Assembly (NCBI GenBank): GCA_016215105.1
Contig: JACRLJ010000128.1
Span: 1 to 34,021 of the forward strand
DNA: 34,021 nucleotides
Source: Candidatus Hydrogenedentota bacterium
GTDB lineage: Bacteria; Hydrogenedentota; Hydrogenedentia; Hydrogenedentales; SLHB01
Direction: 5' to 3'
Program-made: the position numbers and the translations under genes
The notes under the pieces: generated by a model
Told to the model about the DNA's origin: nothing
The model's input: the letters and a program-made list of their open reading frames with translations, nothing else
The model's database searches: none
Shown: positions 1 to 34,021 of the stretch, piece by piece
How positions within the stretch are numbered: position 1 is the stretch's first letter
Layout of the letters: each line of letters begins with the position of its first letter

Positions 1-1
1 T

Positions 2-1366
2 ATGAAGTCGAAAGGATGGTTTGGGGCCGTAGCGATTGCGGTCGTGGTGGTGGGCGTGAGCTGTTTGTTTTTCGCGCAGGAGTTTACAGGCTCCAGACGC
101 GAAGCTGCCGTGGCTCGCATTCACGAGCTGGCGGACACGCATCACATTGCTCCGGCGCGTACGAGTTTGTTCCCGGCTGCCGACGCTGAGACGCTTGTTC
201 CAAACGCGGGCGGAAACGCCGATGCGCGCGCGCTATTCATTCGGCTGGCCGGAATGGAGAAGGCGCTGCGAGAATCCAATCGCAAAGGCTTTGAAGCATG
301 GCGACATGTGGCGATGTCGGGCCAGGCGGCTACAGCCGAAGAACTTTCCAATAACGAATCGTATCTATCCCAAGCAGACGAACTAATTCGCGAGACTCGG
401 CGCTTATCGGAAATGGCCGGTCCATACTTCGATCTGGATTATTCCAAGAATCTGGCCATGGATAGATCGGCGCTGTTCACGCTACAGAGCTTGATAGTGC
501 TTCTCGATGGTGATGCTCGCGTAAAATCGCGGAAAGCTGTCATATTGGAGCCGTTCGAGGATCTTGCGGCGCTCATGCGCCTGACCAATGGGATCCCACG
601 GGATCCCTACGCGATTACGGACGGGTTCCGCCGCGGCAACTACCGATTGGTTCTTGGAGTGGCGCAAGAAGTGGTTACGGCCACCTCCGTTTCGGCGGAT
701 CAACTGAAGTTGCTGGAGGCGCTGGTACCTCGTGACCCGGAGCGCGAACTGTTCACGCGGGCGCTAATCGGGCAGGCCTCGCTGACCGTGCGCTTCTTCG
801 ATGACATTCGCGAGAACGGGTTTCCCGAGACCGGAAACCCCAGGAATACTGGCGAAATTGCGGGGCGAGCTGCTTTCTGGCTGTACTTCAGTCCGCTTGC
901 GGCGTCCCTGTCAAACCAGGATGAGGAATACTATGCGGGGACCATGGCGCGCATAATCGAAGCTGCAACACTGCCCTATTACGAAGCCAAACTACAGCTT
1001 GAGGCGCTTGATCGCGAACACGCTAGCGCGCCGCGCTGGAGGGTGATCAGTCGCCCTGAGATAGGTATGCCAAGTGAAACGCTGGCGGAGCAGGCAAATT
1101 ACGAAGCGTGTCTGGATATCCTTCGGATGGGTCTCTGTCTGCAAGGATACCACCAACAGCATGGGGAGTATCCCGAGTCGGTGGACGCGATTGCCGTAAA
1201 CATGGGTGGGCACGTGCCTGTGGACTCCTTCTCCGGTCAGAGCTACATTTACGTGCGTTCCGGCGATTCATTCCTCCTCTACAGTGTCGGAAAGAACGGC
1301 GTCGATAACGGCGGGAAGGCCGGTGGTCCGAAGGATGATGATGTAGTGTGGCGCGGCAAGGCGTAA
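2..1366 (+). CDS. Membrane-anchored hypothetical protein with C-terminal type II secretion GspG-like pseudopilin domain
   Basis: 454-aa ORF starting at ATG position 2. N-terminal hydrophobic helix (AVAIAVVVVGVSCLFF). C-terminal ~80 aa (LCLQGYHQQHGEYPESVDAIA...SFSGQSYIYVRSGDSFLLYSVGKNGVDNGGKAGGPKDDDVVW) matches the conserved GspG/T2SSG C-terminal fold pattern (YxLxSxGxDGxxGG...DDDxxxW). The ORF may continue upstream of the window. Confidence 0.5.
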   Translation: MKSKGWFGAVAIAVVVVGVSCLFFAQEFTGSRREAAVARIHELADTHHIAPARTSLFPAADAETLVPNAGGNADARALFIRLAGMEKALRESNRKGFEAWRHVAMSGQAATAEELSNNESYLSQADELIRETRRLSEMAGPYFDLDYSKNLAMDRSALFTLQSLIVLLDGDARVKSRKAVILEPFEDLAALMRLTNGIPRDPYAITDGFRRGNYRLVLGVAQEVVTATSVSADQLKLLEALVPRDPERELFTRALIGQASLTVRFFDDIRENGFPETGNPRNTGEIAGRAAFWLYFSPLAASLSNQDEEYYAGTMARIIEAATLPYYEAKLQLEALDREHASAPRWRVISRPEIGMPSETLAEQANYEACLDILRMGLCLQGYHQQHGEYPESVDAIAVNMGGHVPVDSFSGQSYIYVRSGDSFLLYSVGKNGVDNGGKAGGPKDDDVVWRGKA

Positions 1367-1440
1367 GGCGGTGTGGGTAGGCCATCGGACGCGCCGAGAC
1401 GGACGCGTCTACTATAACGGCGCTCTCGAAAGGTGAGGCG

Positions 1441-2889
1441 CTATGCGGAATGCCGGGCGAGGAATTCCGTGACCGTTTGCACCAGTTCCGCGCGGGGGAC
1501 GGTGACTTGGGTGGCGGTACCGGCTTTGCGGTAGGCGTCGTGGTCTTGGATGGCTTCACGGGCTTGTTTGCCGGCGCGGAGGTCTTTGATGGAGACGACG
1601 CCCTTGGCGATTTCGTCTTCGCCGATGATGACCGCCACTGGAATCTCGTAGTGGTCGGCGTGGGATAGCTGGGACTTCATGTTCATCTTTTTGCCGAAAT
1701 AGGTTTCGGTGCGGATGCCCGCGGCGCGGAGTTCGGCGGCGACTTTGAGGGTCTCGCCTTTGGGCACGGCGCCCATGGTGACTACCAGCGCCTGCACAAC
1801 GGTCTTGGCGGGCGCAGCGCCGGCGCCGAGATGACGTAACGCGGCCAGCAACCGATCGAGTCCGACAGACATGCCGGTGCAGGGGATGTTGCGGTCCATA
1901 AAGCGTTCGACGAGTTGGTCGTAGCGTCCGCCGCCCATGACAGAGCCGAATTCGGGCGCGTTGGGCAGTATCGTCTCGAAGACAGGCCCGGTGTAGTAGT
2001 CGAGTCCGCGCGCGAGGCTGGGGTCGAATTTCGCGTGCGCTTCGGAAACGTTGAGCGCCGCGAGGCCCTCGGCTAGGTCACGCATCTCGGCGAGCGCTTC
2101 GCGAGACGGCTCGATATCGGGCAGCGCCTTCTCCAAGCTCGCGACGACCTCTGCGCGGGTCGCGCCGTTCACACCGATGAAGCTAATCACGCGTTCAATA
2201 GTGGCGTCATCGAGATTCACGCCCGGTATGGGATCGCCGGAATCGTCGACGCGGCCGCGGCCAAGTTCGGCGCGGATGTTTTCGATGCCGACTTTCTGGA
2301 GCTTGTCGATCACGCGCAGGACGTGCTTCTGCCGCGCGGGCTCGGTGATGCCGCAGCCATCGAGCAGGGCGTCAATGACCTTGCGGTTGTTGACGAGCAC
2401 GGTGAAGTCGGTCACGCCAAGCGCGAGCATCACGTCGCACATGACCGCGATGACTTCCGCGTCCACGGCGACGGACTCCGCGCCGGCGACGTCAATGTCG
2501 AATTGCGTGAACTGACGGAACCGTCCCGGACCGGGTTTGTCGGCGCGCCACACGGGGCCGATGGCGTAACGGCGGACCGGCGGTTTGAGACGCTCGGGAT
2601 ACTGCGCAAGCAGACGCGCGAAAGGCACGGTCAGATCGAAGCGAAGCGCGATGTCTTCCTCTTCGGGGCTCTGGAGCCGGAACAGGGCCTTGTTGGTTTC
2701 CTCGCCACCGGCGCCGACGAGCGTGTCGAGGTATTCGAGCGCGGGCGTTTCGAGCGGCGAGAATCCGTAGCGCTGGAACACGGCCTCGATGGATCGGATG
2801 ACGGTCTGGCGCGGGAGCAGGTCCTCCGCGAGGAGGTCTTGGAACCCTTTGAGGGTGCGCGGTTCGACGCGGGGAGTGGTGTCAGACAT
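1441..2889 (-). CDS. hisS: Histidine--tRNA ligase (class II aaRS)
   Basis: 482-aa ORF with class II HisRS motifs (motif 1 region FRLQSPEEEDIALRFDLTVPFAR, motif 2 RFRQFTQFDIDVAG, motif 3 GGGRYDQLVERF) and a C-terminal anticodon-binding domain. GAGGAA RBS lies 9 nt upstream of the ATG at 2889. Confidence 0.92.
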   Translation of the reverse strand: MSDTTPRVEPRTLKGFQDLLAEDLLPRQTVIRSIEAVFQRYGFSPLETPALEYLDTLVGAGGEETNKALFRLQSPEEEDIALRFDLTVPFARLLAQYPERLKPPVRRYAIGPVWRADKPGPGRFRQFTQFDIDVAGAESVAVDAEVIAVMCDVMLALGVTDFTVLVNNRKVIDALLDGCGITEPARQKHVLRVIDKLQKVGIENIRAELGRGRVDDSGDPIPGVNLDDATIERVISFIGVNGATRAEVVASLEKALPDIEPSREALAEMRDLAEGLAALNVSEAHAKFDPSLARGLDYYTGPVFETILPNAPEFGSVMGGGRYDQLVERFMDRNIPCTGMSVGLDRLLAALRHLGAGAAPAKTVVQALVVTMGAVPKGETLKVAAELRAAGIRTETYFGKKMNMKSQLSHADHYEIPVAVIIGEDEIAKGVVSIKDLRAGKQAREAIQDHDAYRKAGTATQVTVPRAELVQTVTEFLARHSA

Positions 2890-2986
2890 ACGTGTCCCGT
2901 TCCTCTAAGGCCTGATTCCGATGGCGCGGCGACGAACGGCGGGTTTGGAGAACCCGCCCTACCCTGCGCGGCTATCCGTACAAGAA

Positions 2987-3065
2987 TGGTACCGAGGAAG
3001 GGGTTCGAACCCTTGACCTCTGGATCCACAATCCAGCGCTCTAACCAAACTGAGCTACCCCGGCC
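2987..3065 (-). tRNA. tRNA-His (anticodon GTG)
   Basis: Reverse complement reads GCCGGGGTAGCTCAGTTTGGTTAGAGCGCTGGATTGTGGATCCAGAGGTCAAGGGTTCGAACCCCTTCCTCGGTACCA. It folds as a cloverleaf with D-stem GCTC/GAGC, anticodon stem CTGGA/TCCAG, loop TTGTGGA (anticodon GUG), T-arm AAGGG-TTCGAAC-CCCTT and encoded CCA. It sits immediately upstream of hisS on the same strand. Confidence 0.85.
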
Positions 3066-3322
3066 CGCAACGAACGAAGAAGCGCGTCTCCACGTGCGCG
3101 AGGCCCAATAGCCCCAAGCGCAATGCATACCGCGCAAATGTGGTCTCGTATGATAGCGGAATAACGGGCGCTGAATCAACCAGTTCAGCGCCCGCGACGC
3201 CGGGGGGCCGCTACTTACCCGTATTTGACCCGCATTTGACCCCTTGACAGGCTGATATCTTCATGATATCATTCTGATAGGTACCCAAGAATCCGCTTTT
3301 GTGAAGCGGGGGAGGTTCGGCG

Positions 3323-3760
3323 GTGTCGAAGAGTTGGCTATACACCTTGTTTGGAATGGGCAGGGTTCCTCGGGGCGAGCGGGCGGCGTTGGAAGCCGAG
3401 GGGGTGGTCTTGCTTGAAGAGGGCTTGACGGTGTCGGCGCTCTTGCGCAACTACCGGGCGCCGAAAGTGTATGCCTGGTGGCACTGGAACTGGGGCGCGG
3501 GGTCGCTGGTAGTGACGAAGCAGCGCCTCGTGGCGTACGCGCTTGGCCGGAGAATGGCGGATATTCCGTTGCCATTGACGACAGGCGGGCGAACGCGGGT
3601 TTGGATTGAGAAGCACCGTCGTTTGTGCGTGGAGTTTCACGCTGCGGACTTGTTCCCGGATCGCTCGGGAAAGGTGACACTGCGCTACCGGACGTTCGAC
3701 GCGGACCATATCGAGGCGACGATCCTTCGTCCGCCCCCGCAGAGGCGGGTGACTAGATGA
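3323..3760 (+). CDS. Hypothetical protein, bacterial PH-like (YokE-type) domain
   Basis: 145-aa ORF (GTG start) downstream of a TTGACA-N17-TATCAT promoter-like sequence at ~3246-3274. Sequence pattern GERAALEAEGVVLLEEG...GSLVVTKQRLVAY resembles small bacterial PH/GRAM-like domains. Codon bias is consistent with the genome. Confidence 0.45.
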   Translation: MSKSWLYTLFGMGRVPRGERAALEAEGVVLLEEGLTVSALLRNYRAPKVYAWWHWNWGAGSLVVTKQRLVAYALGRRMADIPLPLTTGGRTRVWIEKHRRLCVEFHAADLFPDRSGKVTLRYRTFDADHIEATILRPPPQRRVTR

Positions 3761-3827
3761 GCAACAAGACTCAGAAAATGATTTCCATTGGGGTTACGCC
3801 AGTTTACGCACGTAAGGAGATATTTGT

Positions 3828-4700
3828 ATGAAGACGAAAGAGGTGCGCGTTCAAGTTGTGAACGGGTTGCCCGTGGTGGGGCTGCAGATACTGATAGGAA
3901 TTGGGCTCGGCTACTGGTTCTTTCAAGCAGTTTCGCACACCCAGATCATGCAGTGTGCCGCTGCCATAATTCTCGCGGTGTTTTGGTTCGTCGCGTGGCT
4001 TGGGCTGTTCACGCTGCAGCCGAACGAGGCGGCGGTGCTGATGCTGTTCGGCAAGTATAAGGGAACGGCTACGGAGAGCGGGTTGCGCTGGGCAAATCCG
4101 TTTTACACCAAGACGAAGGTGTCGCAGCGGGCGCGGAACATCAACGGGACGCCGATCAAAGTAAACGACCTGCGGGGCAACCCGATTGAGATTGCGGCGG
4201 TGGTGGTGTGGCACGTGGAGGACACCGCGCAGGCCGTGTTCGACGTGGACCGGTACGAACAGTACGTGACCATACAGACGGAGTCGGCGCTTCGTCATCT
4301 GGCGATGGCGTATCCGTACGACGTGTTCGAAGGCGACACGTTATCGCTGCGCGGGAGCACGGACGAAGTGTCGGCGTCGTTGAAGACCGAGATTCAAGAC
4401 CGGGTGTCCAAGGCCGGGGTAGTCATTGACGAAGCGCGTCTGAGTCACCTGGCGTATGCGCAGGAGATCGCGGCGGTGATGTTGCAGCGGCAACAGGCCG
4501 AGGCGGTCGTGGCGGCGCGGACGCGGATCGTGGACGGCGCGGTGGGCATGGTCGAGATGGCGCTCGAACGTCTGGCGCAGCGGAAGACCATCGAATTGGA
4601 CGAGGAACGCAAGGCGGCAATGGTCAGCAATCTGTTGGTGGTGCTGTGTGGCCACGAGCCGGCGCGTCCGGTGATCAATACTGGGACCTTGTATACGTGA
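3828..4700 (+). CDS. SPFH/Band 7 (stomatin/prohibitin-like) family membrane protein
   Basis: 290-aa ORF with AAGGAG RBS 7 nt upstream of ATG. N-terminal TM helices then an SPFH core (LQPNEAAVLMLFGKY...GLRWANPFYTKTKVSQRARNINGTPIKVNDLRGNPIEIAAVVVW) followed by a coiled-coil-rich C-terminus. Confidence 0.8.
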   Translation: MKTKEVRVQVVNGLPVVGLQILIGIGLGYWFFQAVSHTQIMQCAAAIILAVFWFVAWLGLFTLQPNEAAVLMLFGKYKGTATESGLRWANPFYTKTKVSQRARNINGTPIKVNDLRGNPIEIAAVVVWHVEDTAQAVFDVDRYEQYVTIQTESALRHLAMAYPYDVFEGDTLSLRGSTDEVSASLKTEIQDRVSKAGVVIDEARLSHLAYAQEIAAVMLQRQQAEAVVAARTRIVDGAVGMVEMALERLAQRKTIELDEERKAAMVSNLLVVLCGHEPARPVINTGTLYT

Positions 4701-4713
4701 TGGGGCGTGGCGC

Positions 4714-4751
4714 TGGATCGGACGGATCAGACCGATCGGACCGATCGGACG
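4714..4751. repeat. Short tandem repeat, 9-bp unit x4 (GGATCGGAC / GGATCAGAC / CGATCGGAC / CGATCGGAC)
   Basis: Read directly in the intergenic region immediately after the SPFH stop codon. Confidence 0.6.
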
Positions 4752-4856
4752 GAGTAGTTGATGTAGAGCTTGCGTCGTTTGAGAGGGTTTGGGCGTTCCG
4801 GTTGCCGCGCTCGGCGAGCGCGGCAGTACTCGGGGGCGCCGTTGGAGGACATACCG

Positions 4857-5054
4857 ATGACACGGTGGGAATACTGGACCGTTACATTAAAGCCGACGGG
4901 TTTCTGGACCGCAAAGCTGGAAGATTCGGAAGTTACGGCCATCCTGAATAACGCAGGCCGCGAGGGCTGGGAATTGGCCGCGGCGCCCGCGCTCACGATG
5001 AGTTATGGCCAGACCGGTGGTGTATTGCTCCTGTTCAAGCGACCAAGCCATTAA
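4857..5054 (+). CDS. DUF4177-like small protein
   Basis: 66 aa from ATG 4857 (GGAGG RBS 9 nt upstream): MTRWEYWTVTLKPTGFWTAKLEDSEVTAILNNAGREGWELAAAPALTMSYGQTGGVLLLFKRP. The WEY...GWELV...LLFKR pattern is characteristic of DUF4177. The longer ORF from 4770 is probably a spurious extension. Confidence 0.55.
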   Translation: MTRWEYWTVTLKPTGFWTAKLEDSEVTAILNNAGREGWELAAAPALTMSYGQTGGVLLLFKRPSH

Positions 5055-5185
5055 CCCGGCGCCTGAAGAAACATGATTGGCGTAGTACGCACATGAGAGA
5101 GATGAGCGAATTAGAGCGCAGCAGACGAGCCGCCCCGGCGAGAATCCCGCTGGACGGGTTTGGGACTAGTGAATTGGAATGAATC

Positions 5186-5377
5186 GTGGCTGAACGGAAA
5201 ACATTTCTATTGCGGTTGCCGCCGGACTTGTACGACGACCTGAATCGTTGGGCCGCGGATGAATTGCGGAGTCTCAACGCGCAGATCGAGTATGTACTGC
5301 GGGAGGCTGCGCGCAAACGGAAAGGGGAACGGGAGGCGGATGCGCCGCCTGCGGGGACGGGGGATGGGGACACATGA
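5186..5377 (+). CDS. Arc/MetJ-type ribbon-helix-helix DNA-binding protein
   Basis: 63 aa with GTG start. [40 protein letters not shown] matches the Arc-like RHH DNA-binding domain consensus (FLLRLP.ELH..L...A...GRSLNAEI...L). Confidence 0.5.
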
Positions 5378-5387
5378 AAGGAGCATT

Positions 5388-5948
5388 GCCGTGGATGGGA
5401 CGTATTTTGAATGCAGGTTGGACTCGAAGACGCGCGTGATATCAATCCTCATTTTGCTAAGCGTGATCGCGGGGACGGTCGCTACGGTCGTGGTGTTGAT
5501 TCTTGTGGCCATGAGCCTAAGTACCGATCAGCGCTTGGCGCGACTCGTGTTGTTTGCCGCTGCCGGATTCGCGGTAATCGAGTTTTTGGGTTTGGCCGCG
5601 GTAGCGACGTTCGCTCCGAAAGGGTACTGGGTGGGGCCGGATGGTATCACGGTTGTTCGACGCAATGGACGGAAACTCGTCTTGGCGAAGGGGGAACTCG
5701 CATCTGCCGAGGAAGCCGAGCCGGAAGTACTGAAGCGGAGTACGCGATCCTGTGGCGGCAGTTTCTTTGGCCACTGGGGGCGGTTCAAGTGTTCCGCGCT
5801 CGGCAGCTTTCGTGGATACTGGGGAAATCGAGAGTCGTTGGTGTTGGTTCGCGACACCAGCGGGCGGCCCATCGTGTTGTCTCCAGAGTCCCGCGGGTAT
5901 GTTGTCGAGTGCGTAAACGAGTTGCTGGGCAAAGGGCGGCGGCGTTGA
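5388..5948 (+). CDS. Membrane protein, two TM helices plus bacterial PH (bPH_2/YdbS-like) domain
   Basis: GTG start 6 nt after a GGAG RBS, 11 nt after the RHH gene stop. Two hydrophobic helices (ISILILLSVIAGTVATVVVLILVAM; LVLFAAAGFAVIEFLGLAAVATFA) are followed by GYWVGPDGITVVRRNGRKLVLAKGEL, typical of membrane-flanked PH domains. Confidence 0.5.
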   Translation, partial: AVDGTYFECRLDSKTRVISILILLSVIAGTVATVVVLILVAMSLSTDQRLARLVLFAAAGFAVIEFLGLAAVATFAPKGYWVGPDGITVVRRNGRKLVLAKGELASAEEAEPEVLKRSTRSCGGSFFGHWGRFKCSALGSFRGYWGNRESLVLVRDTSGRPIVLSPESRGYVVECVNELLGKGRRR

Positions 5949-6051
5949 GTGGCGTGACACGAGAAGCGTATGCGATTGGGGATGGTGTGCGCGCTCGGGC
6001 GGTCTGCGCTCGTCGAGCGTAGACGTACTAAGGCGGACGTGGCGGAGATGT

Positions 6052-6152
6052 GGTCTCCTGCGTCCCTTTGGGACTGACCGGCAGGTGATCGGTGATCCGG
6101 GGGTTCTCTTCGGTCACCCCCGGCTACTCTCCTGGCGTCCCTTCGGGACTTT
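6052..6152. repeat. Structured ~100-bp repeat, copy 1 (three hairpins with UUCG-type loops)
   Basis: ctcctgcgtccctttgggactgac ... ccgggggt-tctcttcggtc-acccccgg ... ctcctggcgtcccttcgggactttgac. About 85% identical to copy 2 at 6927-7027, in direct orientation. Confidence 0.8.
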
Positions 6153-6267
6153 GACAGGTTGCAGGCGCCGTGGGATGCGGTTGGTATGCAGTTGGGAAGG
6201 AGTATGGAGAAGGTTTCAGAAGACAGGGGAATTGTTGAAGGATGAGTTGCAGGCATTTAACCCGTAG

Positions 6268-6899
6268 TTGAAGGTGCGCGGTATGTTTCAACGGACGTGG
6301 GAAGCATTGAAAGATGAGTCGAAGGTCGTCCTGTTGGTCGGGGCGGGATTTGCCGTGTCGCTTCTGGTTGGGATGGTGACGGCTCGATGGGGTCCTCGTC
6401 TCGAAACGAGCACATTGAGATGGTATTCGGCCGGTTCCGAGACGGGGTACGCGAGGGACAGCTTGGGGCCTTGGCGAGCGCAGCGCTTGTTCTCTTTGCT
6501 ATAAACCTATTCGCACTGATCGCGTGGACCGTGGCCTGTGCGTTCATCGTTCCTCTAGCGTCCTTGTTCTTCGGCGCCTGGGCCGTTGGAATTGACCTTC
6601 CCGGCTTGCACGGGTCATCGTTCCTCTCCGTGTTCCTACTTCTGATTGTGGTTGGCGTTGAGTGGGTTACGATTGTCCTCAGCGCGGCAGCCGGAACGAG
6701 TATCGGTCTTGCGACGATTTGTCCCGCGCGCGTCGGCTGCTCGTCGCGATGGCCTGCCTTCAAGCGCGCGTCTACGCAGGCCATGAATTTGTATGTGGTG
6801 ATCCTGGCCATTCTGGCGATTCAGACGGTGGTGGAAATCCTCTATGTGAGGCAGGTCCTGTTGATGGGCGGCACGGGCGTGCCCTTGGCGCCGTATTGA
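6268..6899 (+). CDS. Putative polytopic membrane protein (possible DUF95/SpoIIM-like), apparent frameshift between ORFs 6268-6504 and 6387-6899
   Basis: Two overlapping same-strand ORFs in different frames, both with hydrophobic helices (VVLLVGAGFAVSLLVGMV; LASAALVLFAINLFALIAWTVACAFIVPLASLFFGAWAVG...). The family assignment is weak. Confidence 0.3.
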
Positions 6900-6926
6900 A
6901 CGGCCAAGGGCGTCGTATAGTGTGGA

Positions 6927-7027
6927 GGTCTCCTGCGTCCCCTCGGGACTGACAGGTGGGTGGCTGGCGATCCGGGGGTTCCCTTCGGTCACCTCCGGCT
7001 ACTCTTCTGGCGTCCCTTCGGGACTTG
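6927..7027. repeat. Structured ~100-bp repeat, copy 2
   Basis: ggtctcctgcgtcccctcgggactgac ... ccgggggttcccttcggtcacctccgg ... cttctggcgtcccttcgggacttga. A direct repeat of copy 1. Stem positions vary while pairing is retained (G-U in the middle hairpin). Confidence 0.8.
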
Positions 7028-7039
7028 AATGGACGAGAC

Positions 7040-8285
7040 GGATCAGGGATGACTCGCCAGTAGAGAACGGGAGCTTAGTGCTCCCCAGTTTCAGGTCGGC
7101 AGTGCCGCCAATGCGCTAAAGGCAAGTTCCAGGGGGCATCTGGCGATCTGCAGGAAGTAATTGCCGATACGAGCCAGATAGATGACGCGTTCCTCTCGTG
7201 TGTTTGCCTTCATGAGCCGGGCGATGTCGAGGGTTTCGGCCGCGGCTCCGAAGGCGCATAGGAATACATAGGCCAGCGCCAGGATATAGAAGTGCCGGTC
7301 GTGTCGCTGAGGCTGGGATAGACGCACATGATCCATTCCAAGTCCCCAGTTGCGGTTCTTGGGGTCTCGGAACATGGCTTCGGTCCACATGCGACGCTTA
7401 TAGACGCGTACCACCTCTGCCGGGGGCTCAACGTCAAGATTGGTAACCAGATACCACGCTTCGTCGGCCTCGCGATCAAAGGTGGTCACCACTCGAATGG
7501 GGCCCATTGTTGCTCATCCATCGTACCCCAGCCCCAGTCCCTGGGTGTCCATCCGCGGCGTATCCCCAGTTCTTTGAGGCTACCCATGTGCTTTTCGACC
7601 GCGACCTGATGAATATGGGATAAACGCTGGACAAAGTACCATCCCCGGTTTGCGATATCGCTTAACCACCGCACGTTGCCGAAGCCCCGATCCGACACGA
7701 TAACCGGGGTAACTCCGACAGGGCACATCTCTGCGAGCATCTCCAGCGCTCGGTGCTCGCCGGCAATCATGGCGCCTTCCTGATCCCCCTGGTGTTCACT
7801 CTTGCGGATAGTCACACATAAGAAGGGAAGAGCGCGGCCATCGCGGGGCAGAGAAAACACCAACTGTTGAAACGGGGCCATATCCGTCCAATCCGCCAAA
7901 ACAATCGTGTGTCCAGTCGTTGGCCGAAAGAACGAAAACAACGCTGCGCTTATGGCTGAGGTCTCAAATTGGTCATTGCGCAACAACCGCCAAACTCGCT
8001 TGATACAGTGTTTGGCTGCGACTGCGCCAGCCATAGCACGTCCTAACGCCAGAACGCCAACCCCCCTCATCTGAAGCGCCGCGCTCACCACATCGGCCAA
8101 GGTTTTGCGCCGCGACTGCCGCATGGACTGGACATGCGTTTCCAACCACGTCAAAATGTTGCTCGGGTCGTACATGGATTTCTCCTCCTTGGATGGCTGC
8201 TAGTGGCAACTTCAGCCTATTTTAGACGAGAACCGCCGTCTACGACCCACTGCTATACAGACTTAGGGAGACTGGGGATCACTGA
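7040..8285 (-). mobile_element. IS4-family insertion sequence (boundaries approximate)
   Basis: Contains the transposase ORFs 7091-8175. Possible imperfect terminal repeats near ~7069-7084 (tgctccccagtttcag) and ~8268-8283 (reverse complement tgatccccagtctccc). Exact ends not resolved by eye. Confidence 0.55.
7091..8175 (-). pseudogene. IS4-family DDE transposase, interrupted by a frameshift (ORFs 7486-8175 and 7091-7507)
   Basis: N-terminal ORF carries D (LADWTD) and D (VSDRGFGN). C-terminal ORF carries YKRRMWTEAMFRDPK, an exact Y-(2)-R-(3)-E-(6)-K IS4 signature. The two frames overlap at 7486-7507 around a GGGGCCCC run. Confidence 0.7.
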
Positions 8286-8579
8286 GATGCAGAGCAGGCG
8301 AGGTTTACGCGTTCCGGGAGGCCGTGCTACCATCTTGCCGGTTATGGGGCGTGCGACTAGATTGCGGGGTGCTTTCATGAGGGCGATAATCGCTAAAAGG
8401 GTGAAAGGCAATTCGTGGGGGAGAACTGTAGGCGACAGCCCCGAAGGACTTCTGCGGAACAGCAACATAGGGGTTCCTGCGCCCCCTATGCAGCTTGAGA
8501 AAGGGAGTCTCTGTCCAGTTTCGCCGGCTTTATTCCGCGGTTTTACATTGCAGCGTCGCCGTCTGATGCGCTAACTTCG

Positions 8580-9464
8580 ATGGAACCCAACTGGCGAATA
8601 ATCGAACAAGAGAATCGGGGGTTATCGATTCAGTCCGCCTGTGCTCTCGGAGAAGGGTGGAACTCTCGCGCTTACCTGGTAAACAACGCGCTGGTCTTCA
8701 GGTTCCCTAAACGGCCCGATCAATGGGGGGAACTTCGGCGCGAGATCGACTTTCTGGATTTTGCGGCAGATTTGCTTCCGCTAAGCGTCCCTCGGTATGT
8801 CGGGGTGAATCCGGAATCGCTTGCCGCAGCATGTGGCTACGCTATGTACCGGTACTTGGCCGGGGATTTGTTGGATCTTCGTGTTATGTCGCAGACTGAG
8901 CGCGGTAAGGCGTCTGATTGTATTGCTACGTTCTTACGGGCCTTACACAGATTGGAACCGAGTCCTGAAATTGGGGACGCTTTACCGAGGGAAGATGCGC
9001 GAAAGGTCGCAGAGTACTACCTGGAGCGTACCGAACGCGAGATCGCGCCAAAGCTGCAAATGCGGGACGCTAAGGCCTTGGTCGCGCAATTTGAGGCGTA
9101 TCTCAGCAGATCCGAAAACTTTCTGTTCCGGCCCGTGGTTCTCCACGCCGATCTCGGCCGAACGCATCTCTTGATGGAAGACAGCGCAGTCGTTGCAGTT
9201 CTTGATTTTGGCGACATCAACTGGGGTGACCCCGACTACGATTTCGTCTATCTGTTCAATGATTTTGGTCCCGTGTTCGTCGAGGCAGTGGCGCTCAGCT
9301 ATGGGCATCCCGACCTTGAAAGCCTTCGAAGCAAGCTCCGGTACTATGCAGTAGTGGACCAAGTGGACACTATTCTGCACGGTGGCGGTCGTGCCCTTGA
9401 TGGCCAAGAAACGGAGGCGTGGCGTCGTCTCAGACAGTTCGTCCGGCGAAAGAATTGCGAGTAA
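8580..9464 (+). CDS. Aminoglycoside phosphotransferase, APH(2'')-like (phosphotransferase enzyme family)
   Basis: 294 aa. N-terminal GEGWNSRAYLVNNALVFRFPK parallels APH(2'')-Ia [21 protein letters not shown]. Catalytic region VLHADLGRTHLLMEDSAVVAVLDFGDINWGDPDYDFVYLFND parallels [41 protein letters not shown] (Brenner motif HxDxxxxN and the DFG-like IDFGD). GC is lower than the surrounding genome. Confidence 0.75.
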   Translation: MEPNWRIIEQENRGLSIQSACALGEGWNSRAYLVNNALVFRFPKRPDQWGELRREIDFLDFAADLLPLSVPRYVGVNPESLAAACGYAMYRYLAGDLLDLRVMSQTERGKASDCIATFLRALHRLEPSPEIGDALPREDARKVAEYYLERTEREIAPKLQMRDAKALVAQFEAYLSRSENFLFRPVVLHADLGRTHLLMEDSAVVAVLDFGDINWGDPDYDFVYLFNDFGPVFVEAVALSYGHPDLESLRSKLRYYAVVDQVDTILHGGGRALDGQETEAWRRLRQFVRRKNCE

Positions 9465-9549
9465 CGTTATGCTCAAACAGGCCAGTACCGAGAACTCATT
9501 CTTTGCGCGGTTCAACCGTAGCGTAGTATCGACAGAGGGAGGCTAACGG

Positions 9550-10425
9550 ATGCTACATATTCTCGCGCTTCTTCTTCCGTGTATCGCGCTATCTGCTCAT
9601 CCCTGGAATGCGCCGTATGCTCGTATCGATTACGGCTTCTATTTCCTCAACTATCTCGATCAACTTTACGGCTTCCCTCTGTGTATCTGCTTTCTCACGC
9701 TCACGGCCTATCGATCCCGAAGGGACCTTCGCTATTGGGCCATAGGACTACCACTGCTGCCAATCGCCGTCGTCACCTTTCCCTTACGTATAGCGCTACC
9801 AGGCGTCGTTTCCGGTCTGATGGGCATTGGCGAAGATGAGCTACAGCGGTTGCTCGTTATATATGCCATGAGCGAAGTGTTTGTATTCCTGACCTTAGAC
9901 CGCCTCGCCAATTTCAGGCCGCTTCAATCTGGAATTCTGCTGGTACTCGTCATGCTCATCGCCGGTCTAGTTGGATTGATCGGATATCAATATCCGCTTT
10001 ACGGCGCCGCTGAACACTTGACGTTCGTCTTGGTAACGACGGCCGCGGTCTATTGTGCGGGGCTAAGTTGCTCGTACCCCTTTCGTTTCCGAAGATTTGC
10101 CGTTTGGCTCTTCTTTTGGGATGTTCTCGTGATGTTGGTTGCCTGGCCCCTGGTGTGGCTGGTTCTTATGCTTCTGGTGTTTCGTGAATCAGATACCGAC
10201 ATCGCGGCTTATCTGCCACTGCACCTGCTAATTGGTTTGGTTGATGGTGTCGGCCTGTTCTTCATCTTGCACGCGCCATTCCTTGTCTTGGTTCGGTACA
10301 GCAGGCTCTATGGCGAGCGTTTTCGTAAATTACTCCGAAGGGACGACAAGGGCGATAGCGAGAATAAGACGCTACTGCTCCAGACACAGGACGGGGCGGA
10401 CCAAGGTGGACGACAAGTCCAATGA
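9550..10425 (+). CDS. Hypothetical polytopic integral membrane protein
   Basis: 291 aa with GGGAGG RBS 6 nt upstream of ATG and about 8 hydrophobic helices. No recognisable family. Lies in the same lower-GC segment as the APH(2'')-like gene. Confidence 0.6.
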   Translation: MLHILALLLPCIALSAHPWNAPYARIDYGFYFLNYLDQLYGFPLCICFLTLTAYRSRRDLRYWAIGLPLLPIAVVTFPLRIALPGVVSGLMGIGEDELQRLLVIYAMSEVFVFLTLDRLANFRPLQSGILLVLVMLIAGLVGLIGYQYPLYGAAEHLTFVLVTTAAVYCAGLSCSYPFRFRRFAVWLFFWDVLVMLVAWPLVWLVLMLLVFRESDTDIAAYLPLHLLIGLVDGVGLFFILHAPFLVLVRYSRLYGERFRKLLRRDDKGDSENKTLLLQTQDGADQGGRQVQ

Positions 10426-10669
10426 AACTTCAATACCGTGATCTCGACGCGCGTCCTGAGAAACATGCAGGAATCCAATAGTGCGATCGCGAACTATGCA
10501 CGCCATGCACAAAACCGCGCACAACCGACCCATTTGGGCATAAGCCAGAGACCTGCGATTCTTCGCACGTCCCTGATCGTGTTAAGAGTGGCGGGGCACG
10601 ATTTGAACCCGCGACCTTTGGGTTATGACCGAAATAGGGGGATCGCTAGCCCAGTGAAATCATTGTAGT

Positions 10670-13600
10670 CTACCCGGCGCCCGCCGCCGCGCCTGGGGCG
10701 CCGCGGGTGTCCAGCAGCACGAGATTCGGCAGAGCGGTCCTCAGCCGAGATGCCGCTCCGGCGGTCAGCGGGGTCTTGGATTTCACCCACACGTGGCGCA
10801 GTGATTTGAGGTTCTCCAGTTGACGGAGGCCCGCGTCGGTGAAATTGCCTTCAACCCTCAATCGGTCCAAAGACGGACTGGCGGCCAAGTATGCCAGCCC
10901 CCGATCCGTTACCAAGTCCCCACCGATCGTCAATAAATCGAGATGCTTTAGACTGGCGAGGTGCGCCATACCCGGATCGCCGAACGAGCTCCCGCCAGTA
11001 GATTGCAGGCCACGCAGATTCGGCGCGCTGGCTACCCATGCAAGATCTTCGTCGCGCAACGCCGGGACACGTTTTCCCTGCGGTCCCGATTGGACTATGA
11101 AGACCACATTATCGAGTTTTGTCAAGCCAGAGAGGTCGAGCGCCGCATCGTCTCGAATGAGGGTGTCCATACTTAGGCGGCGCAGATTCGTTAGCCGGTT
11201 GAGATAGTTTGCGCCGGTAACGGTCAAGCCACCAGTGTTGTACCCTCCAATTTCAAGCCACTCAAGTGAGGTGATGGACGCAAGGGAGCGCATTCCCTGG
11301 TTCGTCATATTGCACGCACACAGATTTAGCGTCTTCAAGTTCCGCAGCTTGGTAAGTTTCTCGATGCCTGCGTCCGTGAAACCCGCGTCCGATCCGATCA
11401 CCAACGTTTCGAGATTTGGAAGCGTGGATACGGATTCGAGACCCGCGTCCGTAAATGGTCCCGGCTCCGTCCGCGATCCGGTGATTGCCCCGCCGCCGCA
11501 CCAAAGTGTCTTCAGATTCTTCAGTTGAGCTATGGCCGCCAAACCGCGGTCGGAGTTTTGCATTGGCAAACGCAGGTTCTCGAGTGAGGTCAGCGCCGCG
11601 AGCTGCGCTATACCGTTGTCGGTGACGTTCTTAAAGTGGTGCACTGAAAGGGTCTTTAGTTTAGATAACGGCTTAAGGTAGGCGACCCCGGCGTCCGTGA
11701 TAGAATCAACCCACACAAAGTTGAGTTCCTCGATATTAGGTAACTGGCCGATATACTGCATACCGGCGTCGGTGACGCCAAGCTTTGCGCCAAACAGGGT
11801 CAATATCTTGAGTGATTTGATCTTCTTGAGCTGCGCCAACCCAGAGTCGCCGAGCCCGACACCCTCCAGCACGAGAAACTCAAGTTTGGGCAGGTCGGCA
11901 AGCTTGGCGAGCCCTGAGTCCCCGAGACGGTTGCACATCACGGACAACTCGCGAAGATTGGACAGCGAGGCCAACTGGCTCAGCCCTTGGCCGGTTGGCA
12001 GGCCATCGAAGACCAGGGATTGCAGCGAATGCAGGCGCGCGATGTGCGAGAGCGATGCGTCGCCCAGAGCATCCGTTTTCAGGAAGAGGACTTCAAGATT
12101 CTCCAGCCGCGAGAGGTGACGGATTCCCTTATCCGAAAGGCCCGGCCCGCGGTGAAACAGGGCGTACACTACGAGTTCTTTGAGGCCCGTCAGCCCCGAC
12201 AGATGTGGTAGTACGGCCTCATCCACATCCAATTTGGCGTTTTCGGGTATTTCCAGGACCAGGGCGTACAGGTCGTCCGGGCGGAGCCGATCGAGCGGCG
12301 ACAAGTCCTGGAGCGCGCTGTGGCCGACCTCCAGTTTCACGGGCAGGCCTTCAGGAACGCTTACCGCGCCGCGAGCATCGGCAAGAAAGTGCCAGGCTAG
12401 CGTCCAGGGAGGCGTCGGAGAATTGTGGAAGGTGTTATCCCCTGCTCCGTCCGGTAAGGATTCCGGAAGCCTCACGAAGAGAGTTCCAAGTGAACGATCG
12501 GACGGAAACATGATGGTGCGGGCCTTCGACCTCGCTACAGGCGCGGGGACCGGCGTCTCCGTGGATGTGACCTTCGCCTCGCGAGCGGGAGGCTGGTTCT
12601 GGGGCGCGGTGTCCTGGGCCTGGGCGATGGCCGCGCCGTGGGGCGTGAATGAGAAGCCTGGCACACACAGTAACCCGAGTCCCAGCAAGAGGGCCAAGGC
12701 GCCGGTCGAAAGCTTCGGTCTGGGTTCCAAGGCGGAGGCAATGCTGGCCACGCGCACTTTGAGGTCGCTGAACGACTCCGAGGCAATCGCCGCGAACGCG
12801 GTGGTGTCGTTCTTTGTGCCGCATAATTCCGCCGCGGCCACGAGCGCTCTTGCGTATACGCTGGGCCGCTCGTTGCTAGCGGCTAGAACTAACGAGTCGC
12901 AGGCTTGTTCACGTTCAAGTAAGACGCGTCGCCGCACGAAATGCACTACGGGGTGAAAGAAGTAGGTTGTCTCGCAGATGGCGAGCAGCATGCCCAGGCT
13001 AGAATCTCCCCGGCGCACATGAGTGAATTCGTGGGCCAGCACGGCCAGGAGACTTCCCTGCGTGGCCGTGGCAACCAGATGCGCCGGCATGACCACGGCG
13101 GGCCGACGGGTCCCCAATGCAAATGGCGAGACACGTTCATTCGTGATGACCAGTCGAGGCAGGCGCCGCAAACCGACCATATCGGCGGCTTGGCGCGCGA
13201 GGGCCAGCAGCGGACCGTCCGTGACCGGCGTCCCACGCGCGATGATGCGTCGCGCGCGGCGCCACGCGCGCGTCAGGCGCAGCGCCCAGAATGCCATGCC
13301 CGCAAACCAAGCGAGCATAAGAATAGCCGCCGCGTTCACTCCGCGCGGCGGGGCAAAGTCGTCTACCTTCGACGGCGTGGCCGGCGCCGATGCTATTGGG
13401 GTGGCGGCTTCCGACGCGACAGAATACGCAGCAAACTCATCGGAACCGCCGAAGGCGTGCTGGGACACAAAGCTTGCCGTTTGGAGCGCTGGGGGCGCCG
13501 CGGTCTCGGGCGCGCCAGGAGCTGGCAACACGGGAACTGGAATGGTCAGGATGGGCATAACGAGCAGCCTCAGGGGCACGAGCATCCACAGCCACAAGCG

Positions 13601-13741
13601 AAAGTTGGGCGTGGTTTTTCGCAGTCTAGTCGAGAGGAGCAGAAGAACCAGAGTGAGGGCCGTGCTCTGCCACACCGCCGCCCACATTCCCGCGGCCCAT
13701 CGGGTCGCAAAGTCATTCAGAGCCGCTGTTTCCCAAATCAT
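10670..13741 (-). CDS. BlaR1/MecR1-type M56 metalloprotease signal transducer fused to a large C-terminal leucine-rich-repeat (LRR) domain
   Basis: Start at ATG 13741 (AGGAGG RBS 8 nt upstream; MIWETAALNDF...). N-terminal ~320 aa has TM helices and the M56 zinc motif LAVLAHEFTHVRRGDS (cf. HELAHIRRRD). A Pro/Ala-rich linker follows. The last ~600 aa are ~20 tandem ~24-residue LRRs (L..L..L..L.L....ItD.Gl..L). Confidence 0.8.
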   Translation of the reverse strand: MIWETAALNDFATRWAAGMWAAVWQSTALTLVLLLLSTRLRKTTPNFRLWLWMLVPLRLLVMPILTIPVPVLPAPGAPETAAPPALQTASFVSQHAFGGSDEFAAYSVASEAATPIASAPATPSKVDDFAPPRGVNAAAILMLAWFAGMAFWALRLTRAWRRARRIIARGTPVTDGPLLALARQAADMVGLRRLPRLVITNERVSPFALGTRRPAVVMPAHLVATATQGSLLAVLAHEFTHVRRGDSSLGMLLAICETTYFFHPVVHFVRRRVLLEREQACDSLVLAASNERPSVYARALVAAAELCGTKNDTTAFAAIASESFSDLKVRVASIASALEPRPKLSTGALALLLGLGLLCVPGFSFTPHGAAIAQAQDTAPQNQPPAREAKVTSTETPVPAPVARSKARTIMFPSDRSLGTLFVRLPESLPDGAGDNTFHNSPTPPWTLAWHFLADARGAVSVPEGLPVKLEVGHSALQDLSPLDRLRPDDLYALVLEIPENAKLDVDEAVLPHLSGLTGLKELVVYALFHRGPGLSDKGIRHLSRLENLEVLFLKTDALGDASLSHIARLHSLQSLVFDGLPTGQGLSQLASLSNLRELSVMCNRLGDSGLAKLADLPKLEFLVLEGVGLGDSGLAQLKKIKSLKILTLFGAKLGVTDAGMQYIGQLPNIEELNFVWVDSITDAGVAYLKPLSKLKTLSVHHFKNVTDNGIAQLAALTSLENLRLPMQNSDRGLAAIAQLKNLKTLWCGGGAITGSRTEPGPFTDAGLESVSTLPNLETLVIGSDAGFTDAGIEKLTKLRNLKTLNLCACNMTNQGMRSLASITSLEWLEIGGYNTGGLTVTGANYLNRLTNLRRLSMDTLIRDDAALDLSGLTKLDNVVFIVQSGPQGKRVPALRDEDLAWVASAPNLRGLQSTGGSSFGDPGMAHLASLKHLDLLTIGGDLVTDRGLAYLAASPSLDRLRVEGNFTDAGLRQLENLKSLRHVWVKSKTPLTAGAASRLRTALPNLVLLDTRGAPGAAAGAG

Positions 13742-14135
13742 GGCCTTTACCCTCCTCTTGGCGCTCCAGGTTCCGTACCAGGTCGCGCAATTGGCGCGCC
13801 TGCTCATCGGTCAACGCTTTGGTGTTCGCCAGATACGCCAGAAACGGGGCCGGCGACCCGTCGAGCACCGTTTCCACGAAATCGCGGATCAGTCCCTTCA
13901 AGACCTTGCCACGTGTTTGTGTGGGCCAGAAACGATAGACCCCTTTGACCTTGCGGCGCTTGAGACAGTCTTTCACGTGCAGACGCTGCATGACCGTGAG
14001 CACCGTCGTACGCGCCAGGCCGCGTCGTTCAGCGAATTCCTCGGCCACTTCCTGGACCGTGCGCCCGGGCGCTTCCCAGACGGCCTTGAGCACTTCGAGT
14101 TCCAGTTCACCCAATCCCTGCGGTTTCGCCGCCAT
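13713..14135 (-). CDS. BlaI/MecI/CopY-family winged-helix transcriptional repressor
   Basis: 140 aa: LGELELEVLKAVWEAPGRTVQEVAEEF...ARTTVLTVMQRLHVKDCLKRRKVKGVYRFWP...ALTDEQARQLRDLV matches the penicillinase-repressor family. GAGGAG RBS is upstream. Its 3' end overlaps the BlaR1-like gene start, suggesting translational coupling. Confidence 0.85.
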   Translation of the reverse strand: MAAKPQGLGELELEVLKAVWEAPGRTVQEVAEEFAERRGLARTTVLTVMQRLHVKDCLKRRKVKGVYRFWPTQTRGKVLKGLIRDFVETVLDGSPAPFLAYLANTKALTDEQARQLRDLVRNLERQEEGKGHDLGNSGSE

Positions 14136-14171
14136 AGCCTAGGTCTCCTCAAATGCGCGGGGTGTTTTTCA

Positions 14172-14243
14172 GACTACTTCAGTAGTCACTGTTCAAATAT
14201 ACTACGAGCGTAGTCATTTGTCAAGTGGTCTTGAGCGTAGTCC
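14172..14243. promoter_or_regulatory. Candidate BlaI-type operator dyads (GACTAC-N4-GTAGTC; ACTACG-AG-CGTAGT; a third half-site GAGCGTAGTC)
   Basis: Perfect palindromes gactacttcagtagtc (14172-14187) and actacgagcgtagt (14201-14214) sit 37-100 bp upstream of the blaI-like start. BlaI/CopY-family repressors bind TAC-containing dyads of this type. Confidence 0.4.
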
Positions 14244-14495
14244 CGTGCGGGCGGTACTGAGACGTGGTATTAGAGACCTACAGATCGGAGGGGTATCCCG
14301 CGCCTCATTGCGGATTCGAGTTGCTCGTTGGCAAGGCCGCGTCGTCGCGGGTGAATGCGTACAAGGCCGCGCGCAGTCGCCCTGTTGGGTATGAAAGAAA
14401 GGACCTGCGATTTCTCGCAAGTCCCAGATAGTGTCAATGGTAGCGGGGGCAGGATTTGAATCTGCGGCCTCGTGGATTTCAGCGACGACAACAAC

Positions 14496-15875
14496 CTACA
14501 GCCTGATGTCTTTGAGTTTCCAACCCTTGCGGAAGGCCGGTTTGATGAACTCGTTGGCTTTCTCGTTGTTGGTGAAACGCAGGTTCTTGGCGTCCCACAG
14601 GAGTTCCTCGTTCGGGAACCGCCAACTGAGGGCGCCCAGCAGAACCCATTCCGTGTACGGACCCGCGATGCCGAAGGGCGAACACGTCTCGCCATCGCCT
14701 TTGCACGCCCGGATCCAGTTTTCGAAATGTCCCGGCGATCGCTTCAAAACCAGCGCAGGCAGGACATAATCCTTCATCTTGGCTCTCGGAAGCAGGGTCA
14801 CAGACTCGCCACGGCCTCCCGTTCCCATATACCCCTTCGTGCCTACAAATATCTCGTTGATGTCCTTCAGATCAGCTCCCGCGATTTCCGCAGGCGGCGT
14901 ATATTTTGCCGCCATGTTCCCTTCATACCAGTGGACCGTGACCGGCCCCATCCGGCCCCCGGGAACATACGGATTTGGACGGTCTGCGAATTTCATCTTG
15001 CACGCATAGTGCGGATAGGTGACCGGATTAACCCCCTCGACCGTGATGCACTGCACGCTCACTGGGCTGCCGAGTTGCAGACCCCAATTCGCCGGTCCGA
15101 GCATATGGATACCCCAATCGCCGATCATCTGGGAACCGTACTCCAGAAACCCGCGCCAGTTCGACGGATGAATCTTTGAACTGAAAGGATGCTGCGCTAC
15201 ACGGCCGGACCATAGATCCCAATCCAACGTAGAGGGCACGGGCTCGGCTGCGGGCCATGCGGTTATGTCGCGCGCAAAGCCGCCGCCGCACGTCGTGTGG
15301 ACCTCTGTAATGTCCCCGAGGGCGCCGCTCCACATGATCTCGCACGCCACCCGCGTGGCTTCCGAAGAGTACCCTTGGTTGCCCATTTGCGTCACCACGT
15401 TGTATTTCTTCGCGGCCTTCGTCAAGAGACGCGCTTCCCACACGCTCTGCGTGAGGGGTTTCTGGCAGTACACGTTCACCCCCAGTTTCATGGCGCGCAG
15501 CGCGACCGAGGCATGCATGTGGTCGGGTATGGTGATCGTGATCCCATCGAGATTCTTGTGCTCTTTGTCGAGCATCTTGCGAAAATCCCGGTACAACTTG
15601 GCCTTGGGAAACGCCTCCGCCGCCTTACGCAAGAACGCCTCGTCCACGTCGCAAAGGGCATAGATGTTCTCGCCACGCACGCTGCGGACATCGTTTAGTC
15701 CCTGCATTCCGCCCACACCGACGCAACCGATGTTCATCTTGTCGCTCGGCGCCTTCCGGCCCGAGGCCGCCACAACATGGCGCGGCACAATGGAAAAAGC
15801 CGCCGCTGCCACCGTTGAAGCCAGGAATTCCCGCCGTGTAAACCCTTTGTTGCGCATGAATCTGCTCCTGTACAT
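14496..15875 (-). CDS. Gfo/Idh/MocA-family NAD(P)-dependent oxidoreductase with Tat signal peptide
   Basis: Twin-arginine motif TRREFLASTVAAAAF. Rossmann motif NIGCVGVGGMQG and the typical Gfo/Idh/MocA core (ALCDVD..., DGITITIPDHMHA, YCQKPL). An alternative start at 15857 (MRNKGF...) has a better RBS. Confidence 0.85.
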   Translation of the reverse strand: MYRSRFMRNKGFTRREFLASTVAAAAFSIVPRHVVAASGRKAPSDKMNIGCVGVGGMQGLNDVRSVRGENIYALCDVDEAFLRKAAEAFPKAKLYRDFRKMLDKEHKNLDGITITIPDHMHASVALRAMKLGVNVYCQKPLTQSVWEARLLTKAAKKYNVVTQMGNQGYSSEATRVACEIMWSGALGDITEVHTTCGGGFARDITAWPAAEPVPSTLDWDLWSGRVAQHPFSSKIHPSNWRGFLEYGSQMIGDWGIHMLGPANWGLQLGSPVSVQCITVEGVNPVTYPHYACKMKFADRPNPYVPGGRMGPVTVHWYEGNMAAKYTPPAEIAGADLKDINEIFVGTKGYMGTGGRGESVTLLPRAKMKDYVLPALVLKRSPGHFENWIRACKGDGETCSPFGIAGPYTEWVLLGALSWRFPNEELLWDAKNLRFTNNEKANEFIKPAFRKGWKLKDIRL

Positions 15876-16238
15876 TTGGCCTCATGCCCGATTCGGCGCG
15901 ATTGTCGATCGCTTCGGGCTGAATGCGGCGCCTTCTCCTATCGTTACATCCCCCGAAAGTGTAGAACCGCTCAACTCCACGATTGCACGAGCGTCATGGT
16001 ATCAGTTTCGCCGCCCAGTTGAAACCTCCAAGTGTGACCGCCCAGGTAACTCCATTCGCCGATTGCACCCGCGGAATCTCAGCCTGTTCTTCAGCGAACG
16101 GTCAATCGCGTCGGAACGCATTTCACCTTGAAAGGCCCCAGATCCACAACGGTGAGTACGACATTTACCACGGCCACTTGATCGGGAAGAAGTTCGATTG
16201 TCCTGCAACGCGCCAACTGCCGAGTTTAGGATGAATCG

Positions 16239-17105
16239 TTGCGGTCCAGCCCATACCCCGTTATAATCGTTCCACCCAACGAAAAGAGACGAATCTTGAA
16301 GCCGAGCGATGTTCCCCTGGCAGCGATCTGCGCCGATATTGAGCGATCGTGCTCACTTTCTATTCGTAATGTCGAACATATTTCCCTGACCGCTCGCAGC
16401 GCGGTTTATCTTGCGGAAACGCCCAATGAACGAATGGTCCTGAAGCTATCCGCAAATTCCTCGCCGACTCTCACGTCAGCCCAGGAATTTCAGGCGCTTC
16501 AGGCAGTGCGTATCCAAGGGCAGGTTCGCGCTCCAGTTGCCGTGGCGCACGGTAAACACCTCGGAGTCAGTTGGCTTCTTCAGGAATTTCTTGGAGGAGA
16601 ATCGCTTTCAAGCTTCTTCATAAGCGAGACTCAGTGCGCGGATGATCACCTTGAAGACATTTTCCAAGCGGGGCAGCTTCTAGCCAAGCTTCACGCAGAC
16701 GCCAAGACCGGCCACTCTGCGCAACGTTCACTCGATCACGCGTTGGAAGTGGCTGCGTACAATCTCGAGAATTCCCTCTATGACCCGGACGAATTCTTGG
16801 GTATCGCGCCACCCGGCGAGATCTATGAGTATCTACGCACGCAGCGTCCAGATTCTCTGCGGGAATGTCTGCTCCATGGGGACTTTCGTCCAAAGAATAT
16901 CCTCGTACAGAAGAACGGTCAACTTGCCCTGATTGACTGGGAACACAGTTTCCCTGGCGATCCCTATTATGACCTCGCTGTCTTTGCTTACTACTGTAGT
17001 CAGGACAGCGTCTTGACCAGATTTCTCGACGGCTATCGGTTGACCGCTATTGATCGCGAGAGACTTCGCTATTTCGATCTGCTCAGTAAGCTTCTGAATG
17101 TCTAG
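16239..17105 (+). CDS. Phosphotransferase enzyme family protein (APH/choline-kinase-like fold)
   Basis: Catalytic motifs LLHGDFRPKNILVQKNGQLALIDWEHSFPGDPYYDLAVF (HGDxxxxN plus IDW/D). Start codon uncertain (TTG at 16239 or a downstream alternative). Lower GC than neighbouring genes. Confidence 0.7.
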   Translation: MRSSPYPVIIVPPNEKRRILKPSDVPLAAICADIERSCSLSIRNVEHISLTARSAVYLAETPNERMVLKLSANSSPTLTSAQEFQALQAVRIQGQVRAPVAVAHGKHLGVSWLLQEFLGGESLSSFFISETQCADDHLEDIFQAGQLLAKLHADAKTGHSAQRSLDHALEVAAYNLENSLYDPDEFLGIAPPGEIYEYLRTQRPDSLRECLLHGDFRPKNILVQKNGQLALIDWEHSFPGDPYYDLAVFAYYCSQDSVLTRFLDGYRLTAIDRERLRYFDLLSKLLNV

Positions 17106-17183
17106 CGAAAAGCGTCGCATTCCGGAAATCATCTGTTCGAATCTTTCGCTAGACGGGGCAACTCTAGTGCCTGCAATAAGAAA

Positions 17184-17209
17184 GCCCTTCGACGTACTCA
17201 CCGAAGGGC
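17184..17209 (-). terminator. Hairpin gcccttcg-N10-cgaagggc (repeat copy A of the tRNA-Pro terminator element)
   Basis: 8-bp perfect stem. On the minus strand it is followed by TTTCTTATT. Same stem sequence as the hairpin immediately 3' of tRNA-Pro at 28257-28282. Confidence 0.4.
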
Positions 17210-17327
17210 CGACTTGTAAGAATGACTGAACGTCTGCGGAAAGGGGGGCACTACCACTCGCGCAGCCGCGCGGCAGGATTCTGGTCTAGGGCGAAGGCAG
17301 GCACTATAATCAGCAGGGTCTGCGGGT

Positions 17328-19232
17328 GTGAACTGTTCTTGCGAGAATCCACTCATGATGACTTCTGTGATATGTACTGCCATCGTCGCGGCGCTGGGGG
17401 CCGAATGTGAGGGCGCCTCTATCCATATCGGATTCGACGCATTTCGAGAGGTCTTTGCCCCGGAGTCTGTGGGCGCGATCGATAGTCCCCAAGCGAAGCG
17501 GTATGTGGCGGAGTTCGATTGTGAGCTGGAGGATCTGATAAAGGGATTCGATTTCGAGAAAGGACTGCTGGACCTGCACGGGGAAATGCCGCCGCCGCAA
17601 ATAGCCGAGCTTGATCGCTTGTCTCGCAAGGTATACGCCGAGCGCAAGGAATACCGGTGGCTGTATCAACAGAGCCGGCAGTCGGCGTCTGTGATTGGAA
17701 ATATGGCTTTGGCCTGGGCGCTGCCGATTTCCGAGCATTCTGGGGACGAGCGGTTTCGGCAAGGAGTGATCCGCGGTATACAAGCCTACCTGGAACATCA
17801 GGCCCCTTCCGGCGAGTTTCAGTTCTGTTCCATACGCTTTAGCAGTGTGTACGGCACACACGAAATGGCTTGGCGCCTCGAGCCGTTGCTGGCAGCCTAC
17901 CTGTGTATCCGCCATACGCTGCCGCCGGAGCAGGATCACCGATTTTATGAAGGGCTGCTTCGCGCGGCCCAATATCTGTACGACACGCCGTGTTCGTCGG
18001 AGACGAACCGCGGGTGTGTTTGGTGCGGGGTGATGGCGGGTGCCGCCAAGGTGTTTTCCAGGCCGGAGTACGCGGAGCGCGCGCGCCAAATTTGGGCGGG
18101 AGTAGGTCCGCGCGTGTTTGACCCGTCCGGACAGGTTGTCGAGGGGTTGGGGCCGGATATGGGGTACTCGTTCATTTCGCTTCTCTATACCTTTCGTCAC
18201 CGAACGGCATCGAAAAACGCGGAACTTGACGCTCCCCTGATGCGCGCCTTGGATTGGTTCTCCACCGTCCACGATTCCAATGGCTTGCCGATGCAGTTCA
18301 TTTCGTCCCGTACAGAACAATTCGCGCCGGACAGGCTTGCGTATCTCTTAAGCGCGCTTGAGTATTACGCGCGCGAGCGGCCCTACTATGCGACACTCGC
18401 GCATGAGTATTTCGATATCCTCGGGCGAAGTCATGGCCACTACGCGTGCGACCACGGTGGAATCCCGTGGATAACGGCAGCCTTATACCACAACCCCGCG
18501 ATACTTCCCGCCCCGTTGCCCGATTCGTTGCTGCGATTCACCACGGAATACTCGGGGGAGGTAACCGGCTACTTGAATGTCCGACGCGACTACAGCGCAG
18601 TCGTGGTGTTTGGAGGAGTAAAGGACTTGTGCGGTTTGCAGCACTGGACGTTGGCCGGAGAACGTCCACTCATATGCGAGTCGCCGAAGAGCCGGTCGAG
18701 CGTAAAGGCGTGGGGCCTCGATACGTCGCGTAGTCGAGTGCTTACGAGTCATCGCCGGGATTCGAGCGATCTGGAGACGGCGTCAATTGATTGGGGAGGA
18801 ATCCGCACGTGTTACGTCTTTGGGGACGGCGTCACCTGGGTTTTCGATGTTGCTCCGAACCTGAAGCGTGAGGTGAGCTGGGCCATTAACAAGAACGTGT
18901 GCGCAGAGCCGAGGCTCGAGGATGGCGCTATCCGGACAGAGAAGCAGAAATCGCGTATCAACGCGGGTCCCGTTGCTCCGTGTCTTGACGAAGTAGAGAC
19001 TGGCTGGCACGTGCGTGTCGTCGTGCCCGACAACCAGCCTGTCGACTGGACCATCTTTCACGACGGCTCGGCCGGTCCGGTAACGGCGGGGTTTAAGGAC
19101 GGAATCCTCACGGCCAACCTGACAAGTGAGAACGCAACCTATGATCTAGTGTACAATGCGGGAGAGAGGGCGTTCACGGTTGATGAGGCAGAATTGAAGC
19201 CGCGTCAGGTCCGAGTCCGGCGTGCGCGCTAA
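17328..19232 (+). CDS. Hypothetical protein, possibly heparinase II/III-like polysaccharide lyase fold (tentative)
   Basis: 634-aa ORF with genome-typical codon usage. N-terminal hydrophobic segment MMTSVICTAIVAALGA. The RSHGHYACDHGG segment loosely resembles the GHxHxD region of the heparinase II/III family. The overlapping antisense ORF 17310-18320 is Arg-rich and judged spurious. Confidence 0.5.
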   Translation: MNCSCENPLMMTSVICTAIVAALGAECEGASIHIGFDAFREVFAPESVGAIDSPQAKRYVAEFDCELEDLIKGFDFEKGLLDLHGEMPPPQIAELDRLSRKVYAERKEYRWLYQQSRQSASVIGNMALAWALPISEHSGDERFRQGVIRGIQAYLEHQAPSGEFQFCSIRFSSVYGTHEMAWRLEPLLAAYLCIRHTLPPEQDHRFYEGLLRAAQYLYDTPCSSETNRGCVWCGVMAGAAKVFSRPEYAERARQIWAGVGPRVFDPSGQVVEGLGPDMGYSFISLLYTFRHRTASKNAELDAPLMRALDWFSTVHDSNGLPMQFISSRTEQFAPDRLAYLLSALEYYARERPYYATLAHEYFDILGRSHGHYACDHGGIPWITAALYHNPAILPAPLPDSLLRFTTEYSGEVTGYLNVRRDYSAVVVFGGVKDLCGLQHWTLAGERPLICESPKSRSSVKAWGLDTSRSRVLTSHRRDSSDLETASIDWGGIRTCYVFGDGVTWVFDVAPNLKREVSWAINKNVCAEPRLEDGAIRTEKQKSRINAGPVAPCLDEVETGWHVRVVVPDNQPVDWTIFHDGSAGPVTAGFKDGILTANLTSENATYDLVYNAGERAFTVDEAELKPRQVRVRRAR

Positions 19233-19407
19233 TCCAGTTATTCATGGTTGATGCCGTCATTATTCAGGGCCGCGTGTGCGCAACCGGCTTTTGCGAGGAT
19301 GCCGGTGGCGAGAGCGAATATCGCGCGAAGTCTTTCGTGCCTAGACCAGATCGCCGTACCGTTTCACGGCTGCGCGCCTCTGGTCCGTTCAGGTGAGGCG
19401 CCTCACT

Positions 19408-19526
19408 CTACCCCTTGCGATTGAGTTTCGGTGTGGGCGTTGCGGGAGGCTAGTTCCACCAACGAGAAAGCCCTTCGACGGAAACGGCGAAGGGCTGATT
19501 CTTGGAGATAGTCGGGGCGACTGGGC
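19408..19526. repeat. Repeat copy B: ~119 bp homologous to the region flanking the tRNA-Pro 3' end (28195-28311), including the terminator hairpin and a 17-nt tRNA acceptor-end fragment
   Basis: ctaccccttgcgattgagtttcggtgtgggcgttgcgggaggctagttccaccaacgagaaagcccttcgacggaaacggcgaagggctgattcttggagatagtcggggcgactgg versus D ctaccccttgcgtttgaatttcggtgggcgtgttgcgcgaggctagttccaacaatgagaaagcccttcgacctggttgccgaagggctgaatcttaaagatggtcggggcgactgg. Confidence 0.75.
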
Positions 19527-19693
19527 GAGGACAGAACTATTCTGGATCGGGATTGTCGAGCTTCCTCCAATTGTCCCTTAGGATCCGGCCGTAACGCACA
19601 CGTAAATAGTCGTCTTCGAGACAAGCGCGCTCGGCCCATTCGCGGCCCGCGTGGCCCACGCTTCCTGGTCGCGAGAACAAAGATTAGCACCGT

Positions 19694-20403
19694 TCACTTT
19701 GCCTCGAACCGCCAAGGCCCATCCCGGCTAACAAAGACATCCGGATTTGTCGGAGGCGAGAGCAGGCCGCCCGCGCCGTAGTCCAGCTCGAATTTCAGTT
19801 GTTCAATCTTCTGACGGCCTTCTCGGCCGACCTCAACCATAAACTGTACGTAGCCAATGAACGGGAGCTGTTTGTTGAAGAAATCGGGTTGTTGCTCGAC
19901 CATCCATTTTACCGCCGCCTCTTCGTCACTCTTCCAGGGCACATCCTGCCCGTTGTACGACGCCAACATATCTTTGTACTGAGCGCGCTCCGACTCTGGC
20001 ACACGAAGTGTCCCGTGGTAGCTTTGCTTGGGGTGGGCAGGGTCAACGGGCGGCTGATCACACGAAAGAGCTTGCCAAGTGGACCAATGCTTGCGGTCGG
20101 GACTGTACCGGGCGAAGAACTGTCCCGGAGGCAGGGCAGTGGAATTGTTTTGAATCTTATACTCTCCCGGCGGCACAACCTCGGCGCGCATTCTCACCGC
20201 GTACACCGTCCTCCAGGACCAGCCCACCGCCACAGGTTCGGTTTGAAGTGTCTGCGGATCGGTCCATGACGCCTTTTTCGCAGCCTCCGTGGGTTTAGTA
20301 AAATCGATGATCAGAGAATTGTTCCCCTGGATCACGGATTCCGCACGACAAGCGAACAGAATCGGACTCAGGATCGCGAGGAACGCCAACGGCTTGTTCA
20401 TTT
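19694..20403 (-). CDS. Secreted hypothetical protein
   Basis: Likely start ATG at 20403 (GAAGGGG RBS) giving MNKPLAFLAILSPILFACRAESV, a signal peptide. No recognised domain. The longer ORF extending to 20566 has no RBS. Confidence 0.5.
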
Positions 20404-20508
20404 GATTGCCCCTTCTACCCGTGGGTATCCAAAAACAAAAACACTTGGGGTTGCACCCTATTCCGGTTTGAACCGAAGTAAGGCTCGCCCCTTCTTGAGA
20501 TTGTGAGT

Positions 20509-21417
20509 TTAGTTCTGAATTGGACTCGCACCTTGGCTCTTCCTTTGACGAAGGATTTCCGCCCACGCCGGGATATACGGATACGCTCCCGAGCGGTGAA
20601 ACTCTACGTGGCCGTCCATGTACAGCACGTTTCCACCATCTGGCGTGTGGTTGAAGCTAATCTCGGTTGAGGAAGATTCGAACGTATCAAACGCAACCAC
20701 GGTGCGAACCCGCGCCCAGGCATCCCACCCGCCAGGCGGATCGGGCCCGTTAATATCGGTCAACATGAATCGTTCGAGGCCATTTCGGAGGCGGAGCACA
20801 GTTTCGGGTTTGGTGTAACTTTTGGGGCCTCCCACGAGGACAAACCGGCCAATACCGTTGTGCCCTCCCTCTAGCTTCACCTCTCGCAGTTTTCCGCTGT
20901 GCAGCGCGTCGAGGATGCCCGCAACGGTTTTATCGGCTGAATAGTATTTCGGGTCGGTGAACCAGGCCTCTCTAATCATGAGCCCAAGGTAAATATACGA
21001 CGAATCATCAAATCGGCACGGGTCGGACACTCCGTCCGCACCGACCCAGTCTCTTGCGCTTACGCGCTTCGCGTTGGTCGGGCACACCAGGATACTGGGA
21101 TCTGTCAAATACGTTGGGTAAAGCGATGAGCCGTTCACCATGAATACGCTTGTATTTACGTTACTGCAGCCAGGGCCAATATGGTCCTGAATTGGCGGAT
21201 AGTATCCGTTGTTTTCATCGGCGTAGAGCCGGCACGCAACGCTGAATTGCTTGAGCCGCATCTGACAGGCCGCCTTCGGATGAAAGATGTCGGCGTTATA
21301 GATGCGCGGCGCAAGTAATACCAGCAGAAAGAGAAGACCTAGCAACCCTATGATGACAACGAATTCACGTGTTGAAACACGGCGCCGGTGCGATTCATTT
21401 GCGGGCTGCTGGTCCAT
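20509..21417 (-). CDS. DUF1559 (H-X9-DG) family protein with prepilin-like N-terminal segment
   Basis: N-terminus RRRVSTREFVVIIGLLGLLFLLVLLA followed by ACQMRLKQFSVACRLYADENNGYYPP. C-terminal HTPDGGNVLYMDGHVEF is the H-X9-DG motif. GGAGGGG RBS. The family is characteristic of Planctomycetota. Confidence 0.8.
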   Translation of the reverse strand: MDQQPANESHRRRVSTREFVVIIGLLGLLFLLVLLAPRIYNADIFHPKAACQMRLKQFSVACRLYADENNGYYPPIQDHIGPGCSNVNTSVFMVNGSSLYPTYLTDPSILVCPTNAKRVSARDWVGADGVSDPCRFDDSSYIYLGLMIREAWFTDPKYYSADKTVAGILDALHSGKLREVKLEGGHNGIGRFVLVGGPKSYTKPETVLRLRNGLERFMLTDINGPDPPGGWDAWARVRTVVAFDTFESSSTEISFNHTPDGGNVLYMDGHVEFHRSGAYPYIPAWAEILRQRKSQGASPIQN

Positions 21418-21635
21418 ACCGTTCCCCTCCGGTCAGCAAACGTAACACTGGGTGCTGAGCGCATTATATCAGAGGGCTTTGTCGGAAAGGAGGTAGACCG
21501 GGGACTTCGGGGTTGATTCGCTGCGTGAGAGACGGAGATTTTCGCACAGTCACGGGAAGACGTAAACAAACGAGAAATGAAGATTCGTCGAGTAAGTTTC
21601 CTCACAACGGACGGTTTAGCGCTGCCCTCAAAACA

Positions 21636-21722
21636 AAAACCCTCCGACGTGCTCGCCAAAGGGCTGATTTCTAAAGATGGTCGGGGCGACTGGATTTGAA
21701 CCAGCGGCTCCGGACTCCCAAG
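21636..21722. repeat. Repeat copy C: degenerate terminator hairpin plus 45-nt fragment of the tRNA-Pro 3' half (T-arm and acceptor end)
   Basis: tggtcggggcgactggatttgaaccagcgg (21678-21707) is identical to the 3' 30 nt of tRNA-Pro, with similarity continuing to ctcccaa (the anticodon-loop region). The upstream ccctccgacgtgctcgccaaagggctgatttctaaaga matches the D-copy terminator with mismatches. Confidence 0.75.
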
Positions 21723-21784
21723 ACCATTAGGAAGTATTGCCTTTGCGGCGAAATGCCAATCCTAACGGATCGACACTACAGGTC

Positions 21785-24013
21785 TTAGTTTGGCGGCGTC
21801 CACCACGCCATCGAATCCGACCCGTTGCCGGTCTGGAACTTGCCCGTGACCGTCAACGAATCCAGATCAATGACGTGGACGCCGTCCGTCTCTTCACACC
21901 CTGCGAACGCGTGCTTGCCGTCGGGAGACAACTCGAGTCCAATGGCCCTGCTCCCCACCGGCAAACATTTGATCTCCGTCAGTGTCGCAACATCTAGAAC
22001 GACGACTTCACCCTTCTCCGTCCAACTGGACACCAGCGCTCGCCGGCCATCGAGCGTGAAGCGTATCCGGACAGGTTTTCCAGGACACGGAATCGTCTTG
22101 ACGGGGGTATGCGTCGCCAGATCGATGATCGTGATGCTGTCGCCTTCCTGATTGAGAGCCCACAACTGCTTCCGATCGGGCGTGAAGGCCATTCCTTCGC
22201 ACCCCTTCCCGCAAGGGATCTGCGTGATCAGCGCGCCCGATTCCCGGTCGATCACGGAGACGTTCTGCGTGTCGATGTTTGCGGTGTACAGCCGCTTGTT
22301 GTCGTGCGAGACCAGGACCATGTGCGAAATCTTGCCGTGGGTAGGTATACCGCGCGTGACCTTGTTGGTCTGAGTGTCGATTTCCACGACAAAGCCCGTC
22401 TGGCCCGCCGTAAAGTAGGCGTGTTTTCCATCGGGCGCCATCGCGGCTCCGTGGATACGCGAGTACTCGCCCGTGGAAATCTGCGCGACGTGTTTGCGCT
22501 CCACCAGATCGATCACCGACACCGTATTTCCCGGCGGCGCGTAGTTCGAGAGATAGGCAAAGCGGCTGTCCTTTGAAAGCACGATTTCATGGGGGTTCGG
22601 CCCGGTGGGAATCTTCGCGATCGGCTCCAGGGTCCGGGGGTTGACGAAAGAGATGGTGTCCTCGTGCTTGTTTAAAACTAGCAGAACGTCCTGATCGGGC
22701 GGAAGCTTGCGTGGATCGCCGAGTTCGTTCAGCAACTCAAATGGCGGCTCTTTGCCGCCTTCGCGCGTAGTAAAGAAATTGTAGACCATGAGACCATCGG
22801 CGCCATCCTCCCAGAGCCACCGCGCGATCCGGCGATAGGTGTCTTTTGAAGGCTCGACTTCAATGGAGGCGTAGATCGGCAGGCCGGCGGGAAACACGCG
22901 GCGGTACTCGCGAACGGGTAAGGGAAAGTCGTTCCGGAGGTAGTGCGACACGGTCACGAAATCCACGATCCCCTCCTTCGCCCAGGCGATGGGATCGATA
23001 CCGATGGCCCGATTCTGTTCCGGCAGGGCCATGATGCGGACGGACAACCGCACGGGACGCCCGCGTTCTTGACCTATCTCCCGCGTCATGCGCCGCACAT
23101 CGCGCATCCAGCCGGTCATGACCGCTACGTTTTCCGATTCCTTGCCGGGCGAAAAGTACATGGGAAACCGCTGGAAGTCCAGGTCGAGGCCGTCGATCGG
23201 ATAGCGCTCGCAACACTCGCGCAGCTCCGCGAGCCGCTGCTGCCGCACTTCGGGAACGGCGTAGTTGAGACCGCCAGGCAGCCAACTCCCCACGACCGGG
23301 TGCGTCCGGGGACCGAGGATTTGGACGTACACACTGGACAACGCATCGCCCGGTTTTCCGATGCGCCAATCGGGATGCTCCTTCCAGAATCGCGACAACA
23401 GTATGCTGTCGGATTCGTCAACCGCGTGGACTTCGTTCAGCCGAAACGTGAGGAAGGTTTCCAGGCCCTTTTCTTTCGCGCGGGCTACGATAAGACCTAG
23501 AGGGTCATGGCCGGCGTCAACCAATGCCCTCAGATTCACTGCCGTCCGTTCAAGAGAGCCCGGCTTCGTTGCTGCCGGGTCCTTGATAGTCTCGGCTACG
23601 GCTGGACTCAGGCGCGCGCCCAACATTTCCGACGCCTTCCCGGGAAAGTTGACGTTCATTCCGACGTTGGGGCTGATGAAAAGCGACGTGGCGCCAGCCC
23701 TTCCAATCTCGTCGACGTAACCCAGGACGTCGGCGGGCTGCATCGGGTACGCTTTGTATAGGAACATGTTGTCGCCATCGCTATTGTAGATGAGACGGCG
23801 GCGCGCGTCGCTCCCGCCGGTGTGTTTCTCGTCTACAGGACCAGTGTCTGCTTGTGCGACCATGATTTCCGCTCCTACGGACGAATTCTGAATGCGGCCT
23901 CTCTCGCTGCCCCAGCGAGTGTTGTCAATGCCGAACTGGTGAGAATCATCTGGACAAGGAACGATCAGAACGCCAAACGCGACTGCGGCCACGATCCCCA
24001 ACACACTTGACAT
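21785..24013 (-). CDS. Secreted two-domain protein: glycoside-hydrolase-like TIM-barrel region plus C-terminal YVTN-type beta-propeller repeats
   Basis: Start ATG 24013 (GGGAGG RBS), signal peptide MSSVLGIVAAVAFGVLIV. Central YPIDGLDLDFQRF resembles the DGxDxDxE strand of GH18/GH-like barrels, with Q in place of E. The C-terminal ~350 aa contains at least 6 repeats of the ~40-aa YVTN beta-propeller pattern (e.g. LYTANIDTQNVSVIDRESG, LWALNQEGDSITIIDLATH). Confidence 0.6.
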   Translation of the reverse strand: MSSVLGIVAAVAFGVLIVPCPDDSHQFGIDNTRWGSERGRIQNSSVGAEIMVAQADTGPVDEKHTGGSDARRRLIYNSDGDNMFLYKAYPMQPADVLGYVDEIGRAGATSLFISPNVGMNVNFPGKASEMLGARLSPAVAETIKDPAATKPGSLERTAVNLRALVDAGHDPLGLIVARAKEKGLETFLTFRLNEVHAVDESDSILLSRFWKEHPDWRIGKPGDALSSVYVQILGPRTHPVVGSWLPGGLNYAVPEVRQQRLAELRECCERYPIDGLDLDFQRFPMYFSPGKESENVAVMTGWMRDVRRMTREIGQERGRPVRLSVRIMALPEQNRAIGIDPIAWAKEGIVDFVTVSHYLRNDFPLPVREYRRVFPAGLPIYASIEVEPSKDTYRRIARWLWEDGADGLMVYNFFTTREGGKEPPFELLNELGDPRKLPPDQDVLLVLNKHEDTISFVNPRTLEPIAKIPTGPNPHEIVLSKDSRFAYLSNYAPPGNTVSVIDLVERKHVAQISTGEYSRIHGAAMAPDGKHAYFTAGQTGFVVEIDTQTNKVTRGIPTHGKISHMVLVSHDNKRLYTANIDTQNVSVIDRESGALITQIPCGKGCEGMAFTPDRKQLWALNQEGDSITIIDLATHTPVKTIPCPGKPVRIRFTLDGRRALVSSWTEKGEVVVLDVATLTEIKCLPVGSRAIGLELSPDGKHAFAGCEETDGVHVIDLDSLTVTGKFQTGNGSDSMAWWTPPN

Positions 24014-24466
24014 GTATGAACCTCCCGCGTGCCCGAGCGACAAAGACCTTCCAGCAAAACCCCGTGCAACAGAGTGACCTCGTAGCGCCGGCGTCCTCGC
24101 CGGCTCGGTACTGACGCTCTGAAGCCGCCGGGACGGCGGCGCTACGTTGATTGAGCGACGGTTCTTTAGAAGTTCAAAGTCACTGTATGGAAGCCTCAGA
24201 CACAAATCAAACCGGTGAATAGCCCTGTGGTCCCCAGTTCTGCAATCGTTACTTGCGAAGCGGGTTGCGATGGTCACAGTTCTTCGGCTAGGAATCCGGC
24301 CAGAAAGCCGGCTTCTTGACCGCGCCTCCGGGCAGGCTGTACGAGAGGATGGCACTCAGTGGGAGAGTTTATACGGATGCGCTTTGCTCAGGAATACCGT
24401 CGTCTTCGCGGTCGTTTCCCTAATCAAAGCATAGGAGGGTGTCCTGTGTCGCGACGACTGCGCCCC

Positions 24467-26118
24467 ATGGCATGGACATTACCGGGAGGTCTCATTGTGG
24501 AGCGCTCTGCGCGCGCACGGCTGATCGTTGGCTCTGTCTTCCTGGTCGCATTGTTCGTTTTGTGTCCTGCGGCCCCGGCGCAACTCTGTGTGGACGCACG
24601 AAACCTTACCGGTACGCCGGACGGTACCGCAGCGAAGCCGTTTCGAACAGTTCAATCGGCGGTCGACGCGGCCGCTTCCGGGCAGTCCGTACTCGTCGCC
24701 ACGGGCGCCTTTGGGGAAGACGTGCGCGTCGAGAACAAGACCGTCACGCTGCTGGGAGGTCATACGGGCGGCACGCCCGGCCAATATGGCCTGGGGACGG
24801 CGGGGGATTTCACCAGGAGTCGGTGGTAACCCTGATTGAAGCAGGCCCCAGTGTCGTGGACGGATTCCGCATTACCGGCGGCGGTGGCAGCACGACCGAT
24901 CTGCCGTACTCGTCGAATGGTGGCGGGATATTTGTGCGGGGCGGGGCGCCAGTTATAAGGAACAACGTGATCGCGAACAACGACCCACGCCGGCCCGGAG
25001 ATGTCTCGACTTTCGGTGGCGGTATCTATTCAAACAGCGCTGACATTGCGATCGAAAACAACACCATCTCGGAGAACATCGCCATGCGCGGCGCTGGAAT
25101 CGCTGCGGTTGGCGGGACGGTGGTCATTAGCGGGAATACGGTCCGGGCGAACGTGGGATACGGCGACCACGGCGGGGGCATGTATGTCGGAGCGCCAAAC
25201 GCCACTATTACGCACAACCGCATCTACGAAAATGAGATCGGCCGTGACCTCGGATACGGATGGGGCGGCGGCATCATTATTTTCAATCAGGGAAACCACG
25301 CGGACCTTTCGTACAACGAAGTGTTCAGCAATTACGCGCCGGGTCACGGGGCGGGCATCTTTGTGGACGAAGGCGCCACGGCGGTGCTGCGAAACGAGAT
25401 TGTGCATCACAATATGGTGGACGCCGGCGAGACAGGCGGGGGGGCTGTATACGTGGACGGCGGCGAGTTCAACGGTGTCCCGATCGGTTCCGTGGTGAGC
25501 ATCATCAATTGCACAATCGCTGAAAACCCCGTAACGGATGCGTATCTGGGCGGGAACGCGCTTTTTGTGGAGGGGAACTCCACCGTTACTGTACGCAACA
25601 GCATCCTGTGGGGGAACGGACTGGAGGTCTGGTTCGACAACACGTCCACTGTCCAGATCACCTATAGCAATATTGCGGAGAGTATCGCAGGCGCCGGCAA
25701 CATATCCCAGAATCCTCTCTTCGCCAATGCGGCTGCGGGCGATTTCCACCTGAAATCTGAAGCGGGCCGCTGGGACCCCGCCGCGAACTCGGGGGCAGGG
25801 AGCTTTGTCCTGGACGCTGCCACAAGTCCGTGCATCGACTCAGGCGACCCTGTAGATAGCTTTGCGTCCGAACCGGCGCCCAACGGCGGGCGGATCAACA
25901 TGGGCGCTTACGGGAACACGCCGGAAGCCAGCCTATCCACCCACGGCGGGGGTAATCCGCCCACAGATCTGAATGACGACGCCGCGGTCAACGCGGTCGA
26001 TGTACAACTGGTCATCAACGGCGCGCTTGGGGTGGGCGGCGCCGCCGACGTGAATACCGACGGATTCACGGACGCCGTGGACGTGCAATTAGTGATCAAT
26101 GCGGCATTGGCGGCATAA
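24467..26118 (+). CDS. Secreted right-handed parallel beta-helix (pectate-lyase-fold) protein with C-terminal dockerin-type repeat pair; reading frame shifts at a G-run near 24800
   Basis: Frame of ORF 24359-24829 encodes signal peptide MAWTLPGGLIVERSARARLIVGSVFLVALFVLCPAAPAQ and the first helix rung (PFRTVQSAVDAAASGQSVLVATGAF). Frame of ORF 24439-26118 continues with NN-rich beta-helix rungs (VIRNNVIANN, IENNTISENI, GNTVRANVG...) and ends with DLNDDAAVNAVDVQLVINGAL / DVNTDGFTDAVDVQLVINAAL dockerin-like repeats. Junction is at ggcgggggattt (~24795-24806). Confidence 0.5.
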
Positions 26119-26470
26119 GAAATCACGCTGACGGCGCGCGTGGCGCCGTTCGATGACTTCGGATGAATGGGGGCCCTGATTCGTTCGTTCCCATCCCATA
26201 GATCGTCACTCCGAATGGGTATGGGCAGAACGGAACCAAGAACGTCGCCGATTCCATATCTCCGACCGGAACTCACCGCAAGAAAGCCAGTGACTCGCTG
26301 CTGCAAGCCAATGACCTGAAAAAGACTTATATGGTCGGGGCGACAAGACACCGTTAGAACTCCTTCTGGCTGGCGACTGGGATTGAGAAGCGCACCTGCA
26401 GCAATTGACCGGCACTTTGGCCGATGGGAGATGTGGCCCCGACGTCGCCAGAGAGGTCGTCCGAGCCATT

Positions 26471-26531
26471 CAACCAAATGGTTGACATCTGCGGAATTCC
26501 GATGTATGATTCAACCATATGGTTGAATCAC
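26471..26531 (+). promoter_or_regulatory. Sigma70-like promoter (TTGACA 26482-26487, N17, TATGAT 26505-26510) flanked and overlapped by two perfect palindromes TCAACCA-AA-TGGTTGA and ATTCAACCA-TA-TGGTTGAAT
   Basis: Read directly from the sequence. The two dyads share the half-site CAACCA/TGGTTG and bracket the -35 and -10 elements. This is the classic layout for ArsR/SmtB autoregulatory operators upstream of the ArsR-family gene. Confidence 0.55.
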
Positions 26532-26875
26532 TCCAGAGCTCAATGCCATGCCGGCTCGATAGAGTCTTCCACGCCCTGTCTGATCCTACGCGGCGGTCGA
26601 TCCTGCGGGACATCGCTAAACAGGAAAAGACGGTGGGGGAGATCGCGCGCCCCTACCGCTCCTCGCTGGCGGCAATCTCTAAACACATTCAGGTGCTGGA
26701 GAGTTCGGGGCTGGTGACCCGCCGAAGGCAGGGCAGTTTTCGGTACGTAAGGATCACACCAATGCCGTTGAAGGAAGCCCAGCAGTGGCTGTCCTTCTAC
26801 GAGTCATTCTGGAATGAGCGACTTGACGCTCTAGCAGACCTGTTCACAAAACCCGAGAAAAAGGATAAGCCATGA
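26519..26875 (+). CDS. ArsR/SmtB-family transcriptional regulator
   Basis: VFHALSDPTRRSILRDIAKQEKTVGEIARPYRSSLAAISKHIQVLESSGLV is the ArsR wHTH signature. An alternative start at ATG 26543 (MPCRLDRVF...) is possible. Stop overlaps the next gene start (ATGA), suggesting an operon. Confidence 0.8.
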   Translation: MVESLQSSMPCRLDRVFHALSDPTRRSILRDIAKQEKTVGEIARPYRSSLAAISKHIQVLESSGLVTRRRQGSFRYVRITPMPLKEAQQWLSFYESFWNERLDALADLFTKPEKKDKP

Positions 26876-27891
26876 ACCCTGCAGCAGTTACCCGAAACGT
26901 TGTCCGTATTTCGCGAACTATCCCGGCGACTCCGCATCAGGTCTACCGGGCTTGGCTGGACCCGGACCTAATCAGACGCTGGATGGCGCCTGGCGCTTTC
27001 GAAGCTACGCGCGTCGAGGTGGATGAGCGAATTGGTGGCCGATACCGGATCTGGCACGCGGACGCCGGCGCTTCCGTCGGCGGGTTCGAATGCGAAATAC
27101 TTGAACTGGACCCCGACCGGCGCATCGCTTGGCGGTGGGGTTTCGCCGGTCCCGACCGTGCGGAGGGACCGATCTACGACTCCCGGCTCCACATCACACT
27201 GCACGAAACTCCCGATGGCAGCACCGTGATTGACCTAGTTCACGAGCACCTCGATGACGTTGCGGCGGCGCTGCCCAACGTCATAGAGAAGGTCGCAGAC
27301 GGGTGGGAGAACGTTCTATCGAAATTGAGCGTTGCACTGTCCGCTGCCCCTCGCTCTTCCAGTGCATCACGTGAACCAAGCGAAATGCGCAAGCCTGTGT
27401 TTACCGAGACGATGCAGATCGGCATCGTGGTGCGCGACCTCGACGCGGCCGTGCGAAGCTACACCGACGACTACGGTATCGGACCGTGGGAGTTCTACCA
27501 ATTCAAGCCCGAAGACGCCAAAGTTTGGCTTGAGCATGGCCAGCCGGCCAAACCGTCTACGCGTATCGCGATGGCGATGGTTGGCAAGGTGCAGTGGGAG
27601 CTGATCGAACCGCTCGACGACAGGAGCATTTTTGCGCAGTTCCTCGCCGCGACGGGCGGGGGCGTGCACCACATCGCCGTCGCATCGACGAACTTCGACG
27701 AGATCCTGGCGGCAGAGGCAAAACGAGGGAACGATTTAGTCCTTAGTTGCGAGTTGGACGGCGCGTTCAGCGGCATCAAGGTCGCGTACCTCGGCGCCCA
27801 GCGCAATCTTGGAGTGATCCTTGAGGTATTCAGCGGTCTGCCCCCTGCTAAGGCCGAATCACCCGATGCGCCTGACCGCGGCGGCAAGTAG
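26872..27891 (+). CDS. Fusion protein: N-terminal SRPBCC/AHSA1-like domain plus C-terminal VOC (glyoxalase/bleomycin-resistance/dioxygenase) domain
   Basis: N-terminal ~150 aa (RTIPATPHQVYRAWLDPDLIRRWMAP...GGRYRIWH...) resembles AHSA1/SRPBCC proteins commonly co-encoded with ArsR. After a Ser/Pro-rich linker, MQIGIVVRDLDAAVRSYTDDYGIGPWEF...GGGVHHIAV is a VOC fold. Continuous ORF with no stop between the domains. Confidence 0.7.
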   Translation: MNPAAVTRNVVRISRTIPATPHQVYRAWLDPDLIRRWMAPGAFEATRVEVDERIGGRYRIWHADAGASVGGFECEILELDPDRRIAWRWGFAGPDRAEGPIYDSRLHITLHETPDGSTVIDLVHEHLDDVAAALPNVIEKVADGWENVLSKLSVALSAAPRSSSASREPSEMRKPVFTETMQIGIVVRDLDAAVRSYTDDYGIGPWEFYQFKPEDAKVWLEHGQPAKPSTRIAMAMVGKVQWELIEPLDDRSIFAQFLAATGGGVHHIAVASTNFDEILAAEAKRGNDLVLSCELDGAFSGIKVAYLGAQRNLGVILEVFSGLPPAKAESPDAPDRGGK

Positions 27892-27948
27892 GCTTTTGCA
27901 GAGTCAGGGCTCCCTGAGCCGCCGCGGCGGGCGAGCCTATCGTTCGGC

Positions 27949-28194
27949 TTGGAGAGGAGCGACGGCTTGAAAGCGATGCAAGCAATTCAGATCGCGCTGA
28001 AGTTCAGCGACGGCGGCATGAAGCGGCTGGAGGAGATGACGGCTGATCCGCTCGTGCGGCCGGGTCCGTGGGGCGGTAGCCGCGCAATGTGGATCGGCGG
28101 GCATTTGGCCGTCATCGAGGGCCGCCTGCACAAGATGTTTCCCGGCACGCCAAGTGGTGTTCAAAGGTTTGGTGCTTTCGGTAGGGGCTTTGTT
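27949..28194 (+). pseudogene. Possible DinB/YfiT-like family gene fragment truncated at the boundary of repeat D
   Basis: ORF 27949-28317 begins LKAMQAIQIALKFSDGGMKRLEEMTADPLVRPGPWGGSRAMWIGGHLAVIEGRLHKMF, loosely resembling the DinB_2 N-terminal helices. From ~28195 the reading frame runs into the repeat shared with copy B, so the C-terminal half of a DinB-like protein is missing. Confidence 0.25.
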
Positions 28195-28311
28195 CTACCC
28201 CTTGCGTTTGAATTTCGGTGGGCGTGTTGCGCGAGGCTAGTTCCAACAATGAGAAAGCCCTTCGACCTGGTTGCCGAAGGGCTGAATCTTAAAGATGGTC
28301 GGGGCGACTGG
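28195..28311. repeat. Repeat copy D: the native flank and terminator immediately 3' of tRNA-Pro, homologous to copy B
   Basis: See copy B alignment. Includes the hairpin gcccttcg-N10-cgaagggc (28257-28282) and the first 16 nt of the tRNA acceptor end. Confidence 0.75.
28257..28282 (-). terminator. Rho-independent terminator of tRNA-Pro (minus strand)
   Basis: Read on the minus strand: AGCCCTTCGGCAACCAGGTCGAAGGGCT followed by TTCTCATTGTT, beginning 13 nt after the tRNA CCA end. Confidence 0.55.
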
Positions 28312-28372
28312 ATTTGAACCAGCGGCCCCCTGCTCCCAAAGCAGGTGCGCTACCGGGCTGCGCCACGCCCCG
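28296..28372 (-). tRNA. tRNA-Pro (anticodon TGG)
   Basis: Reverse complement CGGGGCGTGGCGCAGCCCGGTAGCGCACCTGCTTTGGGAGCAGGGGGCCGCTGGTTCAAATCCAGTCGCCCCGACCA. Perfect 7-bp acceptor stem CGGGGCG/CGCCCCG, D-arm GCGC-AGCCCGGTA-GCGC, anticodon stem CCTGC/GCAGG with loop TTTGGGA (U33, anticodon UGG), T-arm GCTGG-TTCAAAT-CCAGT, encoded CCA. Confidence 0.9.
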
Positions 28373-28472
28373 AACCGTTATTGCCGAGTCATCATACCAA
28401 ATGGGGCGTGACCAAAGCGAACCGGCTTGGCCGCGCGGCGTGACGGGGCCAAATCGGGGCATGCCGATTACG

Positions 28473-29459
28473 TTACTCGGGTGTTACGGGCAGACCGGCG
28501 TGTGTGAAGATCGAGTGGGCCATAAAGCCTAGCGTAATCAGCCATGCGGCAAGTGAAACCCAGTACGCCAGGGTCCATACGAATTCCCAATGGTTCTTGC
28601 GAACCAGGTTGGGTTCCGGGACGACACCGAGAATGAGACCGCCCAGCATGCCCCCGACGTGCGCGGCGTTGTTCGCGCCCATAAACAGCCCGAACAGAAT
28701 TCCGTATCCGGCCCATTGCACGAGGAAGCGCGTGTACATCTTGCCGGCGCCGCCTTGGGTGTTGAAGTAGGCGATCCCGAACCCAATAAGTCCGAACAGC
28801 CATCCCGATGCGCCGGCGGAGATAGCGAAGGTGTTTCCCCATACGCCCGTGTACCACGCGTGGGACGCGGCGGCTGCGGCCAACTGGGTTCCGGTAATCA
28901 CGACGAGCATGCGCCGCGCGCCAATGAAGTGCTCTATCACCGGCCCCAACTGGATCAGGGCGGTGAAGTTAAAGAGGATGTGAATGGCGCCGATGTGAAT
29001 GAGTCCGAAGGCGAGTTCGCGCCAGTAGTCACCGTTTGCCGTGATCGTGACGGGAGACCAGGCGCCCAGCGTCATGAGAGTTCTTCCCGAGGGCATCATC
29101 AAGCCGCCGGGCCCGTCCAGCATCAGCGACACGCCGAAAAGCCCGATCATCCCCAGGAGGAAGATTGTCACCGTCGGCGTGGCGCCTTCGGGAACCATCA
29201 GGCCCAGGAAGCGGAACAACCGGTATGCCCATACCGAGTACACCGGGCTGTTGCAGGCGGGACAGACCGACGCGTCGCGGTGAACGAGCGTGCGGCATTT
29301 CGGACACGCCTTATGCGGATAGGTGAGCCACTTCAGCGCGGCGGGAAGCCGGGGACCCGTCTGTACGCGTTTCTCCCACTGATAGAGCTTCCACTGCACC
29401 CGGGTCGAGTTGATCCCGATTGCATCGAGGAACTTGCGTTGTCCTGGACTAAGCTGCAC
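28473..29459 (-). CDS. Rhomboid-family intramembrane serine protease with N-terminal zinc-ribbon
   Basis: GTG start at 29459. N-terminal CPKCRTLVHRDASVCPACNSP (C-x2-C...C-x2-C). Six TM helices with catalytic GASGWLFGLIG (GxSG) and downstream AHVGGMLGG (catalytic His). Confidence 0.85.
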   Translation of the reverse strand: MQLSPGQRKFLDAIGINSTRVQWKLYQWEKRVQTGPRLPAALKWLTYPHKACPKCRTLVHRDASVCPACNSPVYSVWAYRLFRFLGLMVPEGATPTVTIFLLGMIGLFGVSLMLDGPGGLMMPSGRTLMTLGAWSPVTITANGDYWRELAFGLIHIGAIHILFNFTALIQLGPVIEHFIGARRMLVVITGTQLAAAAASHAWYTGVWGNTFAISAGASGWLFGLIGFGIAYFNTQGGAGKMYTRFLVQWAGYGILFGLFMGANNAAHVGGMLGGLILGVVPEPNLVRKNHWEFVWTLAYWVSLAAWLITLGFMAHSIFTHAGLPVTPE

Positions 29460-29926
29460 GTGTCTCCCGCTCGATTCTCACCGGCCCAGAGCAGAATCGC
29501 ACGAACGAACTGACCCGGTCAAACTGGTGTGCGCCGCAGTCGTGCGACGGCCGCCGCCCGTGCAGGGTGACTACGGCGCTATCTAATACAGAACTGTACT
29601 GACCAAACCTGTCATGTTTCTTGGTTTTGGTGCTATACTGAAGTCGGCCAAACTATGTAACTCATTCGCGGTCAAAGGACAACAGCGTTCTTGGCCCCGG
29701 AAGGCCGTCTGGCACTGGAATTGCCTTACCAAACCCGTAGTATCGGGCGACGGCGGTCGCTGTGCCCACCTCGCCACGATTGCGTCTCGAACTTTCACCG
29801 TCGAGGTGTCTCTCTATGCTTACGATTGAAGCAGAAAAAGCGGGTCCTTACAACCGATCGGCGTGGCTGTACGGCACACGCGGCCCCTGCGAACCGACAG
29901 GGCTTTTCCCCAGCAGACCGTTTCGA

Positions 29927-30619
29927 ATGATATTGCTTGGCGCTCCCGGCAGCGGCAAAGGCACGCAAGCGGATATGTTGCGCCACCGCCTGGAGGTGTG
30001 CCCGCTTTCGACCGGTGACATGTTCCGCGCCGCCAAAGACATCCCGGAGGAGAAGCACGGTCCCGCGTTGCGAGAAGCGTTGGCCTACATGCGCCGGGGC
30101 GAGTTGGTGCCCGACGAAACGGTCGTGGCGCTGGTCTCCGAACGGCTGGCGTGTATTCGATGCCGGTACGGATTCTTGCTGGATGGATTTCCGCGAACCG
30201 TAGCCCAAGCCGAGGCGCTCGAGAAGATTCTCCACGCCGAGAGAATCCCGCTCGACGCGGTCATCCAATTGGATATGCCGCTGGAAGAGGCCGTGGCGCG
30301 GCTCGGGGGACGGCGCACCTGCAGCATCTGCAAAGCGACGTTTCACCTTGCCCACAAGCCACCGAAGGTTAGCGGAATTTGCGACCGCTGCGGCGGTGAA
30401 TTGTACCACCGGGAAGATGATCGCCCGGAATCCGCCCGAGTCCGCTTGACGGAATATGAGCGCGGCACCGCGCCGCTCGTTTCGTATTACGCGAAGAAAG
30501 GGTTGCTCTTACCCGTCGCGGCGGCCGGCCCTCCCGAGGAAGTTTTCGAAAAGACACTGAAGCTGCTCGAGGATCAGATTGTGAGAGCAGCCGCCACCGC
30601 CGAACGGTCATTGGTGTAG
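29927..30619 (+). CDS. adk: Adenylate kinase (long form with zinc-binding LID)
   Basis: MILLGAPGSGKGTQA (P-loop), LSTGDMFRAA, GELVPDE, GFLLDGFPRT, LID domain C-x2-C...C-x2-C (CSICKATFHL...CDRCGGELYHREDD). The upstream in-frame ATG at 29816 (GAGG RBS) would add a 37-aa extension, so the start is uncertain. Confidence 0.88.
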   Translation: MILLGAPGSGKGTQADMLRHRLEVCPLSTGDMFRAAKDIPEEKHGPALREALAYMRRGELVPDETVVALVSERLACIRCRYGFLLDGFPRTVAQAEALEKILHAERIPLDAVIQLDMPLEEAVARLGGRRTCSICKATFHLAHKPPKVSGICDRCGGELYHREDDRPESARVRLTEYERGTAPLVSYYAKKGLLLPVAAAGPPEEVFEKTLKLLEDQIVRAAATAERSLV

Positions 30620-30793
30620 CCCAGCAATTCGCAGAGTTTCCGTTACAGCGCGGGGTCAGTCGAGAACGCCGCGTGACATGGTTTTCCGGGAATGATAGGC
30701 TCTTCCGGAGGGTACGATGCCCTTCCGGGAGAGCTTCCTTTGTTTTGGAGTGTCTCGGGCCTTGAGTCTATACATGAGCGTAAAGGATGAACC

Positions 30794-33154
30794 ATGAGAC
30801 ATTCCCACGCCCACCGCGATTGGCTTCAATGCTCAACAGTGCTTGTGGCGCTAGCGCTTTTCATAGTCCTTGCGTCGCGCACGAGTTTCGCGGCGCCAGA
30901 CGCTCCTCTCGCCGCGTGGCGCGTCACGTCCGCGAGCGTGGAAGAGCACGGCTTGCGCTCGTTGGACGGAGGCGACGGACAGTCGGCGCGGGTACAGCAG
31001 GCCGAAGCGCCGTGTTTGACCAACAAGCCAAACTCGACGCCACCGTCGTCGTTCCTTTATTTCGCGACCGACAAACCTATCGCGCCGGCTGGGAAACCGC
31101 TGTATCTGACGGTCGAGTACTTCGACACGGCGTTGGGCGCGGTGGTTACCGTGGAGTATGACAGCAGCGGGGGCAGCGACAAGCGCGATCTCTATTGTCT
31201 GAGCGTGCGGCAATGGGGCGAGGTAATGACCGGGTCCAATACGTGGAAGACTGCCGTGTTTCTCCTGGAAAAGCCCGCGTTCACGAAACGGGAAAACCTT
31301 GGCGCGGACTTTCGCCTTGGCGGAACGGTGTTGTTTGTCCGGTCGTTGAGCCTGAGCGCCGATCAACCGGCCAATTGCGAGGAGTTGTCGAAGGCCTCGC
31401 GCGCGGGGATTCAGAAGCGCGTTCAGATCGGCTCAGGCGGTCAGCTCATCATCGGCGGGTTCGATCCGGCCAGAAAAGACGACGCTCTCCCGATGGCGAA
31501 GTCGCTGGAAAAATCCCTTCCGGGGATGGTGTCGCTCGGCGTGACGAGTCACGAAGGCTACGTCCGCTGGAACCTGTGTGAGCCAGAAGAAGGGAACTAT
31601 GACTGGAGCGTGTACGACGCATTCGTAGACGTGTACAAGAAGTACGACATCAAGTGGGTGCCGTTTCTCATTGTTGGCTCCGCGTACAGTCTTCCGGATT
31701 GGTACTACAAAAAACCGGGGTCGCAAGGGTACGTGTGCCTCGAACACGGCAAGGATTGCGACGTGGAGTCATTGTGGAACCCGGAATTGCGCAAGCACGT
31801 CTCCCGCTTCATCAAAGCGTTTTGCGAACACTACGGGCCAACCGGCGTCATCGAGTCCATCCTGCTCGGCATCACCGGAAACTATGGCGAAGCAATCTAT
31901 CCGGTAACCGGCAACGATTGGACCGCGGACATTCATGGCCCTTACCACAGCCATCCCGGCTATTGGGCCGGAGACATGTACGCGATCAAGAGCTTTCATG
32001 ACGCGATGAAGAAGAAGTACCGGTCCGCGAGCCGTCTCAACGCCGCGTGGGGTACCCACTACACAGACATTACCGACATCTTTCCCTTGGTACGTGACAG
32101 CGCGCCCAACGATCGCGCCTGGTTGGACTTCAGCTCGTGGTACATCGACTCGATGACCGATTGGGCCGAGTTCTGGTTGACCGAGACACGCAAGAACTTC
32201 CCGAAAGGGGATATATACCTTTGCACGGGCGGCCACGCGCCCGCCGAACATGGCTCCGATTTCGGAGAGCAGTGCAAGGCCGCTGCGCGCATTCATGGAG
32301 GCGTGCGCATCACCAACGAAGCGAGTGATGCGTGCAACAACTTCTCGCTGACGCGCTGGGTTGCGTCCGCCGGGTGGCAGTATGGCGCGTATTTCAGCTT
32401 CGAACCCGCCGGGGAAGTCACTCCCGCCGGCGTTCCAGTACGCATCTACAACGCATCAACGTCGGGCGCGCGCGGGCTCCACTATTACTATCCGAACATC
32501 TTCGGAAACGGGGCCGCGGCCGAAAGCTTTGCGCGATGGGGAAATCGTTTCCAGCAACAGACGCCACAAGTTGAAATCTACTGCTACTATCCCGAAACGT
32601 ACATCAAACTCAAGGGATACGACTTCCTCCGGCACATGCGCGCCTTACGAGACGACTTCGATTTTGGCTACCTTAGCGACGCGCAGATTCACGACGGCGG
32701 ATTGGCGCGCGCCAAAGCCTTGATACTCATCGCCGGAAACGTGGCTGAAGTCGAGACGTGGAAACGCATACAGACTTGGGTGCGAAAGGGCGGTCTGCTT
32801 CTCTACGCGGACGGCGTAGGCCGGTTGCGGTCCGTCGAAGGCGATGAACGCGCGCACGATGCGCTGTTTGGAGCGAATGCGCGGCTGGGCAGAGGGCGCG
32901 TTGCCGTATTTCACGGTGACAATGCCGGAACCGAGTATCGGACGTTTCTATCACGCGACTTGGCCACCGCAAGAGAGTTGGCGCCAGCGACCCGCGCAAT
33001 GGTGAGCGCAGACGGCAAAGAAGACGGCGTATTGGTCAGCGTGTGTCCCGCCGACACGCTGTCCTGGCTGAACACCACAGATCAAGAGACCACGCGATGC
33101 GGCGTGCCGCTGCCTCCGCACGGGCTAGGTTCGTCTCCAACCGCCCAGAAGTAA
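30794..33154 (+). CDS. Secreted glycoside hydrolase, GH42-like (beta-galactosidase-type TIM barrel) family
   Basis: 786 aa, AGGA RBS, signal peptide (LVALALFIVLASRTSFAAP). GYVRWNLCEPEEGNYDWSVYDAFVDVYKKYDIKWVPF matches the GH42 N-terminal barrel pattern (W..LEPEEG.YDFS.LD). Long C-terminal region consistent with GH42 trimerisation/beta-sandwich domains. Confidence 0.6.
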   Translation: MRHSHAHRDWLQCSTVLVALALFIVLASRTSFAAPDAPLAAWRVTSASVEEHGLRSLDGGDGQSARVQQAEAPCLTNKPNSTPPSSFLYFATDKPIAPAGKPLYLTVEYFDTALGAVVTVEYDSSGGSDKRDLYCLSVRQWGEVMTGSNTWKTAVFLLEKPAFTKRENLGADFRLGGTVLFVRSLSLSADQPANCEELSKASRAGIQKRVQIGSGGQLIIGGFDPARKDDALPMAKSLEKSLPGMVSLGVTSHEGYVRWNLCEPEEGNYDWSVYDAFVDVYKKYDIKWVPFLIVGSAYSLPDWYYKKPGSQGYVCLEHGKDCDVESLWNPELRKHVSRFIKAFCEHYGPTGVIESILLGITGNYGEAIYPVTGNDWTADIHGPYHSHPGYWAGDMYAIKSFHDAMKKKYRSASRLNAAWGTHYTDITDIFPLVRDSAPNDRAWLDFSSWYIDSMTDWAEFWLTETRKNFPKGDIYLCTGGHAPAEHGSDFGEQCKAAARIHGGVRITNEASDACNNFSLTRWVASAGWQYGAYFSFEPAGEVTPAGVPVRIYNASTSGARGLHYYYPNIFGNGAAAESFARWGNRFQQQTPQVEIYCYYPETYIKLKGYDFLRHMRALRDDFDFGYLSDAQIHDGGLARAKALILIAGNVAEVETWKRIQTWVRKGGLLLYADGVGRLRSVEGDERAHDALFGANARLGRGRVAVFHGDNAGTEYRTFLSRDLATARELAPATRAMVSADGKEDGVLVSVCPADTLSWLNTTDQETTRCGVPLPPHGLGSSPTAQK

Positions 33155-33157
33155 CGA

Positions 33158-34021
33158 CTAAGATTTCCGTTCCGCGTCGAGTCCACAGCGCTTGGCGAGC
33201 GCGGGAAGAGTCTCACTGATTTCTTTGTCGAGCAGAGTCAGTTTGGCGCGCATCATGTCGGTTCCGTGCGAGAGCGTGTGATCGCCTCCGAAGTAGAAAT
33301 CGAGGCGCACGTCCGCCGCCATTACGGGCAACGCCTCGGTGGTGTTGGCTTTTTCATCCTTCAGGACCTCATTCCAGCGGGCAAAGTCCTTTTGCGCGGC
33401 AGCGATTTCCTCAGGGGTGCGAGACGCTTTCGCAGCCAAGGCAAACAAGCGATCCCGCAACTGACATGACTCGTAGAAGTTCGCCTCGGTCCGGGCAGTG
33501 TGATAGAACCAGCGGATCGAGGACACGTCACTGCTAAACGGCAATTGGCAGCGCGCCGGGACCTGTGGCGCCGCCTCGTTGATTTCCTTCACCGCTTGGC
33601 CGAGCAACTCCTCCATCTTGCGATAGTACTTCCCAAAGACCGGGACATTGCCGGTCGGAACTGTCACGAACGACGGCCGCAGCTTTATCCCTTCATCGTC
33701 GGTCATTTCGGCCATGAATAGATAGCGTCCGTAGAATACCTCCGGCAACTTCGCTTCGGGGTCAGCGCACATCGGGTGGGCGGGACCGAGGTAGTAGGGG
33801 CCCATGTAGTACGCGGGGATTTCGGGGGACCATGTAATCGCGTCCGACGCCAGTTTCCACGCGTTGCGAAGATGCGGGCCCGCGGCTGGTCCGGCGATGC
33901 GCGCCGCCAGCTTCTGCAAGTAGTCCTCCTTGGTTTCCGCCGGAGCCCACCACGCGCTCTTATAGGTTTCCACCGCGCTGGTCGCGTAGAACGGTTTGAA
34001 TGCGGAGAACACCCAGGCGCC
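33158..34021 (-). CDS. Hypothetical protein, C-terminal part (gene likely continues beyond the window end)
   Basis: 284-aa ORF reaching the window edge with good codon usage. No recognisable motif. Confidence 0.5.
   Translation of the reverse strand, partial: GAWVFSAFKPFYATSAVETYKSAWWAPAETKEDYLQKLAARIAGPAAGPHLRNAWKLASDAITWSPEIPAYYMGPYYLGPAHPMCADPEAKLPEVFYGRYLFMAEMTDDEGIKLRPSFVTVPTGNVPVFGKYYRKMEELLGQAVKEINEAAPQVPARCQLPFSSDVSSIRWFYHTARTEANFYESCQLRDRLFALAAKASRTPEEIAAAQKDFARWNEVLKDEKANTTEALPVMAADVRLDFYFGGDHTLSHGTDMMRAKLTLLDKEISETLPALAKRCGLDAERKS

Follow-up and report, generated by a model that had tools for sequence, protein, structure and literature searches.

The structured element Acido-Lenti-1 was described from Acidobacteria and Lentisphaerae and rated as 'probably RNA' (Weinberg et al. 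2010, PMC2864571), and has been held in Rfam since 2010 as RF01687, in the class 'Gene; sRNA' and with unknown function. A 2026 preprint still presents it as little known, and genome papers annotate it as a possible regulator. A second orphan is found among the Y1 transposases: subclass 1.2 of the TnpA_Y1 enzymes was, as of 2018, a widespread, low-copy enzyme with no known DNA partner, listed as 'REP: no' and found mostly in Cyanobacteria and Bacteroidetes (Quentin, Siguier, Chandler, Fichant 2018, PMC6006769).

Elsewhere, Y1/HUH enzymes are coupled to DNA hairpins in several forms. In the REP/REPtron systems, a low-copy gene for a RAYT (TnpA_REP), a class 2 enzyme with a Y...NP signature, lies between inverted copies of a single GTAG-footed palindrome, which is also dispersed between genes as solo units, inverted doublets and clusters (Nunvar 2010, PMC2817692; Messing 2012, PMC3479197; Di Nocera 2013, PMC3733652). 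The IS200/IS605 elements, and the gene-less PATEs, are short units bounded by two near-identical small hairpins that share a strand. In the TIRtrons, the Y1 genes (TIRYTs) are placed between long, 'double palindromic' terminal inverted repeats with dispersed genomic copies (Di Nocera 2013, PMC3733652), and most TIRYTs belong to subclass 2.1, with a GGGGWSAS motif (PMC6006769). Here, starting from two repeats in a Hydrogenedentes contig, we link the two orphans, Acido-Lenti-1 and TnpA_Y1 subclass 1.2, with a precise geometry: the same three-hairpin block constitutes both inverted arms around a gene for a subclass 1.2 Y1/HUH protein of ~145 aa, an arrangement that is new.

Two three-hairpin repeats in a Hydrogenedentes contig

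The window analysed here is a 34,021-nt stretch of a Candidatus Hydrogenedentota genome (contig JACRLJ010000128.1). A repeat search across it recovered two 100-nt repeats that align without gaps at 88% identity, in direct orientation and 875 bp apart from start to start (Table 1), in keeping with a first-pass annotation of this DNA that had placed two copies of ~85% identity in the same orientation at this distance. Each repeat is a complete arm, in which an inner small hairpin (HP2), a spacer, a larger hairpin (HP1), a CTAC with linker and an outer HP2 follow one another; the three-hairpin architecture claimed in that annotation is genuine and, as detailed below, shared by many genomes. The near-identity that it had seen between the two small hairpins was likewise recovered, with the 19-mer CTGGCGTCCCTTCGGGACT (up to three mismatches) occurring at four sites in the window, namely the two inner and the two outer small hairpins, as against none in 100 shuffles.

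Table 1. Coordinates of the repeats, their parts and the neighbouring features in the window
Feature	Position	Strand	Remarks
Repeat copy 1, complete arm (HP2, 22-nt spacer, HP1, CTAC + linker, HP2)	6052..6151	+	Repeat family D1, R1, RF01687
HP2a, inner small hairpin	6062..6074	+	GTCCC TTT GGGAC, preceded by CTGC
Copy 1 spacer, 22 nt	6075-6096		
HP1	6097..6123	+	CCGGGGGT/ACCCCCGG, 11-nt loop; 8/8 helix pairs covary across the family
CTAC + linker, copy 1	6124-6136		CTAC itself at 6124-6127, minus-strand reading GTAG
HP2a', outer small hairpin	6137..6149	+	GTCCC TTC GGGAC, preceded by CTGGC, followed by T
Frameshifted spoIIM-like membrane-protein gene (context)	6268..6899	+	ORFs 6268-6504 and 6387-6899; likely start ATG 6283
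Repeat copy 2, same arm shifted by +875	6927..7026	+	Repeat search, R1, RF01687
HP2a of copy 2	6937-6949	+	
HP1 of copy 2	6972-6998	+	One G.T pair
HP2a' of copy 2	7012-7024	+	
IS4-family insertion sequence (context)	7074..8286	-	19-bp inverted repeats 7074-7092 and 8268-8286

The two copies differ at 12 positions, of which 11 are unpaired and one, the C>T at 6119 that produces the G.T pair, is in a stem. As 11 of the 12 differences thus fall outside the stems (hypergeometric P = 0.03), pairing is preserved between the copies, as had been noted earlier together with the G-U in the middle stem; no compensatory double change separates copy 1 from copy 2. The longest perfect run common to both is 20 bp and the spacers hold seven of the 12 differences, a divergence of the spacers that suggests two independent old copies rather than one recent event.

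ViennaRNA folds the small hairpins into 5-bp stems with 3-nt loops (UUU, CUC and UUC), with no C(UUCG)G closing a stable stem, and in the family at large the HP2 loop takes several forms (TTC, TGC, TAC, TCC, GTT, GAT; that is, TNC, GNT and similar); we therefore rejected the cUUCGg-type tetraloops that had been read into these repeats. The 55-nt core (HP1-linker-HP2) folds into the Acido-Lenti-1 architecture both as DNA and as RNA. The stability of the 101-121-nt stretches is modestly above that of shuffled sequence (z from -1.2 to -2.9), and with thermodynamic stability at this level the real support for the structure is covariation. Neither a terminator-like site nor a promoter is predicted at either copy, and the sequence after HP2 (TTTGACAGG in copy 1, TTGAATGG in copy 2) contains no T-run, on which grounds an intrinsic (Rho-independent) terminator was rejected.

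Both copies are intergenic and occupy the successive gaps 5948-6268 and 6899-7074, where each follows plus-strand genes and points the same way as the genes around it. The frameshift suspected in the spoIIM-like gene between them was borne out: intact homologues of 215-221 aa, some with PF01944, span both ORFs, with 98% coverage of the repaired protein. In the locus of its closest relative (L126, 56% identity), the gene on the upstream side is not homologous to that in the window, which leaves no pre-insertion site to reconstruct.

The repeats belong to a widespread family that contains Acido-Lenti-1

The Rfam model RF01687 aligns in full length (model positions 1-46) to 6097-6150 in copy 1, with all pairs formed (32.7 bits, E 2.4e-5), and matches copy 2 with 21.3 bits (E 0.031); both scores remain below the gathering score of 37 bits because of the 11-nt HP1 loop and the G.T pair in copy 2. 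The window presents the architecture of the model, an 8-bp hairpin (HP1), then CUA with a linker and a 5-bp hairpin of the form CGUxCC-UUC-GGxACU. It differs from Acido-Lenti-1 as described in that its host, a member of Hydrogenedentes, lies beyond the range of Acidobacteria and Lentisphaerae, and in that one of the three hairpins, the inner HP2, is outside the Rfam model, which corresponds to the final ~50 nt of the block. An independent covariance model, R1, was built from 20 loci in 20 other genomes with the window excluded. It matches copy 1 at 6097-6151 with 50.9 bits (E 3e-10; partial HP2 match at 6051-6074) and copy 2 at 6972-7026 with 42.2 bits (E 2.8e-8; partial match at 6931-6949), and finds nothing besides these two in the 34-kb window. 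All eight of the R1 source loci that were re-scanned pass the RF01687 gathering score. Sub-threshold for RF01687 and matched by the independently built R1, the window copies belong to a family that contains Acido-Lenti-1. Other Rfam matches in the window (Cupriavidus-1, mir-763 and Twister-sister), all at E >=1, were ignored.

A pattern with 26 specified bases, with a chance expectation of about 0.01 by our own estimate, recovered 45 loci from Planctomycetota, Verrucomicrobiota, Acidobacteriota, Bacteroidota, Desulfobacterota, Lentisphaerota and Cloacimonadota, which together contain 123 R1 units; an exact search of the metagenome collection for the linker and HP2 of the window (GGCTACTCTYCTGGCGTCCCTTCGGGACT) gave 0 matches. 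The consensus block consists of the inner HP2 (GTCCC-NNN-GGGAC), a ~23-nt spacer, HP1 with its lineage-variable 8-bp stem (CCNNNNNN/NNNNNNGG), CT(A), a ~9-nt linker and the outer HP2. In 78 of 97 units, HP1 is preceded at 18-29 nt, most commonly 22-24 nt, by an inner HP2 that has the same stem; the distance in the window is 22 nt. Immediately after HP1, 102 distinct units show C in 89 and T in 94, and the next two positions vary; a C ahead of HP2 and a T behind it are also conserved. The element may be found on several separate contigs of a single genome, for example at four loci in one Pedosphaera MAG, and forms tandem arrays (period 66-69 nt, about 25 units at most) and gene-less inverted doublets, in both orientations. 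Its carriers include Desulfonema magnum (CP061800), Maribacter, Chryseobacterium sp. SC28, Flavobacterium and Koribacter. A CRISPR-like array, suggested by the regular 66-90-nt spacing, was considered and rejected, as the covarying HP1 lies in the 'spacers', which within an array are conserved.

Covariation among the collected homologues, which the first-pass annotation had proposed as a check, is strong in both locus sets. In the first, 96.5% of cells are paired versus 77% in shuffles, and 8/8 HP1 pairs show compensatory changes; in an independent set, 98.8% are paired versus 28-50% in slid controls, with compensatory changes in 12/13 pairs, including all those of HP2. Both sets combined contain 21 G.T pairs versus 25 A.C mismatches, and hence no RNA-type excess of G.U. 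In a crude orientation survey, using ORF-based gene calls that are unreliable in G+C-rich loci, 21 clusters were downstream of genes in the sense and 10 in the opposite orientation, and 21/55 lay inside probably spurious ORFs.

The three-hairpin block flanks a subclass 1.2 Y1 transposase gene

At 8 of the 45 pattern loci, a full-length Y1 gene lies no more than about 360 nt, and mostly no more than about 110 nt, from the motif, and Y1 fragments are present at two more. The reverse test, on 80 metagenomic loci picked by their Y1 protein alone, returned an R1 match at most 200 nt from the Y1 gene in 63, on both sides of it in 37, and none near it in 17. These matches have a fixed polarity: the nearest one to the left is on the minus strand in 44/49 loci (median distance to the gene 53 nt), and the nearest to the right on the plus strand in 44/51 (median 67 nt). 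Their density is 3.1 per kb near the Y1 gene versus 0.15 per kb farther away. RF01687 at its gathering score picks up the two arms, oppositely oriented, in L046, L048, L053, L055, L063, L065, L067, L076, L082 and L017. The arms around the Y1 gene are thus inverted, with the outer HP2 outermost, and this layout occurs in at least seven phyla other than that of the window. In both search directions, therefore, the three-hairpin block is tightly tied to a subclass 1.2 Y1 gene in a fixed geometry.

The arm-flanked gene codes for an IS200-like HUH protein of ~145 aa (about 148). Six associated proteins score 66-82 bits with the NCBIfam IS200 model (NF033573; cut-off 55), and the associated proteins reach 87-90 bits with Pfam Y1_Tnp; with the NCBIfam RAYT model (NF047646) they attain 23-26 bits, against a cut-off of 80, and so are not class 2 RAYTs. 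The best match among solved structures is the IS608 TnpA. Their signature (DH[VIMC]H, WQ and YIxNQxxHH) is that of subclass 1.2 on comparison with Table 1 of PMC6006769; the motif-adjacent proteins, of ~148 aa, display DH[IV]H, WQ, YIKNQKEHH and a conserved C-terminal tail of ~30 aa. The systems described here differ from the published picture of the subclass in having arms at 63/80 genes, in contrast to 'REP: no' in PMC6006769, and in that their hosts include Acidobacteriota, Planctomycetota and Verrucomicrobiota. As for the window's own lineage, tblastn detected no Y1 gene in the 34-kb contig, and a profile search for Y1 homologues yielded at least 8000 candidates, with no Hydrogenedentes entry among the 120 matches listed.

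Comparison with described hairpin-transposase systems

The layout of the inverted blocks around the Y1 gene is that of a REPtron. Akin to REPs, the arms are short intergenic hairpin elements that occur as solo units, inverted doublets and clusters, and in the relatives they flank the Y1/HUH gene on both sides at 37/80 loci. The differences are these: the enzyme is of class 1 (IS200-like, YIxNQxxHH) rather than a class 2 RAYT; the repeat is a three-hairpin block rather than a single palindrome; long direct tandem arrays are common; and the GT[AG]G foot is not conserved, with only the CT after HP1 retained, although the minus strand of the window does read GTAG. With IS200/IS605 and the PATEs the arms share the paired same-strand small hairpins, and the enzyme that goes with them is recognised by the IS200 TnpA model. 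However, the gene-flanking arms are inverted, unlike the direct ends of IS200/IS605, the HP2 pair being direct only within one arm, and the element comes without tnpB and, going by the literature, with a low gene copy number. The resemblance to TIRtrons lies in a Y1 gene enclosed by long, palindrome-containing inverted repeats that have dispersed copies; both the protein class and the repeat are different.

We propose, with a probability of about 0.7, that the window repeats are orphan ('solo') copies of a three-hairpin, REP-like DNA element, which in other phyla is paired with a Y1 gene. This is a form of the 'REP/MITE-like mobile repeat' that the first-pass annotation had offered as an alternative, and the inverted arms at Y1 genes, the arrays and the doublets favour it. 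The hairpins would be extruded in single-stranded DNA, for instance on the lagging-strand template, and be bound by a Y1 enzyme, encoded at another genomic site, that would also cleave and religate the adjacent DNA; arms copied or moved in this manner into intergenic DNA would then appear alone, as inverted doublets with no gene between them or in tandem arrays. By analogy to the IS608/ISDra2 TnpA and the E. coli TnpA_REP, we infer recognition of the arms as single-stranded DNA and their enzymatic mobilisation; a cognate Y1 gene would be expected in this genome. Two solo arms in successive intergenic regions would make the frameshifted spoIIM-like gene appear 'bracketed'; as parts of 3' untranslated regions, the arms are probably transcribed passively along with the genes.

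An alternative, in line with the Rfam annotation of Acido-Lenti-1, is a functional structured RNA with hairpins formed on the plus-strand transcript, either an sRNA or a 3'-UTR element through which the upstream mRNA would be stabilised, or transcription paused or terminated. The strong covariation, the rating by Weinberg and colleagues, the position of the window copies downstream of and co-oriented with plus-strand genes, and the sole stem change between them, a G.U on the plus strand, all agree with it, as does a weak sense-downstream bias (21 versus 10, from unreliable ORF-based calls). The co-orientation and the G.U-compatible change in copy 2 leave room for a role at the RNA level, which is compatible with, rather than exclusive of, REP-like DNA elements. 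E. coli REPs also stabilise mRNA 3' ends. However, the motif is mirrored on both strands around Y1 genes, forms inverted doublets and long tandem arrays, has G.U no more often than A.C, and lacks both a T-tract after HP2 and a promoter; the covariation, moreover, is equally expected of a hairpin read as single-stranded DNA. Hence, of the claim that the repeats bear the hallmark of a structured RNA, the part concerning a structure maintained by covariation stands, whereas the dedicated sRNA or riboregulator does not, and we regard a function primarily as RNA as quite unlikely. Far less probable is the cassette delimited by recombinogenic repeats that had been envisaged earlier, be it integron-like or an LE/RE-like composite with the spoIIM-like gene as passenger. 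It draws on the direct arms 875 bp apart around one small gene, on the same-strand HP2 that closes each arm, in the manner of LE and RE in IS200/IS605, and on the similar layout at L042. Against it, the closest spoIIM-like homologues (L126-L129) are in other operons with no R1 match at E up to 1, neither an integrase nor a Y1 gene was detected in the contig, the shared perfect run is only 20 bp with diverged spacers, and the arms around Y1 genes are inverted rather than direct. An integron attC in particular was rejected, with the GTTRRRY core site absent from either strand of either copy and no integrase among the scanned ORFs. Finally, a local, lineage-specific duplication, such as that of an intrinsic terminator together with its gene, or a chance palindrome-rich sequence might be suspected from the mere two copies in the 34-kb contig and the modest thermodynamic z-scores; it is refuted, and its likelihood negligible, given the pattern loci, R1 units and RF01687 matches in other genomes, with the same architecture at 45 + 63 loci from many phyla, a pattern absent from shuffles and hairpins with no T-run after them.

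If the REP-like reading is correct, annotations of Acido-Lenti-1 should be taken to mark REP-like DNA repeats, the REP/RAYT principle would reach IS200-like class 1 enzymes and many non-proteobacterial phyla, and oligonucleotides of the arms would be a concrete substrate for enzyme tests. The consequence for the window is deflationary: what it contains are ordinary intergenic copies of a dispersed element and not a special cassette. A more speculative proposal, which we advance tentatively as unlikely, is that each arm is a minimal transposable unit of the subclass 1.2 enzyme, with the direct HP2 pair as LE and RE. One period (HP2-spacer-HP1-linker) would then be excised or copied as single-stranded DNA and reinserted beside another HP2, a process that would explain the solo arms, the doublets and the 66-69-nt arrays, which reach about 25 units. 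On the same principle, direct arm pairs, such as those around the spoIIM-like gene here and at L042, could occasionally mobilise the intervening DNA.

Two observations concern the surroundings of the arms. At L042, direct arms in a layout like that of the window enclose a putative toxin-antitoxin pair, as judged from a reading of the sequence only. In the window, the IS4-family element, which had been taken to abut copy 2 directly, begins with its inverted repeat 47 nt away from it, and its transposase is split into the ORFs 8175-7486 and 7507-7091, which correspond to positions 3-159 and 209-314 of NF033591.

A structured repeat of the Acido-Lenti-1 type

The two direct ~100-bp repeats described in the first-pass annotation are borne out: a 100-nt sequence is present at 6052-6151 and again at 6927-7026, 875 bp apart and with 88% identity. 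Each copy carries a small inner hairpin (HP2a), a spacer, a middle hairpin with an 8-bp stem (HP1), a linker and a small outer hairpin (HP2a'), with copy 2 repeating the layout of copy 1 at an offset of 875 (Table). Four sites in the window match the small hairpin together with its left context, as against none in 100 dinucleotide shuffles. The proposal that changes between the copies preserve pairing, with G-U in the middle stem, likewise holds, as 11 of the 12 differences fall outside the stems (7 of the 12 in the spacer) and the single stem difference yields a G.T pair (P = 0.03). The loops earlier taken to be of the cUUCGg type are instead predicted to be 3-nt loops closed by 5-bp stems. 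The whole element has a modest advantage in folding energy over shuffled sequence (z -1.2 to -2.9).

In a permissive Rfam scan, 6097-6150 aligns to the full Acido-Lenti-1 model (RF01687) with 32.7 bits (E 2.4e-5) and copy 2 scores 21.3 bits, both below the gathering score of 37. A two-hairpin pattern search of species-representative genomes recovered 45 loci spanning Planctomycetota, Verrucomicrobiota, Acidobacteriota, Bacteroidota, Desulfobacterota, Lentisphaerota and Cloacimonadota, wherein the unit comprises HP1, CT, an 8-12-nt linker and then GCGTCCC-NNN-GGGACT, the HP1 stem (CCNNNNNN/NNNNNNGG) changing in nearly each lineage. A covariance model built from 20 of these loci, with the window excluded (R1), detects 123 units in the 45 loci and scores the window copies at 50.9 and 42.2 bits; two additional HP2 hairpins were recovered as partial matches, and the search of the whole contig gave no match beyond the two copies and their HP2 hairpins. 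The covariation check on homologues strongly supports a conserved structure: 96.5% of cells are paired in the 45-locus set (77% in shuffles, 25-61% in slid controls), with compensatory changes at all 8 HP1 pairs, and in an independent set selected through the Y1 enzyme discussed below, 98.8% of cells pair, with compensatory changes at 12 of 13 pairs, including 5/5 of HP2. By its architecture and this independent model, the window element belongs with Acido-Lenti-1, with the Rfam score cut-off missed. One pattern match (2444-2568 of a locus from a Solirubrobacterales MAG) has another structure, in which GAGCGTCCCGGAGGGACTCCCAT pairs with a nearby ACTCCGGGACGTTCGG, and is probably an unrelated repeat picked up by the search pattern.

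Association of the element with a Y1/HUH enzyme

The window instance is an ordinary copy of the element; the point of interest is rather the proposed family-level tie of Acido-Lenti-1 to subclass 1.2 of the Y1 enzymes. In one locus (L015), a 154-aa ORF flanked by inverted HP2 hairpins encodes a Y1_Tnp protein, and tblastn with this protein found full-length relatives in 7 further loci of the 45, at most ~360 nt and mostly within ~110 nt of the motif, and fragments in 2 more. Scored against NCBIfam models, these motif-associated proteins (144-154 aa) reach 66-82 bits for IS200, above its cut-off of 55, but 23-26 bits for RAYT, below its cut-off of 80; their best solved-structure match is IS608 TnpA. 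Their invariant residues (DH.H, WQ, YI..Q..HH) constitute the signature published for TnpA_Y1 subclass 1.2, which Quentin et al. described as low-copy, without IS200-type ends and 'REP: no' (PMC6006769).

The association was also recovered starting from the enzyme. Among 80 metagenomic loci picked by protein alignment alone and then scanned with R1, 63 have a match within 200 nt of the Y1 gene and 37 have matches on both sides. The closest left match is on the minus strand in 44/49 loci (median 53 nt from the start codon) and the closest right match on the plus strand in 44/51 (median 67 nt past the stop); matches number 3.1 per kb up to 250 nt from the gene and 0.15 per kb beyond that. RF01687 itself, at its gathering score, finds both arms in opposite orientation in L046, L048, L053, L055, L063, L065, L067, L076, L082 and L017.

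Read outward from the Y1 gene, an arm consists of an inner HP2 (within a few nucleotides of the start codon in the left arm), a spacer, HP1 followed by CTA, a linker and an outer HP2. The three-hairpin block of the first-pass annotation is, therefore, exactly one module arm. A same-stem inner HP2 lies 18-29 nt upstream of HP1 in 78 of the 97 units whose outer HP2 is perfect, most commonly at 22-24 nt, as with the 22-nt spacer of the window.

In the literature examined, we found no link of Acido-Lenti-1 to any enzyme: Weinberg 2010 noted its occasional proximity to group II introns and nothing further (PMC2864571), and a 2026 preprint states that little is known of it. Our literature search likewise found no follow-up on TnpA_Y1 subclass 1.2.

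Table. Coordinates of the repeat, its neighbours and variant forms. Positions are those of the window or, where an L-number is given, of the locus from another genome; the parts of copy 1 were read from the sequence.
Feature	Position	Description
HP2a (copy 1)	6062-6074	GTCCC-TTT-GGGAC
Spacer (copy 1)		22 nt, between HP2a and HP1
HP1 (copy 1)	6097-6123	CCGGGGGT, 11-nt loop, ACCCCCGG
CTAC and linker (copy 1)		between HP1 and HP2a'
HP2a' (copy 1)	6137-6149	GTCCC-TTC-GGGAC
Copy 1 neighbours		ORF 5259-5948; spoIIM-like membrane-protein gene on other side
Copy 2 neighbours		spoIIM-like gene stop (6899); IS4-family element on other side
spoIIM-like membrane-protein gene	6268-6899	frameshifted, ORFs 6268-6504 and 6387-6899
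IS4-family element	7074-8286	19-bp imperfect terminal inverted repeats, 7074-7092 and 8268-8286
HP2-only mini-arrays	L005 1103-1301; L013 6944-7145 and 6166-6370; L021 15-177	
Gene-less inverted doublets	L012 3196-3486; L018 2198-2488; L036 4089-4423; L042 4512-4739; L033 652-847	

A probable DNA-level element and its proposed mode of spread

By analogy with the TnpA of IS608/ISDra2 and E. coli TnpA_REP, we infer that the Y1 enzyme would act on the hairpins as single-stranded DNA, recognising them and breaking and resealing the DNA next to them, which would disperse arms into intergenic DNA. The family would work in the manner of the REP/REPtron systems, but it lacks their defining GTAG foot, and its associated enzyme is not the defining class 2 RAYT. 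The window copies would be old solo arms diverging independently, and the placement of two arms in adjacent intergenic regions would by itself give the 'bracketing' of the spoIIM-like gene. The earlier suggestion that the copies are recombinogenic boundaries of a gene cassette is weak: relatives of the gene occur without such repeats, neither an integrase nor a Y1 gene was found in the contig, attC core sites were not found and the longest perfect stretch common to both copies is 20 bp.

We favour action at the DNA level because mirror-image arms lie on both strands, the element also forms inverted doublets and long arrays, G.T is not in excess over A.C (13 versus 14 in one set and 8 versus 11 in the other), and no promoter or terminator consensus predicted on the window coincides with either repeat. 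A side role at the RNA level is possible, as the window copies share the orientation of the genes next to them, the one stem difference in copy 2 allows a G.U pair on the plus strand and a crude survey with unreliable gene orientations gave a weak sense-downstream bias (21 versus 10).

Variant forms of the element

In the Desulfonema magnum chromosome (NZ_CP061800.1; L007, 5646-7064), ~25 Acido-Lenti-1 units lie head-to-tail with a 68-69-nt period, two differently scoring sub-variants being interspersed; such an array is very long for a supposed sRNA. Mini-arrays of GCGTCCC-NNN-GGGACT without HP1 (24-31-nt period) are seen in three loci, and in L013 they prolong both arms of a Y1 module. Gene-less inverted doublets, with a minus-strand arm followed after ~60-100 nt by a plus-strand arm, look like Y1 modules minus the gene and are similar to REPINs. 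In an Acidobacteriota MAG (JBEQUE010000120.1; L042, 4500-5700), two ~250-bp composite blocks, made up of two inverted units and one direct three-hairpin arm, surround two small minus-strand genes spanning ~600 bp, read by eye as a putative ParE/RelE-like toxin and antitoxin. Here, the ~70 nt preceding block 2 recur as the ~70 nt following it, which suggests that the end of the neighbouring gene was duplicated. Inner and outer HP2 may differ within an arm (GCCCC versus GTCCC in L059 and L078); since the opposite arm shows this difference in mirror image, the two arms of these modules evolve in concert. All four hairpins read GTCCG...CGGAC in the modules of L056 and L079 and GCCCT...AGGGC in that of L111.

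Surroundings of the window copies

The window spans a complete contig (34,021 bp) from a Candidatus Hydrogenedentes MAG, and its content, including hisS, two tRNAs and various enzymes, has a chromosomal character. The IS4-family element, whose transposase is broken into two ORFs, shows no clear target-site duplication by eye; its inverted repeat places its start 47 nt past copy 2, which it had been thought to abut directly. The frameshift noted earlier in the spoIIM-like gene is confirmed by homologues of 215-221 aa that cover 98% of the repaired protein across the junction, and it could reflect a pseudogene or a MAG assembly error. ORF 5259-5948, beside copy 1, has no family match. Upstream of copy 1 are two small ORFs (5186-5377 and 4770-5054), one of 63 aa with a weak match to the transcription factor TprA below the curated cut-off and the other of 94 aa with a sub-threshold Sp36-family match.

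What the first reader, a model, noticed from the sequence alone, without database searches (positions are those of the whole stretch)
7040..10660. Lower-GC accessory segment: frameshifted IS4 transposase, an APH(2'')-like kinase and a membrane protein, ending at a tRNA-like T-arm fragment
- From about 8.2 to 10.4 kb the GC content drops visibly (to roughly the low-to-mid 50s%) relative to flanking genes (mid 60s%).
- An IS4-family IS bounds the segment on one side (Y-2-R-3-E-6-K present, DDE residues present, frameshift at 7486-7507).
- At 10590-10660 (minus-strand sense) there is a GGTCGCGGGTTCAAATC...GCCCCGCCA motif.
- That motif looks like a tRNA T-arm plus acceptor end, but I could not fold it into a complete tRNA.
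- Together this looks like a horizontally acquired islet carrying a candidate aminoglycoside-modifying enzyme.
- The large LRR gene begins immediately after the tRNA-like fragment.
Basis: partly seen in the sequence, partly recalled or inferred. Interest (0 to 1): 0.55.

Follow-up and report, generated by a model that had tools for sequence, protein, structure and literature searches.

The report
Dead IS, kinase gene, initiator-tRNA scar
This stretch of an uncultured Hydrogenedentes genome is an ordinary patch of accessory DNA (a dead insertion sequence, a resistance-like kinase gene and a rare membrane-protein gene), and its tRNA-like motif is a leftover 3' piece of an initiator tRNA gene that, with a second copy 3.8 kb away, brackets the neighbouring sensor operon rather than the kinase segment.

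Summary
The window is a whole 34,021-bp contig of a Candidatus Hydrogenedentes MAG.

- **IS:** a 1,213-bp IS4-family insertion sequence lies at 7074-8286. Its transposase is broken by a one-base deletion in a G run (7499-7505). This copy has no target-site duplication.
- **Kinase:** 8580-9464 encodes an APH-family kinase. It is closest to APH(2'')-IIIa but scores far below the curated resistance-family cut-offs.
- **Membrane protein:** 9550-10425 encodes a polytopic membrane protein of a very rare family.
- **Composition:** GC is 54% against 59% for the window, not mid-60s flanks. It is the most atypical tetranucleotide patch, but two other patches are as GC-poor.
- **tRNA-like motif:** 10589-10632 (minus strand) is the 3' part of an initiator tRNA-fMet gene, starting in the anticodon loop. 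It shares 29 bases exactly with real tRNA-fMet genes and has a damaged T stem.
- **New result:** the motif is one copy of a ~125-nt imperfect direct repeat (tRNA fragment plus terminator). The other copy is at 14361-14485. Together they bracket the blaI / M56-LRR operon.

Canonical geometry therefore puts the tRNA-marked island on the LRR side. The kinase segment is probably foreign, but its route of entry is unknown. This is a known kind of feature and of modest interest.

The parts
7074..8286 (-). IS4-family insertion sequence, 1,213 bp. Terminal inverted repeats are at 7074-7089 and 8271-8286. No target-site duplication (flanks GAACGGGAG / ATGCAGAGC).
   Evidence: 82% DNA identity to intact copies L191/L192 over exactly 8288-7073, and 73% to L196, which has a 9-bp duplication CATCTGTGT. 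IRs. The repaired transposase scores 175.3 bits against the 152 cut-off of NF033591.
7499..7505 (-). Frameshift site. One base is missing from a G run (sense strand GGGCCCC against GGGG[T/A]CCC in intact relatives). This splits the transposase into ORFs 8175-7486 and 7507-7091.
   Evidence: Alignment A1, column 807. Frames shown. The repaired protein is 361 aa, the same length as more than 100 full-length homologues, the best at 88% identity.
8580..9464 (+). APH-family kinase (294 aa), closest to APH(2'')-IIIa. Motifs present: K44, H189-x-D191-x4-H196 and D209-F-G-D212.
   Evidence: Pfam APH 1.9e-30. NCBIfam APH(2'')-IIIa 97.6 bits against a 625 cut-off. PDB 6ctz/3tdw E about 1e-29. Motif positions. 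Homologues at 51-65% identity in Blastocatellia, Terriglobales, Gemmatimonadaceae and unnamed metagenome contigs, and one at 80% in another Hydrogenedentes MAG.
9550..10425 (+). Polytopic membrane protein (291 aa) of a rare uncharacterised family.
   Evidence: No Pfam, NCBIfam or PHROGs hit. One distant homologue among 5.8 billion clusters. 17 matching representatives, self included, among 1.84 billion, at 27-37% identity; some are fused to TPR or thioredoxin domains. Hydropathy profile.
10589..10632 (-). Displaced 3' fragment of an initiator tRNA-fMet gene, from anticodon-loop position 33 to discriminator A73. The 3' strand of the T stem is damaged (CGTG instead of CCCGC or CCTGC).
   Evidence: The 29-nt stretch is an exact match to real tRNA-Met(CAT) initiator genes. 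Not called by ARAGORN or Rfam. No 5' half.
10509..10632 (-). Direct-repeat copy 1: the tRNA-fMet 3' fragment plus about 80 nt of downstream sequence, including a decayed terminator hairpin (GGAC-G-TGCGA-AGAA-TCGCA-G-GTC).
   Evidence: Pairs with 14361-14485: 92/122 identical, local score 49 against a null mean of 8.8, sd 1.3, max 18. blastn E=6e-16.
14361..14485 (-). Direct-repeat copy 2: a second initiator-tRNA 3' fragment (14438-14485; T arm GCAGA/TTCAAAT/CCTGC, then CCCCGCT-A-CCA). It is followed by a terminator hairpin and TTTCTTTC.
   Evidence: It aligns to real tRNA-fMet genes from the anticodon loop to the 3' end at 78% identity.
10670..14135 (-). The blaI-like repressor (13713-14135) and the BlaR1/M56 peptidase-LRR protein (10670-13741 as called; longest ORF runs to 13807). 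This is the module bracketed by the two tDNA-derived repeats.
   Evidence: Pfam Peptidase_M56 3.4e-34 plus LRR families. BlaI NCBIfam match. Gene calls and 100% identical independent assembly in L069.

Best explanation
The region is a mosaic of accessory DNA made of independent pieces, not one islet.

1. **tRNA-like motif.** It is a displaced 3' fragment of an initiator tRNA-fMet gene. Tyrosine integrases leave this kind of scar when an element integrates with its crossover in the anticodon loop. The motif is the downstream copy of a ~125-nt imperfect direct repeat (tRNA 3' part plus that gene's terminator). The upstream copy is at 14361-14485. The two copies bracket the blaI / M56-LRR operon. 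That operon is therefore the att-flanked, integrase-less module: a decayed island, or a CIME-like remnant in a tandem array. No intact tRNA-fMet gene lies in the window.
2. **APH kinase and membrane-protein genes.** They lie beyond the last fragment, where the canonical geometry places the original chromosomal flank. Their low GC3, odd tetranucleotide usage and patchy or rare distribution suggest they are accessory, probably foreign, DNA. Their route of entry is unknown.
3. **IS4-family element.** It is a separate insertion, now inactivated by a one-base deletion. Its missing target-site duplication suggests an IS-associated rearrangement or an assembly join at that point.

Shown: identities, coordinates, repeats and composition. 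Inferred: integrase-mediated origin, the order of events and the foreignness of the kinase pair.
For: **The motif is a tRNA-fMet 3' fragment**
- A 29-nt stretch matches real tRNA-fMet genes exactly, and the fragment starts at U33.

**It is one copy of a direct repeat**
- A second fragment exists, and the 125-nt repeat is highly significant.
- Both fragments start in the anticodon loop.
- The three tandem initiator-tRNA fragments in an unrelated contig, L153, also start there. They separate small integrase-less modules.

**Geometry and mechanism**
- The Islander rule states that the island lies between the tDNA and its fragment, with the 3' fragment downstream. It also reports that anticodon-centred sites are common (PMC4383910).
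- CIMEs and accretion are described in PMC5704250.

**The layout is real**
- An independent Logan assembly, L069, reproduces 9356-14463 at 100% identity. This confirms the order membrane gene, fragment, M56-LRR, blaI, fragment 2.

**Composition and distribution of the kinase pair**
- Searches give the composition; searches give the distribution.

**The IS**
- Anatomy and lesion.
Against: - No intact tRNA-fMet gene and no integrase is present in the 34 kb, so formal island criteria are not met.
- The two repeats are only 75% identical, so an old segmental duplication cannot be excluded.
- Similarity extends about 80 nt beyond the tRNA part, more than a minimal att core needs.
- The kinase segment, placed in the 'host flank', is the most foreign-looking DNA of the window. 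The array may once have continued leftwards.
- No close relative was available to show an empty site.
Confidence: 0.6

Rival explanations
1. The span from IS through APH and membrane gene to the tRNA fragment (about 7.0-10.7 kb) is one horizontally acquired islet that entered at a tRNA gene. The tRNA fragment is one boundary and the IS marks the other. One version has it as the oldest member of the tandem array, with its own terminal fragment removed by an IS-mediated deletion.
For: Lowest GC3 and lowest tetranucleotide correlation in the window. The membrane gene is nearly an orphan. The kinase has non-conserved neighbourhoods in other genomes. The IS lacks a target-site duplication, which is compatible with an IS-associated deletion at the left edge.
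Against: The fragment's orientation puts its island on the other side (PMC4383910). Its repeat partner is at 14.4 kb, not left of the kinase. No tDNA scrap lies in 8287-8579. No integrase was found. The IS is a self-contained element with relatives elsewhere.
Confidence: 0.2
2. Nothing here is recently foreign. The kinase and membrane genes are native, weakly expressed genes whose lower GC3 reflects relaxed codon selection. The tRNA-fMet pieces are decayed remains of redundant paralogous tRNA genes or of an old segmental duplication, not integration scars.
For: The GC deviation is modest, about 5 points and 1.4-1.7 sd in GC3. Other genes in the window are equally GC-poor. An 80% identical kinase exists in another Hydrogenedentes MAG. 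The repeats are only 75% identical and extend past the tRNA part.
Against: Both window fragments and all three in L153 begin at the same place, the anticodon loop. This points to site-specific recombination rather than random decay. A tRNA-Pro fragment in the same window also starts in the anticodon loop. The membrane gene has no homologue in any other Hydrogenedentes sequence found.
Confidence: 0.15
3. The left boundary is an assembly artefact. The MAG contig was joined across a multi-copy IS, so 1-7073 and 8287-34021 may not be neighbours in the genome. The frameshift may be a homopolymer error.
For: No target-site duplication. Relatives of this IS mostly assemble as isolated 1.2-1.6-kb contigs, typical of collapsed repeats. 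The lesion is in a homopolymer run. Independent Logan contigs cover only 9348-14463, not the IS junctions.
Against: No second copy of the IS is seen in the window. No intact identical copy is in the protein collection; the best hit is 88%. Frameshifted IS copies are common in real genomes.
Confidence: 0.1

Closest known systems
Displaced tDNA 3' fragments and tandem islands at tRNA genes (Islander signature; anticodon-centred attachment sites)
   Same: An end fragment of a tRNA gene that runs from the anticodon loop to the discriminator. It occurs as direct repeats in the same orientation and brackets a gene module. Several such scars lie in one region (PMC4383910).
   Different: No intact cognate tRNA gene and no integrase in the window. 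The bracketed module is only about 3.7 kb. Repeat similarity continues about 80 nt past the tRNA into the terminator.
CIMEs (cis-mobilizable elements) and the accretion model of tandem integrated elements
   Same: A module flanked by att-like repeats with no integration or transfer genes of its own, sitting in what looks like an array (PMC5704250).
   Different: No active partner element is seen. Mobility is untested. The repeats are diverged (75%) and one T stem is damaged, so the sites may no longer work.
IS4 family insertion sequences (NCBIfam NF033591 type; nearest named plasmid relative ISEc60)
   Same: DDE transposase with Y-2-R-3-E-6-K, a single 361-aa ORF in intact relatives, 16-19-bp terminal inverted repeats, and a 9-bp target duplication in a relative.
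   Different: This copy is frameshifted and has no target duplication. It is only 27% identical to ISEc60, so it is an unnamed lineage known from metagenomes.
APH(2'') aminoglycoside phosphotransferases, especially APH(2'')-IIIa (PDB 3tdw/6ctz)
   Same: Full-length alignment and the same kinase-like motifs, including HxDxxxxH and DFGD.
   Different: Scores 98 bits against a family cut-off of 625. It belongs to a large environmental clade of untested function, and its substrate is unknown.

Membership tests
IS4 family insertion sequence | Transposase matches the curated IS4 model above its cut-off | tested here: met
   The repaired 361-aa protein scores 175.3 bits against the 152 cut-off of NF033591. 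The two halves alone score 86 and 91 bits.
IS4 family insertion sequence | Y-(2)-R-(3)-E-(6)-K signature in the C-terminal DDE region | tested here: met
   YKRRMWTEAMFRDPK at residue 259 of the repaired protein.
IS4 family insertion sequence | Terminal inverted repeats at the ends of the element | tested here: met
   CTTAGTGCTCCCCAGT at 7074-7089 and ACTGGGGATCACTGAG at 8271-8286. The ends coincide with the limits of similarity to three other copies.
IS4 family insertion sequence | Direct target-site duplication flanking the element | tested here: not met
   Flanks are GAACGGGAG and ATGCAGAGC, 2 of 9 matching. The relative L196 has a 9-bp duplication, CATCTGTGT.
IS4 family insertion sequence | Intact single transposase ORF (an active element) | tested here: not met
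   One-base deletion at 7499-7505 splits the ORF. There is no slippery heptamer in the overlap.
APH(2'') aminoglycoside phosphotransferase | APH kinase-like domain with catalytic motifs | tested here: met
   PF01636 at 1.9e-30. K44, H189/D191/H196 and D209/D212 are present.
APH(2'') aminoglycoside phosphotransferase | Score above the curated cut-off of a named APH(2'') resistance family | tested here: not met
   Best is APH(2'')-IIIa at 97.6 bits against 625. All others are lower.
APH(2'') aminoglycoside phosphotransferase | Phosphorylates aminoglycosides and confers resistance | not testable with these tools
   Needs expression and MIC or enzyme assays.
tRNA gene | Complete cloverleaf recognised by tRNA finders | tested here: not met
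   ARAGORN at default and at 80% thresholds finds nothing. Rfam finds nothing even in truncated mode at E<=10. The known tRNA-Pro fragment gave a clan hit as positive control.
Displaced tDNA 3' fragment (integration scar) | End fragment of a tRNA gene, significantly similar to real genes and reaching the 3' end | tested here: met
   A 29-nt exact match plus CCCCGCCA. blastn E=8e-12 against a real initiator tRNA. The 5' half is absent.
tDNA-integrated genomic island (Islander criteria) | Intact cognate tRNA gene upstream of the fragment in the same replicon, in the same orientation | tested here: not met
   No tRNA-fMet gene in the 34-kb contig, only tRNA-His and tRNA-Pro. The rest of the genome was not available.
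tDNA-integrated genomic island (Islander criteria) | Tyrosine integrase gene inside the candidate island | tested here: not met
   No integrase domain in any ORF scanned across the window.
CIME-like decayed element | Flanked by att-derived direct repeats but lacking integration and transfer genes | tested here: met
   The 125-nt direct repeats at 10509-10632 and 14361-14485 flank only blaI and M56-LRR.
CIME-like decayed element | Can be excised or mobilised by a related element's integrase | not testable with these tools
   Needs reads or PCR for circular junctions, or genetics.

The most novel reading that the evidence does not exclude
Arrays of very small, integrase-less gene modules (about 1.5-6.6 kb), each ending in a tRNA 3' fragment plus terminator, are seen here for tRNA-fMet and tRNA-Pro and independently in contig L153. 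They could be the product of a recurrent, integron-like gene-capture process. In it, anticodon-loop att sites in tRNA genes would serve as stacking points for cassettes handled by an integrase encoded elsewhere, rather than being mere fossils of large decayed islands.
Probability: 0.08. Interest if true: 0.7.

Novelty: new member of a known kind. Interest (0 to 1): 0.3.

Why it matters
It corrects the reading of the locus. The tRNA scar marks the blaI / BlaR1-LRR sensor module, not the kinase gene, as the att-flanked unit. The 'candidate aminoglycoside-modifying enzyme' is a distant, untested relative of APH(2'') with no demonstrated link to a mobile element. It should not be counted as a mobile resistance gene.

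It also records that initiator tRNA genes serve as anticodon-loop integration targets in an uncultured phylum. Short tDNA scars that standard tRNA finders miss can be recovered by exact-word comparison with real tRNA genes.

Tried and rejected
- **Synteny through HisRS.** 68 genome loci were fetched, the nearest at 72-74% identity. No gene order is shared beyond tRNA-His, so this was uninformative for the islet question.
- **Metagenome scan with the M56-LRR protein.** No relative was found.
- **Exact-protein look-ups.** The kinase, its 80% homologue P0004 and ORF 6387-6899 are not indexed, so the context of the closest kinase homologue could not be seen.
- **Complete tRNA or tRNA pseudogene.** A relaxed ARAGORN run gave an implausible 92-nt 'tRNA-Ala' overlapping the LRR stop codon. 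The 5'-half similarity is not significant (p about 0.11). This reading was rejected.
- **Stable RNA structure.** The region does not fold better than shuffles (z=0.6).
- **Programmed frameshifting in the IS.** Rejected. Intact relatives have one continuous 361-aa ORF, the lesion is a single missing base, and there is no slippery site.
- **The two APH genes as recent duplicates.** Rejected; they are 24% identical.
- **Compensatory T-stem change between the two fragments.** I first read one as evidence for separate tRNA alleles. I withdrew it because the damaged 3' strand of fragment 1 (C-G-T-G) resembles CCTGC as much as CCCGC. A clean compensatory pair is seen only within L153.
- **Promoter and terminator scan of 6.8-10.8 kb.** Nothing above shuffle expectation.
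- **PHROGs scan of the unknown ORFs.** No phage link.


Full report
**Source and layout**

The kinase protein matches, at 100% identity, an NCBI entry from a 'Candidatus Hydrogenedentes bacterium' MAG whose contig is 34,021 bp long. The window is therefore the whole contig. Gene content from Pfam, NCBIfam and tRNA scans, from left to right:

| Coordinates | Strand | Feature |
|---|---|---|
| 1441-2889 | - | HisRS |
| 2987-3064 | - | tRNA-His |
| 3828-4700 | + | Band7 |
| 5259-5948, 6387-6899 | + | two unknown ORFs |
| 7074-8286 | - | IS |
| 8580-9464 | + | APH-family kinase |
| 9550-10425 | + | membrane protein |
| 10589-10632 | - | tRNA-like motif |
| 10670-13741 | - | M56 peptidase-LRR protein |
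| 13713-14135 | - | BlaI-like repressor |
| 14496-15875 | - | GFO/IDH/MocA oxidoreductase |
| 16239-17105 | + | second APH-family gene |

To the right lie further accessory-looking genes up to tRNA-Pro (28296-28372, -), then rhomboid, adenylate kinase and a glycosidase.

**Composition**

- The window is 58.9% GC.
- Segment 8287-10589 is 54.0%, the IS is 57.0%, the left flank 60.4% and the right flank 59.1%. The drop is real, about five points, but the flanks are not in the mid-60s.
- GC3 is 0.597 for the kinase and 0.575 for the membrane gene. With the second APH gene (0.557) these are the three lowest of 23 genes (mean 0.688, sd 0.065).
- The 2.3-kb window 8251-10550 has the lowest tetranucleotide correlation with the whole window (r=0.727, z=2.1). 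Windows 15.5-17.8 kb and 19.8-22.0 kb come close.
- The segment is atypical, but it is one of three such patches.

**The IS**

- The two overlapping minus-strand ORFs match the N- and C-terminal parts of the IS4 model NF033591.
- Joining them at the overlap gives a 361-aa protein that scores 175 bits against a cut-off of 152.
- This protein aligns end to end with more than 100 intact 361-aa proteins, the best at 88% identity. Most sit on 1.2-1.6-kb contigs, as multi-copy IS usually do.
- DNA of three such copies aligns with the window exactly from 8288 to 7073. This fixes the element at 7074-8286, with ends CTCAGTG...CACTGAG.
- The alignment shows one base missing from a G run at 7499-7505. 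It is a plain inactivating deletion or a homopolymer error, not programmed frameshifting.
- A relative (L196) has a 9-bp target duplication. The window copy has none. Either the element took part in a rearrangement, or the contig was joined across a repeat.
- The nearest named plasmid IS is ISEc60, at 27% identity.

**The kinase**

- It is a full-length APH-domain protein.
- Its best curated and structural matches are APH(2'')-IIIa: 97.6 bits against a family cut-off of 625, and PDB 6ctz/3tdw at E about 1e-29.
- The lysine, HxDxxxxH and DFGD motifs are present.
- It belongs to a large environmental clade, 51-65% identical in Blastocatellia, Terriglobales and Gemmatimonadaceae MAGs and in unnamed metagenome contigs. 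One 80% identical but C-terminally truncated homologue sits in another Hydrogenedentes MAG.
- In two homologue-bearing contigs the neighbours differ (glyoxalase/NUDIX in one, PIN toxin-antitoxin genes in the other). Neither has the membrane gene.
- It is only 24% identical to the second APH gene of the window, which is APH(3')-like.
- 'APH(2'')-like' is fair as homology. Resistance function is untested.

**The membrane protein**

- It has no family match.
- It has one distant homologue in the 5.8-billion-cluster collection.
- The search of 1.84 billion cluster representatives returned 17 matches, the protein itself included, at 27-37% identity.
- In some of these the domain is fused to TPR repeats or a thioredoxin-like domain.
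- It is a real but rare gene of unknown function.

**The tRNA-like motif**

- ARAGORN and Rfam do not call it, even when the stretch is cut so that truncated matches are allowed. The known tRNA-Pro fragment gave a clan hit as positive control.
- A 28-nt pattern taken from it, with one degenerate base, matched at least 120 metagenome contigs. All 84 stretches that ARAGORN could call are tRNA-Met(CAT) genes of initiator type, CGCGGGG...GGGCTCATAACCC[A/G]AAGGTCGCGGGTTCAAATCCCGCCCCCGC-A.
- The window sequence matches these genes from U33 through the T loop (29 of 29) and again in the acceptor strand and discriminator (CCCCGCCA).
- The 3' strand of the T stem reads CGTG instead of five pairing bases.
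- Upstream there is no significant similarity to the 5' half (p about 0.11).
- It is therefore a 3' end fragment of an initiator tRNA gene that begins in the anticodon loop.

**The second fragment and the direct repeat**

- A blastn search in the style of the Islander algorithm found a second initiator-tRNA piece at 14438-14460, on the same strand.
- Read in full it runs from 14485 to 14438: T arm GCAGA/TTCAAAT/CCTGC, then CCCCGCT-A-CCA. It is followed by a hairpin and a T-rich tail typical of an intrinsic terminator.
- The stretches 10632-10509 and 14485-14361 align at 92 of 122 positions. The local score is 49, against 8.8 +/- 1.3 (max 18) for the rest of the window. An all-against-all search of intergenic DNA gives E=6e-16.
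- Both copies start in the anticodon-loop region.
- Between them lie only blaI and the M56-LRR gene.
- An independent Logan assembly, L069, reproduces 9356-14463 at 100% identity, so this layout is not an artefact of the MAG assembly.

**What this means**

- Tyrosine integrases that target tRNA genes leave an intact gene, the island, and then a displaced fragment. A 3' fragment lies downstream of the island, and anticodon-centred sites are common (PMC4383910).
- Elements that keep att sites but lose their integrase are known as CIMEs, and they accumulate in tandem by accretion (PMC5704250).
- For minus-strand fragments the island lies at higher coordinates. The pair of repeats therefore marks blaI / M56-LRR as the att-flanked module, probably one member of a decayed array whose intact tRNA-fMet gene lies outside the contig or has been lost.
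- The kinase-membrane pair sits where the original flank would be. No tDNA scrap lies to its left, and no integrase is present anywhere in the window.
- The same window holds tRNA-Pro with 3' fragments and terminator copies at 21678-21721, 19510-19552 and 17164-17224. The first of these also starts in the anticodon loop.
- An unrelated metagenome contig, L153, carries three tandem initiator-tRNA fragments. Each starts at CTCATAA and is followed by a terminator. They separate small integrase-less modules.
- The shared start point in all these fragments argues for site-specific recombination rather than random decay.

**Limits**

- No close relative was found. The nearest HisRS is 72-74% identical and shares no gene order beyond tRNA-His. 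A metagenome scan with the LRR protein found nothing.
- The foreign origin of the kinase pair thus rests on composition and distribution only.
- The repeats are 75% identical and extend beyond the tRNA part, so an old duplication is not excluded.
- The IS junctions are not independently confirmed.

**Verdict**

The pieces are real and mostly correctly named. They are independent, however, and the tRNA scar belongs to the neighbouring module. This is a new member of known kinds (IS4 element, environmental APH homologue, tDNA integration scars) and of modest interest.

Noticed in passing
window 17164-17224, 19450-19552, 21619-21721, 28183-28372 (minus strand): The 3' part of tRNA-Pro(TGG), together with its downstream terminator hairpin, is repeated three more times downstream of the intact gene. 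The copy at 21678-21721 starts in the anticodon loop, the copy at 19510-19552 keeps only the last ~15 nt, and the copy at 17164-17224 keeps only the terminator. It looks like a tandem array of decayed islands covering 17.2-28.3 kb, with no integrase.
   Followed up: partly
window 6052-6151 and 6927-7026: A 100-nt direct repeat (88% identical) folds into three hairpins. One copy follows each of the two unknown ORFs just left of the IS. There is no Rfam match at gathering thresholds, and its nature is unknown (REP- or MITE-like, or a 3' UTR element).
   Followed up: partly
window 16239-17105 (+): A second APH-family gene, remotely APH(3')-like (82 bits against a 205 cut-off). It has the lowest GC3 of the window (0.557) and is only 24% identical to the first kinase.
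   Followed up: partly
L153 779-826, 2655-2698, 4047-4110 (+): An unrelated JGI contig has three tandem initiator-tRNA 3' fragments. Each starts at CTCATAA and is followed by a terminator. They separate small modules (DUF2283 plus ERCC4 nuclease; a methyltransferase). There is no intact tRNA and no integrase in 5.9 kb. The third fragment has a compensatory T-stem variant (GCAGG/CCTGC).
   Followed up: partly
window 6335-6352 (minus strand): A possible further tRNA scrap, CAAATCC..CGCCCCGACCA, resembling the tRNA-Pro 3' end with a 3-nt gap. The blastn E-values are borderline (0.03-0.4).
   Followed up: no
L069 = window 9356-14463; L070 = window 9348-10617: Two independent single-sample assemblies both begin within 8 nt of each other inside the kinase gene. 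They end inside the two tRNA-fMet fragments (10617 and 14463). This could reflect graph branching at repeats or strain variation, or just low coverage.
   Followed up: no
P0004 (another Hydrogenedentes MAG, 41.6-kb contig): The closest kinase homologue (80% identity) is collinear to residue 233 and then diverges and stops at 242 aa. It is possibly a pseudogene in that genome.
   Followed up: partly
L006, L017, L020, L025, L028 and others: tRNA-His lies immediately upstream of hisS in 13 of 68 loci from several phyla, as in the window. This is the only conserved neighbourhood around HisRS.
   Followed up: no
window 4803-4825 and 26463-26533: Intergenic palindromes or inverted repeats (23 nt at 96% and 74 nt at 78%) turned up in the all-against-all intergenic search.
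   Followed up: no

What the first reader, a model, noticed from the sequence alone, without database searches (positions are those of the whole stretch)
10670..14243. BlaI-type repressor paired with a BlaR1-like M56 protease whose sensor is a ~600-aa leucine-rich-repeat domain, with candidate operator dyads upstream
- In classical BlaR1/MecR1 the extracytoplasmic sensor is a penicillin-binding (class D beta-lactamase-like) domain. Acylation of that domain triggers the M56 zinc protease to inactivate BlaI.
- Here the M56 module is intact (HEFTHVRRGD), but the sensor is replaced by ~20 tandem LRRs. LRRs are a protein/ligand-binding scaffold.
- This suggests a regulated-proteolysis switch responding to a macromolecular ligand rather than to beta-lactams.
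- The repressor gene overlaps the sensor gene start, suggesting translational coupling.
- 37-100 bp upstream there are TAC-type dyads: GACTAC-N4-GTAGTC, ACTACGAGCGTAGT and GAGCGTAGTC.
- A Tat-secreted Gfo/Idh/MocA oxidoreductase sits immediately upstream on the same strand and may be part of the regulon.
- Planctomycete genomes carry many BlaI/BlaR1-like pairs with divergent sensors. Their signals and targets are essentially uncharacterised.
Basis: partly seen in the sequence, partly recalled or inferred. Interest (0 to 1): 0.65.

Follow-up and report, generated by a model that had tools for sequence, protein, structure and literature searches.

The report
BlaI/BlaR1-type switch with LRR sensor
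A two-gene operon in an uncultured Hydrogenedentota bacterium pairs a BlaI-like repressor with a BlaR1-like membrane protease whose beta-lactam sensor is replaced by a periplasmic leucine-rich-repeat domain; the family is common in environmental bacteria but has never been studied, and its signal and target genes are unknown.

Summary
A 140-aa Penicillinase_R repressor gene (13713-14135, minus strand) overlaps by 29 nt a 1023-aa gene (10670-13741, minus strand).

**The M56 protein**
- It has four transmembrane helices and an M56 zinc protease module.
- That module aligns with S. aureus BlaR1, with matches for HEXXH, D210, E242xxxD246, Y261, R294 and the S283|F284 autocleavage site.
- A roughly 40-aa linker follows, then a roughly 85-aa cap and about 20 LRRs, predicted to be periplasmic.

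**The promoter**
- A near-consensus promoter (TTGACA-17-TATATT) carries two GACTAC-N4-GTAGT(C/A) dyads.
- One dyad lies in the spacer and -10 element; the other lies at about +2 to +17.
- This layout is conserved in 9 homologous loci whose flanking sequence is not conserved.

**How it most likely works**
- It is probably an autoregulated, BlaIR-type regulated-proteolysis switch.
- The ligand and the regulon are unknown.

- The host is labelled Hydrogenedentota, not Planctomycetes.
- The upstream Gfo/Idh/MocA gene is a separate transcription unit with no operator.

**Wider picture**
- At least 81 distinct M56-LRR proteins were found.
- The same cap+LRR module also occurs alone, on ECF sigma-factor fusions and on thioredoxin-like proteins.
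- I rate it a new variant of a known kind, of moderate interest.

The parts
13713..14135 (-). blaI-like repressor gene (140 aa; winged-helix BlaI/MecI/CopY family)
   Evidence: Pfam Penicillinase_R 86.9 bits, E 1.6e-24. PDB matches to Rv1846c 2g9w, BlaI 1sd4 and MecI 1okr over about 120 residues. It has a single Cys and therefore no CxC metal motif (read from the sequence). It carries a 10-aa C-terminal tail that is absent from 8 relatives of 129-130 aa.
10670..13741 (-). M56-LRR sensor/protease gene (1023 aa plus stop); the true start is the ATG at 13741, giving a 29-nt overlap with blaI
   Evidence: Pfam Peptidase_M56 118.8 bits and LRR_14 77.6 bits. The N-terminus aligns with 14 homologues and M1 is invariant. 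An identical protein exists in NCBI, labelled 'M48 family metalloprotease [Candidatus Hydrogenedentes bacterium]'.
12644..13741 (-). Transducer module, residues 1-366: TM1 about 16-38, TM2 about 46-66, variable Pro/Ala-rich outer loop 67-136, TM3 about 137-158, cytoplasmic M56 gluzincin domain, TM4 about 346-366
   Evidence: Hydropathy. K+R versus D+E in the flanks: +3/0 after TM1, +5/0 after TM3, 0/1 after TM2 and 0/1 after TM4. AlphaFold2 helices. The family profile matches BlaR1 8exp residues 88-319 at E 5.5e-13.
13004..13033 (-). HEFTHVRRGD: zinc-binding H237, E238 and H241, plus D246
   Evidence: Aligns with BlaR1 H201, E202, H205 and D210. Invariant in 15 homologues.
12896..12910 (-). 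E278-Q-A-C-D282 (ExxxD, third zinc ligand)
   Evidence: Aligns with BlaR1 E242...D246. Invariant in the family. The role of these residues is taken from PMC9834060.
12770..12775 (-). S323-F324, candidate autocleavage bond (R330 follows downstream)
   Evidence: Aligns exactly with BlaR1 S283|F284, and R330 aligns with R294. F324 and R330 are invariant; E322 and S323 are at least 90% conserved. The BlaR1 cleavage site is taken from PMC9834060.
12527..12643 (-). Low-complexity Pro/Thr/Ala linker (residues 367-405)
   Evidence: pLDDT below 50. It is the least conserved region, with mean majority frequency 0.21.
12272..12526 (-). N-terminal cap of the sensor (residues 406-490), beginning R-T-I-M-F-P-S-D-R-S-L-G
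   Evidence: F412 and G419 are invariant. It is mainly beta-strand, with pLDDT about 86-89 outside one loop. The same motif heads free LRR proteins and sigma-LRR fusions.
10709..12271 (-). About 20 leucine-rich repeats (residues 491-1011), of the L..L..L.L....iTD.Gl..L type, resembling cysteine-containing and ribonuclease-inhibitor-like LRRs
   Evidence: Several Pfam LRR families match. The AlphaFold2 solenoid is mostly at pLDDT above 85. Foldseek hits: FBXL2 6o60 at E 6e-13, COI1, TIR1, Roco LRR and ribonuclease inhibitor.
14196..14224 (-). Sigma-70-type promoter: TTGACA (14219-14224), 17-nt spacer, TATATT (14196-14201)
   Evidence: Matches 11 of 12 consensus positions, the best in 10300-16300. 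The TTGAC is invariant in 9 homologous loci.
14200..14215 (-). Operator O1, GACTAC-GCTC-GTAGTA, lying in the spacer and overlapping the -10 element
   Evidence: The half-sites TGACTAC and GT(A/G)GTA are invariant in 9 loci.
14172..14187 (-). Operator O2, GACTAC-TGAA-GTAGTC, at about +2 to +17, 28 bp centre to centre from O1
   Evidence: Perfect 6+6 dyad. TGAC(T/G)AC-N4-GTAGTC is invariant in 9 loci.
14233..14242 (-). Extra half-site GACTACGCTC upstream of the -35 element; a 10-nt direct repeat of the left half of O1
   Evidence: Read from the sequence. Not conserved in relatives. Its function is doubtful.
14400..14425 (-). Terminator-like hairpin that separates the upstream Gfo/Idh/MocA gene from the blaI promoter (a boundary, not part of the operon)
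   Evidence: 11-pair stem with 6 G-C pairs, followed by TTCTTTCATA.

Best explanation
This is an autoregulated two-gene operon encoding a BlaI/BlaR1-family regulated-proteolysis switch. Its extracytoplasmic input domain is a cap+LRR solenoid instead of a penicillin-binding domain.

**Proposed mechanism**
1. The BlaI-like dimer binds two GACTAC-N4-GTAGTC-type operators. One lies in the spacer and -10 element and one at the transcription start of a strong sigma-70-type promoter. Binding shuts off blaI and the translationally coupled M56-LRR gene.
2. The M56-LRR protein sits in the inner membrane with four helices. Its zinc protease faces the cytoplasm. The roughly 610-aa cap+LRR domain hangs in the periplasm on a flexible linker of about 40 aa.
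3. A periplasmic ligand binds the LRR domain. The ligand is most likely a protein, a peptide or an envelope polymer. Binding is transmitted through the membrane as in BlaR1: the autocleavage loop (S323|F324) leaves the active site and the protease cuts the repressor in its dimerisation region (the GSPAPFLAY|LAD block).
4. The repressor then falls off the DNA and the operon is derepressed, together with still unknown targets elsewhere in the genome.

**Shown here**
- Gene pair and gene overlap.
- Domain composition.
- Conservation of all BlaR1 catalytic and autocleavage residues.
- Promoter and operator layout, and its conservation across 9 loci.

**Inferred, not shown**
- Topology, which rests on hydropathy, charge bias and homology.
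- DNA binding by the repressor.
- Ligand-dependent activation of the protease.
- Cleavage of the repressor.
- Identity of the ligand and of the regulon.
For: **Family membership and gene pairing**
- Pfam and NCBIfam assignments.
- All 8 relatives examined have a 129-130-aa blaI gene. It abuts the M56-LRR gene in 6 loci, is 91 nt away in L003, and is separated from it by one free cap+LRR gene in L005.

**Protease module**
- The M56 module profile matches solved BlaR1 (8exp) at E 5.5e-13.
- Residue equivalences (window residue = BlaR1 residue): H237/E238/H241 = H201/E202/H205; D246 = D210; E278..D282 = E242..D246; Y296 = Y261; S323|F324 = S283|F284; R330 = R294.
- The roles of these residues are taken from PMC9834060.

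**Topology**
- Four hydrophobic helices with positive-inside bias.

**Promoter and operators**
- The promoter matches 11 of 12 consensus positions.
- The only invariant blocks across 9 loci are the -35 element, both O1 half-sites and both O2 half-sites.
- The TAC-N4-GTA core has the same half-site spacing as the TACANNTGTA operator of BlaI, MecI and CopY. Two operators are typical of that family (PMC7253601).
- A scan of genome contigs with the -35+O1 pattern found the same design in Sedimentisphaerales, Pirellulales, Anaerohalosphaeraceae and Hydrogenedentota. In 9 hits it sits directly upstream of a blaI homologue.

**Sensor role of the LRR module**
- The closest M56 modules (40-43% identity) carry other periplasmic domains: AhpC/redoxin or CarboxypepD_reg.
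- The same cap+LRR module is also attached through a transmembrane helix to ECF sigma factors (P0144, P0165).
Against: - No experiment exists for any member of this family.
- The window shows no output gene. The operon ends after the sensor gene, and no other operator occurs in 34 kb.
- The BlaI scissile pair N101|F102 is Y|L here, although P1' Phe is almost invariant in classical BlaI. Cleavage at this position is therefore not assured.
- The outer loop, which carries the signal in BlaR1, is variable and predicted to be disordered here.
- The LRR domain could be a tether or a partner-binding scaffold rather than a ligand sensor.
- Exposed positions on the putative concave face are less conserved than the rest (0.40 against 0.53). 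This came from a crude repeat register and argues against one common ligand across the family.
- That Hydrogenedentota have a diderm envelope is assumed, not tested.
Confidence: 0.68

Rival explanations
1. The system is an envelope-stress or partner-switch device rather than a receptor for an external ligand. The periplasmic LRR domain binds an endogenous periplasmic protein, such as a free cap+LRR paralogue or the secreted proteins encoded in the same operon in relatives. The protease is released when that partner is titrated away or damaged.
For: - In 2 of 8 related loci, free signal-anchored cap+LRR proteins with 38-42% identity to the sensor lie in the operon.
- In 4 of 8 related loci, a secreted family without any Pfam match follows the sensor gene.
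- A periplasmic location limits access for external macromolecules.
- The cap+LRR module is also fused to thioredoxin-like/AhpC domains that act on periplasmic proteins.
Against: - The window's own operon has none of these partner genes.
- There is no interaction data.
- The idea differs from the main explanation only in the nature of the input.
Confidence: 0.2
2. The LRR domain is not an input domain. The protein is a membrane protease that turns over the repressor constitutively or in response to a cytoplasmic or membrane cue, as proposed for the BlaR-like proteins that lack a sensor domain (Mycobacterium BlaR, PvmS, CenR). In this view the LRR part only anchors or localises the protein.
For: Characterised non-beta-lactam BlaIR systems work without a folded outer sensor.
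Against: - A domain of about 610 aa, folded with high confidence, is kept at full length in at least 81 M56 fusions.
- It is swapped with other periplasmic domains on near-identical transducers.
- It is reused on ECF sigma-factor fusions. That pattern is typical of input modules.
Confidence: 0.08
3. The system is still a beta-lactam or cell-wall-antibiotic resistance regulator, like classical BlaR1/MecR1.
For: Homology of both proteins to BlaI and BlaR1. JGI annotates relatives as 'beta-lactamase regulating signal transducer'.
Against: - There is no penicillin-binding or transpeptidase domain.
- NCBIfam blaR1_generic scores 75 bits against a cut-off of 400, and only model positions 10-305 of 585 are matched.
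- No beta-lactamase or PBP family hit appears among the large ORFs of the window or in the 8 related loci.
Confidence: 0.03

Closest known systems
BlaR1/BlaI and MecR1/MecI of Staphylococcus aureus and Bacillus licheniformis (structures 8EXP-8EXT; PMC9834060)
   Same: - A repressor gene next to a sensor-protease gene.
- A transducer with four transmembrane helices and a cytoplasmic M56 gluzincin domain.
- Conserved HEXXH, D210, E242xxxD246, Y261 and R294 equivalents, and the S|F autocleavage bond.
- A winged-helix repressor of about 125-140 aa.
- Two dyad operators with a TAC-N4-GTA core at the promoter.
- Autoregulation.
   Different: - The outer domain is a cap plus about 20 LRRs, roughly 610 aa, instead of a class-D-beta-lactamase-like penicillin-binding domain of about 250 aa.
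- No beta-lactamase or PBP2a target gene is linked.
- The repressor has Y|L where BlaI has N101|F102.
- The operator conserves GACTAC/GTAGTC rather than TACA/TGTA.
- Gene order is blaI then sensor, with the two genes overlapping.
- The host is an uncultured Hydrogenedentota bacterium.
Non-beta-lactam BlaIR-family systems: PetR/PetP (Synechocystis), CenIR (C. difficile, bioRxiv 10.64898/2026.04.08.717257), PvmSR (P. aeruginosa, bioRxiv 10.64898/2026.08.03.742534), and BlaI/BlaR of M. tuberculosis and M. abscessus
   Same: A BlaI-type repressor paired with an M56 membrane protease that does not sense beta-lactams. The signal is unknown or unrelated to beta-lactams.
   Different: According to the two preprints read, CenR, PvmS and the Mycobacterium BlaR proteins lack a folded outer sensor domain. 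The PetR/PetP paper was only listed in a search and not read. Here a large, folded outer domain is present.
CopY/CopR copper repressors
   Same: Same repressor fold family (TIGR02698, 33 bits). Two operators with a TACANNTGTA-type core.
   Different: There is no C-terminal CxC metal site, since the protein has a single Cys. The repressor is paired with a protease and not with copper ATPase genes.
Eukaryotic LRR ectodomain receptors (Toll-like receptors, plant LRR receptor kinases) and F-box LRR hormone receptors (TIR1, COI1)
   Same: An LRR solenoid serves as the ligand-binding input of a signalling protein. TIR1, COI1 and FBXL2 are the best structural matches for the repeat type.
   Different: The resemblance is by analogy only. 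The output here is a zinc protease that would destroy a repressor, the compartment is bacterial and periplasmic, and there is no evidence of common descent for the receptor architecture.
M56 proteins with other C-terminal domains (TonB_C fusions of Bacteroides, PMC10350073; AhpC/redoxin and CarboxypepD_reg fusions found here)
   Same: The same transducer clade, at 40-43% identity over the transmembrane and protease module for the fusions found here.
   Different: The outer module differs, and none of them has been characterised as a sensor.

Membership tests
MEROPS/Pfam Peptidase_M56 (BlaR1-type membrane gluzincins) | Profile match above the curated cut-off | tested here: met
   PF05569 scores 118.8 bits against a cut-off of 31, covering profile positions 5-296 of 296.
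MEROPS/Pfam Peptidase_M56 (BlaR1-type membrane gluzincins) | HEXXH, Asp five residues after the second His, and the ExxxD third ligand, located between TM3 and TM4 | tested here: met
   H237-E-F-T-H241, D246 and E278xxxD282 are invariant in 15 homologues and align with BlaR1 H201/E202/H205/D210/E242/D246.
MEROPS/Pfam Peptidase_M56 (BlaR1-type membrane gluzincins) | Zinc-dependent proteolytic activity | not testable with these tools
   Needs biochemistry.
BlaR1/MecR1 beta-lactam sensor-transducers (NCBIfam NF000326 equivalog) | C-terminal penicillin-binding (class-D-beta-lactamase-like, SxxK) sensor domain | tested here: not met
   Only model positions 10-305 of 585 are matched, at 75.3 bits against a cut-off of 400. 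No transpeptidase or beta-lactamase Pfam hit was found. The C-terminal 610 aa are a cap plus LRRs.
BlaR1/MecR1 beta-lactam sensor-transducers (NCBIfam NF000326 equivalog) | Autocleavage loop with a Ser|Phe bond, and the Arg294 equivalent that completes the active site | tested here: met
   S323|F324 and R330 align with S283|F284 and R294 of 8exp. This is sequence evidence only; cleavage itself was not tested.
BlaR1/MecR1 beta-lactam sensor-transducers (NCBIfam NF000326 equivalog) | Four transmembrane helices, protease in the cytoplasm, C-terminal domain outside | tested here: met
   Hydropathy, charge bias and the AlphaFold2 helices agree with the BlaR1 topology. This is a prediction only.
BlaR1/MecR1 beta-lactam sensor-transducers (NCBIfam NF000326 equivalog) | Linked, co-regulated beta-lactamase or PBP2a gene | tested here: not met
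   None was found among the large ORFs of the 34-kb window or in 8 related loci. The rest of the genome was not available.
BlaI/MecI/CopY winged-helix repressors (Pfam PF03965) | Profile match above the cut-off, with full-length alignment to solved members | tested here: met
   86.9 bits against a cut-off of 22.6. Matches 2g9w, 1sd4 and 1okr over about 115-120 residues.
BlaI/MecI/CopY winged-helix repressors (Pfam PF03965) | Dyad operators with a TAC-N4-GTA core at its own promoter, usually two | tested here: met
   O1 lies at 14200-14215 and O2 at 14172-14187. Both are conserved in 9 loci. The reference motif comes from PMC7253601. Binding itself was not tested.
BlaI/MecI/CopY winged-helix repressors (Pfam PF03965) | BlaI-type scissile bond Asn101|Phe102 in the dimerisation helix | tested here: not met
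   The aligned residues are Y101|L102, inside a conserved GSPAPFLAYLAD block.
BlaI/MecI/CopY winged-helix repressors (Pfam PF03965) | CopY-type C-terminal CxC metal site | tested here: not met
   The protein has a single Cys (C57) and no CxC motif (sequence). TIGR02698 scores 33 bits against a cut-off of 122.
Leucine-rich repeat proteins | Tandem LxxLxLxx repeats forming a strand-helix solenoid | tested here: met
   LRR_14 scores 77.6 bits against a cut-off of 40, and four further LRR families pass their cut-offs. The AlphaFold2 solenoid is mostly at pLDDT above 85. Foldseek E values against LRR structures reach about 1e-12.

The most novel reading that the evidence does not exclude
The cap+LRR domain may be a true bacterial LRR ectodomain receptor module. 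In this reading it is a periplasmic ligand-binding solenoid that PVC-group and Hydrogenedentota bacteria plug onto different transmembrane transducers: the M56 repressor-cleaving protease, ECF sigma-factor fusions, and thioredoxin-like effectors. Free paralogues would act as co-receptors or decoys. That would make it a prokaryotic counterpart, by convergence, of Toll-like and plant LRR receptors. The window locus would then be a minimal, easily reconstituted example: promoter, repressor and receptor-protease within 3.6 kb.
Probability: 0.3. Interest if true: 0.75.

Novelty: new variant of a known kind. Interest (0 to 1): 0.55.

Why it matters
- BlaR1/BlaI is the textbook case of signalling by destruction of a repressor, but almost all that is known about it concerns beta-lactam sensing in Firmicutes.
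- This locus shows the same protease engine with every catalytic and autocleavage residue intact, and the same repressor-operator logic, wired to a completely different and very large input domain. It belongs to a family of at least 81 proteins from uncultured Hydrogenedentota and Planctomycetota.
- If the LRR domain is the input, two things follow. It gives a compact three-part system (promoter with two defined operators, repressor, receptor-protease) that could be reconstituted in a heterologous host to ask how an outer-domain event opens an M56 active site. It also adds LRR ectodomains to the list of bacterial transmembrane sensor modules.
- The conserved 16-bp operator gives a direct handle for finding the regulon once complete genomes are available.

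Tried and rejected
1. **Regulon search in the window.** There is no further GACTAC-N4-GTAGTC site. The only 2-mismatch hit (16986-17001) lies inside an APH-family gene and was treated as chance.
2. **Regulon search in related loci.** A degenerate dyad gave one hit per locus, which was O2 in each case. The exception was L004 9066-9081, which lies in the signal-peptide coding region of a downstream gene and has no promoter. It was rejected as chance.
3. **Scan of genome contigs with the -35+O1 pattern.**
   - There were 21 hits. All the Planctomycetota and Hydrogenedentota hits with readable downstream sequence lead into blaI homologues, so no new target class was found.
   - The pattern is biased towards autoregulated promoters.
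   - Eight hits on contigs labelled Clostridia or Lachnospiraceae have only O1 and no detectable blaI. They were not followed.
4. **Gfo/Idh/MocA as an operon or regulon member.** Rejected on three grounds: a terminator-like hairpin follows it, blaI has its own promoter, and the upstream neighbours are not conserved.
5. **Conservation of the concave LRR face.** My first repeat register was wrong. The corrected but still crude register gives 0.40 against 0.53 for other positions, which I treat as weak evidence only.
6. **Ser/Thr-kinase LRR proteins as a further transducer class.** P0164 has no obvious transmembrane segment or cap, and only 57% of the query aligns. P0042 matches 17% of the query. 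Neither was counted.
7. **The secreted companion family of relatives.** It has no Pfam match even at E 1, and no homologue is present in the window.
8. **Full-ORF start at 13807.** Rejected in favour of 13741 by alignment with homologues.

Full report
**What is in the sequence**

On the minus strand, a 140-aa ORF (13713-14135) is followed by a long ORF ending at 10670.
- The first ORF matches Pfam Penicillinase_R (86.9 bits, E 1.6e-24).
- The second matches Peptidase_M56 (118.8 bits) and several LRR families, including LRR_14 at 77.6 bits.
- The mechanical ORF starts at 13807. Alignment with 14 full-length homologues shows an invariant Met at the ATG at 13741 (MIWETAALNDF...). The protein is therefore 1023 aa and its gene overlaps blaI by 29 nt.
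- Both genes have GGAGG-type ribosome-binding sites.
- An identical protein is in NCBI as 'M48 family metalloprotease [Candidatus Hydrogenedentes bacterium]' on a 34,021-bp contig. The host is therefore labelled Hydrogenedentota, not Planctomycetes.

**The transducer module**

Hydropathy finds four membrane helices, at about 16-38, 46-66, 137-158 and 346-366.
- The segments after TM1 (RLRKTTP, +3/0) and after TM3 (AWRRARRIIARG, +5/0) are strongly basic. The segments after TM2 and TM4 are not.
- This gives the BlaR1 topology: N-terminus out, protease domain in the cytoplasm, C-terminal domain out.
- A profile of the first 375 residues of ten family members matches the solved S. aureus BlaR1 (8exp, residues 88-319) at E 5.5e-13.

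In that alignment the residues correspond as follows:

| Window protein | S. aureus BlaR1 |
|---|---|
| H237, E238, H241 | H201, E202, H205 |
| D246 | D210 |
| E278...D282 | E242...D246 |
| Y296 | Y261 |
| S323\|F324 | S283\|F284 (autocleavage bond) |
| R330 | R294 |

- The roles of these BlaR1 residues come from the cryo-EM study PMC9834060: zinc ligands, stabilising Asp and Tyr, cis autocleavage, and the domain-swapped Arg that completes the active site.
- All are invariant or nearly invariant in the 15-member family alignment.
- NCBIfam's BlaR1 equivalog model matches only over its N-terminal half (positions 10-305 of 585; 75 bits against a cut-off of 400). This is a BlaR1-type transducer, not a BlaR1 orthologue.

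**The outer domain**

- After TM4 comes a Pro/Thr/Ala linker of about 40 aa (pLDDT below 50, least conserved region).
- Then comes a cap of about 85 aa that begins with R-T-I-M-F-P-S-D-R-S-L-G.
- About 20 repeats of 21-34 aa follow (residues 491-1011), with the pattern L..L..L.L....iTD.Gl..L.
- The AlphaFold2 model, built from a 15-sequence alignment, has mean pLDDT 76.9. Most of the repeat region is above 85, with a regular strand-helix solenoid.
- Foldseek against the PDB returns FBXL2, COI1, TIR1, the Chlorobium Roco LRR, internalins and ribonuclease inhibitor, at E values of 1e-13 to 1e-10.
- No penicillin-binding or beta-lactamase family matches.

**The promoter and operators**

- The 5' region of blaI holds the best sigma-70-type promoter in 10300-16300: TTGACA (14219-14224), a 17-nt spacer, and TATATT (14196-14201), matching 11 of 12 positions.
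- O1 is GACTACGCTCGTAGTA (14200-14215). It fills the spacer and overlaps the -10 element.
- O2 is GACTACTGAAGTAGTC (14172-14187). It lies at about +2 to +17, 28 bp centre to centre from O1.
- ACTAC-N4-GTAGT occurs nowhere else in the window. Expectation is 0.31, and 4 of 100 shuffles reached 2 matches. On that count alone the evidence is modest.
- The decisive evidence is comparative. In eight loci encoding homologues with 37-49% identity, and in one further Hydrogenedentota contig, the same layout recurs: TTGAC(A/G)-N3/4-TGACTAC-N4-GT(A/G)GTA-(-10)-N-TGAC(T/G)AC-N4-GTAGTC.
- In an alignment of the nine upstream regions, the invariant columns fall in the -35 element, the four half-sites and the -10 region, apart from one isolated upstream C.
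- The TAC-N4-GTA core has the half-site spacing of the TACANNTGTA operator of CopY, BlaI and MecI. Those repressors also typically use two operators (PMC7253601). Here the conserved bases are GACTAC/GTAGTC rather than TACA/TGTA.
It is not conserved in relatives.

**Context and relatives**

All eight related loci have a 129-130-aa blaI gene. It abuts the M56-LRR gene in six loci, lies 91 nt away in L003, and is separated from it by one free cap+LRR gene in L005. The window's repressor has lost the usual stop codon, which gives a 10-aa tail and the 29-nt overlap. Upstream neighbours differ in every locus.

The Gfo/Idh/MocA gene is not part of this unit:
- It lies at 14496-15875, has a TRREFL twin-arginine motif, and its best NCBIfam match is the BT_2158 glycoside 3-dehydrogenase family, below cut-off.
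- It lies upstream of the promoter and is followed by a terminator-like hairpin (14400-14425).
- It has no operator.

Downstream genes differ between the window and its relatives:
- In relatives the operon often continues with free, signal-anchored cap+LRR proteins (L003, L005; 38-42% identical to the window's sensor). It may also continue with a second M56-LRR gene (L007, L003/L004), or with members of a secreted 330-430-aa family that has no Pfam match (L001, L004, L008, L009).
- The window has none of these. A convergent 291-aa membrane ORF follows the sensor gene.
- The window therefore shows the regulatory pair but not its output.

**How common is it**

- A profile search of 1.84 billion 50%-identity representatives lists 150 best hits. 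Scored locally with separate M56 and sensor profiles, 66 of these carry both modules.
- A search with the sensor alone shows that the roughly 620-aa cap+LRR module occurs most often as a stand-alone protein of 620-690 aa.
- The module is also fused to AhpC/TSA-redoxin domains (for example P0082).
- It is fused through one membrane helix to ECF sigma-factor regions 2 and 4 (P0144, P0165).
- Conversely, the closest M56 modules (40-43% identity) carry AhpC/redoxin or CarboxypepD_reg domains instead of LRRs.
- The -35/O1/O2 promoter design precedes blaI homologues in Sedimentisphaerales, Pirellulales, Anaerohalosphaeraceae and Hydrogenedentota.
- The picture is a clade of BlaIR-type switches with exchangeable periplasmic modules. 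The LRR version is one populous branch.

**Mechanism**

The best-supported reading has four steps.
1. A repressor dimer sits on O1 and O2 and blocks RNA polymerase.
2. The co-translated M56-LRR protein monitors the periplasm through its LRR solenoid.
3. Ligand binding releases the autocleavage loop and lets the protease cut the repressor.
4. The operon, and presumably other operator-bearing genes, is then derepressed.

What is shown and what is inferred:
- Shown by sequence: the parts, their order, the catalytic and autocleavage residues, and the conserved operators.
- Inferred: topology, DNA binding, ligand-triggered activation and repressor cleavage.

Two points weaken the analogy with BlaR1.
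- BlaI's N101|F102 bond aligns with Y|L in a conserved GSPAPFLAYLAD block, although P1' Phe is nearly invariant in classical systems.
- The outer loop, which relays the signal in BlaR1, is variable and disordered here.

If the cell is diderm, which I assume, the LRR domain is periplasmic. The ligand is then more likely a periplasmic protein, a peptide or an envelope fragment than an external macromolecule.

**Comparison with the literature**

- Full-text searches found no paper on an M56-LRR protein.
- BlaIR-family systems that do not sense beta-lactams are known: PetR/PetP, CenIR, PvmSR and the Mycobacterium BlaI/BlaR pairs.
- According to the two preprints read, CenR, PvmS and the Mycobacterium BlaR proteins have no folded outer sensor.
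- The present family is therefore a new, uncharacterised variant of a known kind. It is already present in databases under generic names ('M56 family metallopeptidase', 'M48 family metalloprotease').

**Verdict**

- Interest is moderate (0.55). The architecture is not rare and the logic is familiar. However, a bacterial transmembrane receptor with an LRR ectodomain, with a fully conserved BlaR1 engine and a cleanly defined operator pair, is an attractive and testable system.

Noticed in passing
P0144, P0165 (proteins; not in the window): These are ECF sigma-factor (Sigma70_r2/r4) proteins fused through one membrane helix to the same cap (R.L.FP...S.G) plus LRR module. The module is therefore reused on a second class of transmembrane transcription regulators.
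   Followed up: partly
P0082, P0115, P0123, P0126, P0128; P0017, P0024: The cap+LRR module is fused to AhpC/TSA-redoxin domains. Sister M56 transducers are fused to the same thioredoxin-like domains. This hints at a link with periplasmic redox or protein-folding functions.
   Followed up: partly
L001 9079-10161; L004 9040-10104 and 10215-10778; L008 9214-10224 and 10288-11280; L009 7941-9218 and 9456-10754: A secreted protein family of 330-430 aa (one copy of 187 aa) without any Pfam match follows the M56-LRR gene in 4 of 8 related loci, often duplicated. It is absent from the window.
   Followed up: partly
L003 9213-11162 and 11159-13072; L005 3981-5960: Free, signal-anchored cap+LRR paralogues, 38-42% identical to the window's sensor domain, lie inside the blaI/M56-LRR operons. 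One genome has two M56-LRR genes about 4 kb apart (P0005, P0006).
   Followed up: partly
window 7486-8175 (-): A truncated IS4-family transposase ORF. NCBIfam NF033591 scores 85.9 bits against a cut-off of 152, matching model positions 3-159 of 340.
   Followed up: partly
window 8580-9464 (+) and 16239-17105 (+): Two APH-family phosphotransferase genes (Pfam APH, E 2e-30 and 9e-34) flank the locus. Their mutual relationship and their substrates were not examined.
   Followed up: no
window 14496-15875 (-): A Gfo/Idh/MocA oxidoreductase with a TRREFL twin-arginine motif. Its best NCBIfam match is the BT_2158 glycoside 3-dehydrogenase family, at 371 bits against a cut-off of 750. It is followed by a terminator-like hairpin at 14400-14425.
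   Followed up: partly
window 14233-14242 and 14206-14215 (-): A 10-nt direct repeat, GACTACGCTC. One copy lies upstream of the -35 element and the other is the left half plus spacer of O1. The upstream copy is absent from relatives.
   Followed up: yes
window 13713-13745 (-): The repressor is 140 aa, against 129-130 aa in eight relatives. The usual stop just before the M56 start codon is missing, which gives a 10-aa tail (GHDLGNSGSE) and a 29-nt gene overlap.
   Followed up: yes
L010, L012, L014, L016, L019, L021, L022, L027: The -35+O1 pattern also hits contigs labelled Lachnospiraceae, Clostridia or Eubacteriales. These have only one dyad and no blaI homologue detectable by tblastn downstream. 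They may be chance hits or may belong to a different BlaI/CopY clade.
   Followed up: no
window 21785-24355 (-) and 24439-26118 (+): Two large secreted-looking proteins: one combines a GHL10-like region with a beta-propeller, and the other combines a right-handed beta-helix with a dockerin domain. This is typical polysaccharide-degrading context and is unrelated to the finding.
   Followed up: no

Follow-up and report, generated by a model that had tools for sequence, protein, structure and literature searches.

Integrase-less remnants flanked by att sites, and tandem arrays, have been documented as CIMEs, degenerate tandem islands and tycheposon islands. Elements that retain their integrase are represented in viral contigs. 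Among IMG/VR contigs containing the 25-mer from the tRNA-Pro 3' end, 32/40 carried it as a fragment of approximately 45 to 50 nt. Many of these 32 fragments had their own hairpin and T-run immediately after them, and a tyrosine integrase was found near the fragment in at least 20/32 contigs, mostly within about 20 to 320 nt. Thus, attP sites for a tRNA-Pro target normally consist of a tRNA 3' piece joined to a terminator.

Here, the window (the whole 34,021-nt stretch of DNA that was analyzed) was examined for the origin of the 11 kb lying downstream of tRNA-Pro(TGG) in an uncultured Hydrogenedentes bacterium, which contain four small gene packets. In contrast to genuine elements, which keep their integrase within a few hundred nucleotides of the tRNA fragment, this array lies on a contig without one: no integrase or integrase remnant was detected in any frame of the 34-kb MAG contig. 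An earlier note on this DNA had reported this absence correctly but had considered it the unusual part, a view that does not stand since integrase-less att-flanked remnants are documented. We place the probability that the 11 kb represent a decayed tandem array of small integrated elements at about 0.7. The interpretation of the array as an ordinary, already described footprint, in which repeated insertion of mobile elements at one tRNA was followed by loss of the integrase gene, is largely supported.

Results

The features of the array and of the adjoining chromosome are as follows.

17164-17224, minus strand: module A, consisting of a hairpin with a perfect stem (17183-17210) and approximately 20 nt of distal flank
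17225-19380, plus strand: A-B cargo, a 634-aa ORF (17328-19232)
19381-19526, minus strand: module B, with the last 17 nt of the tRNA (19510-19526), a hairpin (19469-19496) and a distal flank of approximately 85 nt that shows homology to D
19527-21635, minus strand: B-C cargo, two genes, one (20509-21417) for a 302-aa protein whose C-terminal motif is H-X9-DG, the other (19694-20566) for a secreted protein of 235 to 290 aa of unknown function
21636-21722, minus strand: module C, in which the 3' part of tRNA-Pro is represented by 45 nt running from the anticodon loop to CCA, with a hairpin (21638-21665)
21723-26283: C-E cargo, an 856-aa GHL10-like (weak) and beta-propeller protein on the minus strand (21785-24355) and a 559-aa beta-helix/dockerin protein on the plus strand (24439-26118), by Pfam and NCBIfam
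26284-26400, minus strand: module E, in which a 14-nt piece of the tRNA acceptor end (26331-26344) is accompanied by a distinct hairpin of its own that carries a U-tract (26284-26317) and by a conserved stretch (26345-26400)
26334-27843, plus strand: E-D block matching a distant genome (L071), with an att-like junction, an operator/promoter, ArsR (26519-26875) and an SRPBCC(AHSA1)-VOC fusion (26872-27891), by blastn, tblastn, Pfam and NCBIfam
27949-28170, plus strand: truncated DinB_2-family gene, the first approximately 67 residues only of a protein that is usually approximately 150 to 170 aa
28170-28295, minus strand: module D, with a 12-nt spacer, an intrinsic-terminator hairpin with a U-tract (28256-28283) and approximately 85 nt of distal flank common to B
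28296-28372, minus strand: intact tRNA-Pro(TGG) with encoded CCA, by ARAGORN and Rfam (RF00005, 65.4 bits)
28473-34012: conserved chromosomal backbone 5' of tRNA-Pro, encoding a rhomboid protein, adenylate kinase, a GH-like protein and a 284-aa product, by Pfam

The intact tRNA-Pro(TGG) is the anchor of the array and its attL-type junction. The backbone at 28473-34012 was syntenic with the nearest relative, L003 (rhomboid, 66 to 67% amino acid identity), with tblastn matches of 61 to 72% identity in the same order. The tRNA-Pro site downstream of the rhomboid gene was conserved in this relative, and the four-gene synteny extended as far as tRNA-Pro, with nothing in common beyond. No strain-level relative of this MAG was found in the collections searched.

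Downstream of the tRNA, five direct modules lie on one strand, each composed of a tRNA 3' piece, a terminator hairpin, or both. Read from the tRNA, the order is D-terminator, cargo, E, cargo, C, cargo, B, cargo, A. A composite hairpin pattern gave 4 matches versus 0.00 expected, and a pattern of hairpin arm, spacer and acceptor gave 3 matches versus 0.00 expected. Copies A, B, C and E are real and statistically nonrandom; together with the tRNA at D, all were recovered at or very near the positions given in the earlier note by ARAGORN, Rfam and alignments. The hairpin/flank module was not found in the remaining 23 kb of the contig or in any other fetched locus. In B, C and E, tRNA-Pro 3' sequence adjoined the hairpin in the correct register, and none of the three contained the 5' half of the tRNA. 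The tRNA parts were bounded at either the anticodon loop or the T-stem/acceptor, both of which are classical sublocations.

Module B was the most extensively related to D. Alignment of 19381-19524 with 28170-28311 gave a z score of 58 against shuffles, with 81% identity over 129 ungapped nucleotides, and the homology reached approximately 125 nt into the flank downstream of the tRNA. Both hairpins folded at -23.3 kcal/mol, and that of D was a terminator-like match on the minus strand. Module C (21636-21721) matched 28254-28339 with 85% identity (z = 35), including a perfect block of 37 nt (21672-21708 = 28290-28326; P = 0.0025 for such a perfect run) with 75 to 79% identity on either side. On sequence grounds, this pattern is that of a putative att core between heterologous arms. 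C has GTCCG in place of GCAGG as the 3' strand of its anticodon stem, and in having a different anticodon-stem strand its diverged part resembles foreign tRNA-Pro mimics. The hairpin of C, also a terminator-like match, remained paired in the tRNA-sense RNA by means of G.U pairs (-22.9 kcal/mol).

Modules A and E are more reduced. The hairpin and distal flank of A (17164-17216) gave z scores of 11 to 12; a tRNA part was absent, as alignment of the tRNA with the right side of A was at chance level. This module is oriented for minus-strand termination, and both neighboring genes are on the plus strand. Exact-match search placed a 14-nt match, ATGGTCGGGGCGAC, at 26331-26344 in E, for which a composition-based estimate predicts approximately 6e-4 occurrences in the window. 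By local alignment, E alone was marginal (z = 4 to 5), and it was corroborated by homologous sites in L071. Its hairpin folded at -17.2 kcal/mol, and the stretch on the tRNA-interior side (26345-26400) was common to two to three L071 sites and, weakly, to B.

Hairpin stems were preserved across the copies. The stems of A, B and D showed 0/16 differences compared with 29 to 42% in loops and neighboring positions (P = 0.001 to 0.014), and the stem changes in C were G.U compatible in the tRNA sense only. These data indicate that selection to keep the terminator functional acted while the copies diverged, and that they did not decay freely in place.

The assembly was reproduced by independent single-run Logan contigs from two runs, which were 100% identical to the window over 14547-21701 (A, B and the hairpin side of C) and 24291-28319 (E and the flank of D as far as the T-loop of the tRNA). 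Contigs L069 and L070 were identical to the window across A, B and into C, with the A and B junctions confirmed in L069, and contig L002 was identical across E and the flank of D. The Logan assemblies broke only inside the block common to C and D.

The cargo segments showed no relatedness to one another. The labels proposed earlier for ArsR, the SRPBCC(AHSA1)-VOC fusion, the beta-helix/dockerin protein and the GHL10 (weak)/beta-propeller protein were confirmed by Pfam and NCBIfam. In contrast, the 634-aa A-B ORF, previously called heparinase-like, matched no family in Pfam, NCBIfam or PDB searches, and the DUF1559 label in B-C was weakly supported by the H-X9-DG C-terminal motif (21.8 bits, NCBIfam). 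The truncated DinB-like gene was assigned to DinB_2 by alignment with homologs: its longer homologs (148 to 172 aa) match this family, and their residues 1 to 68 align with residues 7 to 74 of the query. The gene breaks off exactly where module D starts and so marks a recombination or deletion junction.

The block at 26334-27843 matched L071 with 84.7% DNA identity, beginning at fragment E, and the ArsR proteins were 91.5% identical; for comparison, the backbone genes of the window share only 61 to 72% amino acid identity with the closest relative found. L071 is an 8.8-Mb genome, probably of a planctomycete, and is distant, since its tRNA-Pro is only 80% identical to that of the window. An integrase-less array of this kind lies at the tRNA-Pro of L071 as well, where direct acceptor-end fragments at 11877, 9463 and 8698 bound integrase-less segments. 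Two of these att-like sites were identical over 37 nt and flanked 3.2 kb, and the outermost fragment adjoined backbone common to a sister genome (L075/L076). The sister genome was 99.76% identical to L071 until 1 nt beyond the tRNA 3' end, where it instead carried a Phage_integrase of 351 aa, encoded 168 nt away from the tRNA, with TrwC, ParA-like, RPA and Fic genes.

Discussion

Under the decayed-array reading, elements with a tyrosine integrase targeting the 3' part of tRNA-Pro would have integrated by site-specific recombination, each bringing a replacement tRNA 3' end and its own terminator. Because both are supplied, the tRNA would stay intact and terminated. The former 3' end, with everything after it, would be displaced to the far side of the incoming element, and repeated insertion would yield the observed order from D-terminator to A, with internal junctions that are hybrids of one arm from one element and another from an older neighbor. 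At least two site types may have been used, an anticodon-loop type (C, 45 nt) and a T-stem/acceptor type (B, 17 nt; E, 13 to 14 nt). The integrase and other mobility genes would later have been deleted, or some units may never have had an integrase and were inserted in trans, with cargo packets of 2 to 5 kb between att scars as the remainder. We infer that the junctions in the window were made by an integrase, that events followed this order and that the integrase was lost.

The serial integration proposed in the earlier note gains support from several independent lines: the synteny break with L003, the core of C, the viral attP modules, the sharing of E-D with L071 and the integrase in the sister genome. 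Its chronology does not. Copies had been described as progressively more decayed with distance from the tRNA, yet E, the nearest (2 kb), is the most reduced, B, 9 kb away, has the longest flank homology, and C has the longest tRNA part. The order of events is not readable from the degree of decay, and a strict outward push in time falls with the gradient.

Several observations count against the decayed-array reading. The contig has neither an integrase nor a remnant of one, unlike genuine elements, its composition is nearly uniform, and a foreign origin is demonstrated for a single segment. In addition, the homology of A, B, C and D runs beyond the tRNA, for approximately 125 nt in B, and A has a perfect hairpin without a tRNA part. 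Homology beyond the tRNA requires related elements with similar arms or captured host flank, and Campbell-type homologous integration would leave the same trace. Foreign DNA, circular or linear, carrying a copy of the tRNA-Pro 3' end, terminator and flank could have entered by RecA-dependent (Campbell-type) recombination, or local segmental duplications could have occurred; by either route the whole homologous stretch would be duplicated each time, which fits the long B-D flank homology and the downstream-only A better than a short att core does, and the contig has no integrase. However, we consider such an integrase-independent origin unlikely: the perfect core of C is sharply bounded by diverged arms, the tRNA parts end at classical sublocations, and an integrase element occupies the equivalent tRNA-Pro site in the sister genome. 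Further, the same cassette lies in the L071 array, although the tRNA and flanks (80% identity) are too different for homologous recombination, and the mutually unrelated cargo excludes simple tandem duplication. Alternatively, the tRNA-Pro 3' end might be the fixed docking site of a still-active, integron-like capture platform at which integrase-less cassettes of 1 to 5 kb are exchanged between phyla, each bearing a single att-like site, made up of a pseudo-tRNA 3' end and a hairpin, and moved in or out by a tyrosine integrase encoded elsewhere. Integrase is absent from 4/4 units of the window and 3/3 units of L071, the 37-nt-identical sites in L071 suggest a recent or still excisable unit, the ArsR/SRPBCC-VOC unit has the same junction in two distant genomes, and the sister genome holds an integrase targeting the same tRNA end. 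Continuing activity nevertheless seems improbable, as neither circular junctions nor polymorphism in the lineage of the window attest to it, C, E and A are degenerate, A has no tRNA core, and the cargo gene abutting module D is truncated. The ArsR/SRPBCC-VOC gene pair also occurs in L072 to L074 without any such site, and neither viral contigs nor JGI metagenomes yielded the site family.

Origins unrelated to mobile DNA, as a generic terminator-associated repeat family or as relics of an old tandem tRNA-Pro cluster, are very unlikely. Among the intrinsic terminators of the region, the hairpins do have the highest scores, with B and C placed to terminate minus-strand cargo operons, and L003 has a native terminator of loosely similar outline, AGCCC...GGGCTTTTCT. 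Neither origin, however, accounts for in-register tRNA-Pro 3' sequence beside the hairpin in three modules lacking a 5' half, the absence of the module elsewhere in the contig and fetched loci, the orientation of A against both neighboring genes or the cross-genome evidence. An assembly artifact, in which a chimeric contig was joined through common tRNA/terminator k-mers, is also highly improbable. The contig is metagenome assembled, and two independent assemblies break at the 37-nt exact block of C and D. However, the Logan contigs reproduce A, B, the hairpin side of C, E and the flank of D, and a 37-nt repeat, shorter than the read length, was resolvable by the assembler of the contig; at worst, left and right arms would be swapped at C and D, and every module would remain.

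The scars appear to delimit acquired cargo, but a horizontal origin is not supported for every segment. As judged by sequence comparison, a foreign origin is demonstrated for E-D only, 1/4 segments; the ArsR/SRPBCC-VOC homologs occur at 78 to 80% amino acid identity in three unrelated contexts, and protein searches with B-C returned homologs all at 48% identity or less. The per-segment composition profile suggested in the earlier note was nearly uniform, and in this test, which had no length-matched control, B-C alone stood out, with the lowest GC content (0.55) and the lowest tetranucleotide correlation with the core (0.70).

Copies of the tRNA-Pro 3' end and terminator

The window is one complete contig, 34,021 bp long, of a Candidatus Hydrogenedentes MAG. 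Searches with ARAGORN and Rfam, a repeat finder, sequence patterns and local alignments scored against shuffled sequences recovered the intact tRNA-Pro gene and all four partial copies that the earlier note had placed in the window. The partial copies are designated modules A, B, C and E, module D being that of the intact gene, and z denotes the shuffle-controlled alignment score.

Modules of the tRNA-Pro array (coordinates, strand or orientation, content)
17164-17224, tRNA sense: module A; hairpin with some 20 nt of distal flank, tRNA part absent; z = 11-12
19381-19526, tRNA sense: module B; 17 nt of the tRNA 3' end (19510-19526), hairpin and about 85 nt more of flank; z = 58 against D
21636-21722, tRNA sense: module C; 45 nt of tRNA from the anticodon loop to CCA (21678-21722), plus hairpin
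26331-26344, tRNA sense: module E; 14-nt exact acceptor-end match (tRNA fragment of 13-14 nt)
28296-28372, minus strand: intact tRNA-Pro(TGG); ARAGORN, Rfam

Module C aligned with D at 85% identity over 86 nt (z = 35), and module E alone was marginal in local alignment (z = 4-5). The fragment at E is followed by a hairpin of its own, unlike those of the other copies, and then by the shared tail GGCUUUCUUG. The D-type module can be written as AGAAAGCCCTTCGAC-N8-CGAAGGGC and the E-type site as TCGGGGCGACAAGAC...GAACT. The proposal that the copies decay progressively with distance from the tRNA gene was not borne out, since the most reduced copy, E, lies only 2 kb from the tRNA, while B, at 9 kb, holds the longest flank homology and C the longest tRNA part.

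Every module lies in the tRNA sense. Among terminator-like sites in the region, the hairpins of A, C and D rank highest, and these three are on the minus strand. Folding energies of the five hairpins, taken in the tRNA sense, range from -17 to -23 kcal/mol. With a GC-rich stem-loop and a U-tract on the transcribed strand, the hairpin parts of the modules are predicted rho-independent terminators. Two candidate similarities were rejected: a near-full-length decayed tRNA at E (GGCGACTGGGATTGA, 26372-26386) was marginal, with 20-21 of 1000 shuffles scoring as high, and tRNA similarity in the right side of module A was at chance level. The distal flank of module D also contains two direct copies of TTTCGGT(A/G)GG about 37 nt apart (28176-28188 and 28213-28224), and B has similar motifs; speculatively, these might be candidate arm-type protein-binding sites.

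An att-core-like block and conserved hairpin stems

Comparison of C with D revealed a mosaic. A perfect 37-nt block (21672-21708 and 28290-28326), comprising 31 nt of the tRNA 3' end and 6 nt downstream, is bordered on either side by sequence of only 75-79% identity; assuming uniform mismatch placement, the probability of so long a run was 0.0025. The diverged part of C includes the 3' strand of the anticodon stem (GTCCG versus GCAGG). Such a mosaic is the form that an att core with heterologous arms on either side takes. B, C and E are displaced, direct-orientation fragments of a tRNA gene that is intact on the same replicon, and fragment edges fall at canonical crossover sublocations: the edge of C, whose perfect block is shared with the tRNA end, lies in the anticodon loop and that of B at the T-loop/T-stem junction.

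The hairpins of A, B and D showed no differences at 16 stem positions, while loop and neighbouring positions differed by 29-42% (Fisher P = 0.001-0.014). The stem substitutions of C retain pairing as G.U solely in RNA of the tRNA sense. Together, the stem conservation and the G.U-compatible changes indicate that the copies diverged over a long period under selection for a working terminator. Passive decay of sequence duplicated locally fits this divergence less well than an origin of the copies as arms of related elements.

Mobility genes in the window

No match to Phage_integrase, resolvase or any other recombinase was found among the large ORFs of the contig. Likewise, a six-frame profile and pairwise search with 18 integrases of tRNA-Pro-targeting elements yielded no match (best profile E = 0.96), using a profile that recovered 20 positives in a control set; the lack of an integrase in the window, already remarked on in the earlier note, was thereby confirmed. 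No partner ICE or IME with matching att sites was found in the 34 kb of sequence from the window's own genome. The sole other mobile-element trace on the contig lies at 7091-8175 on the minus strand, where two neighbouring ORFs with weak DDE_Tnp_1 matches and stop codons in the span between them look like a degraded IS transposase pseudogene.

Viral attachment sites at tRNA-Pro

The 3' 25-mer of the tRNA-Pro was found in 40 IMG/VR contigs, 32 of which carry it as a fragment of about 45-50 nt. These fragments share one sequence from the T-arm to CCA but vary in the anticodon stem, and many are followed directly by a hairpin of their own and a T-run. A tyrosine integrase lies near at least 20 of the 32, mostly within about 20-320 nt. 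Judged from these contigs, a tRNA 3' piece with its own terminator is the standard attP architecture at tRNA-Pro, which accounts for the terminator on every window module. The temperate-phage sites (L009-L047) present the same module as the window, and copy C shares their variable anticodon stem; however, they adjoin an integrase, whereas the window sites do not, and neither their hairpins nor their flanks are related to the window modules by sequence.

The composite motif of hairpin and tRNA end had no matches in the viral contigs or in JGI metagenomes, and the E-type site had none in the viral contigs. Twenty-one metagenome loci with an identical or near-identical tRNA-Pro came from unrelated organisms and showed neither synteny nor a matching terminator. 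In L058 and L064, the DNA downstream of tRNA-Pro contains units that look like the 3' half of this tRNA but have another sequence in place of the T-arm (GGGAGCAGGGGGTCGTCCCGACGCAAGGTCGGGATCGCCCCGACCA); L058 has tandem copies of the unit and L064 at least one.

Relatives of the window

No strain-level relative of the window genome was present in the searched collections. In the nearest relative, L003, the rhomboid protein is 66-67% identical in amino acid sequence and the order is the same, running gene, GH, adk, rhomboid, tRNA-Pro. Synteny stops exactly at tRNA-Pro, but the distance to L003, at 67% amino-acid identity, is too great for an empty site to be recognized. None of the 9.6 kb that follows tRNA-Pro in L003, repeat-rich non-coding DNA with IS110, matches the window. 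This tract includes about 2.8 kb without genes (11400-14150) that contains long repeats (for example, 12150-12330 and 12870-13050, with inverted partial copies) and then an IS110-family transposase; here the same tRNA adjoins an insertion hotspot of another kind. Exact-protein lookups with the rhomboid and GFO genes gave no match, and a scan of genome contigs returned one locus, 50% identical and without a tRNA. A synteny lead in L005 (rhomboid followed by GFO/IDH/MocA) was dropped, as the two GFO genes compared are paralogs at 25% identity.

A shared cassette and exchange at tRNA-Pro in a distant lineage

The segment between E and D carries ArsR, an SRPBCC-VOC gene and a truncated DinB_2 gene. 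Window positions 26334-27843 match a distant genome, L071, at 84.7% DNA identity, and the match begins at fragment E. At the protein level, ArsR is 91.5% and SRPBCC-VOC 79% identical; in contrast, the backbone genes of the window reach just 61-72% amino-acid identity with the closest relative found. The tRNA-Pro genes of L071 and the window are 80% identical. L071, located within an 8.8-Mb contig, is probably a planctomycete, as suggested by the Gemmataceae/Planctomycetia cluster-mates of its ArsA (a cargo protein), the replicon size of 8.8-8.9 Mb and the presence of N_methyl-type genes.

The architecture at this locus is as in the window: past the tRNA-Pro(TGG) of L071 lie acceptor-end fragments in direct orientation, at 11877, 9463 (degenerate) and 8698, in the order tRNA, ars operon, site c2, RibD_C / SRPBCC-VOC / ArsR, site c1, a 148-aa gene and site c0. 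At c0 and c2, perfect 37-nt direct repeats (8692-8728 and 11871-11907; AAAAAATCGGGGCGACAAGACGGCTATTGAACTTTTT) surround 3.2 kb containing the ArsR/SRPBCC-VOC/RibD_C unit, and the outer repeat adjoins a perfect palindromic hairpin. This integrase-less unit seems to be of recent origin or excisable even now. Next to the fragment, a stretch (...GTCTTGTCGCCCCGA, with AGTTC.A... before it) is conserved between window E and the L071 sites; its conservation in B is weak. For the genes just past c0, a sister genome contains counterparts with 90% identity or more, so the L071 island ends at c0.

Over 5.7 kb, this sister genome (L075/L076, an 8.90-Mb contig) matches L071 at 99.76% identity. The match runs to 1 nt beyond the 3' end of tRNA-Pro, after which the two sequences are unrelated. 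In that unrelated part, the sister genome has a 351-aa Phage_integrase, 168 nt from the tRNA, followed by N_methyl genes, a TrwC relaxase and ParA-like, RPA, Fic and resolvase genes. The difference between the two genomes indicates that the tRNA-Pro 3' end exchanges alternative elements, with and without an integrase. As judged by this comparison, exchange at this end demonstrably occurs in a lineage that shares both a cassette and its junction with the window. Clean polymorphism at tRNA-Pro was seen only in this pair, which is unrelated to the window apart from the one shared cassette. A possible distal att site of the L075/L076 element at 12068 (10/11 match) was not significant.

The ArsR and SRPBCC-VOC pair also occurs in L072/L073 and L074 (9585-11028) at about 83% DNA identity, with the same 4-nt overlap and the same operator. 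These are three further, unrelated contexts that have no tRNA or att-like site nearby, so the pair also moves or persists independently of tRNA-Pro sites.

Origin of the array

We interpret the window as a decayed tandem array produced by serial tyrosine-integrase integration at tRNA-Pro, with a probability of roughly 70%. Each internal junction would be a hybrid of an arm of one element and an arm of its older neighbour; the mobility genes would have been lost later or, alternatively, some units would always have been integrase-less and served in trans. Tentatively, the E-D and B-C segments could be parsed as having a D-type hairpin arm on the tRNA-proximal side and an E-type arm distally, while the arms of C-E would differ on both sides, with E's own hairpin and the 45-nt tRNA mimic of C. 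This parse is consistent with serial integration and hybrid junctions. The serial-integration reading of the earlier note was mostly right, though its decay gradient did not stand. Against serial integration count the missing integrase, the lack of polymorphism in the window's own lineage, repeats that reach up to 125 nt past the tRNA, a copy (A) without a tRNA core, a nearly flat composition, and a foreign origin demonstrated for just one segment in four.

Campbell-type homologous integration without an integrase, or duplication, seems unlikely. About equally improbable, in our judgment, is a still-active, integron-like capture system docked at the tRNA-Pro 3' end, in which integrase-less cassettes of one to few genes, each with a pseudo-tRNA-3'-end/hairpin site of about 45-60 nt, would be inserted serially, and could be excised, by a tyrosine integrase from another locus, such as one on an ICE or IME like that of L075. 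If this were true, cassettes such as ArsR with SRPBCC-VOC would move between Hydrogenedentota and a distant, probably planctomycete lineage. A generic terminator repeat or an old tRNA cluster is very improbable. An assembly chimera is just as remote. Single-run Logan assemblies from two runs were 100% identical to the window, L069 and L070 over 14547-21701 and L002 over 24291-28319, and this identity of independent assemblies makes a chimera unlikely. The Logan contigs break solely within the block common to C and D, and the pairing of left and right arms at C and D is the one remaining ambiguity of the assembly.

Comparison with known systems

CIMEs are integrase-less, att-flanked units that lie next to integrase-bearing elements, and a trans-acting integrase has been proposed for their mobility. 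As in the CIME/ICE/IME accretion of streptococci (ICESt1-type), the window has att-type flanks without integrase or transfer genes: modules border every segment, and recombination and conjugation modules are absent. The L071/L075 pair likewise resembles CIME accretion in having a tandem at a site, the tRNA-Pro end, also used by an element with integrase and TrwC. The hosts differ, however, being streptococci in one case and Hydrogenedentota and probably Planctomycetota in the other, as does the target, tRNA-Pro.

With 3' fragments marking 3760 of its 3919 islands, Islander lists 125 tandem arrays of at least two islands and 4 of at least three (PMC4383910). As in these arrays, and in the pattern from which Islander maps its islands, an intact tRNA in the window is followed by 3' fragments in the same orientation, and both crossover classes are represented, the anticodon-centred class by C (45 nt) and the T-stem region by B (17 nt). 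The window differs in that its four units lack an integrase and are very small (1.8-4.6 kb), and in that its repeats include, besides the terminator, flanking sequence of up to about 125 nt. Islander counts an array member solely if its own integrase is present (PMC4383910), and none of the window segments contains one; the array is therefore not a canonical island array, and works like a degraded one.

Nor is it an integron. Integron arrays offer an analogy only, in their serial, same-orientation small cassettes, structured site at the end and single docking site. In an integron, IntI is accompanied by attI and the cassettes end in attC; no IntI-type integrase lies beside the window array, its sites are derived from the tRNA and its terminator rather than attC-like, and its cassettes bring their own promoters and regulators. 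The study describing tycheposons sets out the model of the earlier note almost verbatim, including scattered partial tRNAs of older events (bioRxiv 10.1101/2020.12.28.424599). In contrast to the Prochlorococcus tycheposon islands, the window has neither tycheposon hallmark genes nor integrase fragments.

Since accretion and decay are already an established model for tRNA-linked islands, no new mechanism is opened here. The window is a clear case, in a poorly sampled candidate phylum, of a tRNA gene seeding a small variable region. The array itself is ordinary; its modest added value is a cassette transferred with its junction between distant lineages, a concrete case in which a regulator/enzyme pair, at 85% DNA identity and with the attachment-site junction included, is shared with a large, probably planctomycete genome. 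For annotation, arrays of tRNA 3' fragments with terminators can mark acquired DNA where no integrase survives, and chronology should not be read off from how far the fragments have decayed.

Cargo and composition

Most cargo labels of the earlier note were upheld, namely ArsR, the AHSA1/SRPBCC + VOC fusion, the beta-helix/dockerin protein and GHL10 (weak) with a beta-propeller. The truncation of the DinB_2 gene was also verified: homologs have about 150-170 aa, the window ORF covers just the first approximately 67 residues, and the gene breaks off where module D starts. For the 634-aa ORF of segment A-B, Pfam, NCBIfam and PDB gave no support to the label "heparinase-like", and the DUF1559 assignment extends to a short H-X9-DG C-terminal motif and nothing beyond it. 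A protein search with the cargo of segment B-C returned no close relatives, homologs being at most 48% identical. Profiles of GC, GC3 and tetranucleotides, made without a length-matched control, were nearly flat, with B-C the sole outlier.

Two APH-family phosphotransferase paralogs (8580-9464 and 16239-17105) have lower GC (0.53-0.55). As these lie in lower-GC stretches and the second is directly outside copy A, the variable region may extend past A toward tRNA-His (2987-3064); no extra copies of the tRNA-His 3' end were present in the window. Within the beta-helix/dockerin gene, contig L002 has 46 extra bases (526-571; ACCGCGATCCCAACC...GGAGC) at window position 24815/24816 that are missing from the MAG contig. 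This difference shifts the frame, the gene being called as 572 aa in L002 versus the 559-aa ORF of the window, and reflects strain variation or, alternatively, bases lost from the MAG during assembly. Immediately upstream of ArsR, the stretch 26463-26533 contains a palindromic pair, GAGCCATTCAACCAAATGGTTGA / TCAACCATATGGTTGAATCACTC, that overlaps an 11/12 sigma-70-like promoter (26482-26510) and is probably the ArsR operator. Of this putative operator, 23-24 nt are 100% conserved in L071 and L074.

Follow-up and report, generated by a model that had tools for sequence, protein, structure and literature searches.

The window, that is, the entire 34,021-bp contig of a 'Candidatus Hydrogenedentes bacterium' MAG, carries one intact tRNA-Pro(TGG) gene with an encoded CCA, on the minus strand at 28296-28372 (copy D; called by ARAGORN, and by the Rfam tRNA model at 65.4 bits). 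This gene is the anchor of an array of at least five copies, all of them direct repeats on the tRNA strand, with copy A at 17.2 kb, copy B at 19.5 kb, copy C at 21.7 kb, copy E at 26.3 kb, and the intact gene itself as copy D. Downstream of the intact gene is a flank module (28183-28295, minus strand) containing a minus-strand terminator hairpin at 28256-28283 followed by TTTCTCATTG, with a plus-strand hairpin at 28180-28199. The module is 81% identical to 19396-19508 of the window, and 93-97% identical to sequence in a second MAG contig (L021) considered below. The other tRNA of the window, a tRNA-His, does not contain the copy C sequence.

Copy C lies at 21672-21722 on the minus strand, and was delimited by ungapped comparison with copy D. 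The two copies are identical over 37 nt (window 21672-21708, equal to 28290-28326), a run that contains and extends the 30-nt identity to the tRNA-Pro 3' end reported in an earlier note on this DNA (21678-21707, equal to 28296-28325). Thirty-one nucleotides of the run are the 3' end of tRNA-Pro(TGG) and six lie downstream of the gene. The tRNA nucleotides comprise the whole T-arm and acceptor 3' strand, preceded by 2-3 bases of the variable loop and ending with the discriminator and encoded CCA, so that the T-arm and acceptor strand are covered as the note had read them. In total, the tRNA-derived part of copy C spans 45 nt (21678-21722), from anticodon loop to CCA, and the weaker similarity into the anticodon loop that had been described is borne out in the degenerate anticodon-arm part (21709-21722), where nine of 13 positions match at 21709-21721, including six of the seven anticodon-loop bases. 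On the other side, similarity continues past the tRNA 3' end and through a terminator hairpin to approximately 21627, with 30 of 45 positions matching. This terminator-side similarity is absent from the earlier note, where the repeat was taken to be the tRNA end alone; the repeat in fact includes a downstream terminator module that is common to all copies.

No tRNA was called by ARAGORN at 21.6-21.8 kb, nor found there by cmscan at E<=10, and the only Rfam tRNA at E<=10 within 17000-28450 is the intact gene. A complete alternative tRNA at copy C was thus rejected, and the proposal that the fragment is not a functional tRNA holds. Copy C is confirmed as a real, non-functional piece of a tRNA-Pro 3' end, in direct orientation with the intact gene. 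For annotation purposes, the fragment should be labelled neither as a tRNA nor as a tRNA pseudogene.

A chance origin of the copy C match is excluded, because only ~3e-14 shared 37-mers would be expected in 34 kb. The core is perfect over 37 nt, whereas the flanks are 67% identical to copy D, and if equally many mismatches were scattered at random, a 37-nt perfect run would arise with a probability of 4e-4, from which it follows that core and flanks differ in history. This contrast is as would be expected for a recombination core between heterologous arms. The 3' strand of the anticodon stem reads GTCCG in copy C versus GCAGG in the resident tRNA, and the degenerate anticodon arm is therefore not the resident tRNA's own 3' half. 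This mismatch would place the crossover within the 37-nt block, with 21709-21722 representing the arm of the incoming element. The anticodon-stem equivalent of copy C (ATGGT/GTCCG) has poor complementarity, unlike that of viral attP examples, and the island-side arm has no match among the viral and comparison contigs.

The terminator module of copy C (21627-21671, minus strand) is positioned downstream of a beta-propeller gene, and consists of a hairpin at 21638-21665 followed by TTTTTGTTTTG. The hairpin has a 12-bp stem with a predicted fold of -22.9 kcal/mol, and shares 94% identity with the one that follows tRNA-Pro(GGG) in L021. Folding predicts a tRNA-strand hairpin and a U-rich tail after every copy in the array, and a terminator scan of 16.5-29 kb ranks the hairpins of copies A, C, and D above all other terminator-like sites. 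Over the stems of five copies 96.7% of cells are paired, with all changes being to G-U, and the loops differ. Such G-U-preserving changes would support conservation of the stem, short of proof of selection; no double-sided compensatory changes were observed among these copies.

At least two types of junction are present in the array. In copy C, 45 nt of tRNA sequence reach the anticodon loop, and in copies B and E, 13-16 nt are retained, the fragments beginning at the T-stem/acceptor junction and being followed by a conserved element of ~50 nt. Copy E (26329-26388, minus strand) is made up of a 13-nt tRNA-Pro end at 26332-26344 (TGGTCGGGGCGAC), the second feature absent from the earlier note, and an island-side junction element with the conserved sequence AGAACTCCTTCTGG at 26356-26369. 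Against model R1, copy E scores 50.3 bits (E=2.6e-14) as a member of the model's training set. The hairpin downstream of copy E, followed by UUUCUU (26284-26317, minus strand; -17.2 kcal/mol), is a structural analogue of the other terminator modules with a different stem sequence, and is weakly similar to the corresponding region of L021. Copy B (19505-19556, minus strand) retains a 16-nt tRNA-Pro end with one mismatch at 19509-19524 (TAGTCGGGGCGACTGG), together with an E-type junction element (AGAACTATTCTGG) at 19533-19545, and scores 41.5 bits against model R1, again as part of the training set. Its flank module (19396-19508, minus strand; repeat family D3) includes a hairpin at 19470-19495 and is the segment noted above as 81% identical to the flank of copy D. 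Copy A, at the distal end of the array, has no recognisable tRNA part left and consists of the terminator module only (17164-17224, minus strand; hairpin at 17183-17210; repeat family D1), being 75% identical to that of copy D, and 74% identical over 101 nt to a module in a contig from another metagenome (L020). Both short boundary motifs are enriched in the window: TGGTCGGGGCGAC, with one mismatch allowed, has four matches versus 0.11 expected, and AGAAC-N2-5-TTCTGG occurs twice versus 0.01 expected, in both instances 12-13 nt inside the B and E fragments. Downstream, all of the copies share one family of terminator module, and on the island side at least three types of arm can be distinguished.

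The copies bound four islets of approximately 2-4.6 kb with ordinary cargo, encoded on both strands. The 6.6 kb between copy C and the intact gene had been treated in the earlier note as a single unit, a description that does not survive the discovery of junction E at 26.33 kb, which divides it into two islets, one of 1.95 kb and one of 4.6 kb. The first of these, X1 (26345-28182), has copy E as its distal end and by Pfam encodes an ArsR-family regulator (26519-26875), an SRPBCC/AHSA1-glyoxalase fusion (26872-27891), and a truncated DinB-like protein of which only the N-terminal 60-65 codons are present, from 27976 to ~28170. Homologs of the latter of 148-172 aa match query residues 1-65 only, and the match ends where the shared flank module starts. 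A sub-threshold Rfam match to 'Lambda_thermo' at 26748-26799, inside the ArsR gene, was dismissed as chance. Islet X2 (21723-26283) encodes a beta-propeller/GHL10 protein on the minus strand (21785-24355; 856 aa, called as 692 aa by NCBI) and a beta-helix/dockerin protein on the plus strand (24400-26118), as assigned with Pfam and NCBIfam. Homologs of the 856-aa protein, with up to 64% identity (L016-L019), are found in ordinary chromosomal neighbourhoods with no tRNA-Pro fragments. Islet X3 (19557-21626) contains two minus-strand genes for secreted or prepilin-like products, one at 20509-21417 for a 302-aa protein with a C-terminal H-X9-DG motif, and the other at 19694-20566 for a secreted protein of 235-290 aa. 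Islet X4 (17225-19395) contains one plus-strand gene of 625 aa (17355-19232) with no family match in Pfam or NCBIfam. The cargo seems typical for this phylum, and composition (GC 0.55-0.62 throughout the window) is uninformative as a sign of foreign origin.

Domains of integrases, serine recombinases, or transposases were not found with Pfam and NCBIfam in ORFs of at least 150 aa contig-wide or of at least ~100 aa in the array, nor did the intergenic stretches of the array, translated in six frames, yield a recombinase at E<=1. The same scans did detect control integrases in three other contigs (L010, L013, and L015). Islets X1-X4 are bounded by att-type repeats, and encode neither integrase nor transfer genes.

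Partial tRNA-Pro copies next to integrases are found in viral DNA. A 22-mer of the tRNA-Pro 3' end is present in seven IMG/VR contigs, four of which contain a partial copy that is not called by ARAGORN. For instance, the full tRNA-Pro of viral contig L010 is separated by 10.2 kb from a 49-nt partial copy, with a tyrosine integrase ending 18 nt from the latter, and in viral contigs L013 and L015 the partial copies likewise adjoin tyrosine integrases. The integrase-linked partial copies in L010, L011, L013, and L015 extend, like copy C, from anticodon stem-loop to CCA, and the one in L015 is followed by a hairpin and a T-run, as read by eye from the alignment. The viral contigs returned no matches to the 30-mer, hairpin module, E-type junction, or C-type arm; the generic 22-mer alone matched, and its matches served as positive controls.

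The nearest relative found (L006) is a distant one, its rhomboid protein being 66-67% identical to that of the window, and has a tRNA-Pro after the rhomboid gene that is 93% identical to copy D. Gene order is kept from window position 34021 down to tRNA-Pro, and past the 3' end of the tRNA no similarity is left at either the nucleotide or the protein level. For close strains, a search of genome and metagenome contigs with the rhomboid protein gave relatives at 44-50% identity only, and exact-protein look-ups returned the same Logan contigs only. An oxidoreductase in L001 was rejected as an ortholog of window 14496-15875, at 27% identity. Neither an empty site nor a circular junction was observed in the sequences compared.

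Of the 6.6 kb, only the 1.95-kb X1 part is common to L021 (GCA_023487065.1, a 3.9-kb MAG contig), which over 1951 nt matches window 26425-28373 at 93.4% identity and has the same ArsR, SRPBCC-glyoxalase, and truncated DinB genes, flank, and hairpin. There, the unit abuts a different tRNA gene, tRNA-Pro(GGG), with compensatory changes in the acceptor and anticodon stems, and nothing is common to the two contigs beyond the tRNA. On the other side, homology starts at the E-type junction, which in L021 is split by an insertion of ~85 nt. The sequence beyond both ends of X1 differs between the two contigs. Because the window and L021 have the DinB truncation in common, X1 relocated after losing whatever lay beyond the cut. 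In the L021 hairpin, C-like and D-like stretches form a mosaic, and the loop is closer to that of C than of D.

A related arrangement is found in L022 (ERZ25074310 ctg12662), an 8.8-Mb contig in which three E/B junction elements lie in direct orientation after a tRNA-Pro(TGG), and the one closest to window copy E is identical to it at 40 of 52 nt. Homology of L022 to the window, as of L021, begins at copy E. The tRNA fragment of copy B ends in GACTA, as does the tRNA of L022, and not in GACCA. The junction copies of L022 bound cassettes, one of which carries the same ArsR-SRPBCC pair with the same leader. In L020, the hairpin module and ~20 nt of the tRNA-Pro end are found between unrelated genes.

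The array is probably the result of repeated site-specific integration into tRNA-Pro, with copy C representing an attR-type scar in a decayed, serially built array of islands. Under this reading, a circular element carrying its own tRNA-Pro 3' end would have recombined with the resident gene inside the 37-bp block of identity, such that the tRNA was rebuilt and given another terminator by the incoming DNA. The former 3' end would have been displaced downstream along with its own terminator, where the hairpin now behind the beta-propeller gene may serve as the terminator of that gene, a role that would extend to the other displaced hairpins. Copies A, B, C, and E would then record insertions, whether successive or nested, downstream of a single tRNA-Pro gene, and the joining enzyme would be a tyrosine integrase. 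The integrase modules may since have been lost, or may never have been present, in which case the islets would have moved in trans in the manner of cis-mobilizable elements. The earlier note had called copy C a "classic attL/attR-type partial tRNA"; the extent of the fragment, its perfect core, and the synteny break at the tRNA agree with the att-type assignment, and the lack of an integrase speaks against "classic", as do the composite nature of the 6.6 kb and the terminator module within the repeat.

Several observations count against serial site-specific integration. No recombinase domain was found in the scans of the contig, neither an empty site nor a circular junction was observed, the cargo seems typical of the phylum, and base composition is undistinctive. 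Furthermore, the copy C arm is without a match elsewhere, and its anticodon-stem equivalent pairs poorly. The combination of one shared terminator-module family with at least three arm types is also not predicted by a simple model of one integrase family.

The same direct repeats could arise without a dedicated integrase by Campbell-type insertion, whereby RecA inserts circular or linear DNA through a homologous 'tRNA-Pro 3' end plus terminator' segment of ~100-150 bp and 75-95% identity, with crossover in the longest perfect stretch. Such a mechanism is unlikely, although it would explain a contig without a recombinase gene, homology between copies that is long (up to 129 nt) and runs well past the tRNA, fragments of varying length (0, 13, 16, ~20, and 45 nt), and the mosaic of C-like and D-like sequence in the L021 hairpin. 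The junction element is harder to reconcile with RecA, as its conservation between the window and the 8.8-Mb genome (40/52 nt) and its fixed distance from the tRNA end in six copies argue for a site recognised by a protein. The extent of copy C, moreover, matches that of anticodon-type att fragments adjoining integrases, and perfect stretches outside the core are at most 16 nt, which would be a poor substrate for RecA. Local segmental duplication, for instance by slipped or illegitimate recombination, would involve no mobile DNA at all, the tRNA-Pro end and terminator having been copied and reused as terminators. In its favour, every copy follows the 3' end of a transcription unit, in intergenic DNA, and ranks with the best terminator-like hairpins of the region, and the stems are kept (96.7% paired, all changes to G-U) where the loops vary. 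This explanation is nevertheless quite improbable when set against the presence of the module and both junction types in unrelated contexts in other genomes (L020, L021, and L022), the joining of X1 to a different tRNA-Pro in L021, a synteny break exactly at the tRNA, and a perfect core next to diverged flanks, which is unlike uniform decay.

It is also conceivable, if barely credible, that the MAG contig was mis-joined at the 37-nt repeat, giving the fragment a chimeric context. Independent Logan contigs (SRR12113407) break inside the repeat, at 21701 and 28319, and the join of the core into 21709-21785 is that given by the MAG assembly. However, the bases to either side of the core in C are not those of D, which requires a second, partial copy under any arrangement of the flanks. 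Logan contig L004, which ends at 21701, confirms the copy C flank up to 30 nt into the core, and L021, an independent assembly, confirms the D-type flank and full tRNA. A reading of another kind, possible but doubtful, is that the islets represent an undescribed family of integrase-less cassettes that are moved in trans by an unlinked recombinase and are arrayed at tRNA-Pro in Hydrogenedentota and in one or more other bacteria with large genomes. Each cassette would be bounded by an element of ~50 nt that starts with the tRNA-Pro acceptor 3' strand, of the form TCGGGGCGAC-(A/T)(A/G)GAC-N7-(G/T)AACT-...-GGCTGGCG, and would bring a terminator for the regenerated tRNA. If true, this would amount to an integron-like system in which a tRNA gene is the docking site. 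An integron cassette array proper was rejected, given the absence of IntI, cargo on both strands, and boundaries that are tRNA-end fragments rather than attC sites.

Serial integration, scattered partial tDNA, and integrase-less islands all have published precedent (PMC3146451; 10.1101/2020.12.28.424599; PMC4383910). Islander defines genomic islands integrated into tDNA (Hudson, Lau and Williams 2015, PMC4383910), and the array resembles these in having an intact tRNA and displaced 3' fragments in direct orientation, with the element supplying the replacement 3' end. The fragments at 21678-21722, 26332-26344, and 19509-19524 are on the same strand and replicon as the intact tDNA at 28296-28372, and are non-functional by the absence of an ARAGORN call or an Rfam tRNA at E<=10. 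Crossover sublocations, as cited from Williams 2002 in PMC4383910, are the anticodon loop, the T loop, and the T/acceptor junction; of these, copy C fits the anticodon-centred class, and copies B and E fit the T-stem/acceptor junction class. In contrast to Islander islands, the islets are shorter than typical, at 2-4.6 kb, and similarity runs into a shared terminator module. Islander also looks for an integrase (PF00589) between the tDNA and the fragment, and its filter would reject every islet here because no interval contains an integrase gene.

The tandem ssrA islands of Dehalococcoides, 16 of which encode a CcrB-like serine recombinase (McMurdie et al. 2011, PMC3146451), provide a close parallel, being arranged in tandem downstream of one small RNA gene and bounded by short direct repeats of its 3' end, with extra conserved sequence around the repeats and disrupted synteny at the anchor gene. 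Units without an integration module are likewise found there, and are read as cis-mobilizable or as fixed remnants. The anchor in Dehalococcoides is the tmRNA gene and the recombinase CcrB-like, whereas here the anchor is tRNA-Pro and the contig has no recombinase. In the tycheposon islands of Prochlorococcus (Hackl et al., 10.1101/2020.12.28.424599), serial integration at tRNAs pushes older elements deeper, leaving scattered partial tRNAs and degenerate elements, much as in the array, to whose cargo the adaptive cassettes of tycheposons may be likened. Tycheposons are marked by a replication module and by a recombinase of the tyrosine (or large serine) type that is associated with tRNA, and no domain of either was found in the window, which is moreover from a different phylum (a Hydrogenedentota MAG).

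The islets bear a resemblance to CIMEs, in that their bounds are att-type, they are without integrase and transfer genes, and one of them is a moved unit, X1 being found in L021 and a related cassette in the tRNA-Pro(TGG) array of L022. CIMEs and tandem accretion are known from ICESt1 and ICESt3 of Streptococcus thermophilus, where the target is the fda gene. The concept is cited in the paper on the Dehalococcoides islands (PMC3146451). Like those CIMEs, the islets are arrayed as if by accretion, and integrase-less X1 is present at two different tRNA-Pro genes. Unlike ICESt1/ICESt3 CIMEs, the target is a tRNA gene rather than fda, mobilisation in trans is putative, and no helper ICE or IME with a cognate integrase was identified in the 34-kb contig. 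The array was filed as a decayed or cis-mobilizable array of the general tDNA-island kind, and was kept out of the Islander and tycheposon families proper because the integrase and hallmark genes that define these are missing.

Island building at tRNA genes is a familiar bacterial route of gene acquisition, and the array illustrates how a variable region is built in the poorly studied, uncultured Hydrogenedentota, with small units of cargo stacked at one tRNA-Pro gene. The ArsR-SRPBCC islet, found at tRNA-Pro(TGG) in one genome and at tRNA-Pro(GGG) in another, is direct evidence for the relocation of units lacking a recombinase. Furthermore, the boundary sequences are searchable, in the form of the 37-nt core, the terminator module, and the E/B junction element, and would reveal islets in MAGs with no integrase signal, which standard island finders overlook.

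A junction element some 50 nt long, which starts with the acceptor 3' strand of tRNA-Pro, is conserved with the consensus TCGGGGCGAC..GAC-N7-(G/T)AACT..GGCTGGCG. This element is common to the Hydrogenedentes contig, where it lies in copies B and E of the array (19505-19556 and 26329-26388), to an 8.8-Mb genome with three copies on contig L022 (6690-6753, 7455-7516, and 9868-9930), and to L021, a contig of a second MAG (GCA_023487065.1), where it is represented by two pieces (1608-1635 and 1721-1760). In every case, the element is in direct orientation with the nearby tRNA-Pro, and no integrase is found near its copies in the window, L021, or L022.

On L021, the hairpin loop and spacer 3' of tRNA-Pro(GGG) (3586-3656) can be compared with the equivalent stretches of copy C, the displaced tRNA 3' fragment (21636-21706), and copy D, at the intact tRNA-Pro(TGG) (28254-28324). 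The loop and spacer are 94% identical to copy C versus about 90% to copy D, whereas the distal flank adjoining the hairpin is about 97% D-like. Judged from these identities, the juxtaposition of a C-like loop and a D-like flank suggests a conversion patch or an exchange between module copies.

In L006 (12150-13587), the closest relative, in which gene order is kept down to tRNA-Pro, the 2.8 kb 3' of the tRNA has no called genes and contains direct repeats of 60-210 nt with 94-97% identity, followed by an IS110-family transposase. The repeats and transposase constitute a variable region of another kind at the same tRNA-Pro.

Between copies E and D, in islet X1, the small annotated ORF at 27976-28317 (+) is a DinB-like gene reduced to its 60-65 N-terminal codons, whereas full-length homologs have 148-172 aa; the reading frame continues across the tRNA flank and hairpin into the tRNA 3' end. 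Directly 5' of the islet's ArsR gene, the palindrome TTCAACCAnATGGTTGA occurs twice and is overlapped by a near-consensus promoter, TTGACA-17-TATGAT (26482-26530). This promoter and palindrome region, which is retained in L021, is probably the ArsR operator.

The beta-propeller/GHL10 gene (21785-24355, minus strand) is called by NCBI as a 692-aa product. Most of its closest homologs, 920-975 aa long and 60-64% identical, begin with an N-terminal DUF1080 domain (PF06439) that is missing here. Because short forms of ~695 aa are also known, truncation is not proven.

Elsewhere in the window, a 100-nt direct repeat (88% identical; 6052-6151 and 6927-7026, spacing 875 nt) lies in a strongly skewed stretch at 5.0-7.5 kb (GC skew near +0.25, AT skew as low as -0.27) with no Pfam match in any ORF, and each repeat copy includes hairpins of the form GUCCC...GGGAC, for which fold z-scores range from -1.7 to -2.5. 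The tRNA-His(GTG) gene (2987-3064, minus strand) is followed directly, in the same orientation, by the gene for histidyl-tRNA synthetase (1441-2889). There are also two paralogous APH-family phosphotransferase genes, at 8580-9464 and 16296-17105, the latter directly adjoining the array outside copy A.
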